UHGV virus genome: UHGV-0123062 | Length of the DNA: 36,434 bases | Source of the DNA: a virus | Strand: one strand, 5' to 3' | Part shown: piece after piece, positions 1 to 36,434 of the stretch | Layout of the letters: the number at the start of each line of letters is the position of its first letter | Numbering within the stretch: the stretch's first letter is position 1 | Notes under the pieces: generated by a model | The model's input: the letters and a program-made list of their open reading frames with translations, nothing else | What the model was told of the DNA's origin: nothing | The model's database searches: none | Position numbers and translations under genes: made by a program

Positions 1-49
1 TTTCAACGAATAAGCCAAAACAGGGGGAACAAATTAACACAAATTATAA

Positions 50-1042
50 CTAATCGATGGACAGTTTATGGACACTTTCAGCCAGCGGATTAAAGTTGAT
101 CGCGTCCAGTAAAAAGTCCGGCGAAAAATGAGCGTACGTCATTGTTTGCTGAATCGTTGCGTGCCCCAGGATTCGTTGCAACGTAACAATATTTCCGCCA
201 TTCATCATAAAGTGTGTGGCAAATGTATGACGCATGACATGCGTAGCCTGCCCCTTCGGCAAATCCGGTTTCACCTCCTGAAGAATCTCCCGGAACTTCA
301 GATAATCAACCTGATACAATAACCCCGTTCGACGGGTTTTAATCAGAGGCACGACCGAATCCGCCACAGGAACCGAACGGGATTTTCCGTTTTTGGTGTT
401 AAAGAACGTCACCCGGTTGCCAACGATATGCTCTCCACGTAGTTCCGATGCTTCACTCCATCGGGCACCAGTAGAAAGACACAGAATGGCAACACGACGC
501 GCATCACCCTCCAGTCGCTCAAGAAGCCGTTCAATCTCATCATCAGAAAGAAAGGCCATCTCTGTGTTCTGAACTTTCAGTTTTCGTATACCGCGTACAG
601 GGTTCGCGTTGTGAAAGACCTCAGCTTCAATCAGCACCGTGAACATGGTAGACAGTACGCATAAGTCACGATTAATACTGGACGGCATTAATCCGGCCTG
701 TAATTTCTCTGACCGATATTCAAGCATAAATTTTCGCGTCATCTGACTGGCGCGAGGATCTCCCATTTCACGAACAACCTTCCCTAGCCTAACCCTGTAG
801 CTATCCCCGTAAGCCTGATTACGCCCATCAAGCATCCACCACGCATCAAGCAGCTCTGATAATCGCCGCTGATCAGCTGGCTTAGCCTGCCATGGCTTGT
901 CATGAAAGTTCTGTAACACATACTTCTCAAACTCCTGAGCCTTTGATTTCAGGGCAAAGATTTTTCGAATCCGCTTTCCTTCCGCCCCCTGCGGTCTGAC
1001 ATCGACCTGATAACGTCCGTCTTTGAGTTGCTTAATCGACAT
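50..1042 (-). CDS. int: Tyrosine integrase (P2 Int-like)
   Basis: ORF 50..1057 trimmed to ATG at 1042 preceded by GGAGGGG RBS; C-terminal R..HxxR (HVMRHTFATH) and catalytic Tyr context (QQTMTYAHF) typical of tyrosine recombinases; position at prophage end. Confidence 0.9.
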   Translation of the reverse strand: MSIKQLKDGRYQVDVRPQGAEGKRIRKIFALKSKAQEFEKYVLQNFHDKPWQAKPADQRRLSELLDAWWMLDGRNQAYGDSYRVRLGKVVREMGDPRASQMTRKFMLEYRSEKLQAGLMPSSINRDLCVLSTMFTVLIEAEVFHNANPVRGIRKLKVQNTEMAFLSDDEIERLLERLEGDARRVAILCLSTGARWSEASELRGEHIVGNRVTFFNTKNGKSRSVPVADSVVPLIKTRRTGLLYQVDYLKFREILQEVKPDLPKGQATHVMRHTFATHFMMNGGNIVTLQRILGHATIQQTMTYAHFSPDFLLDAINFNPLAESVHKLSID

Positions 1043-1111
1043 GATTAGCCCCTCCAACGGATAAATTAACTAAACACTCCTTGCGATATGTAATTCGCTC
1101 AATGTGTAGAG

Positions 1112-1453
1112 TCAGCCAACATTGCGGCCTGATCGGGGTGATTTTTGGGTAATACCGATTGAAACCTGATCGCCCTCCGACTGAATAGATCCATCAAGAG
1201 AGAGAGCCGGAGCAATCTGCCCGGCGACAGGTAGCGTCTTATCTTTTATTAGCCACAGCATGTATTTTTCAAAGCGATCGACTTGCAGAACCGCCTCAAC
1301 GATTTTTGCTCTAGCGTTCTTTTGCCCCGATTCGTAATTCCTTATGGTTGCCAAAGACAACCCAGTAATATCCGCAAACTGCTTTTGTGTTAACCCTTCC
1401 GCCTTACGTATCTGACGTAACTTTTTTGCGTAGTCTATTGACAAGATAACCAT
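1112..1453 (-). CDS. Immunity repressor, HTH (P2 C-like)
   Basis: 113-aa ORF with helix-turn-helix (LTQKQFADITGLSLATIRNYESG); lies between int and the divergent cox-like gene; start taken at ATG 1453 rather than the TTG at 1507. Confidence 0.7.
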   Translation of the reverse strand: MVILSIDYAKKLRQIRKAEGLTQKQFADITGLSLATIRNYESGQKNARAKIVEAVLQVDRFEKYMLWLIKDKTLPVAGQIAPALSLDGSIQSEGDQVSIGITQKSPRSGRNVG

Positions 1454-1474
1454 TTGAGTATTAACCTCTCGCAC

Positions 1475-1498
1475 AAAGATAACCTTTTGGTTATCTTT
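1475..1498. promoter_or_regulatory. Perfect 24-bp palindrome AAAGATAACC-TTTT-GGTTATCTTT in the C/cox intergenic region; putative operator
   Basis: Seen directly; an extra half-site AAGATAACC at 1443..1451 overlaps the repressor start codon. Confidence 0.5.
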
Positions 1499-1557
1499 AC
1501 AAGCCAAAACAAACCATCACAAGGCGCGACAAGCGCACCAACGCAAGAGGATAACAA

Positions 1558-2079
1558 ATGCGGGACTTCATTGCCGATAAAGAGTTATCTGACCACCAAC
1601 CACTTCAGGAAAGTGACGCACTCAGCGGATCCATTGATGCCGCCAACGACGACGAGCACGAAGAAAACAAGAAAAAGCGTTCCTACAAAAAAGGAGCGAC
1701 TTTGCGGCTGGATGGTCCGATCGCCGGGCTTTGCTCTCTGGAAAAAGGCGCGGCATATATTGGGCTAACAAAATCTGCACTGCGCGTAGCCATTCATCGC
1801 GGTCAAATGCCGGGACACAAGACGCGCACAAACCCGGAAGATGAAAACTCAGACGGAGTATGGTGGTTTAACGCCAAAGAGTGGGACAAGTTGGCTGATG
1901 AGCTACCAGAGCACGAGCCCCCAGAATGGCACAACTGGAAAAGTTACTGGACGTATGACCGCCAGAAAAGGAAGTTCTCTCCAGCTAATAAAGAAGACTG
2001 CCAGACCATTAACGGTAAGCGAGTTTATACAGGCAGAAGCTCAAAACTGGACCAACTCAGAAACAACAGAGGCAACTAA
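1558..2079 (+). CDS. Cox-like excisionase/early regulator with long acidic N-terminal extension
   Basis: ATG 1558 with AGAGGA RBS; HTH-like segment (AAYIGLTKSALRVAIHRGQMP) and a GVWWFNAKEW segment resembling the P2 Cox C-terminal part (recalled from memory, not aligned); divergent from the repressor. Confidence 0.5.
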   Translation: MRDFIADKELSDHQPLQESDALSGSIDAANDDEHEENKKKRSYKKGATLRLDGPIAGLCSLEKGAAYIGLTKSALRVAIHRGQMPGHKTRTNPEDENSDGVWWFNAKEWDKLADELPEHEPPEWHNWKSYWTYDRQKRKFSPANKEDCQTINGKRVYTGRSSKLDQLRNNRGN

Positions 2080-2083
2080 TCGT

Positions 2084-2506
2084 ATGAAAACAAACACGTC
2101 AGATTTCACAATAACTATTTCAAAAAATGACCAAGCATTAATTGATAACCTGAAATACCTTGCGGAAAAACATAATAACGGACGAATTGCAATTAATTTA
2201 CGACACATCACAGGAGTAACAATTGTAACCAGTTACTGGCATCTATATCTAATCGCTAAATCAGTACTTGAAAACAAAGATTCTGTTGTCAATGGAAGAG
2301 ATATAGATACTCTTCCTGCACAAATCAAACCGATAGCCTATCAATTGCGTAATCGTTTTAAAAATGAAGGTGGGATTATATTTGACTTTCCCGCAGCTGT
2401 AGCCGTGAGCTTCTCTCGGGGGGATATACTTCACTCATTTCGTTTTGCTCTATCAGGTGACGAGACATTATGGCAGCTAGAAGATGCCGGGAGCAGCCCG
2501 GCATAA
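2084..2506 (+). CDS. Hypothetical protein, AT-rich accessory gene
   Basis: In-frame ATG at 2084 just after the cox-like stop (2077..2079); strongly AT-rich compared with flanking phage genes; the listed ORF 1841..2506 is an upstream extension overlapping the cox-like gene. Confidence 0.5.
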   Translation: MKTNTSDFTITISKNDQALIDNLKYLAEKHNNGRIAINLRHITGVTIVTSYWHLYLIAKSVLENKDSVVNGRDIDTLPAQIKPIAYQLRNRFKNEGGIIFDFPAAVAVSFSRGDILHSFRFALSGDETLWQLEDAGSSPA

Positions 2507-2512
2507 ATCAAA

Positions 2513-2704
2513 TTAAAAATCAACCAGTTGTGTGACAGGTGGGTATTTACGCTGAATTTTGTCAGTTACTAACGCCAGTAATATATGAATCTCTGTGTTT
2601 AATGCGTCTTTATCACCCGTCGTTTTTACCCTGGGAGGGTTAATGTTATCCAGAGCAGCACTAAGTTCACTCAACAAATTAACAACTTTTTTATCTTCTG
2701 ACAT
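2513..2704 (-). CDS. Hypothetical small protein (63 aa), convergent with 2084..2506
   Basis: AT-rich ORF on the minus strand, 7 bp from the stop of the upstream gene. Confidence 0.35.
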   Translation of the reverse strand: MSEDKKVVNLLSELSAALDNINPPRVKTTGDKDALNTEIHILLALVTDKIQRKYPPVTQLVDF

Positions 2705-2841
2705 GAAAACCTCTTAACAATTTAATTAAACATAAGCCAGGACCTGAACCGGCCAGTCCAAGTCCTAGACACACAAAAAAAATACCACAAATCAATACAA
2801 GGTGACACGAGTACACCTTACCGAAGGTACAGAGTTTTAAT

Positions 2842-3192
2842 ATGAAACTACAGCGCAATTCTTCACAGCAGCGCTTCCGCAACGGTGCGGAACGCCATGC
2901 TAACCGTTTCGCTACCAGTGCATCACGTAGCAACTCTCGCTACAGCCTGAGCGAAACACACGCAACGCCGGATGGCTACCCAGTAAAACAAATTGGTGAA
3001 CACACTTGGCTGATTGAAAAAGCAGGAATCGTGGTTCACAGATGCCAGCGCAACCCATTTACCGGAAACCGCATTTTTGCACTGAGCAACGGCGACAATC
3101 AGTTCGGGCAGGATTTCACATTGTACGAAGCACTTCGCACAGTTGATCGTCTGCTTCGCGGACAAAGTTTTATTAAACAGGCTGATTTATAA
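2842..3192 (+). CDS. Hypothetical early-region protein
   Basis: 116-aa ORF, co-directional with the early operon. Confidence 0.45.
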   Translation: MKLQRNSSQQRFRNGAERHANRFATSASRSNSRYSLSETHATPDGYPVKQIGEHTWLIEKAGIVVHRCQRNPFTGNRIFALSNGDNQFGQDFTLYEALRTVDRLLRGQSFIKQADL

Positions 3193-3202
3193 CAGGTGCT
3201 TT

Positions 3203-3481
3203 ATGACCAAAGAGCATGCACAAGGTGTATTTATTCGTTTTATTGATTTTCGCGGTGAACTGTTATTACGCGCATCAGCTATTGATGGAGTCGTTCCATC
3301 CGAAAAAAATGCAGCTACTTACGTTTATCTGAACGGCACGCGCCTGACCGTAGAACTTCCGTACCAGACTGTACACGAAATCATTAGCGAAGCGGAAAAA
3401 GCACGTAAGACTAATGGCGATGAACCCTATATCGAAATTATTTGTATGGATTCAGAAGCAGAAATTCAGAAAGCAGATTAA
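3203..3481 (+). CDS. Hypothetical early-region protein
   Basis: ATG at 3203 inside listed ORF 3143..3481; co-directional packing. Confidence 0.45.
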   Translation: MTKEHAQGVFIRFIDFRGELLLRASAIDGVVPSEKNAATYVYLNGTRLTVELPYQTVHEIISEAEKARKTNGDEPYIEIICMDSEAEIQKAD

Positions 3482-3492
3482 AGGGCGTTGCG

Positions 3493-3735
3493 ATGGGCAA
3501 AGAATATAAAACTCTCATTAACAAAGCACTTGAGCGTTTTTATTTTCGCTTAAGTGCATCAGGCGCTCATGCTGAACGTGCAGCCCGTGACTCATTGACC
3601 AGGGCAATCCGGAGTCTGTATGACGTGGCTTTTTACGCTGATGATCTGGATGCACTTAACGAACTTTCCGAGCTGATCTGTGCCGCAGAATGCGGGGAAC
3701 ATATTGAACCGTATAAGCTGGGGAATATCGCATGA
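3493..3735 (+). CDS. Hypothetical early-region protein
   Basis: ATG at 3493 with AAGGG RBS, inside listed ORF 3442..3735. Confidence 0.45.
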   Translation: MGKEYKTLINKALERFYFRLSASGAHAERAARDSLTRAIRSLYDVAFYADDLDALNELSELICAAECGEHIEPYKLGNIA

Positions 3736-3845
3736 GTATATTTATCTCATGGCTTGTTCTGATTATTTCGGTGGCCTGCGCTATTGGAATTATGCGAATT
3801 ATTCATTCAGTAAAAAAGATTGAACGTTTTTTCACTGGTGAATAA
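3732..3845 (+). CDS. Putative small hydrophobic protein (37 aa)
   Basis: ATGA overlap with the upstream stop (translational coupling); predicted product MSIFISWLVLIISVACAIGIMRIIHSVKKIERFFTGE has a single TM-like segment; below the ORF-track size cutoff. Confidence 0.3.
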   Translation: MSIFISWLVLIISVACAIGIMRIIHSVKKIERFFTGE

Positions 3846-3938
3846 CGATACAAATAAAACATCAAATTAAATAAGAAAACGTGAAAACCATCCGTATTAA
3901 CGGAGGTATTCGCACACGCAAATAACGGAGATACAAAA

Positions 3939-4349
3939 ATGCACGCAAAAGAAGAAGGTATCATCATAGCACTGAAAGAAATTTCAAAGACAGAAAACGA
4001 AGTAGCGAAAAAAGCCATAGCAAATAATCATATGGACGTCGCAACCCACACACTGATAGTCGCAAGAGTCACGGCAGAAGCAGCCGAAATTATCGCAAAA
4101 CAGGATGCTGAACTGGCGGTTCTCAGAACACAACCCGTCACCGGACTGGATTTGTCTAACACCGGACGCCTTATTTACACAATTGGCTCGGAGCTACAGC
4201 GATACACCATTATCGCCGGGTTACAGGATAAATACCTGATCACTCCTCACCCCATAAGGGAATCAGAAATTCTGACAAATCTCCGCCTGATAGAGCGCTC
4301 TCAAGTCGCATTCATTGATGACGCACAGTGCACCGTATTTAACGCATAG
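3939..4349 (+). CDS. Hypothetical early-region protein
   Basis: 136-aa ORF with GGAG RBS; preceded by an AT-rich intergenic stretch. Confidence 0.5.
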   Translation: MHAKEEGIIIALKEISKTENEVAKKAIANNHMDVATHTLIVARVTAEAAEIIAKQDAELAVLRTQPVTGLDLSNTGRLIYTIGSELQRYTIIAGLQDKYLITPHPIRESEILTNLRLIERSQVAFIDDAQCTVFNA

Positions 4350-4372
4350 GGTTACTGGGCAAAGGGGGCGCA

Positions 4373-4576
4373 ATGGCAATTAAGCATTTTCCCGTCGTTC
4401 GCTTTACCTCCAGAGGGCGCGAATACGAGGTCGACGAACGCCTGATTACCACTATCGACAAACATCGTTCGGAAAAGGATGCACACCACATCTACCTCAC
4501 TGACGGCACTTACTTCTGCGCCACTAATGTGGCGCGGGTAAACCTTATCCGACAGGTACAGGAGCAGCGTAAATGA
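4373..4576 (+). CDS. Hypothetical protein, first gene of a four-gene coupled operon
   Basis: AAAGGGGG RBS; its stop overlaps the next start (ATGA). Confidence 0.55.
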   Translation: MAIKHFPVVRFTSRGREYEVDERLITTIDKHRSEKDAHHIYLTDGTYFCATNVARVNLIRQVQEQRK

Positions 4577-4791
4577 GCAGAAGGCGAATCACACGCAGGC
4601 ATCGCCGCACACACATGAATTCCTTACCGACGCTGAAAGAACTCATTCAACACGAGATCGCTGATTTCTGCGCAACGCTGGGGTCGCCTGGTGAACCGGA
4701 AACACCAGAAGCGATGCAGCGCGAACTCATGATGCGCATCGATAACGTTTTTGACTTTTTCCTGAATAACAAAAGAGAGCAATCAACATGA
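4573..4791 (+). CDS. Hypothetical protein with Arg-rich N-terminus, operon gene 2
   Basis: ATGA start/stop overlaps on both sides; N-terminus MSRRRITRRHRRTH. Confidence 0.5.
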   Translation: MSRRRITRRHRRTHMNSLPTLKELIQHEIADFCATLGSPGEPETPEAMQRELMMRIDNVFDFFLNNKREQST

Positions 4792-4991
4792 ACAAAAAGA
4801 CCTGGTTTCGCGCATACATGTGGGCGCTGGTATGCGTCCTCGTCTCTTTCATTCTGTATGCAGGACTACTCCCCCGAATGATTTCATCAGACAGCTCCTT
4901 CCTGGTATTGCTGGGCATTTTCATTGCCATGCTGTACCCGGCAGGCGTTGTTCGCCTTTTCAGTAAGTACATCAAGGAAATCAAGCAATGA
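4788..4991 (+). CDS. Small integral membrane protein (two predicted TM helices), operon gene 3
   Basis: Hydrophobic segments WALVCVLVSFILYAGLL and FLVLLGIFIAMLYPAGVV; ATGA coupling on both sides. Confidence 0.55.
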   Translation: MNKKTWFRAYMWALVCVLVSFILYAGLLPRMISSDSSFLVLLGIFIAMLYPAGVVRLFSKYIKEIKQ

Positions 4992-5818
4992 AGAAATTCA
5001 AACTCTTTCAGATTCTCCCGCTTTTTGCCGCCATCCTGCTGGTTGGTTGCGATCGCGTTGAGCCAGGTAATGTGGGAATCAAAGTCAACAAACTGGGCGA
5101 CGACAAAGGCGTCGGCGAAGTAGTTGGCGTTGGCCGCTACTGGACAGGCTGGAATACAGAGGTTTACATCTTCCCGACTTTCAAACAAATGAAGACTTAC
5201 GATGAGCCGTTCAACTTCCAGATGAGTGACGGCACAACCATCGGCTATCACATCGGCGTGGCCTACAAAGTTGATCCATCCAAAGTTACCACGGTGTTTC
5301 AGACCTACCGCAAAGGCGTGGACGACATTACCGACACTGACCTGCGCCAGAAGATCGCCGACGCACTCAACCGACTGGCCAGCAAAATGACCACCGATAA
5401 ATTTATCGACGGTGGCAAGTCTGAACTGCTGGATTCAGCACTTAAAGACATTCAGGCAGAAATGACACCTATCGGCATTCAGGTAATGAGCCTCTCTTAT
5501 GTGGGTAAGCCGGAATACCCACCAACCGTTATCGACAGCATTAATGCCAAAGTCACGGCAAACCAGAAAACCCTGCAACGTGAACAGGAAGTCAAGCAAC
5601 GCGAAGCTGAAGCCAACATGCTGCGCGCAGAAGCTGCCGGACAAGCCGATGCCATTCGCACAAAAGCCCAGGCTGAAGCCGACGCCATTCGTTTACGCGG
5701 TGAAGCTCTGCGCCAGAATCCCGGCGTTATGGAGCTGGAAGCAATCAACAAATGGAACGGCACGCTGCCGCAATACATGACCAGCAACACCGCTGTTCCG
5801 TTTGTTCCGGTGAAGTAA
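4988..5818 (+). CDS. SPFH/band-7 (stomatin/prohibitin-like) lipoprotein
   Basis: Lipoprotein signal with lipobox (LLVGC); central region consistent with an SPFH domain; C-terminal Ala/Glu/Arg-rich coiled-coil-like segment (REAEANMLRAEAAGQADAIRTKAQAEADAIRLRGEALR). Confidence 0.65.
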   Translation: MKKFKLFQILPLFAAILLVGCDRVEPGNVGIKVNKLGDDKGVGEVVGVGRYWTGWNTEVYIFPTFKQMKTYDEPFNFQMSDGTTIGYHIGVAYKVDPSKVTTVFQTYRKGVDDITDTDLRQKIADALNRLASKMTTDKFIDGGKSELLDSALKDIQAEMTPIGIQVMSLSYVGKPEYPPTVIDSINAKVTANQKTLQREQEVKQREAEANMLRAEAAGQADAIRTKAQAEADAIRLRGEALRQNPGVMELEAINKWNGTLPQYMTSNTAVPFVPVK

Positions 5819-5824
5819 TTAAAC

Positions 5825-5869
5825 CCGGCCAGTGAAAATCGCTGGCCGGAGCAGTATCAGGATTTTTTT
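5825..5869 (+). terminator. Hairpin CCGGCCAG-N9-CTGGCCGG followed at a distance by a T7 run
   Basis: Seen directly downstream of the SPFH gene; the T-run is about 14 nt from the stem, so not a textbook intrinsic terminator. Confidence 0.4.
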
Positions 5870-5885
5870 AGTATGCCGTTCTCAC

Positions 5886-6120
5886 AAAAAAACCGCTTGC
5901 CATGCCGCAATCAGTCAGGTTACATTTTCGCTGCACCTCATAAAACGGGTGCCGGGTTTCGCAGCCTGCTGACAACCAAAGCGCACAACCGCGCCAGCGG
6001 TTTTTTTGTGCGTACTGTATTGCCACGTTTTTTTCGCGTCAGAATTATGGCGGGGCGTACGGGGCCGACTTCGGTCGGGCCGGGTTCTTTGGTTGCCGGT
6101 ACTGCGAACCCCGTACGTCT
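5886..6120 (+). ncRNA. Structured non-coding region; candidate small RNA or regulatory element
   Basis: No credible ORF; 11-bp inverted repeat AAAAAAACCGC (5886..5896) / GCGGTTTTTTT (5997..6007); terminator-like ACCGC-gcca-GCGGT plus U7 at 5988..6007; GCCGAC-TTCG-GTCGG hairpin enclosed by a 9-bp long-range stem CGTACGGGG (6056..6064) / CCCCGTACG (6110..6118). Confidence 0.3.
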
Positions 6121-6186
6121 CGCCACCCACAGTTTCGCAGCTCTGGATGGTGAGTTTTCAAAACTTACAACCAAAGAGGCCACACC

Positions 6187-6417
6187 ATGGCAAACCGCAA
6201 ACAGCACCGCGCTATCGCGGAGCGTCGTCACATCCAGACTGAAATCAACCGCAGACTTTCCCGCGCATTCCGCGTCGCTAAAATCATGCACATCAATATG
6301 CTGCATGAGCGTAGCTGCGAACTTTCAAACCTCTACTCATCCGCTGTTTTCAGCTATCTGGCGGATGATCTGCGCGAGCTTCAACAGCTCATCCAGCAGC
6401 AAAACAAACTCCATTAA
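6187..6417 (+). CDS. Hypothetical small basic protein upstream of A
   Basis: 76-aa ORF with AGAGG RBS. Confidence 0.5.
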   Translation: MANRKQHRAIAERRHIQTEINRRLSRAFRVAKIMHINMLHERSCELSNLYSSAVFSYLADDLRELQQLIQQQNKLH

Positions 6418-6489
6418 TTCCTGTTCCGGGCCTTTCCTGCACCTTGCGGCGGGAGGCCTTCGTACATCTGTAACAAGAGGATTGCCGCA

Positions 6490-6855
6490 ATGATTCTCGC
6501 CAACGACTTTCTTGAATACCTGCTCAACACAGAGCGTGATCTTGCCGTTCGCGTGCGTGAACGTTATGACATGTACCTGAAATCCCTGCCTGTACCGCAG
6601 CTCGCTGACGGAAAGATTGTTATTGATGGTCGCTACATGATTGACAGCCACGAGGGAAATTACAGGCTTTACCGCATTGAAGGTGGCACTCCGTCCGTTA
6701 TTGGCATTTACCAGCGCCCATCCTCTGCAATCGTCGATGTGATTGCCGACAGCATCCGCATCACACATCGCCATGCCGACACAGAAGACACCGTGCTGGA
6801 AATTCAGCGGCTGGCTGCCGTTTGCCGTGACACCCTGAACGGTATGACGCAGTAA
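6490..6855 (+). CDS. Hypothetical protein immediately upstream of A
   Basis: 121-aa ORF with AGAGGA RBS; tightly packed before A. Confidence 0.55.
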   Translation: MILANDFLEYLLNTERDLAVRVRERYDMYLKSLPVPQLADGKIVIDGRYMIDSHEGNYRLYRIEGGTPSVIGIYQRPSSAIVDVIADSIRITHRHADTEDTVLEIQRLAAVCRDTLNGMTQ

Positions 6856-6861
6856 ATCAGT

Positions 6862-9684
6862 ATGACGACAGAGTACATCAGGGACTGGCAACAACCGCGC
6901 CACGCAGTGGGGCGTGAAGGAACGGGGATCCCCGCACCTGAATCCGCGCTTTCCTCCTGGCTGGATGCCTACCGGGCAGAGAACGAGCGCCGACAGGAAA
7001 AGGCTGATGCGGCGTTCTCCGCCACGCCGCTGGGCAACCTGATTAATAAAAGCCTGGATGCACAGGAAAAACAGGACAAAACTATCACACTGGCAGGAGA
7101 CGCCAGAAAACAGGCACGCGGCGCGGTGGATGAAGCCATGGCCTCGCTGCGCCTGCTGCCGTCCTATCTGCGCGATCCGCTTATTCGCCACCTCTCCTTC
7201 CTGCGCAAAAAACAGGAAGCCGATCGCCGGAAAGGCAAAAAGAGCTGGCAGGCGGAACGCTATGCACGCGGAACCCTGCGCAAAATATTCGAACGTCTGG
7301 ATCGCACTGACGGACGCTGGCTGACACCGGGTTATCGCTCCCTTGCCGGACGCGAACGCCTGGACGATTTGCTTTACCTGCCGCAGCTCAACAAACACCA
7401 GATACAGACGCTGGCCACCATGACGGCGGCGATGTTCAGCAGCACCTTCGAAAAACTCTGCGATGGCTTTGGCGCGACCGATGGCGAACTGACCATGGAT
7501 GTAACGCTGAAGACGTATCAGATGCTGGCCCGCATGGCGTTACACCTGCACATCATGCCTCCACATTATGACGCACTGACAACAGATAAAGACCGGAGGA
7601 ACGAACCGGACACGGAGCTGCTGCCGGGCGCAGTCCTTCGCCTGACCTGTGCGGAATGGTGGAAACGCAAACTGTGGCTGTTACGTTGCGAGTGGAGAGA
7701 AGAACAACTCCGCGCCGCCTGTCTGGTTTCCAGAAAAACATCGCCCTATCTGAGCCAGGACGCATTAAGCGAGTTTCGCGCACAGCGCGAGAAAACACGC
7801 GATTTCCTGAAAAGTTTCATGCTGGAAAATGAAGACGGGTTCACGATTGATCTCGAGACGGTGTATTACGCGGGAGTAAGTAACCCGGTTCACCGTAAGG
7901 CAGAAATGATGGCCACCATGAAGGGGCTGGAACTTCTGGCCGAAGCCCGTGGCGACAGAGCGGTGTTTCTGACTGTCACCTGCCCGTCAAAATACCACGC
8001 AACAACGGAGAACGGTCATCCGAATCCCAAATGGAACGGGGCCACCATGCGCGACTCCAGCGATTACCTGGTTAACACGTTTTTTGCGGCGGTCCGCAAA
8101 AAACTGAACCGCGACGGTCTTCGCTGGTATGGCATCCGCACGGTGGAGCCTCACCATGACGGCACTGTGCACTGGCATATGATGGTCTTTGCACATCCGG
8201 ACGAGATTGAAACCATCGTGTCCCACGTCTGCGATATTGCCATTCAGGAAGACCGCCACGAGCTGGGCGATGACATAACTCCGCGTTTTAAAGCGGAGTA
8301 CGTCGACGGCTCAAAAGGCACGCCAACCAGCTACATCGCCACCTACATCGGAAAGAACCTGGACAGCCGCGCCGTGGATGGTATCGACCCGAAAACGGGC
8401 AAGCCACGCGTTGACCACGAAACCGGAAAATCAATGGCCGAGAGCGTGGAGCGCGCCATCGGCTGGGCGCGCCTTCACCGGGTCCGCCAGTTCCAGTTCT
8501 TTGGCATCCCCTCCCGTCAGGTGTGGCGTGAACTGCGCCGCCTTGCCAGCCAGATGGCACGCAACCCGGAAGGCCCGCAACGGCTGAAGGATGACGCAAT
8601 GGATGCAGTGCTCGCTGCCGCTGATGCCGGGTGTTTTGCCTCCTACATTGAAAAACAGGGCGGCGTACTTGTTCCACGCAAAGACTACCTGATTCGCACC
8701 GCCTACGACCTCGCAGATGAGCTGAACGATTACGGCGAACAGAGCGTACAGATTTACGGGATCTGGTCACCACTCATCGGGGAGTCTTCCCGTGTGTGCA
8801 CACATCCGGATAACTGGAAGCTGGTAAGACGTAAACCGGAAGCGGAAGACAGCGCCCGCGAAAATGGTTTTGACCTTCAGGGCGGCCCTGCCGCCCCTTG
8901 GACTCGTGGCAATAACTGTCCCCGTGTACAGGAAACGGACAACAACGGGACAGAACAGCCGGAAGAACGGCCAGCACCGTGGCCGCAGCTTCCTGACGGC
9001 GTTGACGTGAACGAATGGATGCGCTCACTGAAACGGCACGAACGCCGGGCGCTGATGCGTTCGCTTCGTGACAAACAGGCAAAAAACAGCAGTGATGAAA
9101 TGCAGAGCTGGACACAGAGCCGCAAACAGCAGCGGCCTTTGCCTGATAACCACGAATTACTCGCTAAAGAATGGCGGGAATCTGCCGAATCTCTCGGCCT
9201 GCATATCGGTGAACAGCAGATGCAGCACCTGTTACGGGGCGGCAGCCTGTACGTTGACGGCAGCATCATTGCACCGCAGGGATTTGAAATTGTACGCAAA
9301 CCGGATACCCGCCCGGACAGCCGAATCACGCAGCTCTGGCAGCGCCTGAGCCGTAATCACGGCGTAAGCAGCACAGAGATCCGCCATAACCCAGTCGCCA
9401 GCTATCTGGAACAACTGGGGGCATCAGACCCCGAAGCCGCCGCACGTCTGGCATCCACACTTCAGCAGGACCAGAACACCATGCCCCCCCCCGTTACCGT
9501 GCTTTCTGACATGCTGCGCGCCATCCGTGACGCAGAGCACGCACAGAGAATCAGTGAAACCACTGAACGCGCCCACCGCAAAGCAGACCTGCTGCGGGGT
9601 AGCCTGACCAGTGGAAACAAAAAACAGACAGAAACGGGACTCACAAATCCCGTAAATGAGCAAAAAACGCGCCGCGATATATGA
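6862..9684 (+). CDS. A: Rolling-circle replication initiator endonuclease (P2 A-like), with long C-terminal extension
   Basis: HUH motif (HWHMMVFAHPDE) and Y-x3-Y active-site pair (SYIATYIGK); 940 aa, longer than P2 A as recalled. Confidence 0.9.
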   Translation: MTTEYIRDWQQPRHAVGREGTGIPAPESALSSWLDAYRAENERRQEKADAAFSATPLGNLINKSLDAQEKQDKTITLAGDARKQARGAVDEAMASLRLLPSYLRDPLIRHLSFLRKKQEADRRKGKKSWQAERYARGTLRKIFERLDRTDGRWLTPGYRSLAGRERLDDLLYLPQLNKHQIQTLATMTAAMFSSTFEKLCDGFGATDGELTMDVTLKTYQMLARMALHLHIMPPHYDALTTDKDRRNEPDTELLPGAVLRLTCAEWWKRKLWLLRCEWREEQLRAACLVSRKTSPYLSQDALSEFRAQREKTRDFLKSFMLENEDGFTIDLETVYYAGVSNPVHRKAEMMATMKGLELLAEARGDRAVFLTVTCPSKYHATTENGHPNPKWNGATMRDSSDYLVNTFFAAVRKKLNRDGLRWYGIRTVEPHHDGTVHWHMMVFAHPDEIETIVSHVCDIAIQEDRHELGDDITPRFKAEYVDGSKGTPTSYIATYIGKNLDSRAVDGIDPKTGKPRVDHETGKSMAESVERAIGWARLHRVRQFQFFGIPSRQVWRELRRLASQMARNPEGPQRLKDDAMDAVLAAADAGCFASYIEKQGGVLVPRKDYLIRTAYDLADELNDYGEQSVQIYGIWSPLIGESSRVCTHPDNWKLVRRKPEAEDSARENGFDLQGGPAAPWTRGNNCPRVQETDNNGTEQPEERPAPWPQLPDGVDVNEWMRSLKRHERRALMRSLRDKQAKNSSDEMQSWTQSRKQQRPLPDNHELLAKEWRESAESLGLHIGEQQMQHLLRGGSLYVDGSIIAPQGFEIVRKPDTRPDSRITQLWQRLSRNHGVSSTEIRHNPVASYLEQLGASDPEAAARLASTLQQDQNTMPPPVTVLSDMLRAIRDAEHAQRISETTERAHRKADLLRGSLTSGNKKQTETGLTNPVNEQKTRRDI

Positions 9685-9730
9685 AGCGCACACAAAACAG
9701 GCAAAAACGGGATTTAAAAATCCTGTAACC
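9630..9730. promoter_or_regulatory. Candidate parC-like centromere/operator: two palindromic repeat units
   Basis: ACGGGA-N8-TCCCGT (9634..9653) and ACGGGA-N8-TCCTGT (9707..9726) immediately upstream of parM; the first unit lies inside the 3' end of A. Confidence 0.4.
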
Positions 9731-9760
9731 GATTAATTAATCAACATAAGGAAAAGCGAC

Positions 9761-10720
9761 ATGAAAATTTGTATCGACGACGGCTCCACCAACATCAAGC
9801 TGGCATGGACTGAGAACGGCGAACGCCGCAACGCCATCAGCCCGAACAGCTTCAAGTCGGAATGGTCTGCGCCGTTCGGTGGCACGCAGCCCGCGAACTA
9901 CATGCTTGATGGCGTGCGCTATGGTTTTGATCCGGTCAGCGATCGCTTTGTCCAGACGACCGACACGCAATACCAGTACAGCGATGTGAATGTAATTGCC
10001 ATTCATCACGCGCTGGTCAAATCAGGCATCACACCACAGGAAGTGGATGTGGTTGTCACCCTGCCACTGAGCGAGTATTTCGACACAAACGCACAGCCGG
10101 ACATGGCCAACATCAACCGCAAAAAAGCGAACGTTATGCGCCCGGTGGAGTACCAGAACGGCGAAGCATTCACTATCCGTAACGTGCGGGTTATGCCTGA
10201 ATCCATTCCGGCTGGCTTTAAGGCACTGGCTGACATGAGTCCGTTTGAATCCCTGCTGATTGTGGATTTAGGCGGAACCACGCTGGATGTGGCAAAGGTT
10301 CAGGGACAACTGGCAGGTATCAGCCAGGTGTTTTGCGATCCACACGTAGGCGTTTCCCTGATGTCCGATGCCGTACTGTCGGTGATGGCCACTAACGGTA
10401 TGCGTACCAGTCACCACATCGCCAATACCATTATCGAACATCGCCATGATGAAGCCTGGCTGCGCCAGCACATCCACAATGACGCGCATTACGCCAGCCT
10501 GATGGCGGTTATTCGTGAAAAGGAAGAAACACTGAAACAACGCGTGATCCGCGCGCTGGCGGGTTTTTCGGGTTACGGGCGGGTGATGATTGTCGGTGGC
10601 GGGGCAGAAATTGTGGCACCCGCTATCCGCGAAGCCTGCGGAGTTAATGCGACTTTCATCGCGGACGGGGTGCCACAGTTTGCTCTGGTTAATGGGCTGT
10701 ACGCAATGGACAAGGAGTAA
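9761..10720 (+). CDS. parM: ParM/StbA-family actin-like partition ATPase
   Basis: N-terminal phosphate-1 motif (ICIDDGSTNIKLAW), ISPNSFK, YSDVNVIAIHHAL, VMPESIPAG, LIVDLGGTTLD and IVGGGAE match my recollection of plasmid R1 ParM along the whole length; AAGGA RBS. Confidence 0.85.
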   Translation: MKICIDDGSTNIKLAWTENGERRNAISPNSFKSEWSAPFGGTQPANYMLDGVRYGFDPVSDRFVQTTDTQYQYSDVNVIAIHHALVKSGITPQEVDVVVTLPLSEYFDTNAQPDMANINRKKANVMRPVEYQNGEAFTIRNVRVMPESIPAGFKALADMSPFESLLIVDLGGTTLDVAKVQGQLAGISQVFCDPHVGVSLMSDAVLSVMATNGMRTSHHIANTIIEHRHDEAWLRQHIHNDAHYASLMAVIREKEETLKQRVIRALAGFSGYGRVMIVGGGAEIVAPAIREACGVNATFIADGVPQFALVNGLYAMDKE

Positions 10721-10724
10721 ACCA

Positions 10725-11036
10725 ATGACGACACCAACCAGACGGATAAGTTTCTATCTGAAGCCCGCCGCCGTCAAGAACGAAGGCGAAGCATGCGCCT
10801 GGCTGGACAGCCTTACACCAGAAGCCCGCAAAAGTGGTCAACGCGTGGCTTTTCTGGCCGGGCTGGCACTACTGAAAATGAATCCGGCAGAGGCTTACCG
10901 ACTGGCTGCATGGGCTGATGATGAGGCGTTATCAATGACACAAACCAGGACAGAACGCCCCGCGTCACAGCCAGTATCAACCGCACAGATAACCAGTCAG
11001 ATGGCCGGAAATATCCGGGCGTTATTTCCCGAATAA
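10725..11036 (+). CDS. parR: ParR-like ribbon-helix-helix partition adaptor
   Basis: Immediately downstream of parM with AAGGAG RBS; N-terminal beta-strand segment (RRISFYLKP), FLAGLALL and C-terminal NIRALFPE resemble R1 ParR as recalled; start trimmed to ATG 10725 inside listed ORF 10590..11036. Confidence 0.65.
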   Translation: MTTPTRRISFYLKPAAVKNEGEACAWLDSLTPEARKSGQRVAFLAGLALLKMNPAEAYRLAAWADDEALSMTQTRTERPASQPVSTAQITSQMAGNIRALFPE

Positions 11037-11041
11037 CACAA

Positions 11042-11065
11042 CATCAGGGCGCATCCGCCCTGATG
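11042..11065 (+). other. Perfect 10-bp stem / 4-nt loop hairpin (CATCAGGGCG-catc-CGCCCTGATG) between parR and the next gene
   Basis: Seen directly; no adjacent T-run, so terminator function is uncertain. Confidence 0.4.
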
Positions 11066-11099
11066 ACTTTAACCCGGGAGCATAAACAAGGGGGACACA

Positions 11100-11744
11100 A
11101 TGCAACACATTGACAGAGAAAAAGCGCAGCGACTGATTGAGCGGATGGAAGCGCTGGCGAAAGAAGAAAATGTCAACATCCAAAAAATAGCTGAATGTGG
11201 CCAGATAGTTCTTCGTCGTGAAAAAGACCTCAAACAACTGATGTCTGGCGAAACCAGCAAAACATGGACTTCAGGCGAGAAGACGGTTTATTGCAGCTTC
11301 TGCAATAAATCCCAGTACGAAGTCACAAAGGTGATTGCCGGACCGTCTGTTTACATCTGCAATGAGTGCGTGGATTTGTGCAATGAAATTATCAGGAAAG
11401 AAGTGACAGACAAAAAGGAAAAAAAACGCATGAACAGAAAACAGAAACAAGAGTTGAAATACTTCTTACGTAAAGAAATTGCCAGGCTTGAAGATGCAGA
11501 GTCACAATCATCAGAAATTCCGTTCGGAATGGATATCAACGACGCCCGTATGCTCCAGGCATACCGCATAGCTCAGGCTGCACTACAGGCAAAACCGTCA
11601 GATGGACTGGTTAGAGCAGTACATTTCTATGAACAGGTAAAGCGTGAGAATCCGCCAGTCGAAACTGGAGTATGGAAAGACGCTATTGACTGGGTGACCA
11701 AAGAGGCTTGCCAAGCTGTAGACATTGGCATCAAAGGAGAGTGA
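11100..11744 (+). CDS. ClpX zinc-binding-domain (ZBD) mimic protein
   Basis: Residues ~64-100 ([39 protein letters not shown]) closely match the C4 zinc-ribbon of the ClpX N-terminal domain as I recall it from E. coli ClpX; no AAA+ ATPase module follows; flanking regions are unrelated to ClpX. Confidence 0.75.
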
Positions 11745-11745
11745 T

Positions 11746-12009
11746 ATGGCAACTTTGACAAAAAAAGAGCAAGCATGGTTGAGCGAATTACAGGACGTTC
11801 TTGATCGCTGTCCATCACCGAAAAAAATTGGTTTTTACACCATTGGCGATAAAAGCATTTACCTGTATGACCTACGCCGCATGGATGAAATCATGGAGGC
11901 TCTTGATAATCGTTCGTCAATGGATTGGTGTGTTGCTGTCCATGATATGAATGCAGGGTTTGATGAAAAGATTTTGTTCCCCTCATCAGTTGAAAGCACA
12001 GCAGGATAA
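11746..12009 (+). CDS. Hypothetical protein (87 aa), coupled to the ClpX-ZBD gene
   Basis: ATG 11746 is 1 nt after the upstream stop, with AGGAG RBS; followed by a strong terminator. Confidence 0.5.
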   Translation: MATLTKKEQAWLSELQDVLDRCPSPKKIGFYTIGDKSIYLYDLRRMDEIMEALDNRSSMDWCVAVHDMNAGFDEKILFPSSVESTAG

Positions 12010-12043
12010 GGACCCAGCAAATATACACAACCTATAAAACACT

Positions 12044-12070
12044 AAAGCGCCTCAGGGGCGCTTTTTGTTT
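12044..12070 (+). terminator. Rho-independent terminator (AAAGCGCC-tcagg-GGCGCTTT + T-run)
   Basis: 8-bp GC-rich stem, 5-nt loop, TTTTTGTTT tail; ends the rightward early/accessory transcript. Confidence 0.75.
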
Positions 12071-12100
12071 GCACAAAAGTGCACAAATTTGCACAATTTT
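12071..12100. repeat. Three tandem 10-bp repeats GCACAAA(A/T)(G/T)T
   Basis: Seen directly: gcacaaaagt gcacaaattt gcacaatttt, helical-turn phasing, just after the terminator. Confidence 0.5.
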
Positions 12101-12520
12101 TTTGAACAACTTTTTACCCTTCCGACCCGCATGGCGGCTGGATCCGTCAAGGATCCGTGCGTGCACAAAAAAACGCGTTTTTTCTGCGCGCAGGTGACGG
12201 GGGAACAGCCCGCGTTTCAGGGGGTAAATAGCATTCCCTAAACGATGTCGCAGAGATACAACAGAATGGCTGTATTTCTCACGCTGAGCGTGAAAAAGAC
12301 GTGAGGGCTTTTGATTTGATGGGGTGAAAGGTAAGGCCGTCAAAATCGCACTGAGACGGCGAGAACATGCAGTCAACGCGGTGGGATTGCGTAAGAGTCT
12401 GGCTGTCGATGATGGCAATAAGCAGGAAAGCGTCGTGAAATTATCTGATTGATACAGGAGCTGGAGAGTCGGGGCATAAATTTTTTATGCCCCGGCGAAG
12501 CAGCAGACAAGCGAAGCGCG
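12101..12520. other. Non-coding region expected to contain cos (position not resolved)
   Basis: By P2 synteny cos lies between the A-side accessory genes and Q; contains a direct repeat GGATCCGT x2 (12141..12160), a GC-rich stretch GACGGGGGAACAGC (~12195..12208) and a 10-bp-stem hairpin (12472..12494). Confidence 0.3.
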
Positions 12521-13567
12521 TCAGGATGTGGGCTGGGTGTCCAGCAGTGCATAAGGGTTAAAGCGGATCACCTCTTCGCCAAGCCAGTCATTGATGTGCT
12601 TCATGGCCTCCATGACGGGCATCAGCTCGTTAATTGCGTAAACCCGCGCGGCCTTCTCCACATCACCAAACGCACTTTTTTCGCCCGGCATCGCCCCCAT
12701 CAGTTGCGGCGGAACGCGGTGCGCAGCCAGCACATCATCACGGGATGCCGCCTTAACATTCATGAACTCATCCTTTGCGGTGATCTGCTGGAACGGCAAA
12801 ATTTGCACCCCCTCTTTGCCCCCGTTGGGCGCATGGATGAGCACGTTTTTAAACGCACCACCACCACGCGCACCCTGTAGCGTTTCTTTCAGGGAGTCCA
12901 TGCTTTCGCGGTTTACCTGCGCTGCACCGATGTAGATGATGCACCCGGCGTGGGATCCATTGTCGTAATACAGTTTTCTGAACATGTCCGCCGAATGAGA
13001 CAGGCTGGCCGAGAGTAATGCGCCAAGATATTCCGGCATGCCGTAAATTTCCTGGTTAATGTCAGGATTCATCAGGTGGCACACTTTGCCAGGGCGAAAC
13101 TGAAACGCGTCCTTGCCATCCTGCACATACCACCATGATTCAAGATCGCTTCCGCGTCGCATGTATTTCGCCAGGGCGTGCCGTAATTTAAGCGGTTCGC
13201 CGAGCATATTGCTTCGAAGCTCAAGGAATGCGTTACCGAACACAAACCAGTCCAGCGCCAGCGCCGAGAAATCCTGCCGGGAAAGCAGCGGGTGCGGAAT
13301 ATAGCAGCCGAGCAATACATTGCGCTTAAAGTAAAGCGCAGACTGATGCCAGGACGTTTGCCGGGCAGCTCTTGCCAGACCGTACCAGTCCACCGGGGTT
13401 TCGTACCACCGCCCGTTATCAGCACAGTACATATTGTCCAGCAGGTCATGCCCGGTCAGGCGATAAGGACCATCAAATGTGAATGCACTGAGCGATGATT
13501 CTTTCCTGAGCGCATCAGCGAGATCAATGCGTGAACTCATGCGCACTTTTTTATTTTTTCTGCTCAT
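12521..13567 (-). CDS. Q: Portal protein (P2 Q-like)
   Basis: 348 aa; start ATG overlaps the terminase stop (ATGA); synteny with P on the minus strand. Confidence 0.85.
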   Translation of the reverse strand: MSRKNKKVRMSSRIDLADALRKESSLSAFTFDGPYRLTGHDLLDNMYCADNGRWYETPVDWYGLARAARQTSWHQSALYFKRNVLLGCYIPHPLLSRQDFSALALDWFVFGNAFLELRSNMLGEPLKLRHALAKYMRRGSDLESWWYVQDGKDAFQFRPGKVCHLMNPDINQEIYGMPEYLGALLSASLSHSADMFRKLYYDNGSHAGCIIYIGAAQVNRESMDSLKETLQGARGGGAFKNVLIHAPNGGKEGVQILPFQQITAKDEFMNVKAASRDDVLAAHRVPPQLMGAMPGEKSAFGDVEKAARVYAINELMPVMEAMKHINDWLGEEVIRFNPYALLDTQPTS

Positions 13568-15318
13568 CAGAACTCCATAACCGTGAAACGCTCGTTTTCT
13601 CCTTCGCCGCCAATCGGTTCGTTAATGACAGCAAGCATGGTTGCCCACGCAAGGTCGCCGTGGCTGATCCCCCTCGCTCGGTCCGTTTCGTAAGTGATAA
13701 AGCCGCCCGGTGTTTTCACCTTACGCACGGCGTTAAAGGCCGCGACCAGCTCGCGTTCGGCGCGATCGTATTCCCACCGCCCGGCACGCATTATTTGCAG
13801 CATTTTCAGTACCAGCGACCGTTTTGATGACAGCGTGAAGGTGTACGGAATAGCAGCAGGGAAAAACCGTTTCACTATCTGATAAACAGCCTCCCCGTTC
13901 CCGCCCGTCACATCAATGCCGATGTGTTCCACGTTATAGCGACACGTGAACTCTTCAATGACTCTGGCCTGTTCTTCAAACTCCAGCCCCTGAACGCGTC
14001 GCGTCTCCACCGTTCGGAAACGGCCACCAGGAACAGCCGGAGGAACCACCACGGACACAGCACCGCTGTCGCCGTTGCCACTGCTGCCGTTTGCGTCATA
14101 CCCAATCCATACCGGACGATTCCCCATCGGGCGGGGAGCAAAAGGTTTCCAGTCTTTCCAGTCGTCGTATCCGTCAACACCGCAGCCAATCAGGATATTC
14201 AGGTTAAATGCCGATTCCCCTTCGCGGACAAACTCACACATATAGAGATTGAGGAACTCGTCTTCGGTGTTTTCATCACGAATTTCGTCGATATCGGTGT
14301 GTTTCCAGCCGTGATTAACCACATCTTCCAGCGTGACAATTTGCCGCCAAGTCCGGTCAGGGCAGATAAGCCCGTTATGCAGCGTTTTCCAGTCCACAGA
14401 AAAACGCTGGCGTTTATGCGAGGCCTTTTTCTCGTTCCAGCGGTCGCCGTTCCAGTAGGCGTACGCCTCGTGCGTTTCGGTGGATGGCGTGGAGAAGTAG
14501 GTGCGCCGCAGTCCGCTGAGGGTTGCCATAGCGCCAGCCACCTTGCGCAGTTCAGCAAAGCGACTGACCCAGAAAAATTCATCAAAATAAAAATTGCCCG
14601 TATAGGACTGTGCCGACGCAGCAGAAGTGCCGAGAAAATGCAGCTCTGCGCCGTTGGAGAGGATGATTTTATCGCCCCCTTTCAGCTCCACATCAACTTC
14701 AGCCGCGACCTTCTGAATAATGCTTTTAAACTGGAACGCCTGACGACGCGACGCAGACAAAAAAATCTGGTTACGCTGGTAAGGTTGCGCCACATCGTCA
14801 CGCAGCGCCATCAGCAGAGCTTCCTGTGCAAAATACCAGGTCGCCCCAATCTGTCGGGATTTCAGGATCATCCTGTTACGTATCCCGGCTTCCCTGCAAA
14901 GTGTCAGGGAGTCAAACCAGCCCCGCTGATGCCACTCCAGCCTGCTGATGATTTTTTCCCGCAGTGCGGCAATCTGTTCCGGCGTGAAATGATTTTTAAG
15001 TTTTTTCGCCCGGCCTTTCTTTCCTGCGGCCATCACATCCGGCTGGCCATCATGCAGCTTTTTAAGCTGCCGGGTCAGCAGGTCTATTTCCTTAAAGTCA
15101 CCGCCTGTTTTATTCTGTTTTTCAGTAAGCTGGATGAGGCGCGCATCGATGGACTGCGTGACACGCTGCACGGGGGGCGTTTCATCCCACTGGTCGCGTT
15201 TTTTCCACGCATAAATCGTGTTCGGGTTTATTCCCATCAGACGTGATATTTCTGCGGGCGGATAACCCTGCCAGTAAAGTTGCCGCGCACGCTGGCGCAC
15301 AAAAGCGTCCTGAATCAT
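13567..15318 (-). CDS. P: Terminase large (ATPase) subunit (P2 P-like)
   Basis: 583 aa; divergent from the capsid operon, as in P2. Confidence 0.85.
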   Translation of the reverse strand: MIQDAFVRQRARQLYWQGYPPAEISRLMGINPNTIYAWKKRDQWDETPPVQRVTQSIDARLIQLTEKQNKTGGDFKEIDLLTRQLKKLHDGQPDVMAAGKKGRAKKLKNHFTPEQIAALREKIISRLEWHQRGWFDSLTLCREAGIRNRMILKSRQIGATWYFAQEALLMALRDDVAQPYQRNQIFLSASRRQAFQFKSIIQKVAAEVDVELKGGDKIILSNGAELHFLGTSAASAQSYTGNFYFDEFFWVSRFAELRKVAGAMATLSGLRRTYFSTPSTETHEAYAYWNGDRWNEKKASHKRQRFSVDWKTLHNGLICPDRTWRQIVTLEDVVNHGWKHTDIDEIRDENTEDEFLNLYMCEFVREGESAFNLNILIGCGVDGYDDWKDWKPFAPRPMGNRPVWIGYDANGSSGNGDSGAVSVVVPPAVPGGRFRTVETRRVQGLEFEEQARVIEEFTCRYNVEHIGIDVTGGNGEAVYQIVKRFFPAAIPYTFTLSSKRSLVLKMLQIMRAGRWEYDRAERELVAAFNAVRKVKTPGGFITYETDRARGISHGDLAWATMLAVINEPIGGEGENERFTVMEF

Positions 15319-15472
15319 TGCTCCCCCTGAGTAATTACAGGAAGATTACCCGCGCGCGAAACCGTTCTCCTTAACCCCCTGTTCTGGCCGTTTTCTTACA
15401 ACAAAAGCCCTTTGTATCAGCCTGTTACGCTTTGCCATCATGACTGAAGAACCAGTCAGAGGGGCAAAAACT
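15319..15472. promoter_or_regulatory. Divergent late promoter region (P-Q leftward, O-N-M-L rightward)
   Basis: Intergenic between divergent P and O; partial dyad TGT-N15-ACA (15380..15400), not the canonical TGT-N12-ACA, so assignment is by position only. Confidence 0.35.
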
Positions 15473-16309
15473 ATGGCTAATGAAAAAAAGACATCCCGCA
15501 AAAAGTTTCGCGTGGCTGTCTCCGGATCAACTGTTGATGGCCGCGAAATCAGCCCGGTACATCTGCGTGAAGCCGCCGAGAACTTCAACCCGGATGTTTA
15601 CGCTGCCCGCGTGAACGTTGAGCACTATCTCTCGCCATGCCCGTCAAGCGAATTTTCCGCAATGGGCGATGTCACCGCGCTGAGTACGGAAGATATTACG
15701 GAAGGCCCGCTGGCCGGACGTACTGCGCTGTATGCAGAAATCGAACCGACCGAGCGCATGAAGCAGCTTGTCGCTGACGGCAAGAAAATCTATTCCAGTA
15801 TCGAACTGCACCCGCAGTTCTCCGTTAACGGGCGCGCCTATCTGGTCGGGCTGGCGATGACCGACACCCCGGCAAGCCTGGGCACTGAGCGCCTGAAATT
15901 CACGGCACAGCAACGTCAGGCGGTGATGACGTTCAACAGTATCCAGGGTGAAGCGCCGCTTATCTCCGAAGCCATTGAGTCTGAAATCATCGAAATGGCA
16001 GAACAACGCCAGGAAGAAGGCACCCAGTGGTTTAACCGCGTAATGGGGATTATTGGCCGTGGCCGCAAAGCGGATGACGCCAGTTTTTCCCGTATTCAGG
16101 AAGCGGTGGAAGGCGTCGCAACGTCACAGGCCGACATTATCGACCGTTTTAATGTGCTGGAAGCCCGCCATAAGCAGGACCGTCAGAAAATCACGTCACT
16201 GACCACAGAGCTGACAGCACTGAAGGAAAAACTGCGCACGCAGGACGGCGATCCACAGAACCGGTTCACCGCAACGGGCGCAGCCTCCGATCAGCTGGCT
16301 GACTTCTGA
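15473..16309 (+). CDS. O: Capsid scaffolding protein (P2 O-like)
   Basis: Start at ATG 15473 with GAGGGG RBS (listed ORF begins at 15440 without an RBS); N-terminal region resembles P2 O as recalled. Confidence 0.85.
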   Translation: MANEKKTSRKKFRVAVSGSTVDGREISPVHLREAAENFNPDVYAARVNVEHYLSPCPSSEFSAMGDVTALSTEDITEGPLAGRTALYAEIEPTERMKQLVADGKKIYSSIELHPQFSVNGRAYLVGLAMTDTPASLGTERLKFTAQQRQAVMTFNSIQGEAPLISEAIESEIIEMAEQRQEEGTQWFNRVMGIIGRGRKADDASFSRIQEAVEGVATSQADIIDRFNVLEARHKQDRQKITSLTTELTALKEKLRTQDGDPQNRFTATGAASDQLADF

Positions 16310-16332
16310 TAAGACAAAGGAGCAAATTTTTT

Positions 16333-17385
16333 ATGAATCTGGTGATGTCAGATAATGCCCGTAACAAGCTGGGCTGCTACATGACGCAGCAGGCGTCGCT
16401 TAACAATATCCCGGTTTCTGCGCTGGTATCGCGATTTACCGTCAATCCATCGGTACAACAGCGTTTTGAAAACGCTTCAAAGGAAAGTACCGAATTTACG
16501 AAAAGAATTAATGTAATCGGTGTAACTGACCAGAAAGGCGAAAAAGTTCTCCTGGACACCACCGGGCCGATTGCGCGCACGAATACCAGTTATGACGGCA
16601 CAGATCGCCGTAATCCGATTAACGCTGTCGATATGAAGGCTCGTCAGTACCAGTGTGAACAGGTGAACTACGACACGTTTATTTCGTACCCGAAGCTTGA
16701 TGCCTGGGCGGCTCACAGCGATTTTCAGTCGCGCATCAGCACACAGATTGCCCGGCAGGTGGCGCTTGACCGCATCATGATCGGCTTTAACGGCACATCA
16801 CACGCGGAAAAATCCAATTTCAGCACCAACAAGCTGCTTCAGGACGTTAACGTGGGCTGGCTGGAGCACATCAGAACCGATGCCAGCGAGCGCGTAATGA
16901 ATGACGTGACGCTGACCTCCCGCAACATGGACAACACTGTGGCGCACGCGGGTAAGTATGCGAATGCCGATGCTCTGGTACAGGATGCGCGCTCATCCCT
17001 GCTGGATGAATGGCACAAGGAAGCTGACGACCTCGTGGTGATTATGGGGCGCAACCTGTTTAACTCGCTGCGTCTGCCCGTGCTGAACAGCATCAGCGGC
17101 CAGAATCCCAATGCGGAATTACTTGCCGGACAGCTCATCCTGTCATCGCGCGCCATTGGCGGACTGGATGTATTCCTTGCGCCGTTCTTCCCGGATTCAA
17201 CGATGCTGATCACCTCGTTCAACAACCTGTCGATTTACTGGCAGAAAGGTTCAATGCGTCGCCTGATGAAAGACGAGCCGGAATACAACCGCATCGCCAC
17301 CTACCAGTCCATCAATGACGCTTATGTCGTTGAAGACTATGGCAAGTGCGCGATGATCACTGGCCTGAAGTTCGCCGACAGCTAA
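16333..17385 (+). CDS. N: Major capsid protein (P2 N-like)
   Basis: 350 aa; AAGGAG RBS; follows O. Confidence 0.85.
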   Translation: MNLVMSDNARNKLGCYMTQQASLNNIPVSALVSRFTVNPSVQQRFENASKESTEFTKRINVIGVTDQKGEKVLLDTTGPIARTNTSYDGTDRRNPINAVDMKARQYQCEQVNYDTFISYPKLDAWAAHSDFQSRISTQIARQVALDRIMIGFNGTSHAEKSNFSTNKLLQDVNVGWLEHIRTDASERVMNDVTLTSRNMDNTVAHAGKYANADALVQDARSSLLDEWHKEADDLVVIMGRNLFNSLRLPVLNSISGQNPNAELLAGQLILSSRAIGGLDVFLAPFFPDSTMLITSFNNLSIYWQKGSMRRLMKDEPEYNRIATYQSINDAYVVEDYGKCAMITGLKFADS

Positions 17386-17430
17386 TCAACTCACGGCGGG
17401 CATCATGCCCGCCTGTAACGGAGAGAAAAA

Positions 17431-18231
17431 ATGATTACTCCTGCACAACAACACTGGCAGAACGTGATGGCACAGCGCGCAGGCCGGGCGAATGAAGGTG
17501 TGGACCACGCCGCGCGTACCGCGCATGAAGAGGTGCTGTATCGTCTGCGTCTGGCACAGGCCAGGCTAAAGGGCGTACAGGCCAGAAGCGCGAAAGCCGC
17601 CATCAAAAAAGAGTTGTTGCCGGACTTTTCCGGCTGGATTGAGGGAACGCTGGAGACTGACGGCGGGCAACAGGACGAAGTAATTGCCACGCTGATGGTG
17701 TGGGCGATTGACTGCGGCGATCTTCCGCTGGCGCTGCGTATTGGTGCATATATGGTCCGTCACAACCTCATCATGCCGGATAACTTTGGCCGTACTGCTG
17801 CCACGGTACTGACCGAAGAAATCTGCAACCCGGTACTGACGCAGGCCGGGACGGATGCCGACGCGGATTTATCCGCCTTTATCGAACCACTGGACACACT
17901 TTGGGAAATTGTCGCCAACCAGGACATGCCGGACGAAGTGCGCGCCAAATTATGCAAGGCGTGTGCCTTTGCCCGTCGTGGCCTGACCGATGCAGACAAC
18001 ATGGCCTCATCACTGAAGCTGCTGCGCGAAGCGATGCACCTGAACCCGAACGCAGGTGTGAAACGCGAGATTGCAACCCTTTCCCGCGCCCTGAAAAAAG
18101 CCGATTCCGCAGCCGCACCTGAAGACGCCAGCGCACAGCAGACGCAGGACGAAAGCAGCAAAAGTAAAAAGACAACGCAGAAGCCTGCAACACGAAAAAC
18201 CACCGCGACGCAGAAGGCAAAGCGCGGTTAA
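17431..18231 (+). CDS. M: Terminase small subunit (P2 M-like)
   Basis: 266 aa; GGAG RBS; position after N. Confidence 0.8.
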   Translation: MITPAQQHWQNVMAQRAGRANEGVDHAARTAHEEVLYRLRLAQARLKGVQARSAKAAIKKELLPDFSGWIEGTLETDGGQQDEVIATLMVWAIDCGDLPLALRIGAYMVRHNLIMPDNFGRTAATVLTEEICNPVLTQAGTDADADLSAFIEPLDTLWEIVANQDMPDEVRAKLCKACAFARRGLTDADNMASSLKLLREAMHLNPNAGVKREIATLSRALKKADSAAAPEDASAQQTQDESSKSKKTTQKPATRKTTATQKAKRG

Positions 18232-18332
18232 CGACTGACCCCGTCAGCGGGCGGCGTGCGCGGTGTTCCGGTTTGACTCCGTGACCGTTTACACCGCGCA
18301 CCCACCGCCCGATTTTTTCAGGAGTGAACCCC

Positions 18333-18827
18333 ATGAGTATGGTTGCCAGAACTAACCCCGGCCCCGCAGAGGACGACATCACCGACACCGATGATGGCGA
18401 TACCCGTATTTCAGCGGGTGCATTCTGGCCGGATATTGTGCTGCGCGAGCTGCGTCTGGCGGTACGACTGCCGGGCCGCGTGACCACCTCCCGCCTGCTG
18501 CATACCGCCACCGGGGCCATAGCACACGTTACCCGCGAGCTGGAAGCATGGCAGCAGGAACAACAGGCGGCTGGCTATCAGACGCTGGCCGATGTTCCGG
18601 CCCCTGTAATTAACGGAGAAAGCGTCAATCTCTGGCACTGGCGCAATGCTGTTTATACCGCCACACGCGCCCTGATTCTGGAGCGTTACCGCGATGCGGA
18701 CACAACGGACAAGGGCGACCGCCGGGCGGACGCACTGGATATACAGACATCGGATTTGTGGCGCGATGTGAGCTGGGCCATCTCTGACATTCTGGGACGA
18801 CCGCGAATGTTTGCGGAGCTGTGCTGA
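18333..18827 (+). CDS. L: Head completion/stabilisation protein (P2 L-like)
   Basis: Start at ATG 18333 with AGGAG RBS (listed ORF begins at GTG 18324); position after M. Confidence 0.8.
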   Translation: MSMVARTNPGPAEDDITDTDDGDTRISAGAFWPDIVLRELRLAVRLPGRVTTSRLLHTATGAIAHVTRELEAWQQEQQAAGYQTLADVPAPVINGESVNLWHWRNAVYTATRALILERYRDADTTDKGDRRADALDIQTSDLWRDVSWAISDILGRPRMFAELC

Positions 18828-19027
18828 TGAAAGTGAAGGCACTGGAAGGCGACACCGTGGATTCGCTCTGTTTCCGGTACTACGGCACGACACAGGGCGT
18901 CACCGAAAAGGTGCTGGATGCCAACCCCGGACTCTGTCAGCAGGTATTTCTGGACGCCGGGCAGGAAGTGGAGATGCCGGAGCCGGAGAAGAAGAAACGA
19001 GAAATGATTCAGTTGTGGGGGGAGTAG
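18827..19027 (+). CDS. X: Small tail protein (P2 X-like)
   Basis: 66 aa; ATG overlaps the L stop (TGATG). Confidence 0.7.
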   Translation: MKVKALEGDTVDSLCFRYYGTTQGVTEKVLDANPGLCQQVFLDAGQEVEMPEPEKKKREMIQLWGE

Positions 19028-19029
19028 CA

Positions 19030-19353
19030 GTGAGCACCATTCAAACAGGGATCACAGAGCAGGTTATTGCGTGGCTCTTTGACCACCTGCCAACGGTGTA
19101 TGCAGTAGGCGCGGCGGTCAGCATTTCCGCGCTGATGAGTCTTTATGACGGACGAACACTGGTTCAGACCGTAACGGGATCGCTGGCGTGCGGCGTTCTT
19201 GCCATGGCCGTGGCCGGGTCGCTGCGCTTCTTCGGGATCCCTGAGGATGCAGTGACGTTTTTTGGTGCCTCAATCGGTTTTATGGGCGCAGAGAAAGCAC
19301 GCGACAAGGTTATTGCAATATTTGATCGCAGGGTGAAGGAGAGGAACGAATGA
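19030..19353 (+). CDS. Holin
   Basis: GTG start with GGGGGAG RBS; three hydrophobic TM-like segments; immediately upstream of the endolysin with an overlapping stop. Confidence 0.65.
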   Translation: MSTIQTGITEQVIAWLFDHLPTVYAVGAAVSISALMSLYDGRTLVQTVTGSLACGVLAMAVAGSLRFFGIPEDAVTFFGASIGFMGAEKARDKVIAIFDRRVKERNE

Positions 19354-19742
19354 GCAACACATTTAAATTCAGCAGCCGGAGCGAAAAGAATTTGCAGGGT
19401 GTAAATCCTGATCTGGTGAAAGTGACCCGACGGGCGCTGGAAATCTCGGAAGTGGATTTTGGTATCACCGAAGGATTGCGCAGTCGTTATCGTCAGAAGC
19501 AGCTCGTGACCACAGGCAAGAGCCAGACCATGAACAGTCGCCATCTCACAGGGCATGCCGTGGATGTTGTGGCTTATGTCGGCAACCAGGTGTCATGGGA
19601 ATGGCCGCTGTACGAAAAAATCGCAGCAGCATTCAGACAGGCCAGCCAGGAACTGAATATTCCGGTGGAATGGGGCGGCGACTGGAAGACCCTGAAAGAC
19701 GGACCGCATTTTCAGTTACCACACGGAGCCTATCCGGCATGA
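19350..19742 (+). CDS. Endolysin, peptidase M15-type
   Basis: 130 aa with SRHLTGHAVDV and EWGGDW motifs of M15 zinc peptidases; GAAGGAGAGG RBS. Confidence 0.8.
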   Translation: MSNTFKFSSRSEKNLQGVNPDLVKVTRRALEISEVDFGITEGLRSRYRQKQLVTTGKSQTMNSRHLTGHAVDVVAYVGNQVSWEWPLYEKIAAAFRQASQELNIPVEWGGDWKTLKDGPHFQLPHGAYPA

Positions 19743-20134
19743 AGCTCTGGCCCACGCTTGGCGTCGCTTTCCTTCTGATTACATCCATGCGTCTGTCGTG
19801 GTCGCTGGGCCGGGAGAACGCCAGAAACGAAGCGCAGGCCAGCACCCTGAAAAGTACCGTCGACACACTGAATATCATCAGCGCCGGGGTACAGGATATG
19901 CAGCAGGTGCTGGCTCAGCTCCGCGCGGAAAATCAGCAACGCAATCAGGACGGAGAGGTAAGACGTGAACAGCTACGCAACGATATTGCAAAAGATGAAT
20001 GCGCCCACGCTTTGCCTGACGCTCGTTTTACTGACAGGTTGCGCAGGCACGCAGAACGCGCCAGGGCCAGCGCCGTCAGTCCGGCTTATACCGCAGACGC
20101 TGACCATGCCGGTAACGCCTCCCCCCTTCCCTGA
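19739..20134 (+). CDS. lysB: i-spanin (Rz / LysB-like)
   Basis: N-terminal TM segment (LWPTLGVAFLLITS), charged coiled-coil-like middle; ATGA overlap with the endolysin. Confidence 0.65.
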   Translation: MKLWPTLGVAFLLITSMRLSWSLGRENARNEAQASTLKSTVDTLNIISAGVQDMQQVLAQLRAENQQRNQDGEVRREQLRNDIAKDECAHALPDARFTDRLRRHAERARASAVSPAYTADADHAGNASPLP

Positions 20135-20276
20135 CCCACCCACATGGGGAAACCTCGGAATATGGGGCGACCGCCTTCTGGATGCACTGGAAACCTGTAA
20201 CGCGGATAAACGGGCCATTGCTGAACTGGATAAGAGAATAGCCGAACTGACACACCAGACGGGAGTAACACAATGA
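19995..20276 (+). CDS. lysC: o-spanin lipoprotein (Rz1 / LysC-like), embedded in +1 frame of the i-spanin gene
   Basis: Lipobox LLTGCAG, Pro-rich body; overlaps lysB out of frame; the listed ORF begins at GTG 19965. Confidence 0.6.
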   Translation: MNAPTLCLTLVLLTGCAGTQNAPGPAPSVRLIPQTLTMPVTPPPFPDPPTWGNLGIWGDRLLDALETCNADKRAIAELDKRIAELTHQTGVTQ

Positions 20277-22153
20277 CCAGTAAGAACTTTGCACTGATTA
20301 CAGCCATGACACAGGCTGAACTGACTCAAAAGGTGAATGAACATCTTGCGAAAGGGTGGCATCTTCAGGGGGAGACGCGGGTTGCCTACGAACCCGGCAC
20401 CCCGTGGTATCTAATGCAGGCAATGGTGGCCGATGGCACTACAGACATCTCACCTGATTCCCCCCAGCACGGCAGCGTGCCGGAGTGGTATTACGTGGTG
20501 GTACTTGCTGGTCAATCCAATGCCATGTCATATGGTGAGGGAATGCCGCTGCCGGATTCTTACGATGCGCCCCACCCACGCATTAAGCAACTGGCCCGTC
20601 GCAACACAGTGACTCCCGGTGGTAAAGCATGCGCATTTAACGACATCATTCCGGCAGACCACTGCCTGCATGATGTTCAGGATATGAGCGCACTGAATCA
20701 TCCGAAGGCAGACCTGAGCAAAGGGCAGTACGGCTGTGTCGGCCAGGGCTTACATATTGCCAAAAAACTGCTTCCGTATATCCCGAATAACGCGGGGATC
20801 CTGCTGGTACCATGCTGTCGTGGTGGTTCGGCATTCACCCAGGGCGCGGAGGGGACATTCAGTGCGGACACGGGGGCCAGCCAGGATTCGGCACGCTGGG
20901 GTGTGGGTAAACCGTTATATCAGGACCTGATCGCACGCACCAAAGCGGCATTACAGAAGAACCCGAAAAATGTGTTGCTGGCGGTGTGCTGGATGCAGGG
21001 CGAATTTGACATGAGCGCTGCCACCTACGCACAGCAACCGGACCTGTTCACGGCCATGCTGAAGCAGTTCCGTACTGACCTTTCCGGATTTAACGCGCAG
21101 TGCCATGGCGGCAGTGCTGCAGTTGTACCGTGGATTTGTGGCGACACGACGTATTACTGGAAAAACACATACGGCACACAGTATGACTCCGTCTACGGCG
21201 CGTACAAAAACAGGGAGAGCGACAACGTTTTCTTTGTGCCGTTCATGACCGACGGTAACGGCAACAACACGCCCACCAACTTACCGGCAGAAGACCCGGA
21301 TATTGCTGATGCAGGTTATTACGGCGCGCAATCCCGTAGTAATGGTAATTGGGTATCATCAAACCGCCCGACACATTTCAGTTCATGGGCGCGCAGGAGC
21401 ATTATTCCGGATCGTATGGCAACCGCTATTCTGAACGCAGCCGGGCGCACCTCAGCCTTCATCAGTGGTAAGGCACCGGAAATCAAACCCTCGCCCGGCG
21501 GCGACACTCCATCGGGGCCGTCTGATGGTGACACATCCGTTCATACAGTCTCCCTGCTGCCGACAGCCGGAGAGGCTGCTGCGCAGGGCTGGACCATCAC
21601 CGGCGGCAGTGTTGCGCTGGAAGATGGTGTGTTTAAGGTTACCAAGCAGAGCAATAAAACCTGGTCCCTGATGCATCCGGTGGATGACGCAGTCTCCCTG
21701 CTGACACGGGGTGGCAGACTGAGCTGTAAGTTTCGACTGTCAGGCGCACTGACCAACAACCAGTTCGGTCTGGGAATTTATCTGTATACCGATGTAGCGT
21801 TACCTGACGTCGTGGCGATGACCGGGACTGGTAACCCGTTCCTGATGTCGTTCTTCACCCAGACCACAGGCGGCAAACTGAATCTGATGCATCACAAGAA
21901 AGCCGGAAACACAAAGTTGGGCGAGTTCGGGAATTACAGTAACGACTGGCAGACGCTGGAGCTGGTGTTCACCGCCGGCAGTGCCACGGTTACTCCGAAA
22001 CTGAATGGAGTGGCTGGCCCGGCATTCCAGGTCATAAAAGACAGTCTGACACTGGGGCTGAATGCGCTGACGTTAACTGATATCACTAAAAATGCCGCGT
22101 ACGGCGTCGATATCGGCAGCCTGGTGCTGGAAATCAATAATCCCGCAGCATAA
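20273..22153 (+). CDS. NanS-p-like SGNH/SASA esterase with N-terminal DUF1737-like region and C-terminal beta-sandwich-like domain
   Basis: 626 aa; GQSNAMS catalytic-serine motif as in sialate O-acetylesterases; Pro/Gly-rich linker (PEIKPSPGGDTPSGPSDGD); inserted between lysis genes and R. Confidence 0.7.
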   Translation: MTSKNFALITAMTQAELTQKVNEHLAKGWHLQGETRVAYEPGTPWYLMQAMVADGTTDISPDSPQHGSVPEWYYVVVLAGQSNAMSYGEGMPLPDSYDAPHPRIKQLARRNTVTPGGKACAFNDIIPADHCLHDVQDMSALNHPKADLSKGQYGCVGQGLHIAKKLLPYIPNNAGILLVPCCRGGSAFTQGAEGTFSADTGASQDSARWGVGKPLYQDLIARTKAALQKNPKNVLLAVCWMQGEFDMSAATYAQQPDLFTAMLKQFRTDLSGFNAQCHGGSAAVVPWICGDTTYYWKNTYGTQYDSVYGAYKNRESDNVFFVPFMTDGNGNNTPTNLPAEDPDIADAGYYGAQSRSNGNWVSSNRPTHFSSWARRSIIPDRMATAILNAAGRTSAFISGKAPEIKPSPGGDTPSGPSDGDTSVHTVSLLPTAGEAAAQGWTITGGSVALEDGVFKVTKQSNKTWSLMHPVDDAVSLLTRGGRLSCKFRLSGALTNNQFGLGIYLYTDVALPDVVAMTGTGNPFLMSFFTQTTGGKLNLMHHKKAGNTKLGEFGNYSNDWQTLELVFTAGSATVTPKLNGVAGPAFQVIKDSLTLGLNALTLTDITKNAAYGVDIGSLVLEINNPAA

Positions 22154-22176
22154 GGAAGAGCAGGAGAGCAAAACAG

Positions 22177-22644
22177 ATGCTTAAGACAAACAGTCTGCGA
22201 GAGTCCATGCTTCATGGGTGTCGGTGGTGCCAGGCTAATCCCGAGAAATTCACCATTTTCGTGGAGAGCGGCAACATTGAAACGACCGGGGAAACGCCCT
22301 CGTTTGTTTACCGCTATCAGATGGTGATGTTTGTCATGGATTACGCCGGAGAGCTGGACGACCTCACGCTGCCGCTGCTGGCGTGGTTATCCGAAAATCA
22401 GCCACAGTTGTTGCTCAACCCTGAGCGTAATCAGGACATCAAATTCTCCGCCGTTATCAATGACGATGACAGCGCCGATCTCCTGTTTACGCTCCCCCTG
22501 CGGGAACGCGTTCGCGTCACGCGCAGCAGTCAGGGCACACCGCAGGCAGAACACCTGCCAGAGCCAAAACCCCGCCTGCCATCTTCCGAAGGCGACTGGT
22601 CGCATATATTCCAGGATGTGACGTGGGGTGAAAGCGATGGATAA
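22177..22644 (+). CDS. R: Tail completion protein (P2 R-like)
   Basis: 155 aa; position before S. Confidence 0.8.
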   Translation: MLKTNSLRESMLHGCRWCQANPEKFTIFVESGNIETTGETPSFVYRYQMVMFVMDYAGELDDLTLPLLAWLSENQPQLLLNPERNQDIKFSAVINDDDSADLLFTLPLRERVRVTRSSQGTPQAEHLPEPKPRLPSSEGDWSHIFQDVTWGESDG

Positions 22645-23272
22645 GGCATTCACCCGCGTGGATGAAACCTTTGAGGCCATCCGCGACAGCCTGAATCAGC
22701 AGGCCATCAATAACATCGCCAGAAAGCTGGCACAGGATTTACGTCGCGCCCAGCAGGCACGTATCCGGTCACAGAAAGCGCCGGACGGGACCGCATGGAC
22801 ACCACGCAGACGCCGCGTAACCCGGATACAGGAGCGCATTCGCTTTATCTGGAATAACGAAGCACGCACGCTGAAAAACTGGCATCACGACACGGGGAAA
22901 TACGGGCGAACCATTACCGGGTGGGATGAGGATAAAAACAGCATCCGCACGTTTTACCGGGATGACATCGACCGTTTTCTGGAAATACGCACCCGGCGCA
23001 TCAACCAGGACAGCACAAAGCGCGTCCCCATGTTCGTAAAACTGCGCACCGCCCGCTACCTGAAAGCCCGTGCAGATGCCTCCGGTGTGACGGTGGGTTA
23101 CAGCGGCGTGGCCGCACGTATTGCACGCGTTCATCAGTTCGGTGAGCGCGATCAGGTTGCGCCGGGCATTTTCACCGATTACCCGGTACGTGAGCTGCTG
23201 GGTATCAGCCAGGCAGATGAGCGCCTGATTTATAACACGGTGCTGGGCCGGATTGCGGAGGCTGTACGGTGA
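22637..23272 (+). CDS. S: Tail completion protein (P2 S-like)
   Basis: ATG 22637 overlaps the R stop; listed ORF starts at GTG 22628. Confidence 0.8.
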   Translation: MDKAFTRVDETFEAIRDSLNQQAINNIARKLAQDLRRAQQARIRSQKAPDGTAWTPRRRRVTRIQERIRFIWNNEARTLKNWHHDTGKYGRTITGWDEDKNSIRTFYRDDIDRFLEIRTRRINQDSTKRVPMFVKLRTARYLKARADASGVTVGYSGVAARIARVHQFGERDQVAPGIFTDYPVRELLGISQADERLIYNTVLGRIAEAVR

Positions 23273-23850
23273 GCGCAGAACTCATGCGACTGCTGAGCAA
23301 CATCATCCGCACCGGGATCATCTCTGAAGTTGATGAGAAGTCCTGGCGCGTGCGCGTTCGCAGCGGCGAACTGGAAACAGGCTGGTTGCGCTGGAACACC
23401 ACGCGCGCGGGAGCCTTCAATGTGTGGCTGCCGCCATCACCAGGCGAACAGGTGGTAATTGCCTGCATTGGCGGCAACCCGGAAACCGCCATGATAATTG
23501 GCAGCCTGTGGAGTGATGCCAGTCCGGCCCCCGGCAAAAGCCTGAAAGAAATCGTGGTCAGCGCGCCGGATGGCGCGGTGTTCCGCTACGACGCAGACGC
23601 TGGCGCACTGAGCGCCAGCGGCATGAAAACAGCCACCCTGCAGGCATCCGTCAGCGTGACACTGGATACGCCCGTCGTGGAATGCACAAACCTTCTGAGA
23701 ACAGCGACGCTTGACGTCACAAAAGGGGGAAAGATGAGCGGCAATATCACGCACAGCGGCGGCAATTTCACCTCAAACGGTATCACAGTGCATACGCATA
23801 AACACGGTGGCGTTAAAGGTGGCAGCGATTCGACAGGAGGCCCGCAGTGA
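23269..23850 (+). CDS. V: Baseplate spike protein (P2 V-like)
   Basis: GTG start overlapping the S stop; C-terminal HTHKHGG motif as in P2 V. Confidence 0.85.
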   Translation: MSAELMRLLSNIIRTGIISEVDEKSWRVRVRSGELETGWLRWNTTRAGAFNVWLPPSPGEQVVIACIGGNPETAMIIGSLWSDASPAPGKSLKEIVVSAPDGAVFRYDADAGALSASGMKTATLQASVSVTLDTPVVECTNLLRTATLDVTKGGKMSGNITHSGGNFTSNGITVHTHKHGGVKGGSDSTGGPQ

Positions 23851-24197
23851 CAACCCGCTACACAGGAATGAATCCGGACGGGACGGGAAACCTGAACGAT
23901 ACGGAGCACCTGAAACAGTCAGTCAGGGACATCCTGACCACCCCGCTGGCCAGCCGGGTTATGCGACGGGAATATGGCAGCCTTGTACCTGATTTGATTG
24001 ACGAACCCATGAATAACACCACGCGTCTGCAATGCATGAGTGCTGCCGTGATTGCGCTGACACGATGGGAACCCCGCATTGCCCTGGACGCCATCGACGT
24101 TGTCTGGAAGGCAGGAGGCCGCGCCGGGGTGACGCTGTCGGGCACTGTCATGCAGACCATGCAGAATGTTGAGTTAACCATCACGCTGAGGGAGTAA
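23847..24197 (+). CDS. W: Baseplate wedge protein (P2 W-like)
   Basis: 116 aa; GTG start with GGAGG RBS, overlapping the V stop. Confidence 0.85.
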   Translation: MTTRYTGMNPDGTGNLNDTEHLKQSVRDILTTPLASRVMRREYGSLVPDLIDEPMNNTTRLQCMSAAVIALTRWEPRIALDAIDVVWKAGGRAGVTLSGTVMQTMQNVELTITLRE

Positions 24198-24200
24198 ATC

Positions 24201-25097
24201 ATGCCTGCTGTTGACCTTTCCCAGTTACCGGAACCCGCCATCATCGCGAAGCCTGATTTTGAGGCAATTCTGGCTGACACAAAGGCCATGATGATTGCGT
24301 CCTATCCTGCCGAACAGCGTGAAGCCGTCTCCGCCGCGCTGGAGCTGGAATCGGAACCCCTGAACGTTATCGCTCAAACCATGTCTTTTCGTGAAATGCT
24401 GTTACGCCAGCGGGTCAATGAGGGGGCACGCGCCTGCATGTTAAGCCACAGCGCCGGGACAGACCTGGACAACCTCGCGGGCAATATGAACACAAAGCGC
24501 CTGGTTATCACTCCGGCAACGGATACCACCGACGCGGTGATGGAAAGCGACACATCGCTGAGACTGCGGGCGCAACGGGCGTATGACGGTCTGAGTGTTG
24601 CTGGCCCGTCAGGCGCATACGAGTATTTTGCACGCAGCGCCAGCGGTCTGGTACGCGACGCGCGAGCCATCAGCCCGTCTCCGGCCAACGTGACGGTTTC
24701 CATTCTGTCCACTGAAGGCGACGGCACAGCAACGGAGGCGTTGCTTAATACCGTTCGCGCCGCTCTGAATGCAGAGGATACCCGCCCGGTGGCCGACCGC
24801 CTGACCGTACAGAGCGCCAGAATCGTGACATGGCGGCTGAATGCAAAACTGTACTTTTACCCCGGCCCGGAATCCGAACCTATTCTGGCCGCGGCTGAAT
24901 CGTCGTTCAGGAAGTGGCTGGCTGAGCAGGGGCTTATCGGTCAGGACGTGGCGTTGTCCGCCATTGCTGCCGCACTGCATGTGCACGGTGTGCAACGCGT
25001 GGAGATAATCGAACCCACACAGAATATGGCCATCAGCGACATACAGGCGGCGCGCTGTGAGTCATTCACCATCAGCGAAGGTGGACGCAATGAGTAA
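24201..25097 (+). CDS. J: Baseplate protein (P2 J-like)
   Basis: 298 aa; GGGAG RBS. Confidence 0.85.
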   Translation: MPAVDLSQLPEPAIIAKPDFEAILADTKAMMIASYPAEQREAVSAALELESEPLNVIAQTMSFREMLLRQRVNEGARACMLSHSAGTDLDNLAGNMNTKRLVITPATDTTDAVMESDTSLRLRAQRAYDGLSVAGPSGAYEYFARSASGLVRDARAISPSPANVTVSILSTEGDGTATEALLNTVRAALNAEDTRPVADRLTVQSARIVTWRLNAKLYFYPGPESEPILAAAESSFRKWLAEQGLIGQDVALSAIAAALHVHGVQRVEIIEPTQNMAISDIQAARCESFTISEGGRNE

Positions 25098-25698
25098 TTC
25101 GTTGTTACCCCCATCAGCCAGCAATTTCATGCGTTGTGCCGAAGCCGTCGGAACACGCATTACAGACATTCCGGTAGACCTCAACACGTTGTGGTCGCCG
25201 GACACCTGCCCGGTGCATCTGCTGCCTTATCTCGCCTGGGCGTTTTCCGTTGACCGCTGGGATCGCAACTGGCCGGAAGAGACAAAGCGACAGGTGATTC
25301 GTGATGCATGGCTGATACACCGACACAAAGGGACCATCAGCGCACTGCGAAGAGCCGTGGAGCCTCTCGGCTACCTGATTGAAGTAAAGGAGTGGTGGCA
25401 ACTCAATGAGGAGCCTGGGACATTTCGCATTGTTGTCGGAGTACTTGATCAGGGCATCACCGATGAAATGCATCAGGAACTTGAACGCCTTATTGCGGAT
25501 GCAAAACCAGTAAGTCGCCATCTGACAGGGCTGGCGATCAGTCTGAGTGTGAACGGAAAGATTTTCGTTGGTACGGGATGCTATCACGGCGATGCCCTGA
25601 CGGTTTACCCCTACACCCCGGAGTCCATTATTGTCGAAGGGGATTATTTCCCTGCCCCGGCCATTCATTTAATTGATAATCTGAGAGTAAACGCATGA
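25090..25698 (+). CDS. I: Baseplate protein (P2 I-like)
   Basis: ATG 25090 overlapping the J 3' end. Confidence 0.85.
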   Translation: MSNSLLPPSASNFMRCAEAVGTRITDIPVDLNTLWSPDTCPVHLLPYLAWAFSVDRWDRNWPEETKRQVIRDAWLIHRHKGTISALRRAVEPLGYLIEVKEWWQLNEEPGTFRIVVGVLDQGITDEMHQELERLIADAKPVSRHLTGLAISLSVNGKIFVGTGCYHGDALTVYPYTPESIIVEGDYFPAPAIHLIDNLRVNA

Positions 25699-27122
25699 CA
25701 ATGAAATACTACGCCATTCTGACTAATCAGGGCGCGGCACGACTGGCTAACGCGACGATGCTCGGCAGTAAGCTGAATCTGACGCAAATGGCCGTTGGTG
25801 ATGCAAATGGTGTGTTACCAACACCAAACCCTGCACAAACAAAACTGATTAACCAGAAACGCATTGCACCGCTGAATCTTCTGAGTGTTGACCCTAACAA
25901 TCAGAGCCAGATTATTGCGGAGCAAATCATCCCTGAAGACGAGGGAGGATTCTGGATCCGTGAGATTGGTCTTTATGATGATAAAGGTGTACTCATTGCG
26001 GTGGCAAACTGCCCGGAAACGTACAAACCGCAGTTGCAGGAAGGCAGTGGACGCACCCAGACTATCCGCATGATTCTGGTTGTCACGAACACCAAAGCCA
26101 TCACGCTGAAAATCGACCCGTCTGTGGTTCTGGCAACCCGCAAATATGTGGATGATAAAATCTCAAAGCACGAGCAGTCACGACGTCACCCGGACGCCTC
26201 GCTGACCGCAAAAGGCTTTGTTCAACTTAGCAGCACCACCAACAGCACCTCTGAAACGCTGGCCGCAACACCGAAAGCGGTTAAGGCTGCATATGACCTG
26301 GCTAACGGGAAATATACCGCTCAGGATGCGACTACGGCACGAAAAGGCCTTGTTCAACTCAGTAGCGCCACCAACAGCACCTCTGAAACGCTGGCCGCAA
26401 CACCGAAAGCGGTTAAGGCTGCATATGACCTGGCTAACGGGAAACAACCGGCAGATGCCACGCTCACTGCTCTGGCAGGACTTGCCACTGCAGCAGATCG
26501 GTTGCCTTATTTTACCGGAGCAGACCGCGCAGCGCTGGCAACCCTTACAGCTATTGGTCGCGCTATTATCGCTAAGGGCAGTATAAAAGATGTCCTCAAT
26601 TACCTTGGTTTAGGAGAAGGCTCGGCGCTACCCGTTGGTGTGCCTGTTCCGTGGCCCACCGCCACACCGCCAGCAGGCTGGTTAAAGTGCGACGGGCGCG
26701 CCTTTACAAAAGAACAATATCCTGTTCTGGCCAGAGCCTACCCGACCCTCCGTCTTCCCGATTTACGCGGTGAGTTTATCCGTGGATGGGACGACGGGCG
26801 CAAAGTTGATACAGGACGTAAGTTGCTGTCCGCACAAGGGGCAACGCTGTTAAGAACAGCAATGCTGGATTATTATAACCAGGACACTACGGGAACCTCG
26901 GGGATAGTCGGCATGGGATTCAACAATGAAGATTCCATTACAGACCTTCGTGAGGGCAGCTTTAAAATGCCGGACGGGACAACATTCAGCGATCCTGTCA
27001 TAGCAATGTCAGACAATGGTATGCAGGCTACTATTCTGACCTCTATCAGAAGCGGGTATGCGAAGGGTATCACTGTCAGACCCCGTAGCATTGCACTTAA
27101 TTACATTGTGAGGGCAGTTTAA
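25695..27122 (+). CDS. H: Tail fibre protein (P2 H-like), C-terminal part inside the invertible segment
   Basis: 475 aa; N-terminal constant region, two 44-aa tandem repeats, C-terminal receptor-binding part whose upstream end is duplicated in inverted orientation at ~27995..28221. Confidence 0.9.
   Translation: MTMKYYAILTNQGAARLANATMLGSKLNLTQMAVGDANGVLPTPNPAQTKLINQKRIAPLNLLSVDPNNQSQIIAEQIIPEDEGGFWIREIGLYDDKGVLIAVANCPETYKPQLQEGSGRTQTIRMILVVTNTKAITLKIDPSVVLATRKYVDDKISKHEQSRRHPDASLTAKGFVQLSSTTNSTSETLAATPKAVKAAYDLANGKYTAQDATTARKGLVQLSSATNSTSETLAATPKAVKAAYDLANGKQPADATLTALAGLATAADRLPYFTGADRAALATLTAIGRAIIAKGSIKDVLNYLGLGEGSALPVGVPVPWPTATPPAGWLKCDGRAFTKEQYPVLARAYPTLRLPDLRGEFIRGWDDGRKVDTGRKLLSAQGATLLRTAMLDYYNQDTTGTSGIVGMGFNNEDSITDLREGSFKMPDGTTFSDPVIAMSDNGMQATILTSIRSGYAKGITVRPRSIALNYIVRAV
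26208..26471 (+). repeat. Tandem direct repeat, 2 x 132 bp, inside tail fibre gene H
   Basis: Near-identical 132-bp units encoding KG(F/L)VQLSS(T/A)TNSTSETLAATPKAVKAAYDLANGK; period measured between the ctgaaacgct landmarks (26251 and 26383). Confidence 0.9.
26605..26831 (+). repeat. Left inverted repeat of the invertible segment (~227 bp)
   Basis: Encodes LGLGEGSALPVGVPVPWPTATPPAGWLKCDGR...GRKLLS, which reappears in the minus-strand cassette. Confidence 0.8.
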
Positions 27123-27736
27123 TGAGTAACACTGCAGTTCTGGATGAAAACGGTATCGCCACTGTAGCGGGCGATATCACTGTATATCACTATGACGAGG
27201 AAACCCGGGAATACACCTCATCCTCTGTGGAGTATCTCGCCCTTGGGGTGGGTACTCCGGCACATTCGTGCGCCGATGCACCGCCGGAGGCAATTTCGGG
27301 TTACGTGGTTTGCCGGACTGCCACGCTGAACGGGTGGGAGCATGTGCCTGATCACCGCGGCGAGACGGTATACAGCACGGAGAACGGTAACCCCGTTCTG
27401 ATTACCCAACCGGGTGATTACCCGGCGGACACCACCACAAAACAGCCAGCCACGCCATGGGATACCTGGAACGGTGAGGCGTGGGTAACCGATACTGAAC
27501 GGCAGCGAACCGCAGAACTGGAGGTTGCCAGACAGCAACGCCAGCAACGGGTGAAACAGGCGATGGCGTCCGTCGATCTTATCAACCTCAAACTGCGTGC
27601 TGGTCGCAGTCTGACACCAGAAGAAACGGCAAAACTGAACGCCGTGCTGGATTATATCGACGAGCTGAACGCACTGGATATCAGCACGGCACCTGAAATC
27701 AGCTGGCCGGAAGCGCCACTGGCACTTGCCAGTTGA
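27122..27736 (+). CDS. G: Tail fibre assembly chaperone (P2 G-like)
   Basis: 204 aa; ATG overlaps the H stop; C-terminal segment ending ...WPEAPLALAS parallels the P2 G C-terminus as recalled. Confidence 0.8.
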   Translation: MSNTAVLDENGIATVAGDITVYHYDEETREYTSSSVEYLALGVGTPAHSCADAPPEAISGYVVCRTATLNGWEHVPDHRGETVYSTENGNPVLITQPGDYPADTTTKQPATPWDTWNGEAWVTDTERQRTAELEVARQQRQQRVKQAMASVDLINLKLRAGRSLTPEETAKLNAVLDYIDELNALDISTAPEISWPEAPLALAS

Positions 27737-27742
27737 ACGGTA

Positions 27743-28221
27743 TCACGCCGCCCTCACGATATAGTTAAACGCGATATTGCGGGGGCGGGTTATGTTAAAG
27801 AATGCTCCGTTTAATTCGGCTTTTGCGCGACTGTTTGTTCCACCCAGCATTGCGTACCACAAATAATCGCTACGGTAATTCCCCGCAAACACCTTATCGC
27901 CGCCATAGTCAATATTATTTCCGTTACTCATGTACGAGATATCAAGCGCAGAATCGTTATCGTCATGACCGCCGACCAGTGTACCTTTCTGCCATGAAAG
28001 CAACTTACGCCCCTCGTCAATCTTGCGCCCGTCGTCCCATCCACGGATAAACTCACCGCGTAAATCGGGAAGACGGAGGGTCGGGTAGACTCTGGCCAGA
28101 ACAGGATATTGTTCTTTTGTAAAGGTGCGCCCGTCGCACTTTAACCAGCCTGCTGGCGGTGTGGCAGTGGGCCACGGAACAGGTACACCAACGGGCAGCG
28201 CCGAGCCTTCCCCCAAACCAA
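27743..28221 (-). CDS. Alternative tail-fibre C-terminal cassette (promoterless, would fuse to constant H on inversion)
   Basis: Minus-strand reading frame shares the 66-aa junction segment with H then diverges to a different C-terminus ending NYIVRAA; the listed ORF 27743..28273 has no credible independent start. Confidence 0.65.
27995..28221 (-). repeat. Right inverted repeat of the invertible segment (~227 bp)
   Basis: Reverse complement encodes the same ~66-aa segment with a few substitutions. Confidence 0.8.
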
Positions 28222-28287
28222 CGTTTTCGTTTTTATCCCTACCTATACCAACTCTGTATTTTTCACGAAACAAAGAGGATGTTTTTT

Positions 28288-28887
28288 ATGCAAATTGGCT
28301 ATATTCGTGTGTCAACAAACGACCAGAACACGGATTTACAACGCAATGCACTGAACTGCGCAGGATGTGAACTGATTTTTGAAGATAAAATCAGCGGAAC
28401 GAAATCAACCAGACCGGGATTGAAAAAACTGCTCAGAACGCTATCAGAAGGAGATACGCTGGTTGTCTGGAAGCTGGACAGACTGGGCAGAAGTATGAAA
28501 CACCTGATCACGCTTATTGAGGAATTGCGGGAAAAAGGTGTTAATTTCCGTAGTCTGACGGACAGCATTGACACGTCAACACCCATGGGGCGTTTCTTTT
28601 TTCACGTCATGGGGGCTTTAGCCGAAATGGAACGTGAATTAATTGTAGAACGTACACTGGCCGGGCTGGCAGCAGCACGCGCACAAGGACGCATTGGCGG
28701 ACGTCGCCCGAAGTTGACAAAAGAACAACACGAGCAAATAGCGAGGCTGATTAAAAACGGTCATGACAGGAAACAACTGGCGATCATTTACGACATCGGC
28801 ATATCGACGATTTATCGTTATCACCCTGTAGGCGATATACAGGCTGAAGAAACAACCAGGCAGACTCAGGAAAATGAAAACCGCTAA
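28288..28887 (+). CDS. Serine DNA invertase (Hin/Gin/Cin/Pin family)
   Basis: N-terminus MQIGYIRVSTNDQNTDLQRNAL with catalytic Ser motif; C-terminal HTH; GAGG RBS; start trimmed to ATG 28288. Confidence 0.9.
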   Translation: MQIGYIRVSTNDQNTDLQRNALNCAGCELIFEDKISGTKSTRPGLKKLLRTLSEGDTLVVWKLDRLGRSMKHLITLIEELREKGVNFRSLTDSIDTSTPMGRFFFHVMGALAEMERELIVERTLAGLAAARAQGRIGGRRPKLTKEQHEQIARLIKNGHDRKQLAIIYDIGISTIYRYHPVGDIQAEETTRQTQENENR

Positions 28888-28906
28888 TCTGACCATTAGC
28901 GGTTTT
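28877..28906. terminator. Bidirectional terminator hairpin between the convergent invertase and U genes
   Basis: Perfect 12-bp stem AAAACCGCTAAT / ATTAGCGGTTTT with 6-nt loop, A/T tracts on both sides; overlaps the invertase stop codon. Confidence 0.7.
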
Positions 28907-28913
28907 GCGTTAA

Positions 28914-29402
28914 TCAAAACAGCCCTTTAACGGAGCTGGCCGCGCTGTTGAGGGATGATGTGACCTTATCTTTGAAGCCGGACAGCATATCACTGAACGA
29001 TGAGGATTGCAGGCGCTCCCGCAAATCCTCATCACAGCGTTCAAGAGTCAGTGAAAATTCTATCTTTTTCGCCTTACCGTAGCGATCAAACTCGGAACGG
29101 GTCGTATTCGTTTCAGTCAGTACATACATGCCGTAAATCTGCCCGACACCATCAATCAGAGGCCAGGGGCGTCCTGTATATGCCTGCGTGGTCAGCAACG
29201 AAAGCGACACTTCGCCACCTGTAATTTCAGGATAAAGCACGCCAGAAAGCACGATGCGATCATCACCTGCACCGATATACTGCCAGCTTGCTGAGCGGTT
29301 TACGCGCTCATTTTTCACATGCCGCCAGCTTTTGTTTTGCTGTAACTGCTGATGCGGCAACGTGCGCAGCTCAAAAACAAACATGCCGTAGATCATCATC
29401 AT
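28914..29402 (-). CDS. U: Tail protein (P2 U-like)
   Basis: Start taken at ATG 29402 (GAGGAG RBS 8 nt upstream on the minus strand); the listed ORF starts at 29408. Confidence 0.8.
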   Translation of the reverse strand: MMMIYGMFVFELRTLPHQQLQQNKSWRHVKNERVNRSASWQYIGAGDDRIVLSGVLYPEITGGEVSLSLLTTQAYTGRPWPLIDGVGQIYGMYVLTETNTTRSEFDRYGKAKKIEFSLTLERCDEDLRERLQSSSFSDMLSGFKDKVTSSLNSAASSVKGLF

Positions 29403-29414
29403 GGCCATGACTCC

Positions 29415-32228
29415 TCAATCTTTATCGTAAAAACTGCCACGCCCGGCACGGGCGCGCCGTTCCATTTCTGCCCTGACCATTTCACCGACCAGTTTCGCCA
29501 GTTCGCGGGGATTCTGCGTAACAACGTTATGCAGATGAACATGAATTTCACCACCAAATCCGGAGGCAACAGGCTCCCGGTTACGGGAAGTTACAGGAAC
29601 TGACGCCACTGGAGATCGTATGGCCTCCGCCACCGGGCGGGAGCTGGCCGCAACAACAGGGACCAGCGCCGGAGGCAGCGGAGCCGGGACCACGGGTGTG
29701 ATATTAATTGCGGGGGGCTTACTGACCTGCGCAATCTTCCGCTCCTGCCACTCCCCACGAACAGCAAGTGCGCGGGGCAGGTTCTTAAAGACAATATCGC
29801 CGGGGCCAATGCGTTTTTTCGTCTCATCAACCAGCTTACCTGTGTTATCAGCAATTTTGCTGAGTCTGCGCAGCGTACCGGTATTGCTGTCTGTGAGCGG
29901 TTTATTGTCTTTGGGGTTATCACCTCCGGTGCCATTGCCATTTTCCACAGGCTTCGGCGGATTGATTTTCGCCAGGTCCCCCTGAAGCAAGGCAACCTTG
30001 TCCTGAAGAATGGCCGCACGCTGTGCGTCTTCGATTTTCTTGCGCGCCCTTTCCGCTTCATCCGGAAGGACGCCAAGTTTTTCAAGTATCCACGCCAGCG
30101 TATCCAGCAGCATTTTTGCAGGTGTCAGAACAAGCTGTAACGCACCGCCAAGAACGCTACCGAATATCTCGCCAGCACTGGTACATTTATCCAGCGTTTC
30201 CTTGCTGGACTCCATCGGTGACAGCAGCGATTTAAACCAGTTAAACACCTGGCTGATCCCGCTCCCGATTGCGTCAAAAACAGGACCAAACCGTTCAAAG
30301 GTTTCGCGCAACGGGGTCAGCCTTTCCATAATCCCGTTGAACACCCCGGCATAAAACGCCTTAATGGGTTCCCAGTATTTCCAGATGAGAACCGCCGCAG
30401 CCACAAACGCAGCAGCAATCAATCCAACCGGACTGAACAGCGCCCCGATAGCGCCTCCCAGCAAAGAAACAGAACCCGTCAGCATTCCCCACAGCGCAGG
30501 CAACACCCGGACGACATTCATTGACCGGGTAAGAATGTCAAAACCAAGACGCAGGGTGGCCAGCTTTCCGTAAAGCACCCCAATAACCAGCGACAACGAG
30601 CCAATCGTTGCAGTCATTGCCAGCAACGCACCGCCTGCTATCAGTAGCTGGCGCGTCAGTACCGGATGGGCCTGCGCCAGCGAGGTGATTTTTTCAAGCA
30701 CCCGCGTGAGCCACTGCGTGACAGAACGCAGCGGACCGTCAACCAGATCACTGATGCGAATACGAAGACCTTCCCATGCGCTGTCGAGATTTTTCAGGTC
30801 CCCATCAAGATTATCGGCCATTACTTTTGCAACGCGATCGGCCTCTCCCCTTGCCCCCTGCAATTCTCTGGTCAGTTTTTGCAGCTCTCCTGAACCAGCC
30901 GCCGCAACAAGCGTCTGTAAACCAACGAACGCCTCTTCTCCGGCGATGTCCTTGAAGAAGGAGACCTGGTCCACCTGTCCGTATTTTTGTGTCGCCTTAT
31001 AGAGATCAAGCAGCACATCCTCCATCGGGCGCATTTTGCCTCTGGCGTCAGCAACTGACACCCCCAGCTCTTTCAGTGCATCAGCCGCAGCTTTTGGCGG
31101 TGATGCAAGGCGGGACAGACTTGCGCGCATGGCCGTACCAGCATCGCTTCCACGAAGACCATTATTGGCAAGCATCCCGGCCATGGCTGCCGCTTCTTCA
31201 AGACTGATACCAAGTTTTGCGGCAACCGGACCGGTATACTTCATGGTTTCGCCCAGCGCGCGTAAATCAGTATTGGTCCGGGTGAATGCCGCTGTCAGCG
31301 TATCGCCAACCCGGTCCATTTGATCGGCTGTCAGGTTGAACTGTGTGAGGATATTGGAGCCTATATCCGCCGTCTCGCCGAGTTCGACGCCACCTGCCAG
31401 CGCCATATTAAGAACACCGGGCAATGCGGCCTGAATGGCCTGCGGAGTAAAACCAGCCATTGCCAGAAAGCTCTGCCCACTGGCGGCATCACTCGCAGTA
31501 AACTGTGTTTCAGAACCAAGTTTTAACGCCTGCTCACGCAGCGCCTTAAACTGCGGGCTGTTTTTGTCGATTCGCGTCAGTGCCTGAACGCGGGACATCT
31601 CTTTGCCGAACCCGATCGCAGGCTGCAAAAAACGCCCGGCAGCATAGCCGCCAGCCGCTGCAGCACCAATTGCCAGCGCACCACCTGTTTTCAGTTTTCC
31701 CGCGGTTTCCTGCGCGCGCGAATACCGCTCACGCGCCCGCGTTACACGCGCAAGCGCCTGCCGTTCGCGTTCAAGCTGGTTGTTGTACTGTTCAGTGCGT
31801 CTGATGGCCTGCTGGATTGTGTTATCGCTGCCTGTCAGGGAAATGCCGTGGCGTTTCAGCTCTCCGCCAAGTTCCCGCATTTTCTGAATTTCCCGTGTGC
31901 GCGATTCATTCAGGCGTTCAAGCCGGGTGCTTAACTGCTGCATCAGCTTTTGTTGTTTTTCGCTGAGCACTGTACCCGTGCGTTGTAACTGATTAAGGGC
32001 GTTAAGCTGGCGTCGTGCTTTCACGATACCCGCATCCGCTTTACTGACAGCGTCGCGGGCGCGCTCAAATGAACGCGCCTGACGCTCGAGATTTTTGATC
32101 GCCCCCTGCGTTCGCTGGATGGAGTCACCAAACTGCCCCATCAGGCGGCGGGCGTTTTCGGCAGGCCGGGTCAGCCTGTCAACGGCGCTGAAAGCGACCC
32201 GGATATCAAGAGTCTTCATTGTCTGCAT
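29415..32228 (-). CDS. T: Tail tape-measure protein (P2 T-like)
   Basis: 937 aa; coiled-coil N-terminal third, hydrophobic Gly/Ala-rich central segments; between E/E' and U. Confidence 0.85.
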   Translation of the reverse strand: MQTMKTLDIRVAFSAVDRLTRPAENARRLMGQFGDSIQRTQGAIKNLERQARSFERARDAVSKADAGIVKARRQLNALNQLQRTGTVLSEKQQKLMQQLSTRLERLNESRTREIQKMRELGGELKRHGISLTGSDNTIQQAIRRTEQYNNQLERERQALARVTRARERYSRAQETAGKLKTGGALAIGAAAAGGYAAGRFLQPAIGFGKEMSRVQALTRIDKNSPQFKALREQALKLGSETQFTASDAASGQSFLAMAGFTPQAIQAALPGVLNMALAGGVELGETADIGSNILTQFNLTADQMDRVGDTLTAAFTRTNTDLRALGETMKYTGPVAAKLGISLEEAAAMAGMLANNGLRGSDAGTAMRASLSRLASPPKAAADALKELGVSVADARGKMRPMEDVLLDLYKATQKYGQVDQVSFFKDIAGEEAFVGLQTLVAAAGSGELQKLTRELQGARGEADRVAKVMADNLDGDLKNLDSAWEGLRIRISDLVDGPLRSVTQWLTRVLEKITSLAQAHPVLTRQLLIAGGALLAMTATIGSLSLVIGVLYGKLATLRLGFDILTRSMNVVRVLPALWGMLTGSVSLLGGAIGALFSPVGLIAAAFVAAAVLIWKYWEPIKAFYAGVFNGIMERLTPLRETFERFGPVFDAIGSGISQVFNWFKSLLSPMESSKETLDKCTSAGEIFGSVLGGALQLVLTPAKMLLDTLAWILEKLGVLPDEAERARKKIEDAQRAAILQDKVALLQGDLAKINPPKPVENGNGTGGDNPKDNKPLTDSNTGTLRRLSKIADNTGKLVDETKKRIGPGDIVFKNLPRALAVRGEWQERKIAQVSKPPAINITPVVPAPLPPALVPVVAASSRPVAEAIRSPVASVPVTSRNREPVASGFGGEIHVHLHNVVTQNPRELAKLVGEMVRAEMERRARAGRGSFYDKD

Positions 32229-32442
32229 TCCCGCTGCGAAGTGCCGCCCGCTCGCGCCAGCTAACCACTTCGCCGGGCGTCATCATGAAGATTTCGGCGG
32301 GCGACCAGTTAAAAATGGCGGCAATATCTGCCACAAAGTCTTCTATGTGCTCAAAGCACACAACCGTGATCAGGCTTCCGTCGCCTGTTCGTTCTTCCCG
32401 CCAGAGTCCGCACCGCTCAAAAAATTTACGGCAACCGCACAT
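32206..32442 (-). CDS. E' extension ORF, expressed as E+E' by -1 programmed ribosomal frameshift
   Basis: -1 frame ORF overlapping the E 3' end and the T 5' end; slippery T TTT TTG on the minus strand at 32418..32424. Confidence 0.6.
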   Translation of the reverse strand: MCGCRKFFERCGLWREERTGDGSLITVVCFEHIEDFVADIAAIFNWSPAEIFMMTPGEVVSWRERAALRSGNADNEDS

Positions 32443-32735
32443 AACTGAATAAAGTCACGGGATGCCATTTTTTTGATCGTCACTTCATCCAGTCGCGGTG
32501 ATGTCACGCGTGACAGCAGCGTAAACATGGATTCCGCTTTCAGATTCAGCACATCAGACAGCGACAAATCTCGCAGAGATCCAGCCTGCTCAATAGCCCC
32601 GGTGATCTCCACATACGTGATTTTTTCGCCGCCTCGCTCAATTGGTTGGGTAAGTTTTACGCCACGCTCACTGGTTTCTTTCACAGTGTCAGTAACTACC
32701 GTGTTTTCGGTATCGATGTTTTTCGTCTCTTTCAT
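32370..32735 (-). CDS. E: Tail assembly chaperone (P2 E-like), zero frame
   Basis: GGAG RBS; contains the slippery heptamer near its 3' end. Confidence 0.75.
   Translation of the reverse strand: MKETKNIDTENTVVTDTVKETSERGVKLTQPIERGGEKITYVEITGAIEQAGSLRDLSLSDVLNLKAESMFTLLSRVTSPRLDEVTIKKMASRDFIQLCAVAVNFLSGADSGGKNEQATEA
32418..32424 (-). promoter_or_regulatory. Programmed -1 frameshift slippery heptamer TTTTTTG (E to E+E')
   Basis: Seen directly; the E frame reads AAT TTT TTG AGC and the -1 frame continues into the E' ORF. Confidence 0.65.
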
Positions 32736-32789
32736 CAGGAAACTCCTTTCAGTCAGAGGCGACGCACTGCGCCGCCTGCATATTACTTA

Positions 32790-33302
32790 TCAGCCAAGCC
32801 CGAGCGCGGAACGGATGCGATCGGGCACAATGTCCTTGCCGTCCTTCCGGTAAATGAAGTTCAGCAGGTCAATCTCCCACAACGGGCGATCGTTAACACT
32901 CAGCTTGTAGTAGGTGTTTTTAATGGCGTAAGTGTGTGATGTGGCTTCGCCCTGTTTGGCTTCCCCCATATCAATTTCCGTCACACGTCCGCGCATTTCG
33001 ACTTCATACAGGTCGCTTTCTGCATCGGTGTAGTATTCACCCGCAAAACGCAGCAGCGTGCCGTCAATCGTGCCGCCATACTTAAGGAACAGCTCACGAA
33101 CTGCGCCCCCCATGACAAAGCTCGCATCAAGCGCGGAGTCGTCCAGACCGAGATCAATACTTACCGCACCCATCATGCCACCACCCCGGTAGCTGTCGGT
33201 TTTGCGCGTCAGCTTAGGCAGAGTGACGGACGTCACCTTACCCACTTCGTTTTCACCATCCACAAACAGCGTAAAAAAGCGAAGATGTTTTGGTACAGCC
33301 AT
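32790..33302 (-). CDS. FII: Tail tube protein (P2 FII-like)
   Basis: 170 aa; ATGA overlap with the FI stop. Confidence 0.85.
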   Translation of the reverse strand: MAVPKHLRFFTLFVDGENEVGKVTSVTLPKLTRKTDSYRGGGMMGAVSIDLGLDDSALDASFVMGGAVRELFLKYGGTIDGTLLRFAGEYYTDAESDLYEVEMRGRVTEIDMGEAKQGEATSHTYAIKNTYYKLSVNDRPLWEIDLLNFIYRKDGKDIVPDRIRSALGLG

Positions 33303-34486
33303 CAGGCACCTCCCAGCACCGCAAATGCGGGACCAAAGAATTCATCAGTAAACGACTGGTAAAGCTCCATGTCTTCCAGCGGAGGAACGGGCGTATATTT
33401 GTAGCGAATACGCACACGCCCCTGACGTAAACCCGTGGTGCTGTTATCCACCACGTCATACCAGCACTCCGCACCAATCAGTTTCCCGACAGTAACCAGC
33501 GAATCCAGTTTTGCTCTGATGGCGCTGATAACATCCTTCACGTTCGCAGGTGTCAGTGGACTGTCGATGGTTTCAAACTGCGCTTCCGCAATTGAATCAG
33601 CCAGCACCTGTGCGGTTCGGGTATACACCTCAAAGATGTAGGCGTTCGTTTCCGGTGTGCGGTTGCCCCAGAAGCGGAACCCGTTACGACGAATAATGGT
33701 CGTGATTTCTTTGTTGTTGAGGCTGTTGGCATCACTGTCTTCGGCCTGTAACGACCAGAACACATGCCTCGACATCCCCAGCACATTTTTAACCGGAACG
33801 TTGGACAGCGATTTGTGCCAGCCCTGCTCATGGTCAATGTACGCACGAAGGCCGCACGCATAAGCAGGCGCGGGGAACGTTTCGTTTTTGCCACTTTTCG
33901 GGTTGTAGGCGATGAAGTCAGGCCATAAGAGCATCACCTCACGTTCGTTGAATTTCTGGCGGTAGGTAATCGCCTCAGCCATCGTGTTACAACCATGACA
34001 TGTGGCATACACAAACGCGCGCAGTTTACCCGCAATCACGCACAGGGATTTTGTCACCGCCTCCGTGTCCAGCTCCGGCGCGGCCAGAATACGCGGACGG
34101 TATCCGATGCTTTCATCCTGCTCTGCAACAAGCAGCGCATACATCCCCGTATAGCTGCCGTCAGATTCAGAACCACCGATAACCAGTTGATCCTGCGTCT
34201 TTCCGTTTTCTTCTTTGTGTTCAGCCACGCGAACGACGATCACCTTTGTGCTCACCTGGTCTGCGATGGCCTTAAGCGCACGATAAAGCGTCCCCGTTGT
34301 CCCGCATTTTCCCAGCACGTCATTGACGCGGGTCAGCAGTGTGGGCTTGTTCAGCGGGAACAGCTTCGCGTCCGCATCATCCGCCGTTGCCACGATACCG
34401 ATAACGCTGGAATCAACATCATTAATCGCTGTTACCAGGTCGGTACTTTCCGTAACACGGGCACCATGAAAACGAGTTTCACTCAT
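33302..34486 (-). CDS. FI: Contractile tail sheath protein (P2 FI-like)
   Basis: 394 aa; first gene of the leftward tail operon. Confidence 0.9.
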   Translation of the reverse strand: MSETRFHGARVTESTDLVTAINDVDSSVIGIVATADDADAKLFPLNKPTLLTRVNDVLGKCGTTGTLYRALKAIADQVSTKVIVVRVAEHKEENGKTQDQLVIGGSESDGSYTGMYALLVAEQDESIGYRPRILAAPELDTEAVTKSLCVIAGKLRAFVYATCHGCNTMAEAITYRQKFNEREVMLLWPDFIAYNPKSGKNETFPAPAYACGLRAYIDHEQGWHKSLSNVPVKNVLGMSRHVFWSLQAEDSDANSLNNKEITTIIRRNGFRFWGNRTPETNAYIFEVYTRTAQVLADSIAEAQFETIDSPLTPANVKDVISAIRAKLDSLVTVGKLIGAECWYDVVDNSTTGLRQGRVRIRYKYTPVPPLEDMELYQSFTDEFFGPAFAVLGGA

Positions 34487-34642
34487 AGCTTCAGCCCCTT
34501 GTATCCGTTAAATGATTCGGCAACAATCATCACCCACCACGCGCGTAATCTCACCCCTGCGCCGTTCTCCCGCCACGGCGACAACAAAAAGCAGTAACCC
34601 ACTCCGCACGCACATGCGACCATGCCGCACAGGGAGGGAAAG
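34487..34642. promoter_or_regulatory. Divergent intergenic region between FI (leftward) and D (rightward); presumed late promoters
   Basis: Inferred from gene arrangement only; no canonical TGT-N12-ACA element found. Confidence 0.3.
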
Positions 34643-35752
34643 ATGACCAACACCACCATGCAATTGCTCAGTCAGAGCACAGACCCCGTGAAAATGCCGG
34701 ATTTTGATATTCTCGCGGAGGGGGAAACGCTGTCCGGCGTGGCAGAGCGCCTGATGAGTCTGTCACTGACCGACAACCGGGGATTTGAAGCGGACCAGCT
34801 CACCATCACGCTGGATGATGCGGATGGTCAGTTGCAGCTACCGCCACGGGGCGCGCGTCTGACGGTTCTCATTGGCTGGAAAGGCGAACCGCTGACAGAA
34901 AAAGGCACTTACATTGTTGATGAAATCGCTCACGAAGGACCGCCGGACAGGCTGACGGTTTCAGCCAGAAGCGCAGATTTTCGGGATGAATTTAACGTTA
35001 AACGTGAGGTGTCCTGGCATGATGTGACCGTTGAGCGCGTGGTATCCGCCATCGCTCATCGGTACGGTCTGAAACCGCAAATCAGCGAAATGCTGATGGA
35101 TATCGAAATCGACCACGCCGACCAGACCGAAGAAAGCGATATGTCCTTCCTTACGCGCATGGCGGAAATGCTGGGCGCAATCACCACGGTAAAAAGCGGT
35201 AATCTGTTATTCATCATGCCCGGCGGTGGCGTGAACGCACAGGGCCAGCCGTTGCCATCGTTTGCCATCACACGCAGCAGCGGCGATCGCCATCAGTTCC
35301 GCATTGCTGACCGCGAAGCGTATACGGGGGTACGCGCTTACTGGCTTGATCTTAATTACGGGAAAAAGAAAAAAGTCAGCGTGAAACGCCGTAAACCGCC
35401 AAAACCCAAAAAGGAGAAAAGCAGCAGCCGTGAAGGTGATTATATGGAAGGCGCGGAAGGCAATGTGTTTGTGTTACGCAAGACTTATCAGAACGAGCAG
35501 GCAGCAAGACGCGCAGCGGCGGCAAAGTGGCAGCAACTACAACGCGGAGCCGCATCATTCTCCATCACGCTGGCGCGTGGACGTGCAGAACTCTACCCCG
35601 AAATGCATGGCACGGTAACAGGATTTAAAAGCGAGATTGATAATCAGGACTGGATCATTGCAAAAGCCGAGCACACCATTGATAACAGCGGTTTTACCAC
35701 GCAGCTTGAGCTTGAGGCAAAAATCCCGGAATGGATAGCGGAAACAGAGTGA
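34643..35752 (+). CDS. D: Tail protein D (P2 D-like)
   Basis: Start taken at ATG 34643 (GGGAGGG RBS); listed ORF begins at 34622. Confidence 0.85.
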   Translation: MTNTTMQLLSQSTDPVKMPDFDILAEGETLSGVAERLMSLSLTDNRGFEADQLTITLDDADGQLQLPPRGARLTVLIGWKGEPLTEKGTYIVDEIAHEGPPDRLTVSARSADFRDEFNVKREVSWHDVTVERVVSAIAHRYGLKPQISEMLMDIEIDHADQTEESDMSFLTRMAEMLGAITTVKSGNLLFIMPGGGVNAQGQPLPSFAITRSSGDRHQFRIADREAYTGVRAYWLDLNYGKKKKVSVKRRKPPKPKKEKSSSREGDYMEGAEGNVFVLRKTYQNEQAARRAAAAKWQQLQRGAASFSITLARGRAELYPEMHGTVTGFKSEIDNQDWIIAKAEHTIDNSGFTTQLELEAKIPEWIAETE

Positions 35753-35792
35753 GCAACTTAGAATAGGCAGCACCACGTTAAGGGAGGTCGCT

Positions 35793-36053
35793 ATGTTCCG
35801 TTGTCCGCTTTGTGGCGCATCTGCCCGTATCCGCACCAGTCGTCCGGAAAATGATTCAAACACCGTGCGGCAAAAGTATTACCAGTGTAACAATCTGGAA
35901 TGCGGCGTATGCTTCTCAACACTGGAAGCTTTCCATAAATTCACATCAAAACACGCCTCCGGCGTTCACTCTTCAGAAGGTATCCCGTGGCATGAGCTGC
36001 CAGCTTCACACAGGGGAAACAATCAGATGAGTTTGCCTTTACCTCAGAATTAA
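35793..36053 (+). CDS. ogr: Late transcription activator, zinc finger (Ogr-like)
   Basis: N-terminal C-x2-C ... C-x4-C pattern (MFRCPLCGASARIRTSR...YQCNNLEC) as in P2 Ogr; GGGAGG RBS; terminal position in the prophage. Confidence 0.85.
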   Translation: MFRCPLCGASARIRTSRPENDSNTVRQKYYQCNNLECGVCFSTLEAFHKFTSKHASGVHSSEGIPWHELPASHRGNNQMSLPLPQN

Positions 36054-36113
36054 CAGGCAGAATTGCCGGAGTAACAAAAAAGCGATAGATTACGCGCGGG
36101 TGCCTTTCGGCTG

Positions 36114-36326
36114 ATGGTCGGAGGGAATACCCGAAGGCCAGATGTGGAAAGGCCCCGGAAAACATCTCTGTTTAACCGAGGCCCTAACCGCATTACCTTG
36201 ACAAGTGAAAGGTTAGCGCCTCTCCGGAAAAGGAGCAAGTGCTATGTCGCAAAAATCGCTTACGGCCATCACGTTCTGCGTGACGGCAATCCTCATCATC
36301 TGGATGCTGCACGGTTCGCTGTGTGA
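36114..36326 (+). CDS. Possible mok-like overlapping leader ORF (70 codons)
   Basis: Listed ORF starts upstream of the hok-like gene and overlaps it in another frame, as in hok/mok/sok loci; sequence itself is uninformative. Confidence 0.3.
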   Translation: MVGGNTRRPDVERPRKTSLFNRGPNRITLTSERLAPLRKRSKCYVAKIAYGHHVLRDGNPHHLDAARFAV

Positions 36327-36384
36327 AATACGGATGAGTTTCTGGGGAGCGGAGTTTGCGGCGTTCTTACAGTGTAAGCAGTAA
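36244..36384 (+). CDS. Hok/Gef-family type I toxin (46 aa)
   Basis: Below the ORF-track cutoff; product MSQKSLTAITFCVTAILIIWMLHGSLCEIRMSFWGAEFAAFLQCKQ has an N-terminal TM helix and the conserved SLCE(I/L)R and AAF(L) signatures; AGGAG RBS 8 nt upstream. Confidence 0.6.
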   Translation: MSQKSLTAITFCVTAILIIWMLHGSLCEIRMSFWGAEFAAFLQCKQ

Positions 36385-36434
36385 GGAAACCGCGACGGGG
36401 AAGGCAACTTCCCCGTCAATCGGTTGCCAGGGTA

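Follow-up and report, generated by a model that had tools for sequence, protein, structure and literature searches.

In phage lambda (cII/oop) and in phage 186, the gene that comes next after the cro- or cox-type gene faces a short converging leftward unit, which ends at or within the 3' end of this gene, and such geometry gives transcriptional interference or antisense control. In sieB/esc of phage P22, an effector expressed in the lysogen is combined with an early factor which the phage itself encodes and by which its growth is spared, esc lying within sieB on the same strand. For P2, the main published hotspot is situated between gpA and gpQ (Rousset et al., 2022, PMC9122126). The two genes described here are found at another place of a related phage. 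The window, i.e., the whole 36.4-kb stretch of DNA that was analysed, has been identified as a P2-like prophage, complete and of the P88 (Xuanwuvirus) type, which adjoins dmsA in E. coli; chromosomes of the ST131 type, e.g., MS10860, match it with 100% identity. Its left end is ordered int (50-1042, minus strand), the C repressor gene (1112-1453, minus strand), cox (1558..2079, plus strand), orf140 (2084..2506, plus strand), orf63 (2513..2704, minus strand), the DUF4761 gene (2842..3192, plus strand), a 92-aa ORF, and DUF4754. The cox gene encodes a Cox-family DNA-binding protein of 173 aa (Pfam Phage_Cox, E=1.9e-7; phrog_23196, E=1e-116) and opens the early rightward operon, and the DUF4761 gene (Pfam DUF4761, E=8.5e-69) is the first conserved early gene past the cargo slot and hence its right-hand anchor. 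The cassette that carries orf140 and orf63 lies between these two genes and not between gpA and gpQ (gpA at ~6860-9682, portal at ~12265-13311, in converted window coordinates). We consider it very probable that orf140 and orf63 form a real, conserved two-gene accessory module in this cargo slot. Our main reading, to which we assign a probability of roughly 35%, is that they would form a phase-opposed pair of antagonists whose action is tied to the lysis-lysogeny state.

Both frames had been picked out in an earlier, sequence-only reading as convergent ORFs with a gap of 6 bp, and their coordinates are confirmed by the ORF list, the stops facing each other tail-to-tail at a distance of 6 nt (2507-2512). 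PGAP annotates each of them as a CDS for a hypothetical protein (WP_000856387.1 for orf140, WP_001287828.1 for orf63). The frame of orf140 is nested in a longer one (1841..2506 in the ORF list), for which PGAP places the start of the 140-aa product at 2084, and this upstream longer frame is absent in the UTI89 variant. The orf140 protein is predicted to be alpha/beta, soluble, and near-neutral (pI 6.9, GRAVY -0.17), the 63-aa orf63 protein is soluble and acidic (GRAVY -0.20), and neither has a hydrophobic or transmembrane segment. That no motif could be recognised in either protein has held up under systematic comparison, as sequence and profile searches of Pfam, PHROGs, NCBIfam, PADLOC, and PDB have given no significant match for either, and domain and family searches with nine homologues and alternative partners have likewise remained without a significant match. 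In PADLOC-DB v2, orf140 and orf63 are without a defence-model match at E<=10, and the nine homologues and alternative partners are without one at E<=1; the 155-aa partner in locus L025 has a sub-threshold Cas7f resemblance (E~0.01). Several resemblances have been tried and set aside, namely one of residues 67-101 of orf140 to DUF1408/phrog_5450 (E=0.02-0.04), for which the other family members have no match, a LAGLIDADG match discounted as weak (E=3.9), an internal duplication of an alpha-beta-beta-alpha unit (hhalign P=0.004, probability 9%, not significant), and a likeness to Phd/YefM antitoxins in the pattern beta-alpha-beta-beta-alpha, where hhalign against a three-sequence Phd/YefM/Axe alignment has shown no N-terminal match (probability 0.7%). 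AlphaFold2 models of orf140 have reached a pLDDT of 42.5 from the single sequence and 50.3 with a 5-sequence alignment and are unusable, and Foldseek searches with these low-confidence models against PDB and BFVD have returned nothing below E=0.4. In the literature, no report has been found on the orf140 and orf63 proteins, on the function of ECs1072, or on a cox-proximal hotspot. Judged by all these comparisons, both proteins come from previously undescribed families.

The extent of the inserted DNA can be read from a natural empty site. In prophage L004 (NZ_CM136152), int, C, and cox are 99.6-99.8% identical to those of the window, exactly positions 2077-2763 are missing, and cox passes directly into the DUF4761 gene. 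The AT-rich cassette of 687 bp (2077..2763, with BLAST breakpoints at 2076/2077 and 2763/2764) is therefore a discrete piece of cargo, and the sequence-only reading, which had placed the pair as an insertion after the cox-like gene, has proved literally right. The cassette even supplies the cox stop codon TAA (2077-2079) and replaces the last 12 codons of cox, the protein having 173 aa in the window (1558-2079) and 185 aa in L004 (2483-3040), where it reads on into the backbone. Since alleles of both lengths occur, the 173-aa one being widespread, the final 12 residues of this Cox type appear dispensable. The GC content amounts to 38.5% in orf140, 37.0% in orf63, and 38.0% in 2077-2763, compared with 50.0% in cox, 49.3% in the DUF4761 gene, and 53.2% in the whole window. 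Indeed, among the 687-bp stretches of the window, whose GC content averages 53.3% (sd 4.4), 2077-2763 ranks lowest with 38.0%, and the 0.14% of all such stretches in the 36-kb window that are equally low overlap it without exception. The pair had correctly been called AT-richer than the flanking phage genes, which had been taken to point to a recent horizontal acquisition. The horizontal part of this claim is borne out by the empty site, the composition, and a mosaic distribution, but the recent part is not, as a low GC content is common to all four lineages of the pair described below (0.37-0.45 vs. 0.48-0.55 in the flanks) and is therefore a sign of foreign or accessory origin rather than of recency. 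Target-site duplications, terminal inverted repeats, and transposon-like ends have been looked for around the cassette and none has been found; it has thus arrived by recombination and not by transposition. An imperfect 22-nt direct repeat brackets orf63 (AATCAAATTAAAAATCAACCAG at 2506-2527 and AATTTAATTAAACATAAGCCAG at 2719-2740, 77% identical), which may be due to chance in AT-rich DNA or may be a trace of the joining of the small to the large gene.

The slot between cox and the DUF4761 gene is a small cargo hotspot. At loci fetched around DUF4761 relatives and measured where BLAST found cox, the distance between the two genes has been 36-37 bp when empty, as in P88 (37 bp), and otherwise ~200-270, 717, 760-762 (the present cassette), 897, or 1224 bp. 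Among members of one lineage, backbone sequence on the right side of the minus-strand gene remains conserved to ~10 nt from its start codon, even where the gene itself differs, so that these genes evidently swap as cassettes behind a shared upstream region. Other cargo of the slot likewise consists of a plus-strand gene or extension that converges on a minus-strand gene, and L101 carries an additional plus-strand gene of 172 aa converging with a minus-strand gene of 107 aa. A differently oriented cargo gene occurs downstream of cox in L062 (1830-2036), L031, and L035; it accounts for the distance of ~200-270 bp in the latter two, is co-directional with the early operon and encodes a 68-aa protein with two hydrophobic segments (two-TM) and no Pfam match, which might be a membrane-acting exclusion or host-interference factor. 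In the Salmonella locus L005, another converging pair, unrelated to the module, comes after it (259 aa, 6766-7545, plus strand; 103 aa, 7493-7804, minus strand), its two genes overlapping by 53 nt. One 21-nt initiation region, TTAACGAGGTACAAAATGAAA, stands ahead of the plus-strand gene in either pair (5986-6006 and 6751-6771) and has the look of a recombination scar or cassette junction. In L052, a 27-aa ORF (MSNIKSVDAFFARPKEQRDAWLLWLGL, 2033-2116) separates cox from the large gene; it matches the C-terminal end of another Cox/Apl-type protein, of 95 aa, which occurs in L062, and appears to be a remnant, as if the module had been transferred along with the 3' end of a different cox gene. The gpA-gpQ hotspot of the window prophage, which is cos-proximal, is occupied as well (~9759-11753, plus strand), by genes for a ParM-type segregation ATPase and a 'plasmid partitioning/stability family' protein and by two hypothetical ORFs, none of the four being annotated as a defence gene.

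Relatives of the two proteins are few and strongly diverged. A word-indexed search of 5.8 billion proteins has returned near-identical E. coli copies only, an exhaustive HMMER search of 1.84 billion cluster representatives has added one true distant relative of orf140, a 138-aa Salmonella protein with 33-34% identity, and a profile search has found one further Salmonella-type sequence. The Salmonella large gene resides in a P2-like prophage downstream of int-C-cox. On the minus strand, an ORF of 62 aa meets it tail-to-tail, overlapping it by 4 nt, and is a clear homologue of orf63 (BLASTP 7e-16, 40% identity). By synteny, two further E. coli lineages have been recovered, L010 with a pair of 131 and 64 aa and L041/L103 with a pair of 135-137 and 60 aa. 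The large family consequently comprises four diverged lineages in P2-like prophages of Escherichia and Salmonella, whose members are linked transitively by phmmer (window to Salmonella P0014 1e-15, P0014 to L041 2.5e-14, L041 to L010 1e-20), and the small proteins are linked likewise (window to Salmonella 4e-14, L041 to L010 1.4e-13, Salmonella to L041 7e-5; BLASTP 1.3e-15 between L010 and L041). Amino-acid identity between lineages is 17-35% for the large and 26-40% for the small proteins. Large-family proteins have a pI of 5.1-6.9. Two motifs, M-S/N-x-D at the N-terminus and K-Y-P, are shared by the small family, as is a PP turn. According to Nei-Gojobori estimates of dN/dS (~0.3 for the large, 0.25-0.57 for the small gene), both genes are under purifying selection. 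A good ribosome-binding site precedes every small gene, and the tail-to-tail gap has been -4 to +13 nt across the four lineages, i.e., it varies within 17 nt though the DNA can no longer be aligned. Taken together, the conserved frames, the dN/dS values, the ribosome-binding sites, and the stable gap indicate that both genes are protein-coding and that the converging pair is an old, maintained arrangement. These data also bear on the proposal that orf63 is a chance ORF and orf140 the sole gene, which would be compatible with the shortness of the frame (63 aa), the AT-rich DNA, and the absence of a called promoter. Yet a chance frame would hardly keep its length and its motifs (MS-D, PP, KYP) in four lineages at 26-40% identity, match Salmonella at 7e-16, show a dN/dS below 1, and carry a ribosome-binding site at every copy, and this proposal is regarded as effectively excluded by the comparison. 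An unconserved orf63 next to an ordinary P2-family early gene, which the sequence-only reading had named as the outcome that would speak against it, has not been encountered, since orf63 is conserved across lineages and the orf140-family gene is missing from P88 and most relatives and is thus no general P2-family early gene.

How firmly the two genes belong together has been assessed in a census of 54 fetched loci with a large-family gene, which represent 28 distinct sequences. A small-family gene stands tail-to-tail with the large gene in 22 of the 28, and a small-family gene without a large gene has been seen in zero cases. Wherever the upstream gene has been examined, the large gene lies downstream of cox, and the module is found behind at least four different cox types as well as with a heteroimmune C in UTI89. 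In that strain, cox and the cassette are 99% identical to the window and the C repressor only 75%, so that the block has been shuffled between immunity types. As the two genes are found together at the same place in distant relatives also, they probably form a working two-part accessory module. The main rival to the phase-opposed pair holds that orf140 and orf63 are two independent cargo genes sharing a slot, orf140 as an early accessory gene, expressed first upon entry, e.g., for anti-defence or host takeover, and orf63 as an unrelated lysogenic-conversion moron in the orientation that the slot favours, with no partnership between them. It can draw on the remaining 6 of the 28 distinct loci, in which an unrelated minus-strand gene converges on the spot of the small gene, so that the large gene is able to persist without its small partner. 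Among these alternative partners are a 78-aa protein and a 155-aa 'ECs1072 family' protein (NF033230), the latter also present in E. albertii, and the large proteins paired with either of them differ in their C-terminal extension; in all, the large gene has been seen with three other kinds of converging partner. The reverse situation is represented in the sample by one prophage, L039/L114, in which an intact small gene is retained beside a frameshifted large gene. Furthermore, one and the same cox type occurs with four different downstream states, and the few invariant residues of the large family (L23, L26, Y51, G97) point to a binding protein more than to an enzyme, which would suit an independent accessory gene. 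The congruent divergence of the two neighbours is expected from linkage alone and is no proof of interaction. Against independence stand the small family, which never occurs without the large gene in its 22 distinct loci, and the spacing, whose confinement to 17 nt over four unalignable lineages is unusually stable for a highly mosaic region. Independent cargo is taken as a possible but somewhat unlikely account.

A classical toxin-antitoxin addiction module, in which one protein would be a toxin and the other a labile antidote and the prophage would thereby be stabilised, is a further rival, the sequence-only reading having pointed to toxin-antitoxin or exclusion modules among small convergent pairs of phage early regions. 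Two small adjacent genes with conserved pairing on a mobile element are what such an addiction module would look like. The genes are, however, convergent in every lineage and thus share no promoter and form no co-directional operon. No toxin or antitoxin family is matched in Pfam, NCBIfam, or PADLOC (RelE/ParE, MazF, Doc, HipA, VapC, Phd/YefM, RHH, AbrB, and HTH), and the hhalign comparison with Phd/YefM sequences is negative. Neither protein is a small hydrophobic peptide; a type I system of a small hydrophobic toxin and an antisense RNA is not found either, both proteins being soluble and the antisense partner being a conserved protein-coding gene. The family gene follows cox at all sites with an examined upstream gene, and plasmids are nearly devoid of it, plasmid records containing only 2 identical copies of the cassette, one of them within a 542-kb record. 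In addition, loss or replacement of either gene is tolerated while the other remains. With neither a toxin-antitoxin nor a defence-model match, without a co-directional operon, and with a large gene that persists beside unrelated partners, the toxin-antitoxin reading is not supported and is regarded as improbable. An exclusion-type role of the small gene is possible.

The signals around the two genes are summarised best by following each transcript. The start of orf140 lies 4 nt past the cox stop (2-6 nt in two other lineages) and no promoter of its own has been found; therefore, its transcription presumably starts at the early promoter Pe. For orf63, a ribosome-binding site, AAGAGG, is placed 5 nt ahead of the ATG. 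At its downstream side, RNA folding has revealed a GC-rich hairpin (ATGCCGGG-AGCAG-CCCGGCAT, 2484..2504, minus strand) that overlaps the 3' end of orf140 and is a candidate terminator of the leftward orf63 transcript. It is followed by a weak U-tract on the minus strand and by an A-rich tract on the plus strand, and the equivalent hairpin of L010 is followed by UUUUUCUUUU on the minus strand; a consensus terminator scan has not called the hairpin at 2484..2504. A second hairpin, with a 14-bp stem and a terminator-like flag on the minus strand, lies in the orf63 leader across the right boundary of the cassette (2737..2768, minus strand). The 91-nt leader folds with an MFE of -22.5 kcal/mol (z = -2.3), a comparable leader hairpin is visible in the sequence of the Salmonella locus, and the structure may be a candidate attenuator, stabiliser, or operator. 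No consensus sigma-70 promoter has been called upstream of the small gene in any lineage. A motif search has yielded a candidate extended -10 element, TGgTATTTT (2779..2787, minus strand), in the phage backbone just outside the cassette, and motifs of the TG-N-TAT type are found 34-67 nt upstream of the leftward ATG in L010, L041, L103, L052, L101, L102, and the unalignable Salmonella locus L005. As the element is present in the empty site L004 too, it argues weakly for an orf63 promoter, and it is with due reserve that TGgTATTTT at 2787-2779 might be supposed to drive leftward transcription.

From the converging geometry, opposite phases of expression are suggested for the two genes, and it is this geometry together with the long-term co-retention of the genes that has led us to the phase-opposed antagonistic pair. 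The orf140 protein would be made only when Pe fires, at infection or induction. The orf63 gene would form a separate leftward unit, with its own ribosome-binding site, the leader hairpin, the terminator-like hairpin, and the weak promoter in the backbone. Its expression would take place in the lysogen, and converging transcription from Pe would silence it at the lytic switch. In one version of this scheme, the small protein would act in the lysogen, e.g., by excluding other phages or by damping a host or phage function, and the early large protein would neutralise or replace it, so that the prophage's own lytic cycle could proceed. The same geometry would also suit a lysis-lysogeny control module like lambda cII/oop or 186 cII/pE, with orf140 as an establishment factor and the leftward unit as antisense control or as read-through towards C and int. 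The position of orf140 in the early operon as the next gene after cox, a leftward transcript that converges on it and would stop inside its 3' end, and the common direction of this unit with C and int all fit such a module. But for a CII-type establishment factor no helix-turn-helix or other DNA-binding domain has been detected, the large proteins being near-neutral or acidic, and the leftward ORF is conserved as a protein and not merely as RNA, with no Rfam match in 1400-3300. Moreover, the module is missing from P88 and from an otherwise identical prophage and thus stands outside the core switch, so that a control module is considered a poor candidate. Extending the phase-opposed pair beyond this cassette, one may speculate that the post-cox slot is a 'lysogeny-only' expression site created by converging transcription, in which orf140/orf63 would be the founding phase-coupled two-gene system of a small lysogen effector, for exclusion or host modulation, and an early lytic counter-factor by which the development of the phage itself is protected, the same rule applying to the 78-aa, the ECs1072-family, and the 172- plus 107-aa cassettes; this generalisation is regarded as rather unlikely.

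The cassette is present in 272 of 5426 complete E. coli genomes, in one copy each and always with at least 95% identity, and matches to the C-cox region occur in 324 genomes of this set. Accordingly, about 5% of complete E. coli genomes harbour the module, among them pandemic ST131 and UTI89, a model uropathogen. The deposited phage genomes that contain the cassette number only three, all of the same prophage type as the window; the phage collection has been searched by tblastn with two large-family members (50,697 phage records). In a scan of GTDB species representatives, a first profile has given no match and a second one E. albertii only, and a metagenome scan has yielded only 3 close relatives. 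What had been an orphan pair has become a defined family whose architecture is fixed and whose boundaries are known exactly; an empty-site control and partner swaps are provided by nature, so that a clean genetic test is possible. If a lysogen effector and a lytic counter-factor were indeed combined in it, it would be a new kind of prophage-encoded system and the cox-proximal slot would be worth mining; otherwise, it would simply add to the phage ORFan pairs of mosaic regions. The object itself is an ordinary one, phage cargo, with an unusually stable and testable architecture and a presence in clinically prominent lineages.

Other parts of the same prophage have attracted attention as well. 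In the early region, a 67-aa membrane protein gene overlaps by 4 nt with the gene for a 276-aa SPFH-domain lipoprotein (4788-5818, plus strand), the homologous pair of P88 being labelled 'membrane protein' and 'lipoprotein'. Further downstream in this region, Rfam assigns IsrK (5933-6007, 65.9 bits) and then the C4 antisense RNA (6043-6130, 87.1 bits) to the plus strand of 5933-6130, the stretch in which PGAP calls an 'ash family protein' pseudogene (~5871-6134); the latter may be a mis-call of an RNA-based immunity/anti-repressor module like c4-icd-ant of P1/P7. Between the lysis and tail genes, a 626-aa DUF6645 protein is encoded (~20017-21897, plus strand), probably by another cargo gene in the late region.

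Compared with known systems, the cassette resembles phage morons and the P2 genes old, tin, and fun/Z in several respects. It is present or absent at a precise site between near-identical phage genomes (as seen in L004), it differs in composition from the neighbouring phage genes with its lower GC content (38.0% vs. 53.3%), it lies between conserved genes, and its expression in the prophage is predicted. Concerning the promoter and terminator that a moron owns, a terminator-like hairpin is found past orf63 and a weak extended -10 candidate of the backbone upstream of it. In contrast to morons and the P2 conversion genes, only the leftward gene looks autonomous here, whereas the rightward gene forms part of the early lytic operon; the orf140 and orf63 proteins are unrelated to Old, Tin, and Fun (tblastn of two large-family members, 50,697 phage records), and the cassette follows cox instead of occupying the gpA-gpQ or tail-gene hotspots (PMC9122126). 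With the P2-like defence hotspots, the cox slot has in common that variable cargo, in alternative sets of genes, is situated between conserved anchors (PMC9122126; bioRxiv 10.64898/2026.02.27.708500), but none of the cargo genes encountered at the cox slot has a PADLOC model match. Type II toxin-antitoxin pairs are likewise conserved pairs of small genes on mobile elements, yet orf140 and orf63 converge, have no known toxin or antitoxin fold, keep to one syntenic site, and have exchangeable partners. As in lambda cII/oop and 186, a converging leftward unit ends at the 3' end of the first gene after cox, here orf140, but in the present case this unit encodes a conserved protein, the rightward protein is without a DNA-binding domain, and the module is dispensable. 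By analogy, the logic proposed for orf63 and orf140 would come close to that of P22 sieB/esc, with a lysogen effector and a self-sparing early factor, but in orf140/orf63 the two parts are separate genes that converge.

Follow-up and report, generated by a model that had tools for sequence, protein, structure and literature searches.

The locus described here raises the question of why a phage should carry a gene for an SPFH protein, and whether the three small genes that precede it belong to the same system. The window (the whole stretch of DNA that was analysed, 36,434 nucleotides, virus genome UHGV-0123062) carries a P2-family prophage of E. coli that is P88-like (Xuanwuvirus, Peduoviridae) and adjoins host dmsABC, and the locus lies between cox (1558-2079) and the gpA replication gene (6862-9684), which bears out the original prediction of an SPFH gene within a P2-like early region. 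The four open reading frames expected there agree with the sequence in coordinates, strand and length (Table 1), and they share ATGA start/stop overlaps at 4573, 4788 and 4988, with a Shine-Dalgarno-like purine run upstream of each. The overlaps probably couple the translation of the four ORFs. Overlaps of 4 nt are, however, found at five of the 18 same-strand gene junctions of the early region, and because they are common there they indicate tight packing rather than a dedicated four-gene unit. A further 206-aa ORF at 5873-6493 is not regarded as a gene, as it overlaps two Rfam-supported RNAs.

Table 1. Features of the locus, in positions of the window.
Feature	Position	Strand	Assignment or remark
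ORF1, small early protein, 67 aa	4373..4576	+	PHROG 3459, 'unknown function'; P88-like backbone gene
ORF2, 72 aa	4573..4791	+	PHROG 4144, 'unknown function'; short form
ORF3, putative inner-membrane partner, 67 aa	4788..4991	+	PHROG 1130 (membrane protein), E 3.4e-22
ORF4, SPFH/Band 7 lipoprotein, 276 aa	4988..5818	+	PHROG 200 (lipoprotein), E 7e-112
Mobile cassette: ORF3, ORF4, 3' hairpin with T-run	4782..5882	+	1.1-kb indel relative to vB_EcoM-569R5
11-bp GC-rich hairpin	5825..5849	+	Directly 3' of the ORF4 stop codon

The four genes had been taken as one obligate unit, and this does not hold, since ORF1 and ORF2 are separable backbone genes that are found without the SPFH cassette. ORF1 shows 82-97% identity to its counterparts in P88, Chuche and 569R5, whether the cassette is present or absent, and occurs in 1209 of 5426 E. 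coli genomes, as against 392 of the same 5426 (about 7% of complete genomes) for the cassette. Chuche, which lacks the cassette, has the same 72-aa form of ORF2 after ORF1, a winged-helix gene is inserted between ORF1 and ORF2 in other P88-like phages, and the cassette is present without ORF1 or ORF2 in phiP27 and in P1-like, SSU5-like, N4 and crAss-like phages. Judged by this pattern of gene content, ORF1 and ORF2 are neighbours of the SPFH cassette and not parts of it. Neither has a match to a Pfam or NCBIfam family, although the ORF2 family has a C-terminal domain in common with the ead/Ea22-like protein P88 gp10. The ORF2 N-terminus (MSRRRITRRHRRT) makes the protein Arg-rich at that end, as had been noted. 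The PGAP annotation of an identical genome treats ORF2 as a fragment, yet the short form is conserved.

The functional unit, as delimited by genome comparison, is thus the two genes ORF3 and ORF4 and not the four. Alignment by blastn to vB_EcoM-569R5 gives 99.5% identity over positions 1-4579 of the window, 74% over 4648-4781 and 96.5% over 5883-9794, with no alignment for 4782-5882, and this establishes the borders of a segment with the discrete presence and absence between near-identical phages by which a moron is recognised. The 3' end of the segment contains a run of seven T residues at 5863-5869, 13 nt past the hairpin that follows ORF4. Positions 5812-5880 (69 nt) have a predicted folding energy of -23.1 kcal/mol and a z-score of -3.45 (none of 200 shuffles is as stable), and their main element is this 11-bp hairpin, which is kept in P88-like loci. 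A terminator scan did not call the hairpin, and the form is not that of a canonical intrinsic terminator; together the two elements may serve as a terminator or as a 3' stabiliser of the cassette transcript. A consensus scan of the + strand from 3550 to 5890, which a lysogen-active internal promoter could escape, gave no promoter-like site, and by position the cassette is within the repressor-controlled lytic early operon.

The domain identity and fold of ORF4 are established by two lines of evidence that confirm the predicted SPFH protein. Residues 23-209 match Pfam Band_7 (PF01145) at E 4.2e-31 over profile positions 2-176 of 176, scoring 108.8 bits where the cut-off is 23.6. A Foldseek search with an AF2 model (pLDDT 74) gives full-length matches with probability 1.0 to HflC and HflK (7vhq), prohibitin (8rrh), erlin (9vvg) and stomatin (9oh9), at E about 1e-12 over about 280 columns, and likewise with probability 1.0 to QmcA-YbbJ (8z5g). 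The coiled-coil-like C-terminal tail of the original prediction corresponds to a predicted 65-residue helix at 179-243, and the C-terminus has the conserved motif NKWNGTLP...PF. Although HflK/HflC and prohibitin-type proteins are the top sequence and fold matches, we reject ORF4 as an HflK or HflC, its scores being far under the NCBIfam equivalog cut-offs (24.8 bits against 134.4 for TIGR01932 and 22.7 against 159.4 for TIGR01933). That ORF4 is a lipoprotein is likewise upheld by its sequence features: residues 1-21 form a signal peptide and the lipobox LVGC, which fits [LVI][ASTVI][GAS]C, the N-terminus reads MKKFKLFQILPLFAAILLVGC-DR, the Cys21 codon is at 5048-5050, and the sequence, including Asp at +2, has the signals expected of an inner-membrane lipoprotein. 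Asp at +2 predicts retention at the inner membrane on its periplasmic face, and about 100 of 120 close homologues share this residue. In many of the more distant relatives the position is taken by Ser or Thr, which under E. coli sorting rules would place them in the outer membrane, and a sister clade has no Cys, such that its anchor would be an uncleaved signal sequence.

With hydrophobic segments at residues 10-28 and 37-55 and with basic termini, ORF3 is predicted to be a two-TM hairpin with both the N- and the C-terminus in the cytoplasm. The motif G-x-L-x-P-x-[ML]-[IV]-S is conserved at the end of TM1 and in the putative periplasmic loop, and nine of 11 divergent partners match PHROG 1130. 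Kinship of this small partner with NfeD had been suggested and is not sustained. NfeD proteins are 140-150 aa long and combine three N-terminal hydrophobic stretches with a soluble C-terminal beta domain (PMC2636767), whereas ORF3 has 67 aa, two TM segments and no soluble domain, and we reject it as an NfeD because the C-terminal OB-fold is absent; Pfam NfeD (PF01957) is matched neither by ORF3 (E <= 0.1) nor by 11 members of its family (E <= 1). What ORF3 shares with NfeD genes is only the arrangement, directly upstream of and co-oriented with the SPFH gene, as is also the case for the small membrane-protein genes in QmcA-YbbJ, YqiK-YqiJ and YuaG-YuaF (PMC2636767). The fold of QmcA (8z5g) is the overall fold of ORF4. 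QmcA and YqiK, however, face the cytoplasm, while ORF4 is predicted to be lipid-anchored and extracytoplasmic, and the ORF3-ORF4 pair is borne by a phage. A search of PADLOC-DB 2.0 gave for ORF3 only a 21-residue match to PDC-M18B (E 0.0068), with no match for ORF1, ORF2 or ORF4 and nothing meaningful for the upstream 136-aa ORF.

The pairing of the SPFH protein with a small 2-TM protein, as originally proposed, proves genuine and extends across very different phages, some of them with the two proteins fused. A partner-family ORF is directly upstream of the SPFH gene in 265 of 281 IMG/VR loci, and 258 loci have no more than 100 nt between the end of this ORF and the start of the SPFH domain. 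Conversely, a partner HMM matches 272 of 5406 ORFs, all but two of which (270/272) are directly upstream of an SPFH gene. In N4, SonariX, P18-100, phiP27, CKB-S1, IG49, cr85_1, BUCTxx99 and SSU5-like phage-plasmids the SPFH gene is adjoined or overlapped by an ORF for a 2-TM protein of 64-68 aa. The pair is present in N4 (gp19/gp20), in P1-like, SSU5-like and lambdoid Stx phages, in Vibrio, Rhizobium and Stenotrophomonas phages and in crAss-like phages, with N4 and crAss-like phages being virulent carriers and environmental phages also represented. Lambdoid phages have the cassette in the early-left accessory region, and more generally in phages of Gram-negative hosts it is found amid early, replication or nucleotide-metabolism genes and outside lysis cassettes. 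Among E. coli it is frequent in prophages of pathogenic strains, including Stx phages and UTI89. The upstream gene is different or missing in the SPFH-bearing Fifi318, PhiSH19, Ab22 and Kayvirus (MbpV). Neither the PhiSH19 'superinfection exclusion protein' nor T4 Imm matches the partner profile, and we dropped the PhiSH19 exclusion-gene neighbour as evidence for exclusion, as its protein is soluble and acidic and is not the 2-TM partner.

Fusion of the two proteins is seen in 16 of the best 150 metagenomic cluster representatives (50% identity), with the partner domain in frame and N-terminal to the SPFH domain, all of these coming from single-member clusters, whose representatives may favor long and possibly artefactual sequences. 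Two sequencing runs yielded one of the fusions in identical form, and another is on a phage-like contig. The internal lipobox Cys is invariant in the fusions, which fixes the topology, with the partner C-terminus inside and the SPFH domain outside. With one fusion protein as query, tblastn against isolated phages aligned the SPFH part alone, and the fused forms are thus so far metagenomic only. An additional candidate (P0150), in which the partner domain is C-terminal to the SPFH domain, looks like read-through into a downstream gene and is not counted.

The closest known system is that of N4, where both proteins have direct homologues: gp20 is 62% identical to ORF4, and gp19, with 68 aa and two TM segments, belongs to the ORF3 family and is encoded by a gene that overlaps that of gp20 by 8 nt. 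N4 (Schitoviridae) is nonetheless virulent and unrelated to the P2-like phage, and gp20 has Tyr rather than Asp at Cys+2. According to a 2026 paper on an N4-like phage, why the gene is there is 'unclear' (PMC13239085), and our literature search returned no functional study of phage SPFH proteins or of N4 gp19-gp20; what it retrieved on phage SPFH proteins were annotation remarks, a speculation on Sec-dependent secretion in Kayvirus, and a virulence paper on Pasteurella multocida PM0222. This is likewise a prophage-encoded HflK/C-like SPFH protein, and experimental data characterise it as a vesicle-secreted TLR1/2 agonist with a part in virulence (PMC9872710). The Kayvirus protein MbpS (Staphylococcus phage K group) is 25% identical to ORF4, and the small membrane protein MbpV is encoded directly upstream and overlaps the mbpS gene, as in the cassette, but MbpS is anchored by a TM segment and lacks a lipobox, MbpV has 102 aa with one TM segment and is outside the partner family, and this pair adjoins lysis genes. 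The HflK/HflC and prohibitin cages resemble ORF4 in having SPFH1/2 domains, a long coiled coil and a C-terminal cap motif, and their SPFH domains are non-cytoplasmic, as predicted for ORF4. ORF4 differs from these proteins in that the identity is about 15-17%, there is apparently a single SPFH gene rather than a hetero-pair, and the predicted anchor is a lipid in place of a TM helix.

Several explanations of the locus are to be considered. One is that the four coupled genes are a single NfeD/SPFH-like system by which the prophage defends its host through superinfection exclusion or membrane-based abortive infection. Classic exclusion factors are small membrane proteins and lipoproteins, three consecutive ATGA overlaps join the genes, and an ORF2-family domain is upstream of ORF3 in 57 of 57 P88-like IMG/VR loci. 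The four-gene unit is nevertheless largely refuted by the comparative evidence above, in which ORF1-ORF2 and the cassette occur without each other, a winged-helix gene splits the first two genes, and genomes with ORF1 outnumber those with the cassette. The partner is also not an NfeD, and a defence role expressed from the prophage is disfavoured by the location in a lytic early operon with no promoter-like site of the cassette's own, by the virulent carriers and by the lack of a PADLOC match, and we consider this explanation very unlikely. Lysogenic conversion, in which the SPFH lipoprotein would be released (for example in outer-membrane vesicles) to act on the animal host, with the phage as a carrier, has a precedent in PM0222 (PMC9872710), and the cassette is common in prophages of pathogenic E. 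coli. It seems to us extremely improbable, however, given that virulent environmental phages of Vibrio, Rhizobium, Stenotrophomonas and gut Bacteroidota have the pair, and that a conserved inner-membrane partner together with Asp+2 favours a role in the cell envelope.

Two further models assign the pair to particular envelope processes. A periplasm-facing SPFH ring could mimic or replace an HflK/C or prohibitin-type cage around FtsH, altering the turnover of membrane or regulatory proteins, for instance CII-like regulators, LpxC or phage proteins, and phage HflC-like proteins have been speculated to act as protease modulators (PMC10269572). Consistent with this, HflK, HflC and prohibitin, whose cages enclose AAA proteases, are among the best matches in sequence and fold, the SPFH domain is predicted to be outside the cytoplasmic membrane in the HflK/C orientation, and lambdoid phages have the cassette in the early-left region. 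Yet ORF4 falls well short of the equivalog cut-offs, resembles erlin or stomatin as closely as it does HflK/C, has no HflK-type transmembrane N-terminus, and is carried also by virulent phages that have no lysis-lysogeny decision to make, which renders protease modulation unlikely. A role in lysis timing, with a holin-like or antiholin-like 2-TM partner and an SPFH cage that corrals either this partner or the phage holin and thereby delays or synchronises permeabilisation, is suggested by the build of the partner, which at about 67 aa, with two TM segments, both termini inside and a basic tail at the C-terminal end, is like class II holins in size and topology. The Kayvirus MbpV-MbpS pair is moreover situated between the endolysin gene lysK and tgl, MbpV having been noted as holin-like, and one member of the ORF3 family has a weak match to a holin Pfam family (E 0.038). 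This match is not significant, though, the cassettes of Gram-negative phages are outside the lysis cassettes, and the late lysis genes of P88-like phages are elsewhere, and we regard lysis timing as quite unlikely.

We favor, with somewhat better than even confidence, a model in which the two-gene cassette builds a periplasm-facing inner-membrane SPFH cage with its 2-TM partner during lytic growth, and in doing so insulates the membrane. ORF4 would be exported and lipid-anchored at Cys21, and would assemble through its long coiled-coil helix and C-terminal motif, as other SPFH proteins do, into a ring- or dome-shaped oligomer enclosing a patch of membrane; SPFH proteins have been described as building rings that form domes (PMC12624060). 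ORF3 would be produced in coupled amounts from the overlapping upstream gene and form a two-helix hairpin in the inner membrane, with its conserved periplasmic loop as the likely contact for the SPFH domain, and could be either a rim subunit or an enclosed client of the cage. Transcription of the cassette would go along with that of the early lytic genes, so that the cage would arise after infection or induction and not in the quiet lysogen, and a lytic-cycle role is suggested by the cox-gpA position, the absence of a promoter-like site of its own in the scanned interval, and the presence of the pair in virulent phages. Its most probable purpose would be to keep the inner membrane insulated or stable while the phage grows lytically, which could block genome entry by later phages or premature permeabilisation; superinfection exclusion, protease modulation and lysis timing are all possible purposes of the cassette.

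SPFH scaffolds such as HflK/C, prohibitin, stomatin and flotillin are understood structurally as membrane cages, and phage SPFH proteins are routinely annotated, often wrongly as 'serine protease', with no assigned role. What is new here is that the phage SPFH protein is part of a conserved two-gene unit with its own partner that moves between unrelated phage families, including the abundant crAss-like phages of the gut, and a vague annotation becomes a defined and easily testable two-gene system. A broader and rather doubtful extension is that PHROG 1130 and PHROG 200 together specify a pan-phage, two-component, virus-built membrane compartment that acts as a general inner-membrane shield in infected cells, comprising an extracytoplasmic SPFH cage and a dedicated non-NfeD partner, made in some lineages as a single fused precursor in which the internal lipobox is kept. 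Were this so, the shield would amount to a new kind of superinfection-exclusion or anti-abortive-infection device common to P2-like, lambdoid, P1-like, N4-like, marine and crAss-like phages. Should the cage govern passage across the inner membrane of an infected cell, it would represent a widespread and unrecognised layer of phage-phage and phage-host conflict.

The four genes of the original prediction lie within the early lytic operon, between cox and gpA, of a P88-type E. coli prophage (Xuanwuvirus, Peduoviridae, P2 family) that adjoins dmsABC and in which an integrase and a repressor, both on the minus strand, are followed by cox, plus-strand early genes, and the gpA replication endonuclease. 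The ORF listing and the sequence confirm four consecutive overlapping reading frames, their coordinates and sizes, and ATGA overlaps at 4573, 4788, and 4988, each preceded at 6-12 nt by a purine-rich, Shine-Dalgarno-like stretch; the N-terminus of ORF2 is MSRRRITRRHRRT. Four-nucleotide overlaps occur at five of the 18 same-strand junctions of this early region, and the ATGA overlaps are therefore ordinary for it. A consensus scan of the plus strand from 3550 to 5890 revealed no promoter-like site. The otherwise one-directional operon is broken by a small minus-strand gene, accompanied by a terminator-like site, that separates the DUF4761 gene from the cox-proximal genes. After gpA come genes for a ParM-like protein and plasmid partition, as they do in P88, a hint that this P2-family prophage may be able to persist in plasmid-like form.

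Features of the early region and its surroundings
Feature	Position	Strand	Remarks
cox	1558-2079	+	
Small gene	2513-2704	-	
Terminator-like site	2768-2737	-	
ORF1	4373-4576	+	67 aa, PHROG 3459
ORF2	4573-4791	+	72 aa, PHROG 4144
ORF3	4788-4991	+	67 aa, partner
ORF4	4988-5818	+	276 aa, Band_7
Recombination breakpoint	5039-5048		lipobox, ORF4 codons 18-21
Hairpin and T-run	5825-5869		
206-aa ORF	5873-6493	+	probably spurious
a1/b1 target-like match	5920-5972		Rfam, weak
IsrK-type Hfq-binding sRNA	5933-6007	+	Rfam 65.9 bits, gathering score 50
C4 antisense RNA	6043-6130	+	Rfam 87.1 bits, gathering score 45
'Derepression protein' gene	6187-6417	+	PHROG 3688
gpA replication endonuclease	6862-9684	+	Phage_GPA, E 1.8e-129
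ParM-like and partition genes	about 9761-11036	+	coordinates transferred from a related genome's annotation

The functional unit is two genes rather than the four proposed. Phage vB_EcoM-569R5 is 99.5% identical to the window over 1-4579 and 96.5% over 5883-9794 and lacks 4782-5882, a segment made up of precisely ORF3, ORF4, the hairpin, and the T-run. In phage Chuche, ORF1 is followed by a 72-aa ORF2 with the identical overlap, and the cassette is absent. In P88 and most of 57 P88-like IMG/VR loci ORF1, a winged-helix gene, and a longer Ea22-like gene precede ORF3-ORF4, the window's arrangement being found in only 10 of the 57. Searches of 5426 complete E. coli genomes matched ORF1+ORF2 in 1209 (only 108 at 80% or more of query length) and ORF3+ORF4 in 392, with 34 places on plasmids. 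Together these distributions identify ORF1 and ORF2 as backbone neighbours. ORF2 has a C-terminal domain in common with the ead/Ea22-like protein P88 gp10, and although PGAP marks it as a fragment we regard it as a genuine short form, since the 72-aa Arg-rich form is kept in Chuche and at a further locus (L018).

By its sequence features ORF4 is an SPFH lipoprotein, as had been predicted. Its N-terminus, MKKFKLFQILPLFAAILLVGC-DR, consists of a signal peptide and lipobox, and it matches Pfam Band_7 (E 4.2e-31). In its AlphaFold2 model (22 input sequences, mean pLDDT 74), a beta-rich plus alpha/beta SPFH region covers residues 21-176, 65 residues (179-243) then form one helix and residues 245-254 a short second one, and the tail, modelled at low confidence, carries the strongly conserved motif NKWNGTLP...PF. 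Foldseek matches the model, at probability 1.0 and with E about 1e-12, to PDB structures of HflC/HflK (7vhq, 7wi3, 9cz2), prohibitin (8rrh, 9o9z), erlin (9vvg, 9o9u), stomatin (9oh9), and QmcA-YbbJ (8z5g). Prohibitin-2 and HflK/C are weak matches (E 4e-4 to 6e-3) when PDB sequences are searched by profile, and scores for NCBIfam HflC and HflK fall far under the cut-offs; with the fold matches, this identifies a full-architecture SPFH protein that is non-orthologous to HflK/C.

Cys21 is followed by Asp, a C-D pair that about 100 of 120 close homologues share, and a sister clade lacks the Cys, where an uncleaved signal sequence would provide the anchor. Asp at +2 is the classical E. coli inner-membrane retention signal (the '+2 rule'), and this residue and the Cys-less clade point to a predicted location on the outer face of the inner membrane. 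A recombination breakpoint lies at the lipobox. Beyond it, the mature SPFH part has about 92% DNA identity to lambdoid/Stx phage alleles and about 92% protein identity to P1-like alleles, and upstream of the breakpoint the signal peptide and partner gene have just 20-44% protein identity to these counterparts, so that partner and signal peptide diverge jointly as one block. Many records, those of Stx phages among them, wrongly label the SPFH gene 'serine protease'.

ORF3 has hydrophobic segments at residues 10-28 and 37-55 with basic ends. The suggested likeness to NfeD/SPFH pairs does not make ORF3 an NfeD protein: it has neither a PF01957 match nor a soluble domain within its 67 residues, whereas NfeD has 140-150 aa, three hydrophobic stretches, and an OB-fold (PMC2636767); the HflK/C-like and prohibitin-like subfamilies have no known NfeD partner (PMC2636767).

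The pairing with a small membrane protein is far more general than was first recognized. By tblastn the SPFH protein occurs in 778 phage records, with virulent carriers including N4 (62%), jumbo phages, Vequintavirinae, Ounavirinae, Kayvirus (MbpS), crAss-like phages, and Caulobacter phages. Directly upstream, overlapping by 4-17 nt or separated by 3-8 nt, is a 64-68-aa two-TM ORF in a range of phages (N4 gp19/gp20, SonariX, Klebsiella P18-100, phiP27, Vibrio CKB-S1, Rhizobium IG49, crAss-like cr85_1, Stenotrophomonas BUCTxx99, and SSU5-like phage-plasmids), unannotated in phiP27 (locus L003, about 3765-3950) and several P1-like records. The partners align at just 16-42% identity and have in common the motif G-x-L-x-P-x-[ML]-[IV]-S at the end of TM1; nine of 11 belong to PHROG 1130. 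At 281 IMG/VR loci recovered by five different SPFH queries, an ORF matching the partner profile is directly upstream in 265, and in eight more a different small ORF with two or more TM segments (116 and eight of 131 after removal of duplicate SPFH sequences), and 270 of the 272 profile matches among the 5406 ORFs of these loci are at the upstream position. Fifi318 and PhiSH19 have no TM partner at the SPFH gene, and in Ab22 and Kayvirus a one-TM protein takes its place. Annotations for the SPFH family exist (Pfam, PHROG, 'SPFH domain-containing protein'), but we found no earlier description of the conserved non-NfeD partner, the cassette behaviour, or the fusions.

A profile search over 1.84 billion cluster representatives returned 327 relatives at E <= 1e-30, 1363 at <= 1e-10, and 3959 at <= 1e-3. 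In 16 of the best 150, local hmmsearch finds the partner domain in-frame and N-terminal to the SPFH part (E 7e-12 to 5e-3), and in about half of these no Met is visible in the linker for a separate SPFH start; each fusion is a single-member metagenomic cluster, and representatives may be biased to long sequences. The lipobox Cys is invariant across 19 aligned in-frame fusion proteins (metagenomic, P0144-P0289), raising the possibility that a precursor is lipidated and cleaved internally into both partners. One fusion, modelled by AF2 at pLDDT 82, has three N-terminal helices and then the SPFH fold, one is identical in two sequencing runs, and another lies in a 30-kb phage-like contig beside RtcB and a D5-type primase; when one fusion protein was compared with isolated phages by tblastn, the SPFH part alone aligned. 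The fusions and pairing statistics support a 1:1 functional partnership, and the fusions fix the topology, with both partner termini inside and its loop and the SPFH protein outside.

Going by PMC12624060 and the matched PDB entries, ORF4 would oligomerise into a dome at the periplasmic side of the inner membrane, and ORF3 would lie at the dome rim or inside it. Assembly would occur in the lytic cycle, given the early-operon position here, early or replication genes beside the cassette in N4, CKB-S1, crAss-like, and SSU5-like phages, and the virulent carriers. This position and these carriers, with no PADLOC match to a catalogued defence system, do not support the suggested role in prophage defence; a relation to T4 Imm is also rejected. 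Our search of the literature found no functional study of phage SPFH proteins, and a 2026 N4-like phage paper calls the reason for the gene 'unclear' (PMC13239085).

Three purposes are less likely than the favoured one. The SPFH protein may control FtsH, for which its predicted orientation is HflK/C-like, although its similarity to HflK/C is weak. The pair may instead set lysis timing, as the partner resembles class II holins in size and topology and in Kayvirus the pair adjoins lysis genes, or, with the lowest probability, ORF4 may be a conversion or virulence lipoprotein, for which Pasteurella PM0222 is a precedent. The reading that we favour, on circumstantial evidence, is that the pair protects or insulates the inner membrane, by excluding secondary genome entry or averting premature permeabilisation.

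Directly downstream of the cassette, the IsrK, C4, and derepression genes resemble a P1/P7 immI-like or Gifsy-1 IsrK-like regulatory module, here just upstream of gpA in a P2-family prophage. The 206-aa ORF overlapping both RNA genes corresponds to a 205-aa hypothetical protein in vB_EcoM-569R5, partly a pseudogene according to PGAP. An 11-bp GC-rich hairpin directly follows the SPFH stop codon, with a seven-T run 13 nt further. If these terminate early transcription, gpA would need to be expressed from the IsrK/C4 region instead of from the cox promoter.

Follow-up and report, generated by a model that had tools for sequence, protein, structure and literature searches.

The parM-parR cassette carried by the prophage described here is probably (at roughly 60%) a working ParMRC module, conserved in the gpA-containing rightward block of P88-like phages and their P2-family relatives, with the task of separating or positioning circular phage DNA. 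The analysis directly shows that the two proteins belong to the ParM and ParR families, that the catalytic motifs are intact, that the genes are under purifying selection, that their synteny with gpA is long-standing and that the symmetric repeats are conserved.

The cassette in its prophage

The window, a stretch of 36,434 nucleotides of viral DNA (UHGV-0123062), contains an integrated P88-like (Xuanwuvirus) prophage of the P2 family, located beside dmsA in E. coli strain 1450. The element encodes a tyrosine integrase, and the genes flanking the cassette are int, C, cox, gpA, Q, P, O, N, M and L. The genes and boundary features that matter here are:

6862–9684, + strand: gpA replication endonuclease, 940 aa (Pfam Phage_GPA 1.8e-129; phrog_91 'nicking at origin of replication')
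9761–10720, + strand: parM, actin-like segregation ATPase, 319 aa (Pfam StbA_N 1.8e-82; ParM C-terminal domain 3.3e-68)
10725–11036, + strand: parR, predicted adaptor/centromere-binding protein, 103 aa (Pfam Plasmid_stab_B PF10784 2.6e-24; phrog_2515 'partition protein')
11042–11065, no strand assigned: GC-rich hairpin with a 10-bp stem directly after parR, the boundary at which homology to several related phages stops and variable cargo starts
12044–12064, + strand: best + strand intrinsic-terminator candidate, a 9-bp stem followed by a T-run

Both proteins belong to the same Pfam families as those of the R1/NR1 parMRC (stbAB) system, and the order repeats-parM-parR is also shared. Together with the int/dmsA context, families and order bear out the original prediction of a complete type II (R1-kind) parC-like/parM/parR cassette within an integrated P2-family prophage. 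The cassette was also put forward as an unexpected find, which it is not: RefSeq labels the P88-type genes 'plasmid segregation protein ParM' and 'partition protein', PHROGs uses 'partition protein', and a putative system for plasmid partitioning was noted at the gpA-gpQ locus of roughly one in four P2-like phages of E. coli (Rousset et al. 2022, PMC9122126). Indeed, the same cassette is present in phage P88 and other Xuanwuvirus genomes (NC_026014 and relatives), where ParM is 98–99% identical and no substantive difference is seen beyond one base in the second upstream repeat of the window. The proviso that the cassette might be standard in its lineage with a known role is thus half borne out: standard it is, while the papers on P88 and phiSM contain no experiment on the cassette that would give it a known role.

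In complete E. coli genomes, P88-type gpA occurs in 1323 and parM in 1279. The nearest relatives, at 54–62% identity, come from Hafnia, Plesiomonas, Serratia and Enterobacter, and all lie in P2-like prophages with the arrangement gpA-…-parM-parR-…-Q. The cassette is a conserved backbone of the lineage and not swappable cargo, contrary to the idea that it occupies an A-Q accessory slot: parM nearly matches gpA in number of genomes and, in four other genera, always follows directly on the replication region. The variable cargo sets in at parR or inside this gene, and past the 11042–11065 hairpin, and the match to the window ends at positions 11029–11062 in six phage records. In relatives, the cargo beside the cassette includes HicAB and a KAP NTPase.

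Conservation of ParM and ParR

ParM resembles R1 ParM over its whole length, as originally predicted: phmmer aligns residues 2–316 with R1 ParM (1mwk) at E 9e-93, and global identity over the full length is 46.5%. All four nucleotide-binding motifs (DDGSTNIKL, MPESIPAG, DLGGTTLD and GGGAE) are the same as in R1, the phosphate-1, phosphate-2, connect and adenosine motifs being identical, and equivalents of R1 E148 and D170 are present; the concern that the catalytic residues might prove degenerate was not confirmed. Against the generic ALP_N model, the protein stays below the threshold, with 25.7 bits for a cut-off of 26.3.

ParM is intact in all 87 copies examined, with a dN/dS of 0.05. These selection data effectively refute the notion that the cassette is a decaying relic of past plasmid-phage recombination, devoid of current function. 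The absence of the module from most P2-family phages could be read in favour of a relic, but the ATPase motifs are all preserved and synteny has been maintained across genera at 54–62% protein identity. Since most P2-family phages do without the module, its benefit must be conditional.

The assignment of the 103-aa protein to ParR, also proposed originally, is well supported, with a PF10784 score of 85.3 bits (cut-off 25 bits) and a phrog_2515 match at 2.3e-58. A gap of 4 nt separates the parM stop from the parR start, whose Shine-Dalgarno sequence (AAGGAG) lies within the end of parM. Alignments reveal conservation at both ends of the protein, in an N-terminal TRRISFYLKP stretch with helices and in a C-terminal NIxxLFPE tail, while the linker between them is hypervariable. 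Conservation of the N-terminal stretch follows the pattern R-x-(I/V)-x-FYL, and the C-terminal N-x4-F motif is invariant across phage and plasmid ParRs; the predicted DNA-binding stretch and the N-x4-F tail are likewise features shared with R1/NR1 ParR. No solved ParR structure matched the protein by sequence. An AlphaFold monomer places two helices after TRRISFYLKP, in a model whose pLDDT of 55 is too poor for a ribbon-helix-helix call. The N-terminal stretch with its two helices and the N-x4-F motif would be compatible with such a fold and with a C-terminal tail that binds ParM.

ParR is far more polymorphic than ParM, at 50–97% identity among copies versus at least 95%, and the window carries one of several ParR alleles in the lineage. 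The polymorphism is concentrated in the linker (dN/dS 0.50, compared with 0.13 in the N-terminal part) and arises via mosaic recombination, with both ends conserved. Such diversity might be expected if the prophage-expressed cassette interfered with incoming plasmids or phages, through par incompatibility or exclusion, or acted on the host chromosome instead of on phage DNA. The location in the gpA-gpQ interval, a site for anti-phage cargo in P2-like phages (PMC9122126), and the HicAB and KAP NTPase genes of the adjoining cargo point the same way. This explanation, which the original prediction had offered as possible co-option, nevertheless appears very improbable. At E <= 0.01, neither ParM and ParR nor the two proteins encoded downstream matched any PADLOC model; the cassette is conserved while the adjoining cargo varies, and it retains its own cis repeats. 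Identity between plasmid ParMs and that of the window reaches 53% at most, and the one plasmid-type centromere examined consists of 11-bp iterons of a different sequence, so cross-reaction is unlikely. Finally, the variation in ParR falls mostly in the linker, sparing the ends predicted to read DNA and to bind ParM.

Candidate centromere and transcription

The region upstream of parM contains a 39-nt direct repeat in two copies (82% identity, 73-nt spacing), each with one dyad, followed by a short box:

9617–9655, no strand assigned: direct repeat copy 1 with dyad 1, ACGGGA-N8-TCCCGT (perfect, 9634–9653); candidate ParR (parC-like) site 1
9690–9728, no strand assigned: direct repeat copy 2 with dyad 2, ACGGGA-N8-TCCTGT (imperfect, 9707–9726); candidate ParR site 2 and operator
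9736–9744, + strand: ATTAATCAA box, after dyad 2 and ahead of the Shine-Dalgarno sequence (AAGGA, 9748–9752), conserved at this position in Plesiomonas and Hafnia

The original description of two ACGGGA-N8-TCCCGT dyads 73 bp apart is correct for the first dyad and for the spacing; the second is one base off, reading TCCTGT in the window and TCCCGT in most relatives. The palindromes are good candidates for a centromere and operator. When no more than one mismatch is allowed, the window holds four matches to the dyad pattern versus 1.17 expected, and at least four matches are reached in 3 of 100 shuffles, so pattern counting alone is weak. The stronger evidence for the dyads is their adjacent pairing upstream of parM and their conservation across genera: the GGG-N10-CCC core of dyad 1 is kept in Plesiomonas and Hafnia P2-like prophages, and the two dyads lie 73 bp apart both in the window and in Hafnia, and 72 bp apart in Plesiomonas.

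It is unlikely, on balance, that the dyads serve some other purpose, whether as the operator of a different regulator, as a terminator of leftward transcription, as an RNA hairpin or as an element related to gpA or the origin, with the real ParR site elsewhere or absent. In favour of such a purpose, dyad 1 scores as a minus-strand terminator-like hairpin and lies within the 3' end of the gpA coding sequence, which stops at 9684; the pattern enrichment is weak, and there are two sites only, unlike the iteron arrays of R1-type systems. However, no leftward gene downstream needs a terminator there, and in Hafnia, where an extra ORF separates gpA from parM, the dyads stay beside parM and do not track the gpA stop. 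The 72–73 bp spacing is kept in three genera. The arms are conserved and the spacers variable, substitutions in one relative falling in the N8 spacer and none in the arms. Lastly, the N-terminal stretch of ParR covaries with the repeat type, TRRISFYL accompanying two small dyads and NRKISFYL one large inverted repeat.

In R1, the centromere comprises ten iterons in two blocks of five 11-bp iterons. The phage candidate instead consists of two 20-bp dyads 73 bp apart, and it also differs from the 11-bp iterons of a plasmid-type relative (L092). With two dyads only, compared with the iteron arrays of both, the partition complex here is only putative.

The parM and parR genes are probably transcribed together with gpA. 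In a terminator scan, the interval from gpA to parM showed nothing terminator-like on the + strand, and the candidate at 12044–12064 probably closes a rightward operon gpA-parM-parR-ZnF-orf88. The scan also returned a consensus-level + strand candidate inside parM (10310–10327) and further weak + strand sites inside the cassette (10492–10507 and 11005–11018), so read-through to 12044 is not certain. The ATTAATCAA box might act as the -10-like part of a promoter for parM, although a consensus promoter scan detected nothing upstream of parM, this box included; expression timing is consequently deduced from gene order alone.

Proposed role and precedents

ParR binding to the dyads, the timing of expression and the cellular role, which we infer, can be combined into one scheme. 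Upon infection or induction, the rightward operon would transcribe gpA, then parM, then parR. ParR dimers would bind the two GGGA-N8-TCCC dyads just upstream of parM, whose 73-bp separation corresponds to about seven helical turns, and would probably also repress a weak local promoter. The C-terminal tail of ParR would then capture the ends of ATP-ParM filaments, and the growing filaments would push apart sister copies of the extrachromosomal circular phage genome. P2-type phages replicate by a gpA-initiated rolling-circle mechanism that yields monomeric circles. The benefit might lie in spatial organisation and efficient replication or packaging; alternatively, both daughters could inherit a copy when the cell divides before integration or lysis. 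Either way, the module would stabilise a transient episomal phase and not a permanent plasmid state.

A permanent or prolonged plasmid state, with P88-like phages persisting for generations as low-copy circular episomes through true ParMRC partition, was raised as speculation by Rousset et al. 2022 (PMC9122126), and an episomal state was also suggested in the original prediction. If correct, P88-like phages would form a hidden phage-plasmid group. A complete partition cassette under selection is what such a lifestyle would call for, and one record in PLSDB, NZ_CP148288.1, is a 34,461-bp circular 'plasmid' that consists of an entire P88-like genome, closed into a circle at the int end. Yet this circle, the only phage-sized circular record, could be an excised replicative form. 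Phage-type ParM occurs in only 6 of 72,556 plasmid records, five of them on replicons of 228 kb to 1.4 Mb and not on phage-sized circles, and of the 1443 places where complete E. coli genomes carry parM, 1441 are on the chromosome, which leaves a stable episome nearly unsupported. The element encodes an integrase and is found integrated, and rolling-circle gpA is the only initiator seen among annotated or scanned products, with no plasmid replication initiator among them. Facultative plasmid prophages of this kind are therefore improbable. The phage-plasmid class was considered for the element and rejected, the element being integrated beside dmsA, with a tyrosine integrase and no plasmid-type initiator.

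A working module acting on circular phage DNA is also supported by phylogeny, the ParMs of P2-like phages forming one clade apart from plasmid ParMs. Its narrow distribution counts against it: a tblastn search of 50,697 phage records recovered the phage-type module only in P88-like isolates. Apart from this separate clade, the main departure from R1/NR1 parMRC is the setting: the cassette follows a rolling-circle gpA on an integrating P2-family phage, whereas the R1 type resides on a theta-replicating low-copy plasmid.

The closest precedents for the proposed role are two experimentally studied systems of other integrating elements. In the integrated CGP3 prophage of Corynebacterium glutamicum, the actin-like ATPase AlpC and its co-transcribed adaptor AlpA, which binds repeats (alpS) upstream of the operon, are early-induced, link circular phage DNA to filaments and are required for efficient phage DNA replication (PMC4446434). 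AlpC, however, belongs to a different, distant actin-like family, AlpA bears no relation to ParR, and CGP3 is a large, probably defective prophage of a Gram-positive host. The resemblance appears functional, not family-level; ParM of the window scores strongly as StbA/ParM. The SXT/R391 elements are ICEs whose excised form undergoes rolling-circle replication; their ParMRC-like srpMRC locus stabilises this transient plasmid-like form and is never expressed apart from excision and replication functions (PMC4489591). Here too the components differ: SrpM and R1 ParM are only distant relatives, no ParR homology is recognisable in SrpR, and srpMRC resides on an ICE, beside int rather than a replication gene.

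Among phages, a StbA-type ParM of the same Pfam family, 47.5% identical to that of the window, is encoded by D6. This 91-kb phage is presumably a P1-like plasmid prophage. In contrast to D6, the element described here integrates by a tyrosine recombinase and is chromosomal in more than 99% of its occurrences.

ParM and ParR in a P2-like prophage

The cassette sits among the genes of a P2-like prophage: a tyrosine integrase, a C-type repressor, cox, a 940-aa gpA, portal Q, terminase P, O, N, M, L, and lysis and tail genes. Its two coding genes are as follows.

9761-10720, + strand: parM, 319-aa ORF; Pfam StbA_N (1.8e-82) and ParM C-terminal domain (3.3e-68)
10725-11036, + strand: parR, 103-aa ORF; Pfam PF10784 (Plasmid_stab_B, StbB/ParR family; 2.6e-24) and PHROG 2515

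ParM identity: The window ParM also matches PHROG 691, 'partition protein', and a phmmer search against solved structures matched it to R1 ParM (1mwk and others) across residues 2-316 at E 9e-93. Global alignment of the two proteins gives 46.5% identity, and the motifs DDGSTNIKL, MPESIPAG, DLGGTTLD and GGGAE are the same in both, including the equivalents of R1 E148 and D170. The parR start lies 4 nt 3' of the parM stop and is preceded by an AAGGAG Shine-Dalgarno sequence. ParR returned no match in the PDB, even at E <= 10, and its AlphaFold model, built on a 17-sequence alignment, is poor (pLDDT 55).

Distribution: In a megablast of 9400-11300, phages P88 and PhiR44_2 matched at 97.5-98.4% identity over the whole query, and other Xuanwuvirus/Peduoviridae records at 94-97% with partial query cover. 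E. coli strain 1450 matched this stretch at 100%, the element being integrated there next to dmsA. The stretch is present in 1362 of 5426 complete E. coli genomes, and carriage of P88-like phages amounts to ~24%, roughly a quarter, of such genomes, ST131 among them. RefSeq names the two genes 'plasmid segregation protein ParM' and 'plasmid partitioning/stability family protein'; on a chromosome, the former annotation usually denotes a P88-type prophage, not an integrated plasmid.

A phage-borne ParM clade: A tblastn search of 50,697 phage records matched ParM only in P88-like isolates (>= 95%) and in phage D6 (47.5%). More than 5000 records among 72,556 plasmids also match, all at 53% identity or less save six that carry a P88-like element. 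Intermediate ParMs, 54-62% identical, came from a collection of 5.8 billion proteins; their carriers, in Hafnia, Plesiomonas, Serratia and Enterobacter, are all P2-like prophages, with contigs ordered gpA, parM, parR, a little cargo and then ogr/portal/terminase. ParMs at 52% identity or below have a plasmid or ICE setting (a Pantoea Rep3 plasmid, a Dickeya Tra-bearing island, a Mangrovibacter Rep3/ParAB region). A neighbour-joining tree built from 107 ParMs groups the phage-borne proteins into a single 16-member clade, which leaves out R1 ParM and three marked ParMs of plasmid or ICE context. This clade and the shared synteny therefore argue for an old link between the ParMR lineage and the P2-type replication module. 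One contig labelled as a Gram-positive genus (NZ_JBQPOM010000071.1, 'Vagococcus sp. WN89Y') encodes a ParM that shares 97% identity with that of the E. coli phage, and is likely to reflect contamination or a mislabelled assembly.

A two-dyad centromere candidate and its transcriptional setting

Upstream of parM, a repeat search found a 39-nt direct repeat at 9617-9655 and 9690-9728 (82% identity, 73-nt spacing), each copy containing a dyad.

9634-9653, no strand assigned: dyad 1, ACGGGA-N8-TCCCGT, within the last codons of gpA (6862-9684)
9707-9726, no strand assigned: dyad 2, ACGGGA-N8-TCCTGT

The original prediction had described ACGGGA-N8-TCCCGT at both places; this holds for dyad 1 and is one base off at dyad 2, which reads TCCTGT in the window. 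Most relatives carry a perfect dyad 2. In the comparison with phage 569R5, the changes sit in the N8 spacers, and the arms turn into a perfect palindrome.

The arrangement extends to Plesiomonas and Hafnia, where ParM is 62% identical: two GGG-N10-CCC dyads of the form (C/T)GGGA-N8-(T/A)CCC(G/A), spaced by 72 and 73 bp, likewise lie upstream of parM, and a conserved ATTAATCAA box and a Shine-Dalgarno sequence come next after each pair. Hafnia has a 167-aa ORF between gpA and parM, with the dyads remaining next to parM; this argues for their being part of the par module and not of gpA or the origin. The three ParRs paired with the two-dyad motif have TRR(I/V)SFYL in common. The Serratia/Enterobacter subclade has NRKISFYL instead, and its repeat is a single long inverted one, CGGGAAC-ATAGAAAAAT … ATTTTTCT-GTTCCC. 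The sole plasmid-type relative examined in detail carries 11-bp iterons. The centromere candidate is a two-dyad element, unlike iteron arrays.

By count, the dyad pattern occurs four times in the window against 1.17 expected, and 3 of 100 shuffles reach four. This enrichment is not strong, so the case for the dyads rests on their position and conservation. From these features of the sequence we infer that ParR may bind at the dyads; that the dyads are not its site, a question weighed separately, we hold to be a real if smaller chance. An IHF site at the ATTAATCAA box was rejected, as inspection by eye revealed no match to WATCAANNNNTTR.

Transcription: A terminator scan returned no + strand terminator-like site between gpA and parM, and its + strand candidates at 10310-10327, 10492-10507 and 11005-11018 are weak. 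The strongest one lies further downstream.

12044-12064, + strand: terminator candidate with a 9-bp stem and a T-run

It stands 3' of a ClpX-zinc-finger ORF and a phrog_1714 ORF, just 5' of the presumed cos region and gene Q. With this layout, parM and parR look like distal genes of a rightward early operon that includes the replication gene. Three TGCACAA repeats and then a 400-bp non-coding stretch up to gene Q follow the terminator, and 12044-12110 probably marks where the early operon ends and the cos region lies. A promoter scan found no consensus sigma-70 promoter upstream of parM; a local promoter is possible, in which the ATTAATCAA box would serve as the -10 element and dyad 2 would overlie the -35 region. 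The poly-A tract at 11418-11427 is eight A's long in the window against seven in E. coli strain 1450. The extra A fuses a 110-aa ClpX-type zinc-finger ORF with the next 104-aa ORF into one of 214 aa (11100-11744); it may be a genuine length variant of the homopolymer or a sequencing error.

Backbone status of the module and mosaicism of parR

The ParMR module is part of the lineage backbone, not swappable cargo. Genomes with at least 80% query cover number 1323 for P88-type gpA and 1279 for parM, aggregate counts that are not matched genome by genome and that point to the two genes almost always occurring together. parM is an intact 319-aa ORF in 87 of 87 copies drawn from IMG/VR, GTDB, and phage and plasmid records. 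The relatives of the locus recovered by peptide pattern are all at least 97% identical and were used for population statistics, not divergence. Mean pairwise dN/dS is 0.05 for parM; for parR it is 0.13 over the first 63 codons and rises to 0.50 in the linker. As a control, gpA was reduced by indels to two usable sequences. That the cassette is a relic is contradicted by these selection data; we rejected this reading and give it almost no credence.

Hotspot boundary: Among related phages, homology breaks either just 3' of parR, near a hairpin at 11042-11065, or within parR at about codons 18-22, 47 and 63; the variable gpA-gpQ hotspot therefore begins at or within parR. The recombination boundary cuts through the gene (10725-11036 in the window) across the loci of close relatives (L003-L085). 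Because the hotspot starts there, ParR exists as many alleles of 50-97% identity beside ParMs that are at least 95% identical. The alleles have in common an N-terminal MTTPTRRISFYLKP stretch and a C-terminal NIxxLFPE tail, and diverge mainly in the linker. Immediately 3' of parR, the Serratia prophage carries HicA/HicB (locus L089, 9450-10084) and the Enterobacter prophage a KAP-family NTPase (locus L090, 9411-10757), cargo that fits a defence/toxin hotspot starting 3' of parR. The variable defence hotspot of P88-like phages is thereby placed after parR and not directly 3' of gpA. A PADLOC search for defence systems gave no match to the cassette. A defence system was rejected as its identity, since no model matched and the cassette is conserved, not variable. 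A role in host benefit or interference is, in our estimate, very unlikely.

Proposed partition of the circular phage genome

The best-supported reading, to which we assign a probability of about 0.6, is that the cassette is a functional ParMRC system which acts on the circular phage genome while it is extrachromosomal. In P2-type phages, rolling-circle replication initiated by gpA yields monomeric circles, and these circles also serve as the substrate for packaging. Dyad-bound ParR would couple sister circles to growing ParM filaments, which would push them apart. Such separation could organise replication and packaging, and could allow both daughter cells to inherit the phage in the interval before integration or after excision.

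A facultative plasmid lifestyle is an alternative that we consider unlikely. In its favour, NZ_CP148288.1, a PLSDB record for a 'plasmid' of E. coli Z1323PEC0009, is a 34,461-bp circle holding an entire P88-like genome closed next to int. This record could represent either a genuine episome or an excised replicative form assembled as a circle; the chromosome of its strain is not among the best matches in the E. coli collection. Against it, of the 1443 places at which parM occurs in complete E. coli genomes, 1441 lie on the chromosome, and with a single circular record of ambiguous nature, a stable plasmid prophage state is therefore rare at best. In its fullest form, which we think improbable, P88-like phages would be facultative phage-plasmids, in which gpA rolling-circle replication and ParMRC maintain a low-copy circle over many generations, integration and episome being alternative lysogenic modes. 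Episomal carriage would then occur, for example, before integration, with attB occupied or in a carrier state, and NZ_CP148288.1 would be an instance. Further genes of this record are a Hok/Gef toxin gene and a Com/methyltransferase pair.

Such partition has precedents in two experimentally studied integrating elements whose systems play a comparable part to the one proposed for the P88-type cassette. AlpAC of CGP3 is encoded by early genes, its adaptor binds upstream repeats, and efficient replication of the phage DNA depends on both proteins (PMC4446434). The srpMRC locus of SXT/R391 ICEs stabilises the excised rolling-circle form and is expressed only together with excision functions (PMC4489591). 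If the P88-type module segregates or positions circular phage DNA, it would provide a Gram-negative, genetically tractable virus with its own actin-like cytoskeleton, and would extend the principle that integrating elements need active partition during a short extrachromosomal phase.

Annotation of the cassette already exists in the P88 reference genome, in PHROGs and in more than a thousand RefSeq chromosomes, and the occurrence of the genes in P2-like phages is published: Rousset et al. (PMC9122126) place a putative plasmid partitioning system in the gpA-gpQ locus of about a quarter of those from E. coli. The ParM/ParR observation of the original prediction and its main speculation were therefore already known. 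The P88 and phiSM papers contain no analysis of the cassette, and we found no functional study of it in the literature. Given this routine annotation and prior publication, the discovery is modest; what is added, likewise modest, is the backbone status of the module, a phage-specific ParM clade syntenic with gpA in five genera, the two-dyad centromere candidate and a mosaic parR with conserved ends.

Three further loci of the window were recorded. An SPFH/Band-7 domain protein (276 aa; 4988-5818) is encoded in the early operon, 5' of gpA. A 626-aa protein with DUF1737, a SASA-type carbohydrate acetylesterase domain and DUF6645 (20273-22153) lies between the lysis and tail genes, an unusual cargo location for a P2-type genome. 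A serine recombinase (resolvase/invertase and HTH_7; 28159-28887) adjoins the tail-fibre and tail-fibre-assembly genes and suggests an invertible host-range segment.

Follow-up and report, generated by a model that had tools for sequence, protein, structure and literature searches.

The locus considered here raises the question of which protein a P2-family prophage encodes with a zinc-binding domain (ZBD) of the ClpX type, and whether such a protein might act on the ClpXP protease of the host. The window, i.e. the whole stretch of DNA that was analysed (virus genome UHGV-0123062; 36,434 nucleotides), had been read in a first-pass annotation as containing a single three-part protein of 214 residues with a near-exact copy of the ClpX ZBD, followed by a gene for an 87-aa partner. 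The 214-aa open reading frame (ORF) with its ATG start and the 87-aa ORF beginning 1 nt after its stop are both present (Table 1). The source is a P88-like prophage of E. coli (Xuanwuvirus, P2-family) which is 96–98% identical to P88, PhiR44_2 and vB_EcoM-705R2 over most of its length. Its genes are arranged in the order GpA-type replication endonuclease, parM, parR-like gene, 214-aa ORF, 87-aa ORF, terminator, ca. 450 nt of non-coding DNA and portal gene Q. The stretch 11100–12009 is composed of small shuffling accessory cassettes and forms the tail of an early-strand gene string (GpA gene, parM, parR, accessory genes). Its allocation to the variable slot between A and Q is justified insofar as the genes lie between the GpA-type gene and portal gene Q, but parM and parR intervene. 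The hairpin upstream and the terminator downstream, between which the genes had been seen to be bracketed, both exist; the hairpin lacks a T-run on the + strand and thus provides no clear terminator in gene direction. An Rfam scan of positions 9600–12600 gave no match.

Table 1. Features of the accessory gene region and its surroundings. Positions refer to the window unless another contig is named.
Feature	Position	Strand	Remarks
GpA-type replication gene (endonuclease)	6862–9684		
parM	9761–10720	+	Pfam StbA_N/ParM_N, E 1e-82
parR-like gene	10725–11036	+	Pfam Plasmid_stab_B, E 6e-24
Perfect hairpin, 10-bp stem	11042–11065		between parR and ZBD gene
214-aa ORF, ATG start	11100–11744	+	fusion of the 110-aa N-domain + ZBD gene with the 104-aa gene
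Family-specific helical N-domain, aa 1–60	11100–11279	+	conserved in homologues down to 36–50% identity
ClpX-type C4 ZBD, aa 63–101, ending ...IIRKE	11286–11402	+	Pfam PF06689 and PDB matches
A8 homopolymer	11419–11426	+	A7 in relatives (GAA AAA AAC GCA TGA); the extra A abolishes the stop and joins two frames
104-aa gene, internal ATG	11430–11744	+	Shine-Dalgarno (SD) sequence AAGGA at 11414–11418
..(I)KGE-stop junctions	11730–11748; L051 4020–4042; L050 4075–4092		this genome and two other contigs
87-aa cassette gene (PHROG 1714)	11746–12009	+	starts 1 nt after the stop of the 214-aa ORF
Intrinsic terminator	12044–12072	+	closes the accessory gene string; 12044–12064, then T-run
Portal gene Q	12521–13567		on the strand opposite to the accessory genes

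The 214-aa ORF exists because of a single additional A in a homopolymer (A8). At the best-matching E. coli locus (strain 1450, locus L001), which is identical over 2.8 kb save for one base, the tract is A7 instead of A8. In this A7 form the first gene ends after 110 aa with ...KKEKNA-stop, and the ATG of the 104-aa gene overlaps the stop (ATGA). The unrelated C-terminal region of the first-pass annotation is thus the neighbouring gene, and the presumed three-part protein resolves into a rare one-base frameshift fusion of two usually separate genes. The PHROG 6797 profile (107 positions) matches only aa 1–106 (E 1e-57), and other PHROGs match the C-terminal part. In an exact-sequence look-up, at least 1000 contigs were listed for the 110-aa protein, compared with 327 for the 104-aa protein and 17 for the 214-aa fusion. 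For the fusion 28 index blocks were obtained, and at least 24 contigs that were read carry the identical ORF in the same context and originate from several independent samples. Among the complete E. coli genomes with this junction the A8 tract was encountered in 1 of ca. 54, namely in STEC388, whose ZBD gene is annotated as a pseudogene by PGAP. As the downstream context of A8 in STEC388 is a different one, the slip is either recurrent or recombined. Across lineages (L021/L022, L011–L015, L001 and this genome) the tract is polymorphic, with A5, A6 (GGGA6), A7 (including GGA7) and A8, and its lengths give a 123-aa extended, a 110-aa split or a 214-aa fused protein.

Homopolymer length errors are common and A7 is found in 98% of the relatives, so that the extra A might reflect a sequencing or assembly error at a locus which truly consists of two genes. 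We consider this most improbable, since the contigs with the identical ORF include short-read SPAdes-style assemblies from independent samples, and the same 214-aa ORF recurs in a complete genome, where its surroundings differ. The fusion represents a genuine heritable allele, albeit a rare one. A second alternative assumes that the A7 form produces the 214-aa fusion by programmed −1 ribosomal frameshifting on A_AAA_AAC and that A8 hard-wires this product. The zero-frame xxA AAA AAC of the A7 and GGGA6 forms indeed corresponds to a slippery heptamer X_XXY_YYZ, which is kept wherever the 104-aa gene follows, and a −1 slip would give exactly ...EKKRMNRKQ..., the junction present in the A8 ORF. 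However, no stimulatory structure was detected downstream (MFE −9.9 kcal/mol vs. a shuffle mean of −14.5, z = +1.6, i.e. weaker), the SD-like AAGGA is immediately adjacent rather than 10–14 nt upstream, and the ZBD gene occurs without the 104-aa partner in 11 of 30 loci. Moreover, the ATGA overlap and the good SD already account for the expression of both genes, which makes frameshifting very improbable. Judged from the sequences, the normal gene product is the 110-aa two-domain protein and not the 214-aa form. The fused allele would yield no free 110-aa protein and would leave the ZBD tethered to an Ea22-like module, while the 104-aa protein may still be made in the A8 allele from the internal ATG.

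The presence of a ClpX-type ZBD without an AAA+ module, in contrast to the three-part architecture, is upheld by Pfam and PDB searches. Pfam PF06689 (zf-C4_ClpX) is matched with 64.2 bits (cut-off 27, E 9.6e-18) over profile positions 2–38 of 39, and the ClpX ZBD chains 1OVX/2DS5 in the PDB match aa 63–101 (E 3.7e-19). No AAA Pfam match was found in the ORF, and the NCBIfam ClpX model matches only aa 60–127, with 56 bits against a cut-off of 359. Identity to the ZBD of E. coli ClpX amounts to 31 of 39 residues (79%), or to 32 of 42 over a slightly longer span, which is too low for a near-exact copy. The zinc-ligand cysteines C65, C68, C87 and C90, invariant in all aligned family members, are spaced as C-x2-C-x18-C-x2-C; the x19 given earlier has to be corrected. 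Among the pocket residues, F67 (corresponding to F16 of ClpX) is invariant, and I97 (I46 of ClpX) is an isoleucine, replaced by valine in one homologue. The substitutions relative to ClpX are L12T, L13V, G19N, H23Y, R26T, L28V, D37N, D45E and E49K.

Sensitive blastn searches with the ZBD segment against 5426 complete E. coli genomes revealed no DNA similarity to chromosomal clpX. Matches were obtained in 221 genomes, and all those listed are annotated as small ZBD genes; 128 are placed on chromosomes and 105 on plasmids, with sizes of ca. 94–106 kb for the plasmids listed. The resemblance between this ZBD and that of ClpX is therefore old and has been maintained at the protein level. A recent capture from the host clpX gene was rejected on the same grounds. 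Among close alleles dN/dS is ca. 0.5, a value derived from very few substitutions.

The 110-aa protein displays a two-domain layout consisting of a helical N-domain of ca. 50–60 aa, a flexible linker and the ZBD. Homologues of the same layout with 36–69% identity are found in Salmonella and in other E. coli elements, and a further one is carried by L035, another P2-like contig. A profile of the N-domain gave only chance-level matches in the PDB and Pfam (E ≥ 0.03). Genes for this combination of N-domain and ZBD always reside among Ea-type accessory cassettes. They occur in accessory arrays of the early or nin type, both in lambdoid phages and in P1-like ones, and in the P1-like phage-plasmids D6, CMS-2020a and PhiR41_1 the ZBD gene lies within Ea22/EaA-type accessory gene arrays. 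With ca. 4% of the complete E. coli genomes (221/5426), in addition to isolated phages (P88, PhiR44_2, D6), the family is common. The gene is already catalogued, at NCBI as ‘ClpX C4-type zinc finger protein’ (WP_001163782.1), frequently under the erroneous name ‘carboxylate-amine ligase’, and as PHROG 6797 of unknown function. WP_001163782.1 and PHROG 6797 represent the same gene, as aa 1–108 are identical to those of the 110-aa protein; in contrast to WP_001163782.1, the A8 allele has no stop of its own and runs into the next gene. The same gene is named ‘carboxylate-amine ligase’ in phage P88 and orf93 in phage D6. A literature search retrieved no paper characterising any stand-alone phage ZBD protein, and queries on Ea22 together with ClpX, stand-alone phage ClpX zinc fingers, PF06689 and prophage anti-adaptors retrieved nothing relevant. 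What the locus offers is thus a known but unstudied kind of gene, here in the form of a rare fused allele. Other stand-alone ZBD architectures were noted in passing (proteins P0213, P0258 and P0403–P0408), namely a 136-aa protein with an N-terminal ZBD and, by eye, an HTH-like C-terminal tail, and proteins of ca. 220 aa in which the ZBD is repeated up to four times; all of these appear uncharacterised.

The gene order around the ZBD gene was surveyed in 30 IMG/VR loci that carry it. ParM and parR constitute a partition module which in P88-like phages is invariably located before the ZBD gene, and the latter follows directly after parR with constant spacing in all 30 loci. A functional coupling between the ZBD gene and ParMR was considered and rejected; the synteny is one by descent, and L035 keeps the ZBD gene without parM. 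In this contig parM is lost and parR disrupted by a stop, and the ZBD gene is intact. As a side observation, parM is replaced in L035 by a divergent ORF pair (1825–2630 and 2640–2930) which by eye looks like a Doc/Fic-type toxin and an antitoxin. A complete plasmid-type ParM/ParR module directly 3′ of the replication gene of an integrated P2-family prophage deserves mention in itself. It suggests a possible past or present episomal phase, and P88-like phages may, as judged from their gene content, have or once have had one; the prophage of E. coli strain 1450 carries an integrase and adjoins dmsA.

The position next to the ZBD gene is occupied by the full 104-aa gene in 16 of the 30 loci, by a truncated copy in 3 and, in the remaining 11, by unrelated genes. 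With modest confidence (pLDDT 70), a four-helix structure is predicted for the 104-aa protein, which matches no Pfam family; the last ca. 50 aa of this protein (11598–11741, ending with ...IKGE) are 77–85% identical to the C-termini of ead/Ea22-like proteins. For the 87-aa protein a confident α/β model was obtained (pLDDT 89), for which fold and structure searches matched no solved or annotated structural relative. The earlier view of the 87-aa gene as a dedicated partner is not borne out by its distribution: it is present in only 9 of the 30 ZBD loci, has the 104-aa gene as its immediate predecessor in 2 of them, and elsewhere follows Ea22-like and XF1762-family genes. The segment encoding the 104-aa C-terminus and the 87-aa gene recurs at 92–97% DNA identity in lambdoid phages and in phage-plasmids of ca. 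95 kb, behind genes annotated as ead/Ea22-like. The 104-aa and 87-aa genes are separated by an inserted 163-aa XF1762-family gene in PhiR44_2 as well as in many prophages of E. coli. This gene, absent here (3547–4038 in L051), matched the Mom family below the threshold (E 1e-4, 22 bits vs. 27), a hint from the sequence that it might be a DNA-modification or anti-restriction cassette.

Genes of unrelated families which precede the 87-aa gene all end with ..(I)KGE-stop, and the codons concerned constitute the SD of the 87-aa gene AAAGGAGAG. This dual use explains the conserved junction as well as the apparent coupling. By its sequence the ..(I)KGE-stop element looks like a recombination or cassette junction, and lambda ea22 presumably has it as well. 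The 87-aa gene constitutes a third cassette that shuffles independently.

The location of these cassettes also bears on the proposal that they act together, as two or three components, in anti-phage defence or superinfection exclusion from a slot of the tin/old type. In favour of this proposal, they lie where P2 has its accessory slot, between A and Q, and the cargo of the slot differs between relatives. However, at E ≤ 0.1 no PADLOC-DB 2.0 family was matched by the ZBD fusion, the 87-aa protein, ParR or ParM, no PADLOC model fits, and the genes lack a consistent co-occurrence. No sigma-70-like promoter was found directly 5′ of the genes, so that expression in the lysogen in the manner of tin and old is not indicated; the genes rather continue the early-strand string. 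In addition, the homologues reside in the early and nin-type arrays described above, and on balance a defence role appears quite improbable.

Some further features of the prophage were recorded outside the cassettes. The non-coding stretch between the terminator and Q contains, within positions 12068–12171, four copies of TGCACAA (starting at 12070, 12080, 12090 and 12162), which are partly palindromic (12075–12100), and a tandem GGATCCGT pair at 12140 and 12151; this arrangement could represent a cos-region or a regulatory binding array. When the annotation of the nearly identical E. coli 1450 prophage is used as a guide, an SPFH-domain gene is located in the early region (4988–5818) and a 626-aa DUF6645 gene between the lysis and tail genes (20273–22153). 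Both are unusual for P2-like phages.

For the function of the 110-aa protein we tentatively propose that it mimics the ClpX N-domain in soluble form and titrates adaptors and substrates or pairs with ClpX N-domains. By analogy this seems possible, although we would put it somewhat below an even chance. The ClpX ZBD serves as docking platform for lambda O, SspB, RssB and trigger factor, and F16 and I46 line its hydrophobic pocket (PMC7804408). [quoted passage not shown] In the proposed scenario, the phage ZBD would dimerise with itself and possibly with ClpX N-domains. Its conserved hydrophobic pocket would compete for ligands that dock onto the ClpX N-domain, such as SspB, RssB and substrates of the lambda O or MuA type, and N-domain-dependent ClpXP proteolysis would be selectively dampened. 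A further, phage-specific contact would come from the family-specific N-domain. The conservation of the four cysteines and of the F16 and I46 equivalents across the family, as well as the intact ZBD gene of L035 next to a lost parM and a decayed parR, were counted in favour of this proposal. On the other side, the dN/dS of only ca. 0.5 stems from so few substitutions that it is uninformative, L12T and L13V are situated at the N-terminal edge of the ZBD fold, and the N-domain has no recognisable relative, which leaves half of the protein unexplained. The decoy hypothesis is nevertheless a plausible and testable idea. A more far-reaching version would regard P88-like and P1/D6-like phages as carriers of the first known ‘N-domain decoys’, which selectively turn off those branches of ClpXP proteolysis that depend on adaptors and the N-domain (sigma-S through RssB, ssrA turnover with the help of SspB, lambda-O/MuA-type substrates) and leave basal ClpXP intact, with the A-tract toggling between a free and an Ea22-tethered form. 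This extended scenario we regard as unlikely.

The main rival to the decoy reading takes the ZBD as a compact zinc-ribbon dimerisation and interaction module without any role in ClpXP proteolysis, the function being carried by the N-domain. The cluster representatives with ZBD-like fingers numbered 12,782, among them many short non-ClpX proteins and many with 2–6 copies of the domain. The occurrence of such fingers in thousands of non-ClpX proteins was counted against the decoy function, as the domain could be a generic dimerising zinc ribbon. The HTH-like tail seen by eye in actinobacterial ZBD proteins, the conservation of the N-domain across the family and the placement of the gene among cassettes of the Ea type, which encode oligomeric modulators (PMC10834534), point in the same direction. 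In distant homologues, however, which share only 36–51% overall identity with the protein encoded by the 214-aa ORF, 31–36 of 42 residues of the ZBD core are identical to enterobacterial ClpX, including F16 and I46. Since DNA similarity to clpX is lacking, this constraint exceeds that expected of a mere dimeriser. The rival reading thus appears to us rather unlikely, but it is one that has to be taken seriously.

The two domains might alternatively cooperate in an adaptor or degrader in which a target from phage or host is captured by the N-domain and brought to ClpXP through heterodimerisation of the ZBD with the ClpX N-domain. A conserved, family-specific N-domain on a flexible linker is compatible with such a function, as is the identity to ClpX of those ZBD helix and hairpin residues that form the dimer interface. 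Work by Donaldson and by Wojtyra from 2003 is said to have found the ClpX ZBDs to be stable dimers within the hexamer, and exchange with a free ZBD may therefore be inefficient. Furthermore, the literature search provided no support, so that delivery to ClpXP seems improbable.

If the 110-aa protein does compete for ligands of the ClpX N-domain, it would offer a compact natural tool to separate adaptor-dependent from direct degradation by ClpXP. It would also provide a possible link between the carriage of such prophages and the stability of RpoS, the stability of replication initiators and the exclusion of ClpX-dependent phages, e.g. Mu. The form relevant for experiments is the 110-aa gene; the 214-aa fusion is a tethered variant of natural origin, and membership of the 87-aa gene in the unit should not be taken for granted.

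Several known systems invite comparison. P2 tin and old, two accessory genes located between A and the end of the genome with cos and Q, occupy an equivalent variable position at the genome end next to portal gene Q. They differ from the genes described here, which bear no sequence relation to them, match no defence model, have no detected promoter of their own and are preceded by parMR. The lambdoid ead/Ea22-like genes (lambda Ea22; PF13935) share the similar C-terminal ca. 50 aa with the 104-aa gene, and there, too, the next gene starts 1 nt after the stop. However, neither the 214-aa nor the 104-aa protein matches PF13935 at E ≤ 1, and the solved C-terminal domain of lambda Ea22 is unrelated, with no match in the PDB. 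Lambda Ea22 is pro-lysogenic by an unknown mechanism (PMC10834534). With the N-terminal ZBD of E. coli ClpX (PF06689; PDB 1OVX, 2DS5–2DS8) the phage protein has in common the spacing of the C4 ribbon, 31 of 39 residues and the F16/I46 pair; unlike ClpX, it lacks the AAA+ ATPase, its ZBD is preceded by a phage-specific helical domain of ca. 60 aa, and nucleotide similarity is absent. Both host anti-adaptors and the inhibition of Lon by phages are known: IraD, IraM and IraP are anti-adaptors that bind RssB, and T4 PinA and T7 gp4.5 are phage inhibitors of Lon. To our knowledge, no viral copy of the substrate- and adaptor-docking domain of a protease has been characterised to date, and a literature search likewise found none. 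The outcome proposed here would be the same as for the anti-adaptors, PinA and gp4.5, namely that a small protein selectively shields substrates from an AAA+ protease. Those proteins bind RssB or the protease via unrelated folds, whereas the agent proposed here would be a copy of the protease's own docking domain.

Follow-up and report, generated by a model that had tools for sequence, protein, structure and literature searches.

A NanS-p-family esterase gene in the late operon of a P88-like prophage carries a P2-lineage-specific N-terminal module

NanS-p enzymes make the O-acetylated sialic acids of gut mucus usable to pathogenic E. coli, and nearly all discussion of them to date has treated them as cargo of lambdoid Stx phages. 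In these phages nanS-p is a late gene that is co-induced with stx. Esterase activity has been reported for alleles of O104:H4 and EDL933, and the five alleles of O104:H4 C227-11, taken as a set, are reported to be prophage-encoded active esterases required for growth on Neu5,9Ac2 (PMC8065619). Recently, virion display was shown for the NanS-p protein of phage phi24B, gp84. Cryo-EM and proteomics revealed that its DUF1737 domain binds central hexons of the capsid with Tyr42 as a 'tooth', and that it binds only the flat hexons at the face centres of the T=9 capsid (bioRxiv 10.64898/2026.04.10.717836). The chromosomal relative NanS (YjhS), whose crystal structure 3PT5 provides a reference set of catalytic blocks (PMC10792757), consists of a single domain of ~326 aa and has neither DUF1737 nor a lectin domain.

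Here we describe a gene of this family in a window of 36,434 nucleotides, the whole stretch of DNA that was analysed (virus genome UHGV-0123062). The window is a P88-like prophage (Xuanwuvirus, Peduoviridae), with flanks of the gene that are 96% identical to P88-like phages. Whereas the lambdoid genes are placed after stx/Q and ahead of the lysis genes, this one follows lysC in a P2-type late operon:

19024-19353, plus strand: holin (PHROG and Pfam)
19350-19742, plus strand: M15 endolysin (PHROG and Pfam)
19739-20134, plus strand: LysB/i-spanin (PHROG and Pfam)
19965-20276, plus strand: lysC (o-spanin; Pfam LysC, E=1.6e-13), stop TGA at 20274-20276
20221-22218, plus strand: segment that replaces the P88-type empty site, 1,998 bp against 93 bp in P88 (blastn)
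20273-22153, plus strand: nanS-p-type gene, ATG start, 626 aa, stop TAA at 22151-22153 (open reading frame listing, Pfam, PHROG, PDB)
22177-22644, plus strand: tail completion gene R (Pfam P2_Phage_GpR)
22628-23272, plus strand: tail completion gene S (Pfam Phage_tail_S)

The open reading frame is present exactly as the initial annotation had described it, and its start indeed overlaps the o-spanin stop. The ATG at 20273-20275 and the TGA of lysC share the sequence ATGA at 20273-20276, an overlap that couples nanS-p translationally to lysC. A Shine-Dalgarno sequence, GGGAG, lies 5' of the ATG at 20261-20265, and a spacer of 23 nt with AGGAG at 22162-22166 leads on to R. A sequence scan found no terminator-like site flanking nanS-p or between nanS-p and R. 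The counts of promoter and terminator signals for the gene did not exceed those of shuffled controls, and the sole promoter-like match nearby (20247-20274) overlaps the start codon. The gene shows neither a private promoter or terminator above chance level nor a deviating GC content (0.55-0.57, equal to the flanks). It therefore counts as an accessory gene that forms part of the late operon and not as a moron in the strict sense. This label, used initially, is also at odds with the coupling to lysC. The gene order Q-P-O-N-M-L-X-holin-endolysin-LysB-LysC-NanS-p-R-S-V-W-J-I is kept in 54 of 54 loci, and a by-eye reading upstream of gene O saw no exact P2 late-promoter dyad (TGT-N12-ACA).

Comparison with P88 bears out the earlier view that the gene is inserted where P2-type phages pass directly from the spanins to R. 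Homology of the window to P88 stops at 20220 and restarts at 22219 (blastn), so that the replaced segment takes in the 3' end of lysC (its last ~18 codons), all of nanS-p, and R up to codon 14. In P88 and at least 12 related records the flanks are matched in two pieces and nanS-p is absent. Of 5,426 complete E. coli genomes, 373 (~7%) have the filled site and 689 the empty one; nanS-p is present in about one third of the P88-like prophages of these genomes, and the carriers include the O104:H4 outbreak strain and human extra-intestinal isolates. The arrangement with nanS-p between the lysis genes and R is thus common in sequenced E. coli and no rarity, and the NanS-p family appears here as a routine passenger of P2-like prophages. 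This carriage implies that the 'mobile nanS-p gene pool' reaches beyond lambdoid phages, and surveys of nanS-p copy number should include the P2-like genes. A close known relative, the P88-like prophage allele of O104:H4 C227-11 (WP_000202135.1, locus AAF13_RS08490), has the same position and backbone as that in the window and differs by few substitutions (98.5% nucleotide and 99% amino-acid identity).

The product of nanS-p contains three Pfam domains in the order DUF1737, SASA and DUF6645, the same as in the lambdoid representatives (933W L0105/Z1466; phi24B vb_24B_21, which is gp84; the Stx1a-phage alleles), and it matches phrog_143 over its full length. Both domains whose annotation had been proposed as a check, SASA and DUF1737, were found, and DUF6645 in addition. 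The protein divides as follows:

20282-20431, plus strand: N-terminal DUF1737 module, P2-type 'long-loop' variant (..VAYEPGTPWYLMQAMV..), aa 4-53 (PF08410)
20432-20479, plus strand: linker 1 (DGTTDISPDSPQHGSV), aa 54-69 (DNA alignment with the Stx1a-phage allele and per-domain identity table)
20480-21457, plus strand: SASA/SGNH esterase domain, aa 70-395 (3pt5 match, motifs, Foldseek)
21458-21562, plus strand: Pro/Gly/Ser-rich linker 2 (FISGKAPEIKPSPGGDTPSGPSDGDTS...), aa 396-430 (sequence; pLDDT <50)
21563-22150, plus strand: C-terminal lectin-like beta-sandwich (DUF6645), a putative carbohydrate-binding module, aa 431-626

The DUF1737 module is recognized by PF08410 with E=3.3e-7 and 30.5 bits, where the cutoff is 24, and AlphaFold predicts it as strand-helix-strand-strand with pLDDT 72-83. 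The PDB copy that was searched holds no DUF1737 structure. The esterase domain aligns over 320 residues with NanS at ~65% identity (3pt5 match E=3.8e-122 over aa 69-388; Foldseek of the predicted model against 3pt5, E=6e-22). The GQSNAMS motif pointed out in the initial annotation occupies aa 80-86 (GQSNA 80-84, catalytic serine Ser82), and it is accompanied by RGGSAF (183-188), MQGEFD (241-246) and THFS (367-370, with His368). All four catalytic blocks listed for 3PT5 are hence conserved on alignment (I, GQSNA; II, RGGSAF; III, (H/M)QGE; V, the histidine), identical or nearly so to those of NanS. The AlphaFold model of the SASA core is of low confidence (pLDDT <50 for aa 56-187 from an alignment of 22 sequences), so the SGNH fold is assigned from the sequence homology to 3pt5. 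The Pro/Gly-rich linker is in place at aa ~396-430, and the domain behind it is a predicted beta-sandwich, as had been suspected (pLDDT ~90). This domain matches PF20350 (DUF6645) with E=1.9e-19 and 6yp6, the solved C-terminal domain of a NanS-p protein, with E=3.1e-30. Also in Foldseek 6yp6 is the top match (TM 0.85), followed by lectin domains that include the sialic-acid-binding domain of V. cholerae sialidase, 2w68.

With a NanS-like SASA/SGNH domain, a DUF1737 of divergent subtype, a DUF6645 jelly-roll and a prophage location in a presumably late-expressed region, the gene is, as judged from its sequence, an ordinary and intact representative of NanS-p, a known family of sialic-acid deacetylating enzymes from prophages. 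The domains and the matches to 3pt5 and 6yp6 agree with the initial proposal of a sialate O-acetylesterase resembling the multi-domain esterases of lambdoid Stx phages. The family is known and the arrangement common; the one feature out of the ordinary is the N-terminal module, which is peculiar to P2-like phages.

This module bears on how the gene came to its place. From codon ~68 to the stop, nanS-p is ~90% nucleotide-identical to the Stx1a-phage allele (amino-acid identity 90% in SASA and 85% in the C-terminal domain), and homology to lambdoid alleles begins directly after linker 1. A 933W-type allele is more distant, with 69% identity in SASA and 33% in the C-terminal domain. Some P88-like alleles have a C-terminal domain 95% like that of the Stx1a allele and 84% like that of the window. 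Per-domain identities of this kind indicate that the esterase and lectin domains are shuffled across phage backbones. The P2-type DUF1737, on the other hand, has only 29-36% identity to lambdoid DUF1737 and a loop insertion of 4 aa. All 54 loci in which it turned up belong to P2-like phages, in two clades, and nanS-p fills the same slot in the second, divergent P2-like clade. Searches with the N-terminal module gave no tblastn match among ~350 lambdoid alleles and none in a scan of GTDB species-representative genomes; a homologue search with the 69-aa module returned near-identical fragments only, and an exhaustive HMMER search gave 10 matches. These comparisons show that nanS-p is modular, with its DUF1737 module forming a class specific to the P2 lineage. 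Exchange with lambdoid Stx phages, as initially put forward, is supported by the alignments for the part behind linker 1; it does not extend to the DUF1737 module. A simple hop of the whole gene from a Stx phage can be dismissed on sequence grounds, because the N-terminal module is P2-lineage-specific and the slot is shared with a second P2-like clade.

The protein is probably a NanS-p-family sialate O-acetylesterase that is made with the late operon, freed at lysis and of use to sibling lysogens. In catalysis, Ser82 would act as the nucleophile and His368 as the base, while Gln81 and the MQGE motif would build an oxyanion hole of the SASA type. The likely substrates are 9-O-, and probably 7/8-O-, acetyl groups on sialic acids such as Neu5,9Ac2 of mucin glycans; on glycans the C-terminal lectin-like beta-sandwich probably anchors the enzyme. 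The coupling to lysC, the position between the lysis genes and R/S and the lack of a terminator imply that the enzyme is not made until the P2-type late operon is switched on, and late transcription would be a further trait shared with the lambdoid Stx genes, which are likewise prophage-borne. Chromosomal NanS is exported to the periplasm. Because DUF1737 stands at the end where NanS reportedly has its signal peptide, the window protein should remain cytoplasmic until phage lysis and would then be released with the burst. De-acetylated sialic acid could in turn become usable by surviving sibling lysogens, a host benefit argued at the level of the population. Before that, the enzyme may be tethered to virions.

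Such tethering is the core of an alternative that is compatible with the release of an esterase at lysis and that we consider possible, if rather unlikely. Through DUF1737 the protein, perhaps in hexameric form, would attach to hexons of the P2-type capsid, so that the particle at least transiently carries an esterase and a lectin for adherence to or passage through mucus; the P2-specific variant would then be an adaptation to the gpN capsid. The analogue is the binding of phi24B gp84 to capsid hexons through its DUF1737. The window module is predicted with the same helix and three strands, and it has aromatics (W45, Y46) opposite the Tyr41/42 region in the alignment; the loop, though, is longer by 4 aa, at an identity of only ~30%. 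P2 capsids have T=7 geometry and are not known to contain a face-centre hexon of the type used in phi24B, which counts against such docking. The N-terminal classes track the phage backbones, with the P2-type in P2-like phages at 54 of 54 loci and the Trav-type together with a Traversvirus head at 16 of 17, whereas the esterase and lectin domains are shuffled. Between the Traversvirus and the Pankowvirus alleles, furthermore, the differences are specific to the half that contains the tooth loop, and the capsid proteins of the two are unrelated (BLASTP). Tracking of backbones is, however, also expected from linkage alone, because recombination is possible only inside the shared esterase region. 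A strict one-to-one rule in which the N-terminal subtype matches the capsid type was rejected: the 'K' subtype of DUF1737 occurs with two unrelated head modules, 12 of Pankowvirus type and 17 of lambda gpA/gpB/gpC type. Standalone relatives of DUF1737 (P0015, P0016 and P0018), finally, lie on short contigs or in an early-gene region and not in structural modules. The backbone-specific module offers a concrete and testable handle on virion display.

In line with the tracking of backbones by the N-terminal classes, a Mu-like E. coli prophage (P0121) has a different N-terminus. Its protein of 682 aa combines SASA and DUF6645, a cargo 59% identical to the window protein over 89% of the query, with an unrelated module of ~125 aa that has no Pfam match, and its gene sits between a tail-fibre invertase and com/mom. 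Extended to the whole family, the display idea would make NanS-p proteins modular virion-display enzymes, in which a shared cargo of esterase and lectin is mounted on backbone-specific N-terminal anchors: at least three DUF1737 subtypes in lambdoid phages, the long-loop DUF1737 in P2-like phages, here as an anchor onto the P2-type T=7 capsid, and the unrelated module in the Mu-like prophage. We regard this generalization as unlikely; if true, podo-, sipho- and myoviruses of E. coli would all display the same mucus-directed enzyme.

A quite improbable alternative to an enzyme that serves sibling lysogens is one that acts on the bacterial surface. By removing O-acetyl groups from the O-antigen of the host or from an O-acetylated sialic-acid capsule (e.g. 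K1), it would aid adsorption or prevent re-adsorption to lysed cells. A surface role of NanS-p has been raised in a review (PMC8065619), and both the presumed expression together with virion genes and the occurrence of P88-like carriers among human extra-intestinal isolates would fit it. Against this, Pfam reveals no tail-fibre or baseplate attachment domain in the protein, the position of the gene varies by backbone and is not consistently beside fibre genes, and the catalytic domain resembles that of NanS, an enzyme of the catabolism of free and mucin sialic acids.

Among the 41 loci judged, nanS-p is intact in 34 and truncated or internally deleted in seven (e.g. L045 and L050, which are without SASA). 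Codon differences that are synonymous only exceed the nonsynonymous ones in each comparison (57:27, 74:43, 62:45 and 58:28). In one genome (P0024) a nanS-p-type gene is fused in frame to a tail fibre. That the gene is a decaying passenger, brought by recombination and deprived of its function, is highly improbable: the seven damaged loci and the fusion would fit decay, but three of the seven truncated copies come from low-coverage metagenome contigs, most copies are intact with a synonymous excess, and the copy in the window is full-length with every catalytic block preserved. In RefSeq, P2-like nanS-p genes are at present labelled 'DUF6645 domain-containing protein'.

The initial annotation was correct in reading an esterase, and its interpretation largely holds. 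The enzyme family is already known, carriage of the gene is common among sequenced E. coli, and the window allele is near-identical to one from a strain in which the NanS-p family was studied. Modestly new are a P2-specific class of the N-terminal DUF1737 module, a fixed nanS-p slot in two P2-like clades, a Mu-like variant of the esterase, together with clear evidence that exchange with lambdoid phages is confined to the esterase and lectin part.

As annotated, the nanS-p reading frame runs from 20273 to 22153 on the + strand, opens with ATG and encodes 626 aa. Pfam places DUF1737 at aa 4-53, SASA at aa 75-271 (best stretch) and DUF6645 at aa 477-587, all three above curated cutoffs, and in PHROGs the whole protein matches phrog_143, which has no assigned function. 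Two solved structures were matched: E. coli NanS/YjhS (3pt5) over aa 69-388 (E=3.8e-122), and the phi24B NanS-p C-terminal domain (6yp6) over aa 431-623 (E=3.1e-30). The expected GQSNAMS motif lies at aa 80-86, and the Pro/Gly-rich linker was found as a Pro/Gly/Ser-rich stretch at aa ~396-430. All four active-site blocks of chromosomal NanS 3PT5, GQSNA, RGGSAF, MQGEFD and SHFS (PMC10792757), have counterparts in the window protein (GQSNA 80-84, RGGSAF 183-188, MQGEFD 241-246, THFS 367-370), SHFS being replaced by THFS. AlphaFold, given an alignment of 22 homologues, models the C-terminal β-sandwich with confidence (pLDDT ~90) and the N-terminal strand-helix-strand-strand module acceptably (pLDDT 72-83), but the SASA core poorly. 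The model's two top Foldseek matches are 6yp6 (TM 0.85) and 3pt5 (E=6e-22), followed by lectin domains, which bears out the proposed C-terminal fold. Sequence homology to the NanS crystal structure and the aligned active-site blocks therefore support both the SGNH fold and the catalytic serine in this protein. Third among the structures matching the full-length model, ahead of L-type lectins, is 2w68, the lectin domain with which Vibrio cholerae sialidase binds sialic acid (E=4.6e-9); by length and fold it is attributable to the C-terminal domain (window 21563-22150), and it gives a hint of sialoglycan binding by this module.

The window is a P88-like prophage (Xuanwuvirus, Peduoviridae), in which Pfam and PHROGs give the order gpL, gpX, holin, M15 endolysin, LysB, LysC, nanS-p, gpR, gpS, gpV and onward; E. 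coli TUM13770 carries the identical arrangement between dmsA and serS. The nanS-p ATG (20273-20275), preceded by GGGAG at 20261-20265, overlaps the TGA of the o-spanin gene lysC (20274-20276) as described, and the spacer between the nanS-p stop and the start of R is only 23 nt long and contains an AGGAG. Promoter- and terminator-like sites in 15-26 kb show no excess over shuffled controls, none isolates nanS-p, and its GC content equals that of its flanks. nanS-p thus forms part of the late operon, from which we strongly infer late co-expression; with no isolating sites and flank-like GC, it is not a moron in the strict sense.

The gene does stand where P2-type phages run from the spanins to R, since P88 and a dozen relatives lack it. 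The flanks match these phages at ~96%, in two pieces, and window 20221-22218 (1,998 bp) takes the place of 93 bp in P88. The segment extends into both neighbours, taking in the last ~18 lysC codons and the first 14 R codons, and has the look of a homologous replacement among P2-like relatives rather than of a clean insertion. Probing 5,426 complete E. coli genomes at ≥80% coverage, we counted 373 with the filled arrangement (lysC-nanS-p-R probe) and 689 with the empty junction (empty-junction probe), so roughly a third of P88-like prophages carry nanS-p. Among the carriers is O104:H4 C227-11, whose allele, annotated 'DUF6645 domain-containing protein', is 98.5% nucleotide- and 99% amino-acid-identical to that of the window. 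The five NanS-p proteins of C227-11 are described in a review (PMC8065619) as active esterases encoded by prophages, with which the strain can grow on Neu5,9Ac2; the P88-like allele may be among those assayed.

The closest lambdoid allele, from Stx1a phage 11KH263, shows ~90% DNA homology to the window from codon ~68 (PEWYY) to the stop codon, including long near-identical stretches, whereas its first ~65 codons barely align. Across 28 distinct alleles, the N-terminal modules form a lambdoid and a P2 class with 29-36% identity between them. The lambdoid SASA domain is 90% identical to that of the window, within the 84-100% range of P88-like alleles, and in one P88-like allele (L020) the C-terminal domain shares 95% identity with the lambdoid allele but only 84% with the window. 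From these per-domain identities, the suggested exchange between phage types stands for the esterase and lectin segments, probably by gene conversion among several nanS-p copies within one genome; it does not extend to the N-terminal module, which remains with the phage backbone. Assemblies often end inside nanS-p (the contig breaks off within it in 13 of the 54 loci L010-L063), and the 'partial genome' phage records ON470623.1 and ON470599.1 also stop there; several similar copies per genome defeating short-read assembly are the likely cause.

A tblastn search of 50,697 phage records with aa 1-69 gave hits in three P88-like myovirus records alone; the ~350 lambdoid NanS-p genes gave none. Scans of metagenome and IMG/VR contigs yielded 54 loci with the P2-type module, all sharing the order Q-P-O-N-M-L-X-(lysis)-LysB-LysC-NanS-p-R-S-V-W-J-I. 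Two backbones are represented: a P88-like one, with 93-95% capsid-protein identity to the window, and a second P2-like clade. This clade and a Mu-like variant are located as follows.

L023-L030, L057-L063 (e.g. L028 8001-9971): second P2-like clade, 642-656-aa NanS-p after lysC
L070/L071 10001-12049: 682-aa SASA + DUF6645 esterase in E. coli Mu-like prophages, tail-fibre invertase to com/mom interval

The second clade differs from the window in its capsid protein (only ~61% identity) and in having a lysozyme-type endolysin instead of the M15 type, and megablast against the phage collection matched it to no deposited phage. Its nanS-p starts 3 nt beyond lysC, and its product is 52-65% identical to the window's in the N-terminal module and 66-76% in SASA. 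Its C-terminal domains belong to other types: some lie nearest the 933W-type allele (~51%, against ~35% to the window), and for others no sampled allele is a good match. P0055, labelled E. coli by NCBI, resembles these proteins. Since the same slot holds nanS-p in two P2-like backbones, the position after lysC is an established home of the gene rather than the trace of a single capture. Of 41 loci in which integrity can be judged, 34 have an intact gene, and synonymous-only codon differences outnumber nonsynonymous ones, a pattern consistent with purifying selection. Two P88-like 286-aa alleles (L045 5019.., L050 7182..) have lost SASA and join the N-terminal module directly to a C-terminal-domain remnant. 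In P0024 (752 aa, NCBI genome), NanS-p up to ..LGLNALT is fused in frame to the C-terminal part of the tail fibre (window 25695-27122), which implies that in this one prophage the span from R into the 5' part of the fibre gene was deleted. The Mu-like relative lacks DUF1737; its ~125-aa N-terminus is unrelated and has no Pfam match.

In the lambdoid phage phi24B, cryo-EM and proteomics place the DUF1737 of gp84 as a hexamer in the central hexons of the T=9 capsid, with Tyr42 as a 'tooth' and the esterase cleaved off later (2026 preprint, bioRxiv 10.64898/2026.04.10.717836). Tyr42, Gly54 and SISSP recur in a Traversvirus allele, which shares the helix half of DUF1737 with Pankowvirus alleles and differs in the tooth-loop half; by BLASTP, the capsid proteins of the two genera resemble neither each other nor P2 gpN. 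The idea of an N-terminal capsid anchor was put to 160 IMG/VR loci, in which N-terminal subtypes are associated with head modules. Trav-type N-termini occur with the Traversvirus head module in 16 loci and the Pankowvirus module in 1, and a fourth subtype, also lambdoid (..PYGGPFSSYTDDGAALIQAIV..; L208-L220, IMG/VR), in 4 loci with a second lambda-like head variant, defined by its gpA-terminase and portal. The K type (ITPYTLMQ), however, accompanies two unrelated head modules, Pankowvirus in 12 loci and lambda-like gpA/gpB/gpC in 17, so a one-to-one rule was rejected in favour of association only. Linkage alone would also make the N-terminus follow the backbone. We regard virion display on the P2 capsid as a serious but rather unlikely reading.

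Elsewhere, the window carries the following features.

4988-5818: SPFH/Band-7 domain protein, after a low-GC stretch
9761-11036: ParM actin-like segregation ATPase (Pfam E=1.8e-82) and small downstream partner gene
11100-11744: 214-aa protein with ClpX-type C4 zinc finger (E=9.6e-18), partition genes on one side, portal gene on the other
27743-28273, minus strand: tail-collar-domain ORF, adjoining the serine invertase in opposite orientation
28159-28887: serine invertase (Resolvase + HTH_7)

The low-GC stretch (0.41-0.45 at 2000-4500, within 2000-5818) belongs to the early region and includes ORFs that have no Pfam match. The ParM/partner pair is annotated as plasmid partition genes in relatives, and 27743-28887 looks like a Gin/Cin-type invertible tail-fibre switch.

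Follow-up and report, generated by a model that had tools for sequence, protein, structure and literature searches.

A probable Pin/Cin-type inversion switch with two tail-fibre tips and a single chaperone gene in a P88-like Escherichia coli prophage

Invertible fibre tips are a textbook host-range hedge of temperate phages and tailocins. In the Min system of the P1-like plasmid p15B, a serine invertase of the family considered here uses six sites and shuffles fibre 3' ends into many isomers, compared with two sites in our window, i.e., the whole stretch of 36,434 nucleotides of viral DNA that was analyzed (UHGV virus genome UHGV-0123062). The G segment of phage Mu is served by Gin, a member of the same invertase family, whose gene starts just outside the right site, as in the window. 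Mu G and phage P88, the latter having its entire phage backbone in common with the window, differ from it in that their sites are of the gix type (TC/GA core), they have two chaperones and their tips belong to another class; their classically described short repeats of 34 bp contrast with the long repeats found here. The C segment of P1 (invertase Cin) is flanked by inverted repeats of 636 nt, and the annotated cix crossover maps to the outer ends of these, which is the geometry of the window. The core of cix is TT and its inner half-site is GGTTTAAGAGAA; the enhancer of P1 is situated within the 5' part of cin. Unlike the window, P1 encodes U and U', one chaperone per tip, its tips belong to the Mu S class (…INGTWYN), and cin ends at cixL, whereas the invertase gene of the window starts next to the site. 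The P segment of e14 in E. coli K-12 has pix sites with a TT core, and its invertase Pin is ~83% identical to that of the window (tblastn). StfE of e14 represents the tip class of the window (…ETRPRNIAFNYIVRAA). However, e14 possesses two different tip classes, StfE and StfP, with the chaperones TfaE and TfaP, whereas the window has one class with two tips and one chaperone.

A P2-like prophage locus of EPEC E2348/69 contains 215-bp repeats starting with ACCTTGGTTTGGGGGAAGGCTC, and whole-genome sequencing together with PCR showed that it exists in four variants (Goldberg et al., 2014; PMC4272514). This “shufflon” (NC_011601.1, 1891695-1893703) shows the same P88-like gene order as the window. 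Both share the crossover site, a repeat of ~215-229 nt, a single tfa of the TfaE class and gp37-like cassettes ending NYIVRA; in addition, the EPEC U protein is identical to U of L001, a close relative of the window. In EPEC there are three sites, three cassettes (X, Y and Z) and four states, whereas the window has two sites, two cassettes and two states. Moreover, the variable regions of the cassettes belong to types unrelated to one another, and identity between the Tfa proteins is only 59%. The invertases are 98.5% identical, so the novelty implied by the earlier note is not supported, since flipping of the EPEC locus was already demonstrated by experiment in 2014 (PMC4272514). The window is a two-cassette member of a family in which three- or four-cassette relatives carry the same single tfa. 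With two sites it falls short of the at least three that define multiple inversion, while L002, L003, L006, L007 and L015 have three or four. The Enterobacter temperate phage FRφ was described with a Gin-type recombinase and three cassettes, by which fibre C-termini are swapped, and its locked isoforms differ in infectivity (PMC12330518). Its isoform ratio of 50:25:25 (PMC12330518) fits the four-state model derived for the three-cassette relatives of the window; FRφ is likened to the window by the description in that paper, which does not mention its chaperone content.

The element in the window is P88-like (Xuanwuvirus) and belongs to the P2 family. Its gene order is that of P88 (NC_026014): an inverted FI-FII-E-T-U block faces H-G-invertase in convergent orientation, and gpD is encoded on the opposite strand. 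Because this block is inverted relative to P2, the module is located between G and U and not in the G-FI accessory slot to which it had previously been assigned. The characterized P88-like phages contain the Mu-type two-chaperone module, and no isolated virion with a module of the one-tfa type was found in the phage collection.

Table 1. Features of the inversion module and its surroundings (positions in the window)
Feature	Position	Strand	Basis and remarks
Constant part of H, up to crossover core	25695..26604	+	ORF; Pfam Phage_tail_fib and fibre repeats
Left 26-bp crossover site, pix/cix-like	26593..26618	+	TCCTCAATTACC TT GGTTTAGGAGAA; TT core 26605-26606; read from sequence
Left arm of inverted repeat	26602..26830	+	Repeat search; codes for start of collar domain, cassette A
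Cassette A, 171 aa, fused to H as found	26607..27122	+	Ends NYIVRAV; always the cassette preceding tfa
tfa, tail-fibre assembly (chaperone), TfaE class	27122..27736	+	Caudo_TAP, E=5.5e-28
Cassette B, 158 aa, silent as found	27743..28219	-	Collar; ends NYIVRAA; stop reached at 27743
Right arm of inverted repeat	27996..28224	-	Repeat search; codes for start of collar domain, cassette B
Right 26-bp crossover site	28208..28233	-	Minus-strand reading AAAACGAAAACG TT GGTTTGGGGGAA; core 28221-28220
Serine DNA invertase, 199 aa	28288..28887	+	Resolvase (E=2e-51) and HTH_7
Putative Fis-dependent recombinational enhancer	28306..28377	+	+19 to +90 of invertase gene; position from annotated P1 cin enhancer
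Hairpin, candidate bidirectional terminator	28877..28906		Between 3' ends of invertase gene and U

A repeat search revealed a 229-nt inverted repeat, the arms of which are 93% complementary and spaced by 1165 nt (Table 1). It brackets a 1.6-kb segment adjoining the serine invertase gene, and in the 6.5-kb region no further inverted repeat longer than 29 nt was found. The repeat given in the earlier note as 26605-26831 and 27995-28221 is therefore real, with slightly shifted borders. The left arm is recognized as Collar by Pfam and is homologous to the collar of T4 gp37; the long repeat is simply the collar-domain coding sequence common to each cassette. At its outer ends lie the two 26-bp sites in inverted orientation, both imperfect palindromes. 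They fit the pattern of e14 pix, Mu gix and P1 cix taken from the reference records, and the right site has nearly the same sequence as e14 pixR. The outer half-site TCCTCAATTACC is fixed at the H-side position in every relative compared. The long repeats had been described as resembling P1 rather than short hix/gix sites. The geometry indeed matches that of P1, but the contrast with short sites is false, as 26-bp sites with a TT core are present at the outer ends of the repeat. A divergence of the repeats at the crossover cores, considered there as an objection, is not observed, the TT cores being identical at both sites.

Gene H (25695-27122, plus strand, 475 aa) contains the Pfam domains Phage_tail_fib, fibre repeat and Collar. 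An in silico flip at the two TT cores results in an in-frame H of 462 aa ending NYIVRAA, so that the C-terminus is replaced by the minus-strand cassette as the earlier note had predicted. Judging from sequence, cassettes A and B are small T4 gp37-like tips. Cassette B matches PDB 2xgf (T4 gp37 tip) with E=3.4e-15 over the collar. Its C-terminal …NIAFNYIVR-A aligns with …KNIAFNYIVRLA only in a low-scoring stretch with an i-Evalue of ~400, the support here coming mainly from direct sequence identity. The two cassettes have the same layout: they start with the collar sequence common to both (the repeat), vary in the middle and have the end RPRN-IA-NYIVRA in common. The StfE/gp37-type end is common to all cassettes of the one-tfa loci, and their Tfa is of the TfaE class. 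The variable middle of the tip presumably binds the receptor and therefore the switch, as a bet-hedging device, should change the host range. For the silent cassette, neither a promoter nor a ribosome-binding site was detected. A TTG-start ORF (27743-28273) was considered as a stand-alone gene but lacks a Shine-Dalgarno sequence; the PGAP start in relatives falls inside the crossover site, and the ORF is considered an ORF-calling artefact.

The recombinase can be assigned to the Hin/Gin family of serine invertases, in agreement with the earlier proposal. It aligns over its full length to Gin (PDB 4m6f, E=2.4e-91), and Ser9 is conserved in the motif YIRVSTNDQ. As a serine resolvase/invertase it is distinct from the tyrosine recombinase that acts on asymmetric sfx sites in Rci-type shufflons. 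The 5' part of its gene may function as a Fis-dependent enhancer. The respective stretch shows 78% identity to the P1 cin enhancer (76% to gin, 79% to pin), which coding constraint alone could explain. It contains G-N13-C motifs centred at +29 and +78, which are common with gin and pin and confounded by the same constraint. The hairpin at the 3' end of the gene has a folding energy of -16.9 kcal/mol on one strand and -15.6 kcal/mol on the other (z = -6 and -5, respectively).

The locus very probably functions as a site-specific inversion switch of the Pin/Cin type (Hin family), carried by a P88-like E. coli prophage of the P2 family. The invertase would pair the two crossover sites, cut at the TT cores and flip ~1,616 bp. 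In the as-found state H is joined to cassette A, followed by tfa; in the flipped state it is joined in frame to cassette B, with A and tfa reading backwards. Both forms exist in nature. With at least 80% coverage on one strand required, where the wrong orientation can reach only ~49-71%, the flipped form was detected in 267 complete E. coli genomes, and 249 were found to have the as-found form. Out of 5,426 complete E. coli genomes, ~500 thus possess the module in one orientation or the other, although the two counts may partly overlap. One flipped example in one piece, with 99.1% identity, is annotated as H(+), tfa(-), cassette(-) and invertase(+). Inversion in the source strain itself is probable, considering these near-identical relatives.

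The relatives also reveal the position of the exchange. Inner half-sites and cassettes are permuted, while outer half-sites keep their position (window, L001-L003, L005, L006 and L013-L016). Polymorphic bases at 6 and 9 bp inward of the core invariably follow the cassette, and the base adjoining the core on the outside is tied to the position. Because of this, the natural recombinants place the exchange within 7 bp at the core (TTGGTTT) and not along the repeat. RecA-mediated homologous recombination between the 229-nt repeats, which would make the invertase irrelevant, is hardly credible as the source of the inversions: the repeats are long and similar enough for homologous recombination, but an exchange confined to 7 bp at the site centre argues against it, and in FRφ deletion of gin abolishes rearrangement (PMC12330518).

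Intact invertase modules persist and still flip in degraded remnants adjoining aroA, yfaL and an Ail/Lom gene. This is consistent with the idea that the module also or mainly serves the bacterium, in that flipping produces fibre-fragment proteins which block the receptors of other phages. A precedent is StfE2 of e14, made by PinQ, which was reported to be such a receptor-blocking fibre fragment (PMC12529663). However, for the window this explanation is quite improbable. The prophage looks complete from integrase to gpD, H is full length with the cassettes fused to it, and the silent cassette has no detected start signals of its own.

The number of chaperone genes is the point at which the locus departs from the reference systems. 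It contains one Caudo_TAP gene versus two in each of the Mu G, P1 C and e14 P modules, where every tip has its chaperone. The window Tfa is 59% identical to e14 TfaE. The start of tfa overlaps the stop of H, with a GAGGG Shine-Dalgarno sequence immediately 5' of the ATG (read from sequence), and only 6 bp separate its stop from the stop of cassette B. Antisense ORFs within tfa (e.g., 27218-27547) were considered as a hidden second chaperone, but their composition is junk-like and they match no family. Because of the 6-bp gap and the lack of a credible ORF antisense to tfa, the segment is regarded as containing one chaperone gene. Always linked to cassette A, tfa is antisense whenever B is fused. 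Both the single gene and its antisense position after inversion had been pointed out before, and the latter state is found in real genomes, e.g., L005.

It is therefore of interest how fibres ending in cassette B are assembled. We tentatively favour the view that the single TfaE-class chaperone serves all cassettes of the tip class and is still supplied after the flip through weak expression or in trans. Since all cassettes belong to the same T4 gp37-like tip class, a single chaperone could suffice for them. Less probably, B folds without a chaperone, which we regard as rather doubtful. In L099 and L100 a TfaE-class gene comes directly after the tip, which weakens the idea that B-like tips are an inherently chaperone-free class. 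Among isolated phages, only two records with B-like tips were found, both prophage-derived.

P2 gene G and Mu gene U are needed in fibre assembly. The flipped state could thus be a dead end, in which the H-B fibre misfolds without a co-transcribed chaperone (a fibre-ON/fibre-OFF switch), or cassette B could be a remnant of a larger module. The antisense position of tfa in the flipped state is in line with this, as is the co-oriented TfaE-class gene that follows B-like tips elsewhere and suggests a need for the chaperone. In addition, the hairpin would block the obvious read-through route, and an example from S. Typhi shows that cassettes of such modules can decay. Nevertheless, we consider a dead end unlikely. 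None of the 25 cassette copies in 10 E. coli loci is disrupted, although so low a divergence (0-3 differences per pair among cassettes A, B and C in the dN/dS comparison) does not suffice as proof of selection. In the diverged EPEC module, cassette Y has remained intact; according to a state enumeration by hand it is never co-oriented with tfa, and an identical copy of Y is present in S. Typhi. Furthermore, collar-type tips without their own chaperone recur in Rosenbergiella and Sodalis loci.

As to the route of supply under the favoured reading of a shared chaperone, a sigma-70 scan detected no site ahead of tfa, none within the repeat and none directed leftward from the invertase side. The P2-type late promoter motif TGT-N12-ACA has 5 matches in the window versus 9.6 expected, and the match at 28255-28272, with a poor leftward geometry, is taken as chance. 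The segment lies between two late operons that are directed towards it, the H operon and the inverted FI-U tail operon. If transcription from the right continued into the flipped segment, sense tfa RNA would result, and tfa would be transcribed in both orientations. The late operons on either side, the Shine-Dalgarno sequence of tfa itself and the occurrence of the one-tfa StfE-class module in P88-type convergent contexts (window, L001-L007) fit this scenario. It is improbable, however. A stable hairpin directly 3' of U, with a T-run on the minus strand, speaks against read-through, the transcript would need to traverse ~600 nt of the invertase gene in antisense, P88 has two chaperones despite the same convergent layout, and the same module also occurs in remnants without the tail operon.

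As a kind of switch the locus is ordinary and well documented, and it brings no new principle; the sole unusual feature is that two tips share one chaperone gene, which is reversed by the flip. The module is very common in E. coli, where reference assemblies fix one arbitrary state, and natural recombinants map the crossover to base level without experiment. That one class-level chaperone gene, tied physically to one cassette, suffices for a multi-cassette switch even when antisense is a doubtful proposition at present. If true, either small gp37-like tips such as B would fold without a dedicated chaperone or the phage would supply Tfa independently of orientation, and each would be a design rule unlike the textbook one-chaperone-per-tip arrangement of Mu, P1 and e14. 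For the engineering of P2-type particles and tailocins, the one-chaperone layout raises the question of which gp37-like tips need co-expressed Tfa, and whether one Tfa per class may be enough.

The repeat search revealed one inverted repeat, with arms of 229 nt that are 93% complementary, and no second one longer than 29 nt in the surrounding 6.5 kb. It flanks the fibre segment as the earlier note had claimed, and the gene layout proposed there, namely the tail-fibre gene H, a minus-strand cassette (cassette B) and a neighbouring serine invertase gene, was recovered by ORF and domain calls. The long repeat is the coding sequence common to the start of each cassette, the alternative fibre tips. 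As also proposed, the segment contains a single assembly (chaperone) gene, tfa; a second one has no room, since the stops of tfa and cassette B are just 6 bp apart. Both crossover sites have the undiverged core TT, which matches what inversion needs. The same site pattern was extracted from reference records, with a TT core for pix of e14 and cix of P1 and a TC/GA core for gix of Mu and for P88. An in-silico flip at the cores results in an in-frame H of 462 aa, whose C-terminus is swapped for that of the NYIVRAA cassette, as had been predicted. The repeats had been likened to those of P1 and set against short sites. The geometry is indeed that of P1, where repeats of 636 nt begin ~10 bp further out than the crossover points annotated for cix, but the opposition to short sites does not hold: here, as in P1, the long repeats carry short sites, of 26 bp, at their outer ends.

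Features of the invertible module and the surrounding prophage
Feature	Coordinates	Strand	Remarks
Integrase	50-1057		
Early-region accessory genes	9761-10720, 4988-5818, 11100-11744	+	
626-aa ORF	20273-22153	+	DUF1737, SASA carbohydrate-esterase domain, DUF6645; between lysis and tail genes
H	25695-27122	+	Fibre and collar domains
Tandem duplication in H	26210-26444	+	132 bp, 96% identical; encodes "phage tail fibre repeat"
Left crossover site (Hin-family, 26 bp)	26593-26618		TCCTCAATTACC TT GGTTTAGGAGAA; outer end of left repeat arm
Left repeat arm	26602-26830		
tfa	27122-27736	+	Caudo_TAP assembly gene
Cassette B	stop at 27743	-	Collar domain, C-terminus NYIVRAA
Right repeat arm	27996-28224		
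Right crossover site (Hin-family, 26 bp)	28233-28208	-	AAAACGAAAACG TT GGTTTGGGGGAA; outer end of right arm
TGT-N12-ACA dyad	28255-28272		Perfect, TGTATTTTTCACGAAACA; between right crossover site and invertase start codon
Serine invertase	28288-28887	+	
U, T, E/E', FII, FI	28914-34486	-	Opposite strand to H-tfa
gpD	34622-35752	+	

We searched 5,426 complete E. coli genomes for both versions of the segment, as found and flipped in silico, over the same coordinates. The flipped form was found in 267 and the as-found form in 249 of them (at least 80% coverage on one strand), and these counts reflect orientation because the wrong orientation reaches only ~49-71% coverage. In strain 300444 the flipped form is present in one piece with 99.1% identity, annotated as H(+), tfa(-), cassette(-) and invertase(+), which agrees with the claim that the chaperone gene becomes antisense after inversion. 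Its Tfa protein is the same as that of an unflipped relative. In the window and the related loci L001-L003, L005, L006 and L013-L016, the outer half-sites are constant by position, with TCCTCAATTACC beside the constant part of H, AAAACGAAAACG or GAGAGATAAACG on the invertase side and CGCATAAAAACG at internal junctions, and the inner half-sites are permuted among positions together with their cassettes. The base immediately outside the core depends on the position, and a polymorphism lying 6 bp within the core side moves with the cassette; therefore, the exchange maps to TTGGTTT. Such confinement is the signature of a serine invertase and not of homologous recombination along the repeat. In many draft genomes (L022, L023, L026-L028, L030, L035, L038, L040, L043, L046, L047, L050) the contig ends within ~70-200 bp upstream of the invertase gene, which suggests that short-read assemblies are routinely broken by mixed orientations or repeats of such modules.

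Flipping is already known: inversion had been shown for a closely related locus whose invertase is nearly identical. The "shufflon" in the P2-like prophage of EPEC E2348/69 has three 215-bp repeats, 92% alike, and four variants with three alternative C-termini; sequencing and PCR verified each of the four (Goldberg et al. 2014, PMC4272514). This locus (L007) shares the gene order and single tfa of the window; its invertase is 98.5% identical, its repeats start with ACCTTGGTTTGGGGGAAGGCTC and its U protein does not differ from that of L001, a close relative of the window. In Enterobacter phage FRφ, described in 2025, a Gin-driven switch of three cassettes gives isoforms of 50:25:25 in prophage and virion DNA; deletion of gin locked the state, and the test host was infected by only one isoform (PMC12330518). 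Enumeration of the arrangements of a three-cassette locus yields four states with three tips, one tip being shared by two states, which fits both the EPEC (PMC4272514) and the FRφ (PMC12330518) reports. Within this family the window represents the form with two sites and two cassettes, whereas its closest relatives carry three sites or more. It has the enzyme, sites, identical cores and both orientations of Hin/Gin/Cin/Pin systems, and a putative Fis enhancer is consistent with them. A related module of S. Typhi (L098; CP120395.1, locus coordinates 4367-7542) has six crossover sites; several of its cassettes bear frameshifts or stops, and one intact cassette matches cassette Y of EPEC exactly. 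The module has the look of a multi-cassette switch in decay. A 1268-bp contig labelled Moraxella osloensis (L018) carries a collar cassette and an invertase that are 92% and 86% identical, respectively, to the window collar query and the window invertase; its E. coli-like sequence makes contamination the probable source, not a Moraxella element.

The module is located in a complete-looking P2-family prophage, from integrase through gpD. The FI-FII-E-T-U block converges on H-tfa-invertase, so that two late operons meet at the module, and gpD is transcribed separately. This inverted, convergent layout is normal for P88 (Xuanwuvirus), unlike P2. In the characterised Xuanwuvirus phages P88, P88_4B11 and Citrobacter φSM the module is of the Mu type, with gix-type sites and a pair of chaperones; the window-type module is known from prophages and remnants only. 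E. coli AZ184, B36, 3347558 and CE10 (L013-L016) have the A-tfa / B (/ C) module as well, with another invertase of 190 aa, in degraded remnants beside aroA, yfaL, phnP or an Ail/Lom gene, where H is truncated and both orientations are still present. Among close relatives H ranges from 475 to 607 aa, which probably reflects the copy number of the tail-fibre repeat. The 626-aa ORF is likely a cargo gene, and its architecture is like that of the NanS-p sialate O-acetylesterases in Stx prophages. The accessory genes encode a ParM-type actin-like segregation protein (both domains, E=1e-82), an SPFH/Band 7 protein and a ClpX-type zinc-finger protein; a plasmid-style ParM gene is unusual within an integrated P2-family prophage.

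Three cassette types occur among the relatives (A, 171 aa; B, 158 aa; C, 168 aa), and the one that tfa follows is always A. All share the first ~72 residues, which are the repeat, and the end RPR[SN][IV]A[LF]NYIVRA[AV]. In the structure of T4 gp37 both ends belong to the collar. Cassette B matches the gp37 fibre tip (PDB 2xgf) over the collar domain (E=3e-15), gp37 ends in KNIAFNYIVRLA, and the cassettes appear to be built as gp37 is, a conserved start and end flanking a variable middle. StfE of e14 has the same C-terminal end, and TfaE of e14 shares 59% identity with the Tfa of the window. Mu, P1 and e14 have one chaperone per tip, a rule from which the window departs. In two-chaperone systems the two tips differ in class, and each pairs with a separate class of chaperone: StfE with TfaE and StfP with TfaP in e14 and EPEC locus 2, S with U and S' with U' in Mu and P88. 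In the one-chaperone family every tip is of the StfE class, and therefore one chaperone for all tips is plausible in specificity.

After the flip, tfa runs antisense to the late operon, and three-cassette relatives have one cassette (B; Y in EPEC) whose fusion never coincides with a sense orientation of tfa. B-class tips are normally TfaE clients, and the tfa product may be supplied anyway, which we give slightly less than an even chance. A stable hairpin between U and the invertase gene (-16.9 and -15.6 kcal/mol) argues against read-through into tfa from the convergent tail operon. A promoter scan found no sigma-70-like promoter upstream of tfa or leftward from the invertase side, and the P2 late-promoter motif is not enriched within the window; the TGT-N12-ACA dyad has poor geometry for a leftward late promoter and may belong to the promoter or operator of the invertase gene. 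That cassette B does not need the chaperone is rather unlikely. Comparison with other loci points both ways. Rosenbergiella (L034) and Sodalis (L049, B-like tip) have collar-type tips without their own chaperone, facing a cassette of a different class that has one. A TfaE-class gene directly follows the B-like tips of two P2-type tail clusters (L099, L100), and S. Typhi L098 has H fused to a B-like tip, its single tfa lying downstream in the same orientation. A defective B state is, by a small margin, the least probable reading. The one-chaperone layout, of which we found no discussion in the accessible literature, is real and widespread; it raises a question of modest weight and does not amount to a new mechanism.

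Follow-up and report, generated by a model that had tools for sequence, protein, structure and literature searches.

In the 36.4-kb window analysed here, the whole stretch of 36,434 nucleotides and a complete P2-family prophage, the tail genes FI, FII, E, T and U run leftward as one block while D and ogr run rightward. We regard it as practically certain that this order reflects a fixed, lineage-wide inversion of the FI–U block relative to phage P2, and the account as a whole, in which a fixed and old inversion is combined with a model of two promoters sharing one dyad, is highly probable. The gene order itself is already visible in publicly annotated genomes, including those of KSP20, P88, SEN4/SEN5 and many RefSeq prophages. 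Within the literature searched, of which coverage was partial, we found neither an explicit account of the inversion, including in PMC5285337, PMC5261728 (SEN phages) and PMC6456863, nor a paper commenting on a shared FI/D promoter. The bidirectional Ogr-dependent F/D promoter that we infer would be the only mildly new element.

Gene content and orientation of the tail block

The integrase gene int (50–1057) lies on the minus strand and is followed on the plus strand by the early genes and then A (6862–9684), by Q and P on the minus strand, and by the genes from O to G, H and G included, on the plus strand up to 27736. All genes of the FI–U block are on the minus strand. From left to right these are gpU, a tail protein (28914–29408; Pfam Phage_P2_GpU, 5.5e-39; 46% identity to P2 U); the tape measure protein gpT (29415–32228; PhageMin_Tail, 1.6e-56; 33% identity to P2 T); the E' frame, which gives the E+E' −1 frameshift product (32206–32442; Phage_P2_GpE, 2.6e-12); the tail chaperone gpE (32370–32735; 32% identity to P2 E, and a tail protein in the P88 and RefSeq annotation); the tail tube gpFII (32790–33302; Phage_tube, 7.5e-47; 44% identity to P2 FII); and the tail sheath gpFI (33302–34486; Pfam sheath domains; 45% identity to P2 FI, 383 aa). 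The plus strand resumes with gpD, the tail/baseplate hub (34643–35752; Phage_GPD; 48% identity to P2 D; start as in P88), and with the late activator gene ogr (35793–36053; Ogr_Delta, 5.1e-14; 36% identity to P2 Ogr), whose product carries a C-X2-C-X24-C-X4-C zinc finger.

Orthology was assessed by tblastn against P2 (NC_001895). The products of U, T, E, FII, FI, D and ogr are orthologues of their P2 counterparts at about 31–48% amino acid identity, a range similar to that of the other genes of the prophage (25–69%). The strand assignment made in the preliminary description, FI through U on the minus strand with D and ogr on the plus strand, is thus borne out by the open reading frames, Pfam and tblastn. 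Its statement that FI to D form one co-directional operon in P2 agrees with the P2 record, which annotates FI, FII, E, E', T, U and D as rightward from pF. Measured against this P2 layout, the FI–U block of the window is reversed with respect to the genes on either side of it. The two systems share the same seven products, the internal FI-to-U order, the E/E' slippery site and the placement of ogr after D; in P2, however, the genes form one operon co-directional with H–G, whereas in the window D stands apart and points away from FI, and an invertase gene fills the slot that P2 uses for Z/fun. All homologues of the canonical F operon (Peduovirus/Eganvirus synteny) are therefore present, without the single co-directional operon.

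The start of D sets the width of the spacer that separates it from FI. The D reading frame is open from an upstream ATG at 34622, and the ATG at 34643 is preceded by the SD sequence GGGAGGG. In P88, a 1-nt insertion between the equivalents of these two codons places the upstream ATG out of frame. Given the strong SD sequence, the P88 annotation and the lack of in-frame conservation of the upstream ATG, D almost certainly begins at 34643, in which case FI and D diverge across 156 bp, the distance given previously. In the RefSeq (PGAP) annotation of the identical prophage of Escherichia coli 1450, D is listed as a truncated 267-aa protein (27953–28753 of locus L002, corresponding to 34952–35752 of the window), with a bogus partial ORF added on the opposite strand; the D frame is intact from 34643. 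Translated from that codon, D aligns with P2 D nearly end to end, and the shortened RefSeq version is likely an annotation artefact.

A slippery heptamer, TTTTTTG, occurs on the minus strand at 32424–32418, close to the end of E and with the GpE-domain E' frame downstream. The P2 record annotates an E/E' frameshift site, and the P2-type −1 frameshift of the tail chaperone appears to be conserved in the window.

The prophage also encodes functions unrelated to the tail. A 626-aa ORF (20273–22153, plus strand), which separates the lysis genes from R within the late operon, combines DUF1737, SASA and DUF6645, of which SASA is a carbohydrate esterase domain of the sialate-O-acetylesterase type. 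It has no PADLOC match, its domain set resembles that of the NanS-p esterases of Stx prophages, and it is probably a cargo gene. After the replication gene A come the gene for a ParM actin-like segregation protein and that for a small partner (9761–10720 and downstream, plus strand), so that this integrated P2-like prophage carries a partition module of the plasmid type. A hok/gef-family toxin gene (about 36244–36384, plus strand) follows ogr at the right prophage end, as it does in P88, and the 350-bp stretch containing it matches many Stx-converting phages at 83%.

Distribution and origin of the inverted order

Three origins had been offered for the arrangement in the preliminary description: an ancestral inversion, a lineage-specific arrangement or a mis-assembly. 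The first two are upheld, with the order recovered in four genera of Peduoviridae and in 40 prophages that form one clade, and the third falls. The 9.4-kb region matches a prophage located next to serS in E. coli strain 1450 at 100% identity, so that the window has an identical counterpart in RefSeq, and 646 E. coli records are collinear with the region at coverage of at least 80%. When the real FI|D junction (33990–35100) was used as query against 5426 complete E. coli genomes, it was contiguous in 1355, about a quarter. A synthetic un-inverted junction, made by fusing the end of the invertase gene with the F promoter and the 5' portion of FI, was contiguous in none of the 1602 genomes matching either half. 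Against a wrong orientation of the 5.6-kb block by the assembler stand these counts and the isolated phages, which were sequenced independently and have the same order; the block ends also lack long repeats that could have misled an assembler. Departure from P2 synteny is the sole ground for suspecting such an error, no supporting evidence was found, and we give mis-assembly virtually no credence; it was rejected on the two junction counts.

The closest isolated relatives are the Xuanwuvirus phages P88, 500465-2, P884B11, PhiR44_2, Chuche and Citrobacter phage PhiSM, which share 92–96% DNA identity with the window and have the same order. P88 is 93.4% identical over 86% of 27000–36434 and phage 500465-2 is 95.6% identical to the window region. 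In P88 and its Xuanwuvirus relatives the sequence invertase–U–T–E–FII–FI–D–ogr, its orientations and the D start are those of the window, and the FI/D spacer of P88 differs by 1 nt. The window is accordingly P88-like both in nucleotide identity and in gene order, with G and any cargo converging on U, the series U, T, E, FII and FI pointing leftward, and D and ogr diverging from FI. P88 forms plaques, with a burst of about 65, and has a contractile tail (PMC5285337), and PhiSM is an active temperate phage (PMC6456863); the inverted arrangement is therefore functional.

Searches with FI and D (tblastn) against a phage collection showed D and FI to be divergent in another four lineages, represented by Salmonella phage SEN5 (Senquatrovirus; FI 55% identical), Klebsiella phages Kp4848-1 (Reipivirus; 70%) and Kp4877-2 (Reginaelenavirus; 68%) and Serratia phage KSP20 (68%). 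SEN4/SEN5, Reipivirus, Reginaelenavirus and KSP20 resemble the window in the divergence of D and FI, in the convergence of U with the tail-fibre genes and in a TGT-N12-ACA motif within the spacer, but differ from it in having FI identities of only 55–70% and other cargo between G and U, which in SEN5 is a macro-domain gene with no invertase. The P2 order was found in P2, 186, FSLSP004, Yersinia phages and a Zymomonas prophage.

Prophages were surveyed by taking, for each bacterial species, a single genome in which FI aligned, giving 80 loci classified by tblastn. Forty were P88-type; they share 55% identity or more with the FI of the window and came from about 20 enterobacterial genera: Salmonella, Citrobacter, Enterobacter, Kosakonia, Klebsiella, Raoultella, Trabulsiella, Yokenella, Mixta, Pantoea, Erwinia, Brenneria, Pectobacterium, Symbiopectobacterium, Serratia, Chania, Dryocola, Providencia, Morganella and Xenorhabdus. 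Another 39 were P2-type and the remaining one was truncated at the locus, all of them at no more than 51% identity to the same FI. Every classifiable locus from outside the Enterobacterales (Acinetobacter, Pseudomonas, Paraburkholderia, Collimonas, Solimicrobium and Celerinatantimonas) was P2-type. The comparison with related P2-like prophages that had been proposed thus finds this orientation to be the common one in the lineage, an outcome named in advance as counting against the order being exceptional. One match was anomalous in its host label: a 226-kb contig assigned to a Firmicute ('Vagococcus sp. WN89Y', NZ_JBQPOM010000071.1) carries a P88-like prophage whose FI is 97% identical to the E. 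coli one, which probably reflects contamination or a mislabelled assembly.

In quick neighbour-joining trees, built from tblastn segments and rooted at the midpoint, the P88-type loci were monophyletic for each of FI, FII, U and D, nesting inside the P2-type in the tree of D. With the P88-type loci forming one clade and all other classifiable loci being P2-type, the most economical reading of the sequences is that one old inversion occurred in the ancestor of an enterobacterial branch of the Peduoviridae and has been kept since. Replacement of the module, in which FI–U would have been acquired in reverse from another contractile-tail element, was weighed against this reading. P2-like genomes are mosaic, and a tree of the baseplate gene J does not separate the P88 and P2 types, so the genomes are mosaic elsewhere. 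Yet FI, FII, T and U are P2 orthologues with identities like those of the flanking genes; D, although outside the block, splits into the same clades as FI, FII and U; and both the E/E' frameshift site and a 73-nt spacing between the dyad described below and FI have been retained. Replacement consequently appears improbable, and a single inversion remains our preferred origin.

The left junction and the serine invertase

At the left end of the block lies a serine DNA invertase gene (28288–28887, plus strand; Pfam Resolvase and HTH_7), the PGAP start of which maps to 28288. Its stop (28887) and that of U (28914) converge, leaving 26 bp between the genes. A terminator scan located a perfect 12-bp hairpin across this junction (28877–28906), bordered by an A-run at one end and a T-run at the opposite end and having RNAfold energies of −16.9 and −15.6 kcal/mol for the two strands. 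It is plausible as a candidate bidirectional terminator at the end of the leftward FI–U operon; a crude hairpin-plus-T-run scan detected a terminator after U in 12 of 41 P88-type loci.

The preliminary description had connected one breakpoint with the invertase, and this connection is not supported. The only long inverted repeats, 229 nt at 93% identity (26602–26830 and 27996–28224), bracket the tail-fibre segment, and on this basis the invertase is assigned to that invertible segment and not to the FI–U block. No inverted repeat flanks the block at 28.9 and 34.5 kb, the best pairs spanning it being 27 nt at 74%, which is chance level. SEN5 and many P88-type prophages carry the same inverted block with no invertase at the G/U junction, so the coincidence of enzyme and breakpoint is no more than a consequence of where cargo is commonly carried, between G and the F genes.

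These observations also bear on a programmed inversion, by which the adjacent invertase would flip FI–U and the window would capture one of two states. The proximity of the enzyme, whose gene ends 26 bp from the block, is what recommends it. Against it stand, besides the placement of the repeats and the invertase-free relatives, the absence of the flipped junction from genomes in which the observed one is so frequent, and the expectation that flipping would part either FI–U or D from the dyad and abolish tail synthesis. We consider such a switch very improbable. As a Hin/Gin/Cin-type invertible segment, FI–U fails for want of bracketing repeats and because only the observed orientation was found among the E. 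coli genomes searched. The order is better described as fixed.

The tail-fibre segment has features of its own. In one orientation its repeats enclose the C-terminus of H together with G (26602–28273); for the opposite orientation there is an alternative H C-terminal fragment with a Collar domain (27743–28273, minus strand). P88 differs from the window in having two tail-fibre assembly genes and a longer H, where the window has one assembly gene.

The FI/D spacer and late transcription

The Ogr-dependent late promoters of P2 have the published consensus TGT-N12-ACA (PMC3931495). In the window, exact matches number five against 9.6 expected, and none is intergenic. A dyad was recognised in the FI/D spacer only after one mismatch was allowed and relatives were compared: TCT-N12-ACA at 34566–34583, which has TCT for TGT and is a candidate Ogr-type site common to divergent F and D promoters. 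The same motif has a second copy in the window's own P/O spacer (15383–15400). An extended form, T[GC]T-N12-ACAACAA, a pattern chosen post hoc from the sequences, occurs twice against 0.10 expected, at 15383–15404 in the P/O spacer and at 34566–34587 in the FI/D spacer.

We aligned 46 P88-type FI/D spacers on the T(G/C)T-N12-ACA dyad, which was present in 43, starting 68–82 nt from the FI start. All of these dyads keep the half-sites T.T and ACA, the N12 interior varying freely; TGT-N12-ACA stands at this place in about half of the clade, and TCT is found in part of it. At P2 pF the dyad lies 73 nt from FI, the same spacing as here (69–79 nt). A strict dyad lies upstream of FI in only seven of 41 P2-type loci, so that the notion of pF moving together with the block draws chiefly on P2.

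Hexamers resembling −10 elements (xAxxAT) are located 35–40 nt from the dyad ends on both sides. The predicted leftward F promoter has GATGAT at 34526–34531 (minus strand), with a predicted start near 34519, the equally spaced hexamer of relatives being GAATAT or GATTAT; the predicted rightward D promoter has GACCAT at 34618–34623 (plus strand), with a predicted start near 34630, and relatives have AACTAT or AACCAT, again at the same distance. On the D side the genera share a conserved CGCGCGCGC, followed by ATGAAAC(C/T)ATCAG, at a constant spacing from the dyad; its counterpart on the FI side, in the direction of FI, is the matching GAATAT/GATTAT element. Each predicted start would be about 55 nt from the dyad centre. 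The start sites and their Ogr dependence are predictions from geometry and conservation. A consensus scan detected no sigma-70 consensus promoter in the spacer, and a cognate Ogr/Delta zinc-finger activator, with the four-cysteine motif, is encoded in the window.

The closest precedent is the P2 pP/pO pair, at which one activator site, with its dyad centre at 3071.5, is 55.5 nt from both mapped starts (3016 and 3127). The FI/D spacer resembles it in having the dyad midway, about 55 nt from each predicted start, and differs in its locus, FI/D instead of P/O, and in the left half-site, TCT instead of TGT. We consider it reasonably likely that one Ogr-type site serves the promoters of both FI–U and D. 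The earlier argument that D needs its own promoter is reasonable, and the spacer supplies a conserved candidate.

Alternatively, D could be driven by an Ogr-independent promoter or by another route, leaving the dyad to FI only. In its favour, GACCAT is a weak −10 hexamer. This alternative must nevertheless contend with the spacer's lack of a sigma-70 consensus promoter, with a D-side element that keeps its distance from the dyad and mirrors the FI side, and with the pP/pO precedent of one site for two promoters; plus-strand transcription from upstream would, in addition, have to run antisense through 5.6 kb, beyond the hairpin terminator. We judge it unlikely and retain the shared site as the working model.

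Elsewhere in the late region, S and V are about 11 nt apart (junction 23269–23290), which leaves no room for a pV-type promoter, and the dyad was not found there. With so short a gap and no dyad, the O operon may be one unbroken unit extending from O to G, and the lineage may use two dyads for four late promoters, compared with the three sites of P2.

Taken together, the following history is proposed. An ancestral inversion likely had one breakpoint a short way upstream of the activator site of pF and the other between U and D, and would have carried the F promoter along with the block, placing it back-to-back with D. A single palindromic dyad would then lie about 55 nt from two predicted starts; the leftward transcript would extend from FI to U and end at the hairpin, and the rightward one would cover D, probably reading into ogr. 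With one dyad between the F and D promoters, both halves of the former F operon would still be switched on jointly by Ogr. We lean towards the view that the inversion made pF a second bidirectional late promoter, serving FI–U leftward and D–ogr rightward, and that this has been kept since the common ancestor of Xuanwuvirus, Senquatrovirus, Reipivirus, Reginaelenavirus and many enterobacterial prophages.

As the normal order of a very common prophage lineage, the arrangement matters little beyond housekeeping: an order found in so large a share of complete E. coli genomes is not to be flagged as an anomaly or an assembly fault. The divergent D/FI junction provides a clean synteny marker that distinguishes the P88-like from the P2/186-like branch of the Peduoviridae. 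If the promoter model is true, ogr stands directly under an Ogr-activated promoter, and the spacer dyad offers a testable example of how a palindromic activator site lets an inversion cut an operon in two with co-regulation kept.

Follow-up and report, generated by a model that had tools for sequence, protein, structure and literature searches.

A probable hok/sok-type toxin-antitoxin cassette carried as cargo at the right end of a P2-like prophage of E. coli

The last bases of the virus genome UHGV-0123062 raise the question of what a small, membrane-directed peptide is doing at the very edge of an integrated phage, and whether it belongs to the phage at all. The window, by which we mean the whole stretch of 36,434 nucleotides that was analysed, is a P2-like E. 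coli prophage which runs from the integrase gene (50..1057, minus strand) through to just beyond ogr. A sequence-only reading had placed a hok-like type I toxin locus immediately after ogr; protein, RNA and comparative evidence agree with this, and we consider the element very probably to be a type I toxin-antitoxin cassette of the hok/sok kind, which the prophage carries as cargo. It occupies the final 370 bases of the window, between ogr and the attachment site. In what follows we discuss the toxin, the setting, the RNA elements which would control expression, and the possible roles.

The coding part of the cassette consists of the following features:

36244..36384, plus strand: hok-family toxin gene, 46 codons and a stop, with the product MSQKSLTAITFCVTAILIIWMLHGSLCEIRMSFWGAEFAAFLQCKQ
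36230..36235, plus strand: hok Shine-Dalgarno sequence AAGGAG, 8 nt before the ATG

This ORF had been described as Hok/Gef-like, with an N-terminal transmembrane helix, the SLCE(I/L)R and AAF signatures and a good ribosome-binding site, and all of these are present. In the 46-residue peptide the hydrophobic stretch covers approximately residues 5-24, SLCEIR residues 25-30, and AAF residues 39-41. Alignment to the Hok family, one of the checks proposed, gave a match to Pfam PF01848 (HOK_GEF) at residues 7-44 with E=4.1e-7 and 29.9 bits, above the gathering score of 22, and a match to PHROG 251 ("MokW-like host killing") across the whole peptide (E=1.3e-22). The best NCBIfam model is HokA (NF007290; E=2.2e-8); its 34 bits are far under the equivalog cut-off of 89, and the protein is not HokA. 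BLASTP against R1 Hok, the query sequence of which was confirmed as exact by tblastn against plasmids, shows 39% identity over a 31-residue core that includes SLCEIR and AAF. Across 1264 Hok peptides, seven positions (M1, C16, T18, L30, C31, E32 and E41) are each more than 80% conserved (bioRxiv 10.1101/2025.08.07.668861) and, in the BLASTP register against R1 Hok, all seven are matched by M1, C12, T14, L26, C27, E28 and E37 of the peptide. Position 48 of the family logo is a hard-coded Cys (position 44 of the peptide), as in HokA. The 46-codon ORF is, as judged from its sequence, a member of the Hok/Gef family.

Variation was followed in 74 distinct alleles, taken from a pattern scan of IMG/VR together with loci fetched earlier; the search pattern fixes mRNA positions 1-20, so that conservation at those positions is meaningless. 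A scan of one genome per species yielded five loci only and was of little use for covariation. Three of these five are near-identical E. coli-type sequence in contigs labelled Planococcaceae, Vagococcus and Xanthomonas, and are probably contamination. The 46-codon frame is intact in 72 of the 74 alleles and damaged in two; variability at its three codon positions amounts to 5.9/3.2/8.3. A median pairwise dN/dS of 0.21 shows purifying selection on the toxin ORF.

The prophage is of the P88-like type (Xuanwuvirus, P2-like), and two of its genes precede the cassette:

ending at 35752: tail gene D
35793..36053: ogr (Pfam Ogr_Delta, E=5e-14)

The sequence-only reading had left it open whether the toxin locus was host-encoded, next to the attachment site, or cargo at the prophage end. 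The empty site in K-12 and the prophages at serS and flk bear out cargo and speak against the host. To extend the sequence past the window we used E. coli strain 1450, where the counterpart of 36060..36434 is 100% identical. In this strain the prophage adjoins serS, and alignment with K-12 shows an empty serS-dmsA site without the cassette, homology coming back only at the serS terminator, approximately 265 bp beyond the hok stop. A pair of terminators and a P2-type att arm, similar to the end of the P88 record, lie in the interval between hok and this junction. At flk, too, a related prophage carries hok after ogr, and the same order is found in prophages at serS. Because it lies between ogr and att, is missing from the empty K-12 site, and follows ogr at other insertion sites, the cassette is prophage cargo and not host DNA. 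The same prophage also encodes a ParM/StbA actin-like ATPase and a StbB-like protein (9761..11036), both common to P88-like phages. With these genes and the cassette, an integrating phage has homologues of the two loci that stabilise plasmid R1, parM/stbB and hok/sok, which is a small point of interest.

The element is already known, being an ordinary annotated Hok cassette. Three complete E. coli genomes (1450, AZ184 and 1434) match the 375 bases from 36060 to 36434 at 100% identity, and the DNA of the ORF is that of the RefSeq CDS of WP_000078916.1, "Hok/Gef family protein." Among 5426 complete E. coli genomes, approximately 1750 have related cassettes, and a single genome may have as many as nine; UTI89 has a copy that is 95.6% identical. 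The ogr-hok order recurs at 93-98% identity in phages P88, PhiR44_2, Chuche, 500465-2, Shae_phiSM, P884B11 and 520873; the records of P88, Chuche, 500465-2, P884B11 and 520873 label the ORF "MokW-like host killing." An 82%-identical version, which belongs to the 46-residue branch and is not hokW, adjoins lom in many Stx phages; this 46-residue subfamily is also found in lambdoid phages, beside lom and tail genes, while more distant versions occur in non-phage islands beside an L31 paralogue. In a large survey hok was approximately four-fold enriched in prophages and present in 9.3% of Escherichia phages (bioRxiv 10.1101/2025.08.07.668861). A literature search on hok in P2-like, Peduoviridae or P88 phages returned nothing specific.

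The elements predicted for the hok mRNA are, from 5′ to 3′:

36063..36091, plus strand: predicted hok promoter, with -35 TTGCCG (36063..36068), a 17-nt spacer and -10 TAGATT (36086..36091)
36098..36113, plus strand: tac element, the mRNA 5′ end GGGUGCCUUUCGGCUG, at which the match to Rfam RF01794 begins
36147..36156, plus strand: ucb-like box GAAAGGCCCC, the alternative partner of tac
36178..36222, plus strand: target stem of the processed mRNA, GAGGCCCUAACC (36178..36189) paired with GGUUAGCGCCUC (36211..36222) in the fold of the truncated RNA
36214..36244, plus strand: hok initiation hairpin, UAGCGC paired with G(C/U)GCUA and, within, CUCC with GGAG; 5′ arm UAGCGCCUCUCC
36385..36434, plus strand: hok 3′ UTR, cut by the window end
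36393..36418, plus strand: G+C-rich 3′ stem-loop, CGACGGGGAAG-GCAA-CUUCCCCGUC
equivalent of 36443..36452, beginning 9 nt past the window end, plus strand: fbi AAAGGCACCC, read from the identical strain 1450

Transcription of hok would begin at G 36098, approximately 7 nt past the -10 hexamer. Alleles located after ogr, after lom and in islands retain the arrangement TTGnnn-17 nt-TA(g/a/c)ATT-6 nt-GGGTGCC, and little besides its TTGnnn-17 nt-TA(g/a/c)ATT portion is shared upstream of the cassette across these contexts. Homology among copies from unrelated contexts starts exactly at the predicted -35 box, which argues for the cassette being a small autonomous unit that moves between elements. 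A generic sigma-70 consensus scan of both strands of the locus returned no site, the hok promoter matching at 7/12 positions; because of this negative scan, the promoter calls made here are predictions which rest on conservation and on homology to R1.

A full-length hit to Rfam RF01794 covers the leader (36098..36257, plus strand); its 48.4 bits (E=1e-9) fall short of the gathering threshold of 59. Although this family is named "sok," what it describes is the leader of the hok sense strand: an authentic R1-type locus scores 87.2 bits in the same register, on the hok strand and between the start of the mRNA and the ATG of hok. The comparison suggests that the prophage locus is a diverged branch of the hok-leader family.

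That the window would end before the 3′ fold-back region had been anticipated, correctly, since fbi begins only just past its end. Both fbi and the terminator lie outside the window, the latter approximately 25 nt beyond fbi in the strain 1450 extension and approximately 60 nt past the window end. Extension of the sequence downstream, as had been proposed, revealed in fbi a perfect complement of the mRNA 5′ end: GGGUGCCUUU pairs with it over a perfect 10 bp, extended to approximately 15 bp. Minimum free energy folds of RNAs of 320-360 nt are indicative only, and in these the partner of tac is fbi in the full-length RNA and ucb in the 3′-truncated one. The tac-fbi helix closes the fold of the 358-nt full-length RNA (-160.5 kcal/mol, z=-6.2); in the RNA lacking fbi (36098..36420; z=-6.2) the 5′ end pairs with GGAAAGGCCCC (36146..36156), RNA positions 1-11 with 50-59. 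The tac and fbi sequences covary between families, being GGCGCUU/AAGCGCC in R1 and GGGUGCC/GGCACCC at this locus; this covariation was read directly from the sequences and not pair-counted, as the MAFFT alignment of the two leaders, R1 and local, is wrong at their 5′ ends. In R1 the published switch has tac/fbi in the inert form, and tac/ucb together with SD/dcb in the processed form (PMC9841398). In the modelled folds, the predicted change from tac-fbi to tac-ucb reproduces this switch.

Further helices surround the hok start. The target stem carries a variable patch on top, and a GAGG at the position of the R1 mok Shine-Dalgarno sequence; the pairs of the tac-ucb helix and the target stem are compatible in 71-74 of the 74 alleles, the changes being plus-strand wobble only. 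The initiation hairpin encloses the hok Shine-Dalgarno sequence and the A of the AUG. Its predicted stability is -10 to -15 kcal/mol in all allele types, and the pairs of its outer stem can form in 73-74 of the 74 alleles, G.U substitutions included. The target stem and the initiation hairpin are mutually exclusive, because both use nucleotides 36214..36222. Beyond the coding sequence, the stem of the 3′ stem-loop is kept in homologues in which both loop and stem bases differ; it is collinear with the R1-type locus, where a stem-loop at this position forms the end of the processed mRNA and shields it. Variation within the helices is slight, and their support takes the form of strand-specific wobble changes, without double compensatory changes.

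A search for a sok-like promoter and RNA on the minus strand around 36100..36250, another of the suggested checks, produced a candidate for each:

36210..36238, minus strand: predicted sok promoter, with -35 TTGCTC (36233..36238), a 17-nt spacer and -10 TAACCT (36210..36215)
36147..36203, minus strand: predicted Sok-like antisense RNA of approximately 57 nt, comprising a 5′ tail, a hairpin and a short U tract

Of the 74 alleles, 73 have the TAACCT hexamer unchanged, and the -35 hexamer keeps its TTG. The generic promoter scan did not pick up this site; in alignment, TTGCTC-17 nt-TAACCT coincides with TTGCGC-17 nt-TATCCT of the R1-type locus, hexamers that we take, from the work of the Gerdes laboratory, to be the R1 sok promoter. 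The ends of the antisense RNA are placed from the promoter and the hairpin. The latter (36149..36185, minus strand) starts approximately 20 nt past the presumed start of the RNA and is followed by UUUCC, and it folds better on the minus strand (-27.4 kcal/mol, z=-4.7) than on the plus strand (-22.4). At two places in the stem the minus strand has the wobble pairs U.G and G.U, in 72/74 and 29/74 alleles, respectively, where the plus strand would have the mismatches C.A and A.C; this strand asymmetry is the best evidence here that the hairpin has been selected as part of an antisense transcript. The 5′ single-stranded tail of the antisense RNA (36186..36203) is the most variable part of the cassette, with a mean majority frequency of 0.76 versus 0.86-0.95 elsewhere, which would fit an allele-specific recognition tail. 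Sok RNAs of R1 and of the K-12 loci are reported to show no cross-protection (PMC9841398). Together, the promoter-like pair of hexamers and the hairpin predict a Sok-like antisense RNA.

A second reading frame had been put forward as mok-like:

36114..36326, plus strand: 70-codon ORF overlapping hok out of frame, judged to be a chance open frame

The ORF exists at these coordinates, but it does not behave as a gene. It starts at mRNA +17, within the tac stem and with no Shine-Dalgarno sequence; in R1, by comparison, mok starts at +116, approximately 10 nt past GAGG (+104..107), and runs into hok (PMC9841398). The ATG is replaced by ACG in 3 of 10 homologues, and stops close the frame in the 96%-identical P88 allele. 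Only 8 of 74 alleles have the ORF. Variability at its three codon positions (5.6/5.3/5.8) shows no third-position bias, in contrast to hok, and between +17 and the hok ATG there are 129 to 135 nt, depending on the allele, leader length changing by non-multiples of three. Searches of Pfam, PHROG and NCBIfam with the 70-codon product returned no match. From its presence in 8/74 alleles, its absent codon periodicity and the frame-breaking indels, we judge that the ORF is not mok. We also sought a conserved substitute in the 36114 frame, in both alternative frames, and from the ATG conserved at mRNA +45, and none was conserved in frame, start or length. Forty-five of the 74 alleles have no ORF with a canonical start across the hok start in either alternative frame; in the others the overlapping ORF varies in both frame and start. 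The +45 ATG opens ORFs of 1 to 78 codons with no conserved reading frame. As neither the 70-codon frame nor the +45 frames are conserved, the leader appears to be conserved as RNA and not as coding sequence. Either regulation is unlike that of R1 or a non-canonical start has been overlooked.

From these elements the following mechanism is proposed. The cassette would be self-contained and approximately 400-450 bp in length, from the promoter at approximately 36063 to the terminator past the window end. From its plus strand would come an mRNA, stable and strongly folded, which encodes an inner-membrane toxin of 46 residues. As long as this RNA is full-length, tac would be paired with fbi and the toxin ribosome-binding site and start codon buried in the local hairpin, leaving the message silent. 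Slow 3′ trimming would strip fbi, whereupon tac would pair with ucb and the freed GAGGCCCUAACC with GGUUAGCGCCUC, presenting the antisense target. Since GGUUAGCGCCUC overlaps the anti-SD arm, this last pairing would also open the initiation hairpin. The short, unstable antisense RNA (transcribed from approximately 36203 to 36147) would pair with the leader, keep translation off and mark the duplex for RNase III; in covering GAGGCCCUAACC it may, besides creating this substrate, allow the initiation hairpin to re-form. When antisense synthesis stops, whether through loss of the element or because host or prophage transcription is shut off during infection or induction, toxin would be made and the membrane depolarised. 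The transcript ends, the processing, the RNase III step, the toxicity and the direct, mok-independent unmasking of the Shine-Dalgarno sequence are all inferred.

The mok-independent switch, taken by itself, is a model that we advance tentatively. In its wider form, for which our confidence is equally low, the 46-residue, phage-borne branch of Hok would work without mok, 3′ processing would unmask the hok ribosome-binding site directly, the antisense RNA would recapture GAGGCCCUAACC, and 36186..36203 would set allele-specific recognition, such that up to nine copies might coexist without cross-talk. A recent catalogue of Hok left Mok and Sok unanalysed, as hard to call (bioRxiv 10.1101/2025.08.07.668861). 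Against this model stands classical mok-dependent control, in which translation of the 70-codon ORF, or from an internal start in frame and downstream of GAGG 36178..36181 (AUU 36192 or UUG 36198), would open the hok start. In R1 translation of Hok needs Mok (PMC9841398), the GAGG that corresponds in position to the Shine-Dalgarno sequence of R1 mok is conserved, and in the present allele the frame is open from 36114 to 36326, overlapping hok. We regard this alternative as very unlikely, however, given that 45/74 alleles, P88 included, have a closed frame or no canonical start, that the overlapping ORFs which remain differ in frame and start, that codon periodicity is absent while the distance to the hok ATG changes, and that the conserved +45 ATG leads into such disparate ORFs.

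As to what a hok/sok cassette does for a prophage, we rank addiction or stabilisation of the prophage first, help with lysis at induction second, and exclusion of other phages third; the roles named in the sequence-only reading, post-segregational killing and abortive infection, are both plausible. A main role of the phage's own, in which the antisense RNA is lost after induction and Hok damages the membrane, hastening lysis and release, is possible but doubtful. The precedent is hokW-sokW of prophage Sp5, where sokW is gone after mitomycin C, HokW precedes the endolysin, and deletion halves the phage yield (PMC8621323). The occurrence of the 46-residue subfamily in lambdoid and Stx phages, beside lom and tail genes, points the same way. 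Yet Sp5 HokW belongs to a different, 51-residue branch, the present phage has lysis genes of its own, and the cassette is also found on non-phage islands. Defence of the lysogen is rather unlikely to be the main role: an invader would shut off transcription, the antisense RNA would decay and Hok would kill the cell, an abortive infection. P2-like prophages often carry defence cargo at variable sites, which favours such a role. So does the lowering of T4 plating and plaque size by R1 hok/sok on a multicopy plasmid, although the effect, as cited in PMC8621323, was modest and dependent on copy number. The PADLOC models gave no match to the Hok peptide or to neighbouring cargo, and hok was not enriched near defence systems in a large survey (bioRxiv 10.1101/2025.08.07.668861); both count against defence.

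The cassette might, finally, do nothing in the lysogen, as an inactive remnant. Many chromosomal hok loci of E. coli K-12 are inactivated, both promoters of the present locus are poor matches to the consensus, and the ORF is damaged in two of the 74 alleles. All elements are intact here, however; the toxin frame survives in nearly all alleles with the low dN/dS given above, and the non-coding control elements are conserved as much as the coding sequence or more. Furthermore, 42 of 45 Hok representatives tested were toxic, whatever their location (bioRxiv 10.1101/2025.08.07.668861). We regard a remnant as very unlikely.

As a discovery the locus carries little weight: the gene is annotated, the family is a textbook type I toxin-antitoxin system, and its enrichment in prophages has been reported. 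The value lies in annotation. The right end of the prophage cargo is fixed, the "mok" call is shown to be spurious, and RNA parts unannotated so far (two promoters, an antisense RNA and the switch helices) are now placed, as predictions. The apparent absence of a conserved mok in the 46-residue subfamily is a minor point of interest.

The nearest described counterparts are WP_000078916.1 of E. coli RefSeq genomes, with identical DNA, and gp52 of phage P88 (YP_009113095.1, "MokW-like host killing; hok/gef family protein"), with 95.7% identical DNA; both share the position after ogr. There is no difference of substance from the records of WP_000078916.1 and P88, except that these annotate the CDS and not the promoters, the antisense RNA or tac/fbi. 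Among prophage-borne systems, hokW-sokW of the Stx2 prophage Sp5 (E. coli O157:H7 Sakai) is likewise of the hok/sok family, and both toxins fall in PHROG 251; there, toxin and antisense antitoxin have been shown experimentally (PMC8621323). HokW, on the other hand, has 51 residues and begins MKQQKAM (from the primers of that paper), and its leader is near the Rfam consensus, the present locus being another branch. HokA of E. coli K-12 provides the best-scoring named Hok model (NF007290), and in both proteins both cysteines are hard-coded, so that TadA editing is not needed (bioRxiv 10.1101/2025.08.07.668861). The R1 hok/sok (parB) system differs in several respects: Hok of R1 has 52 residues compared with 46 in the prophage toxin, the two being 39% identical over the core, and Tyr48 of the former corresponds to the hard-coded Cys at position 44 of the latter. 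The prophage leader is approximately 30 nt shorter, lacks a conserved mok frame and scores below the Rfam threshold, and the cassette is phage-borne, whereas R1 hok/sok is plasmid-borne. The two are nevertheless collinear throughout, with the promoter, tac, ucb, the GAGG target and the sok promoter in the leader, followed by a sequestered hok Shine-Dalgarno sequence, a toxin ORF with the LCEIR core, the 3′ stem-loop and fbi; their hits to RF01794, that of the prophage leader being sub-threshold, lie in the same register, and they are predicted to share the same tac-fbi and tac-ucb alternatives.

The Rfam family RF01794 is named for the Sok antitoxin, but in a genuine R1-type hok/sok locus (L015, 182..353) it matches the hok-sense strand, and the match there runs from the 5′ end of the mRNA to the hok start codon; the corresponding span in the window is 36098..36257. 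Matches to RF01794 therefore mark the hok leader and do not show which way the antisense gene is oriented.

Within the alignment of cassette homologues, the highest variability of the entire cassette, 1-nt indels included, falls in the 18 nt at 36186..36203 (alignment columns about 125-140), and near-invariant blocks flank this patch on both sides. It corresponds to the predicted single-stranded 5′ tail of the antisense RNA and, on the mRNA, to the top of the target stem; two tandem cassette copies in one strain are unlike each other here. The patch could possibly be an allele-specific recognition code.

Up to nine matching places are found in some genomes, and seven in that of E. coli strain 48, where two diverged 46-codon hok cassettes (1936..2076 and 2658..2798 of locus L007) lie 0.7 kb apart and adjoin serS. 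Cassettes of the E. coli type also occur in contigs labelled as a Planococcaceae MAG, Vagococcus sp. and Xanthomonas pisi (L010, L011 and L013), with hok peptide identities of 98%, 98% and 72%, respectively; enterobacterial contamination or mis-binning of the assemblies is the most likely source of these.

The identical strain, E. coli 1450, provides the DNA beyond the window end (L001), in which the following lie 3′ of hok:

4417..4444, terminator
4483..4512, second terminator, strong and bidirectional
within 4400..4600, A+T-rich segment GATGGAC..TATGGACA..AAAATAAAATCCATTTATTTTCA

This A+T-rich segment, which probably represents the Int/IHF arm of attR, is similar both to the DNA adjoining the integrase gene (window 55..80) and to the sequence with which the P88 record ends. 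In a related prophage at flk (L004, 3047..3980), the stretch from hok to the att site encodes a regulator resembling Com together with a DNA methyltransferase, a pair arranged like that of Mu mom; the interval from ogr to att is thus a cargo hotspot.

The variable region that separates the replication gene from the portal gene contains a plasmid-type partition module (9761..11036, plus strand), which is adjoined by the gene of a ClpX-type zinc-finger protein:

9761..10720, plus strand, ParM/StbA (PF06406, E=2e-82; PF21523, E=3e-68)
10590..11036, plus strand, StbB/"Plasmid_stab_B" ORF overlapping the ParM/StbA gene (PF10784, E=6e-24)
11100..11744, plus strand, protein of 214 residues that has a C4 zinc finger of the ClpX type (PF06689, E=1e-17) and lacks an ATPase domain

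PADLOC gave no match for the zinc-finger protein. ParM is 98-99% identical in phages P88, P884B11, 520873, Shae_phiSM, PhiR44_2 and Chuche. The hok cassette is present in these six phages as well; the sole further phage match to ParM is in the P1-like phage-plasmid D6 (47.5%). With the partition module in addition to hok/sok, this prophage has homologues of both stability loci of plasmid R1, parA and parB, which is a hint of either an episomal phase or cargo of plasmid origin.
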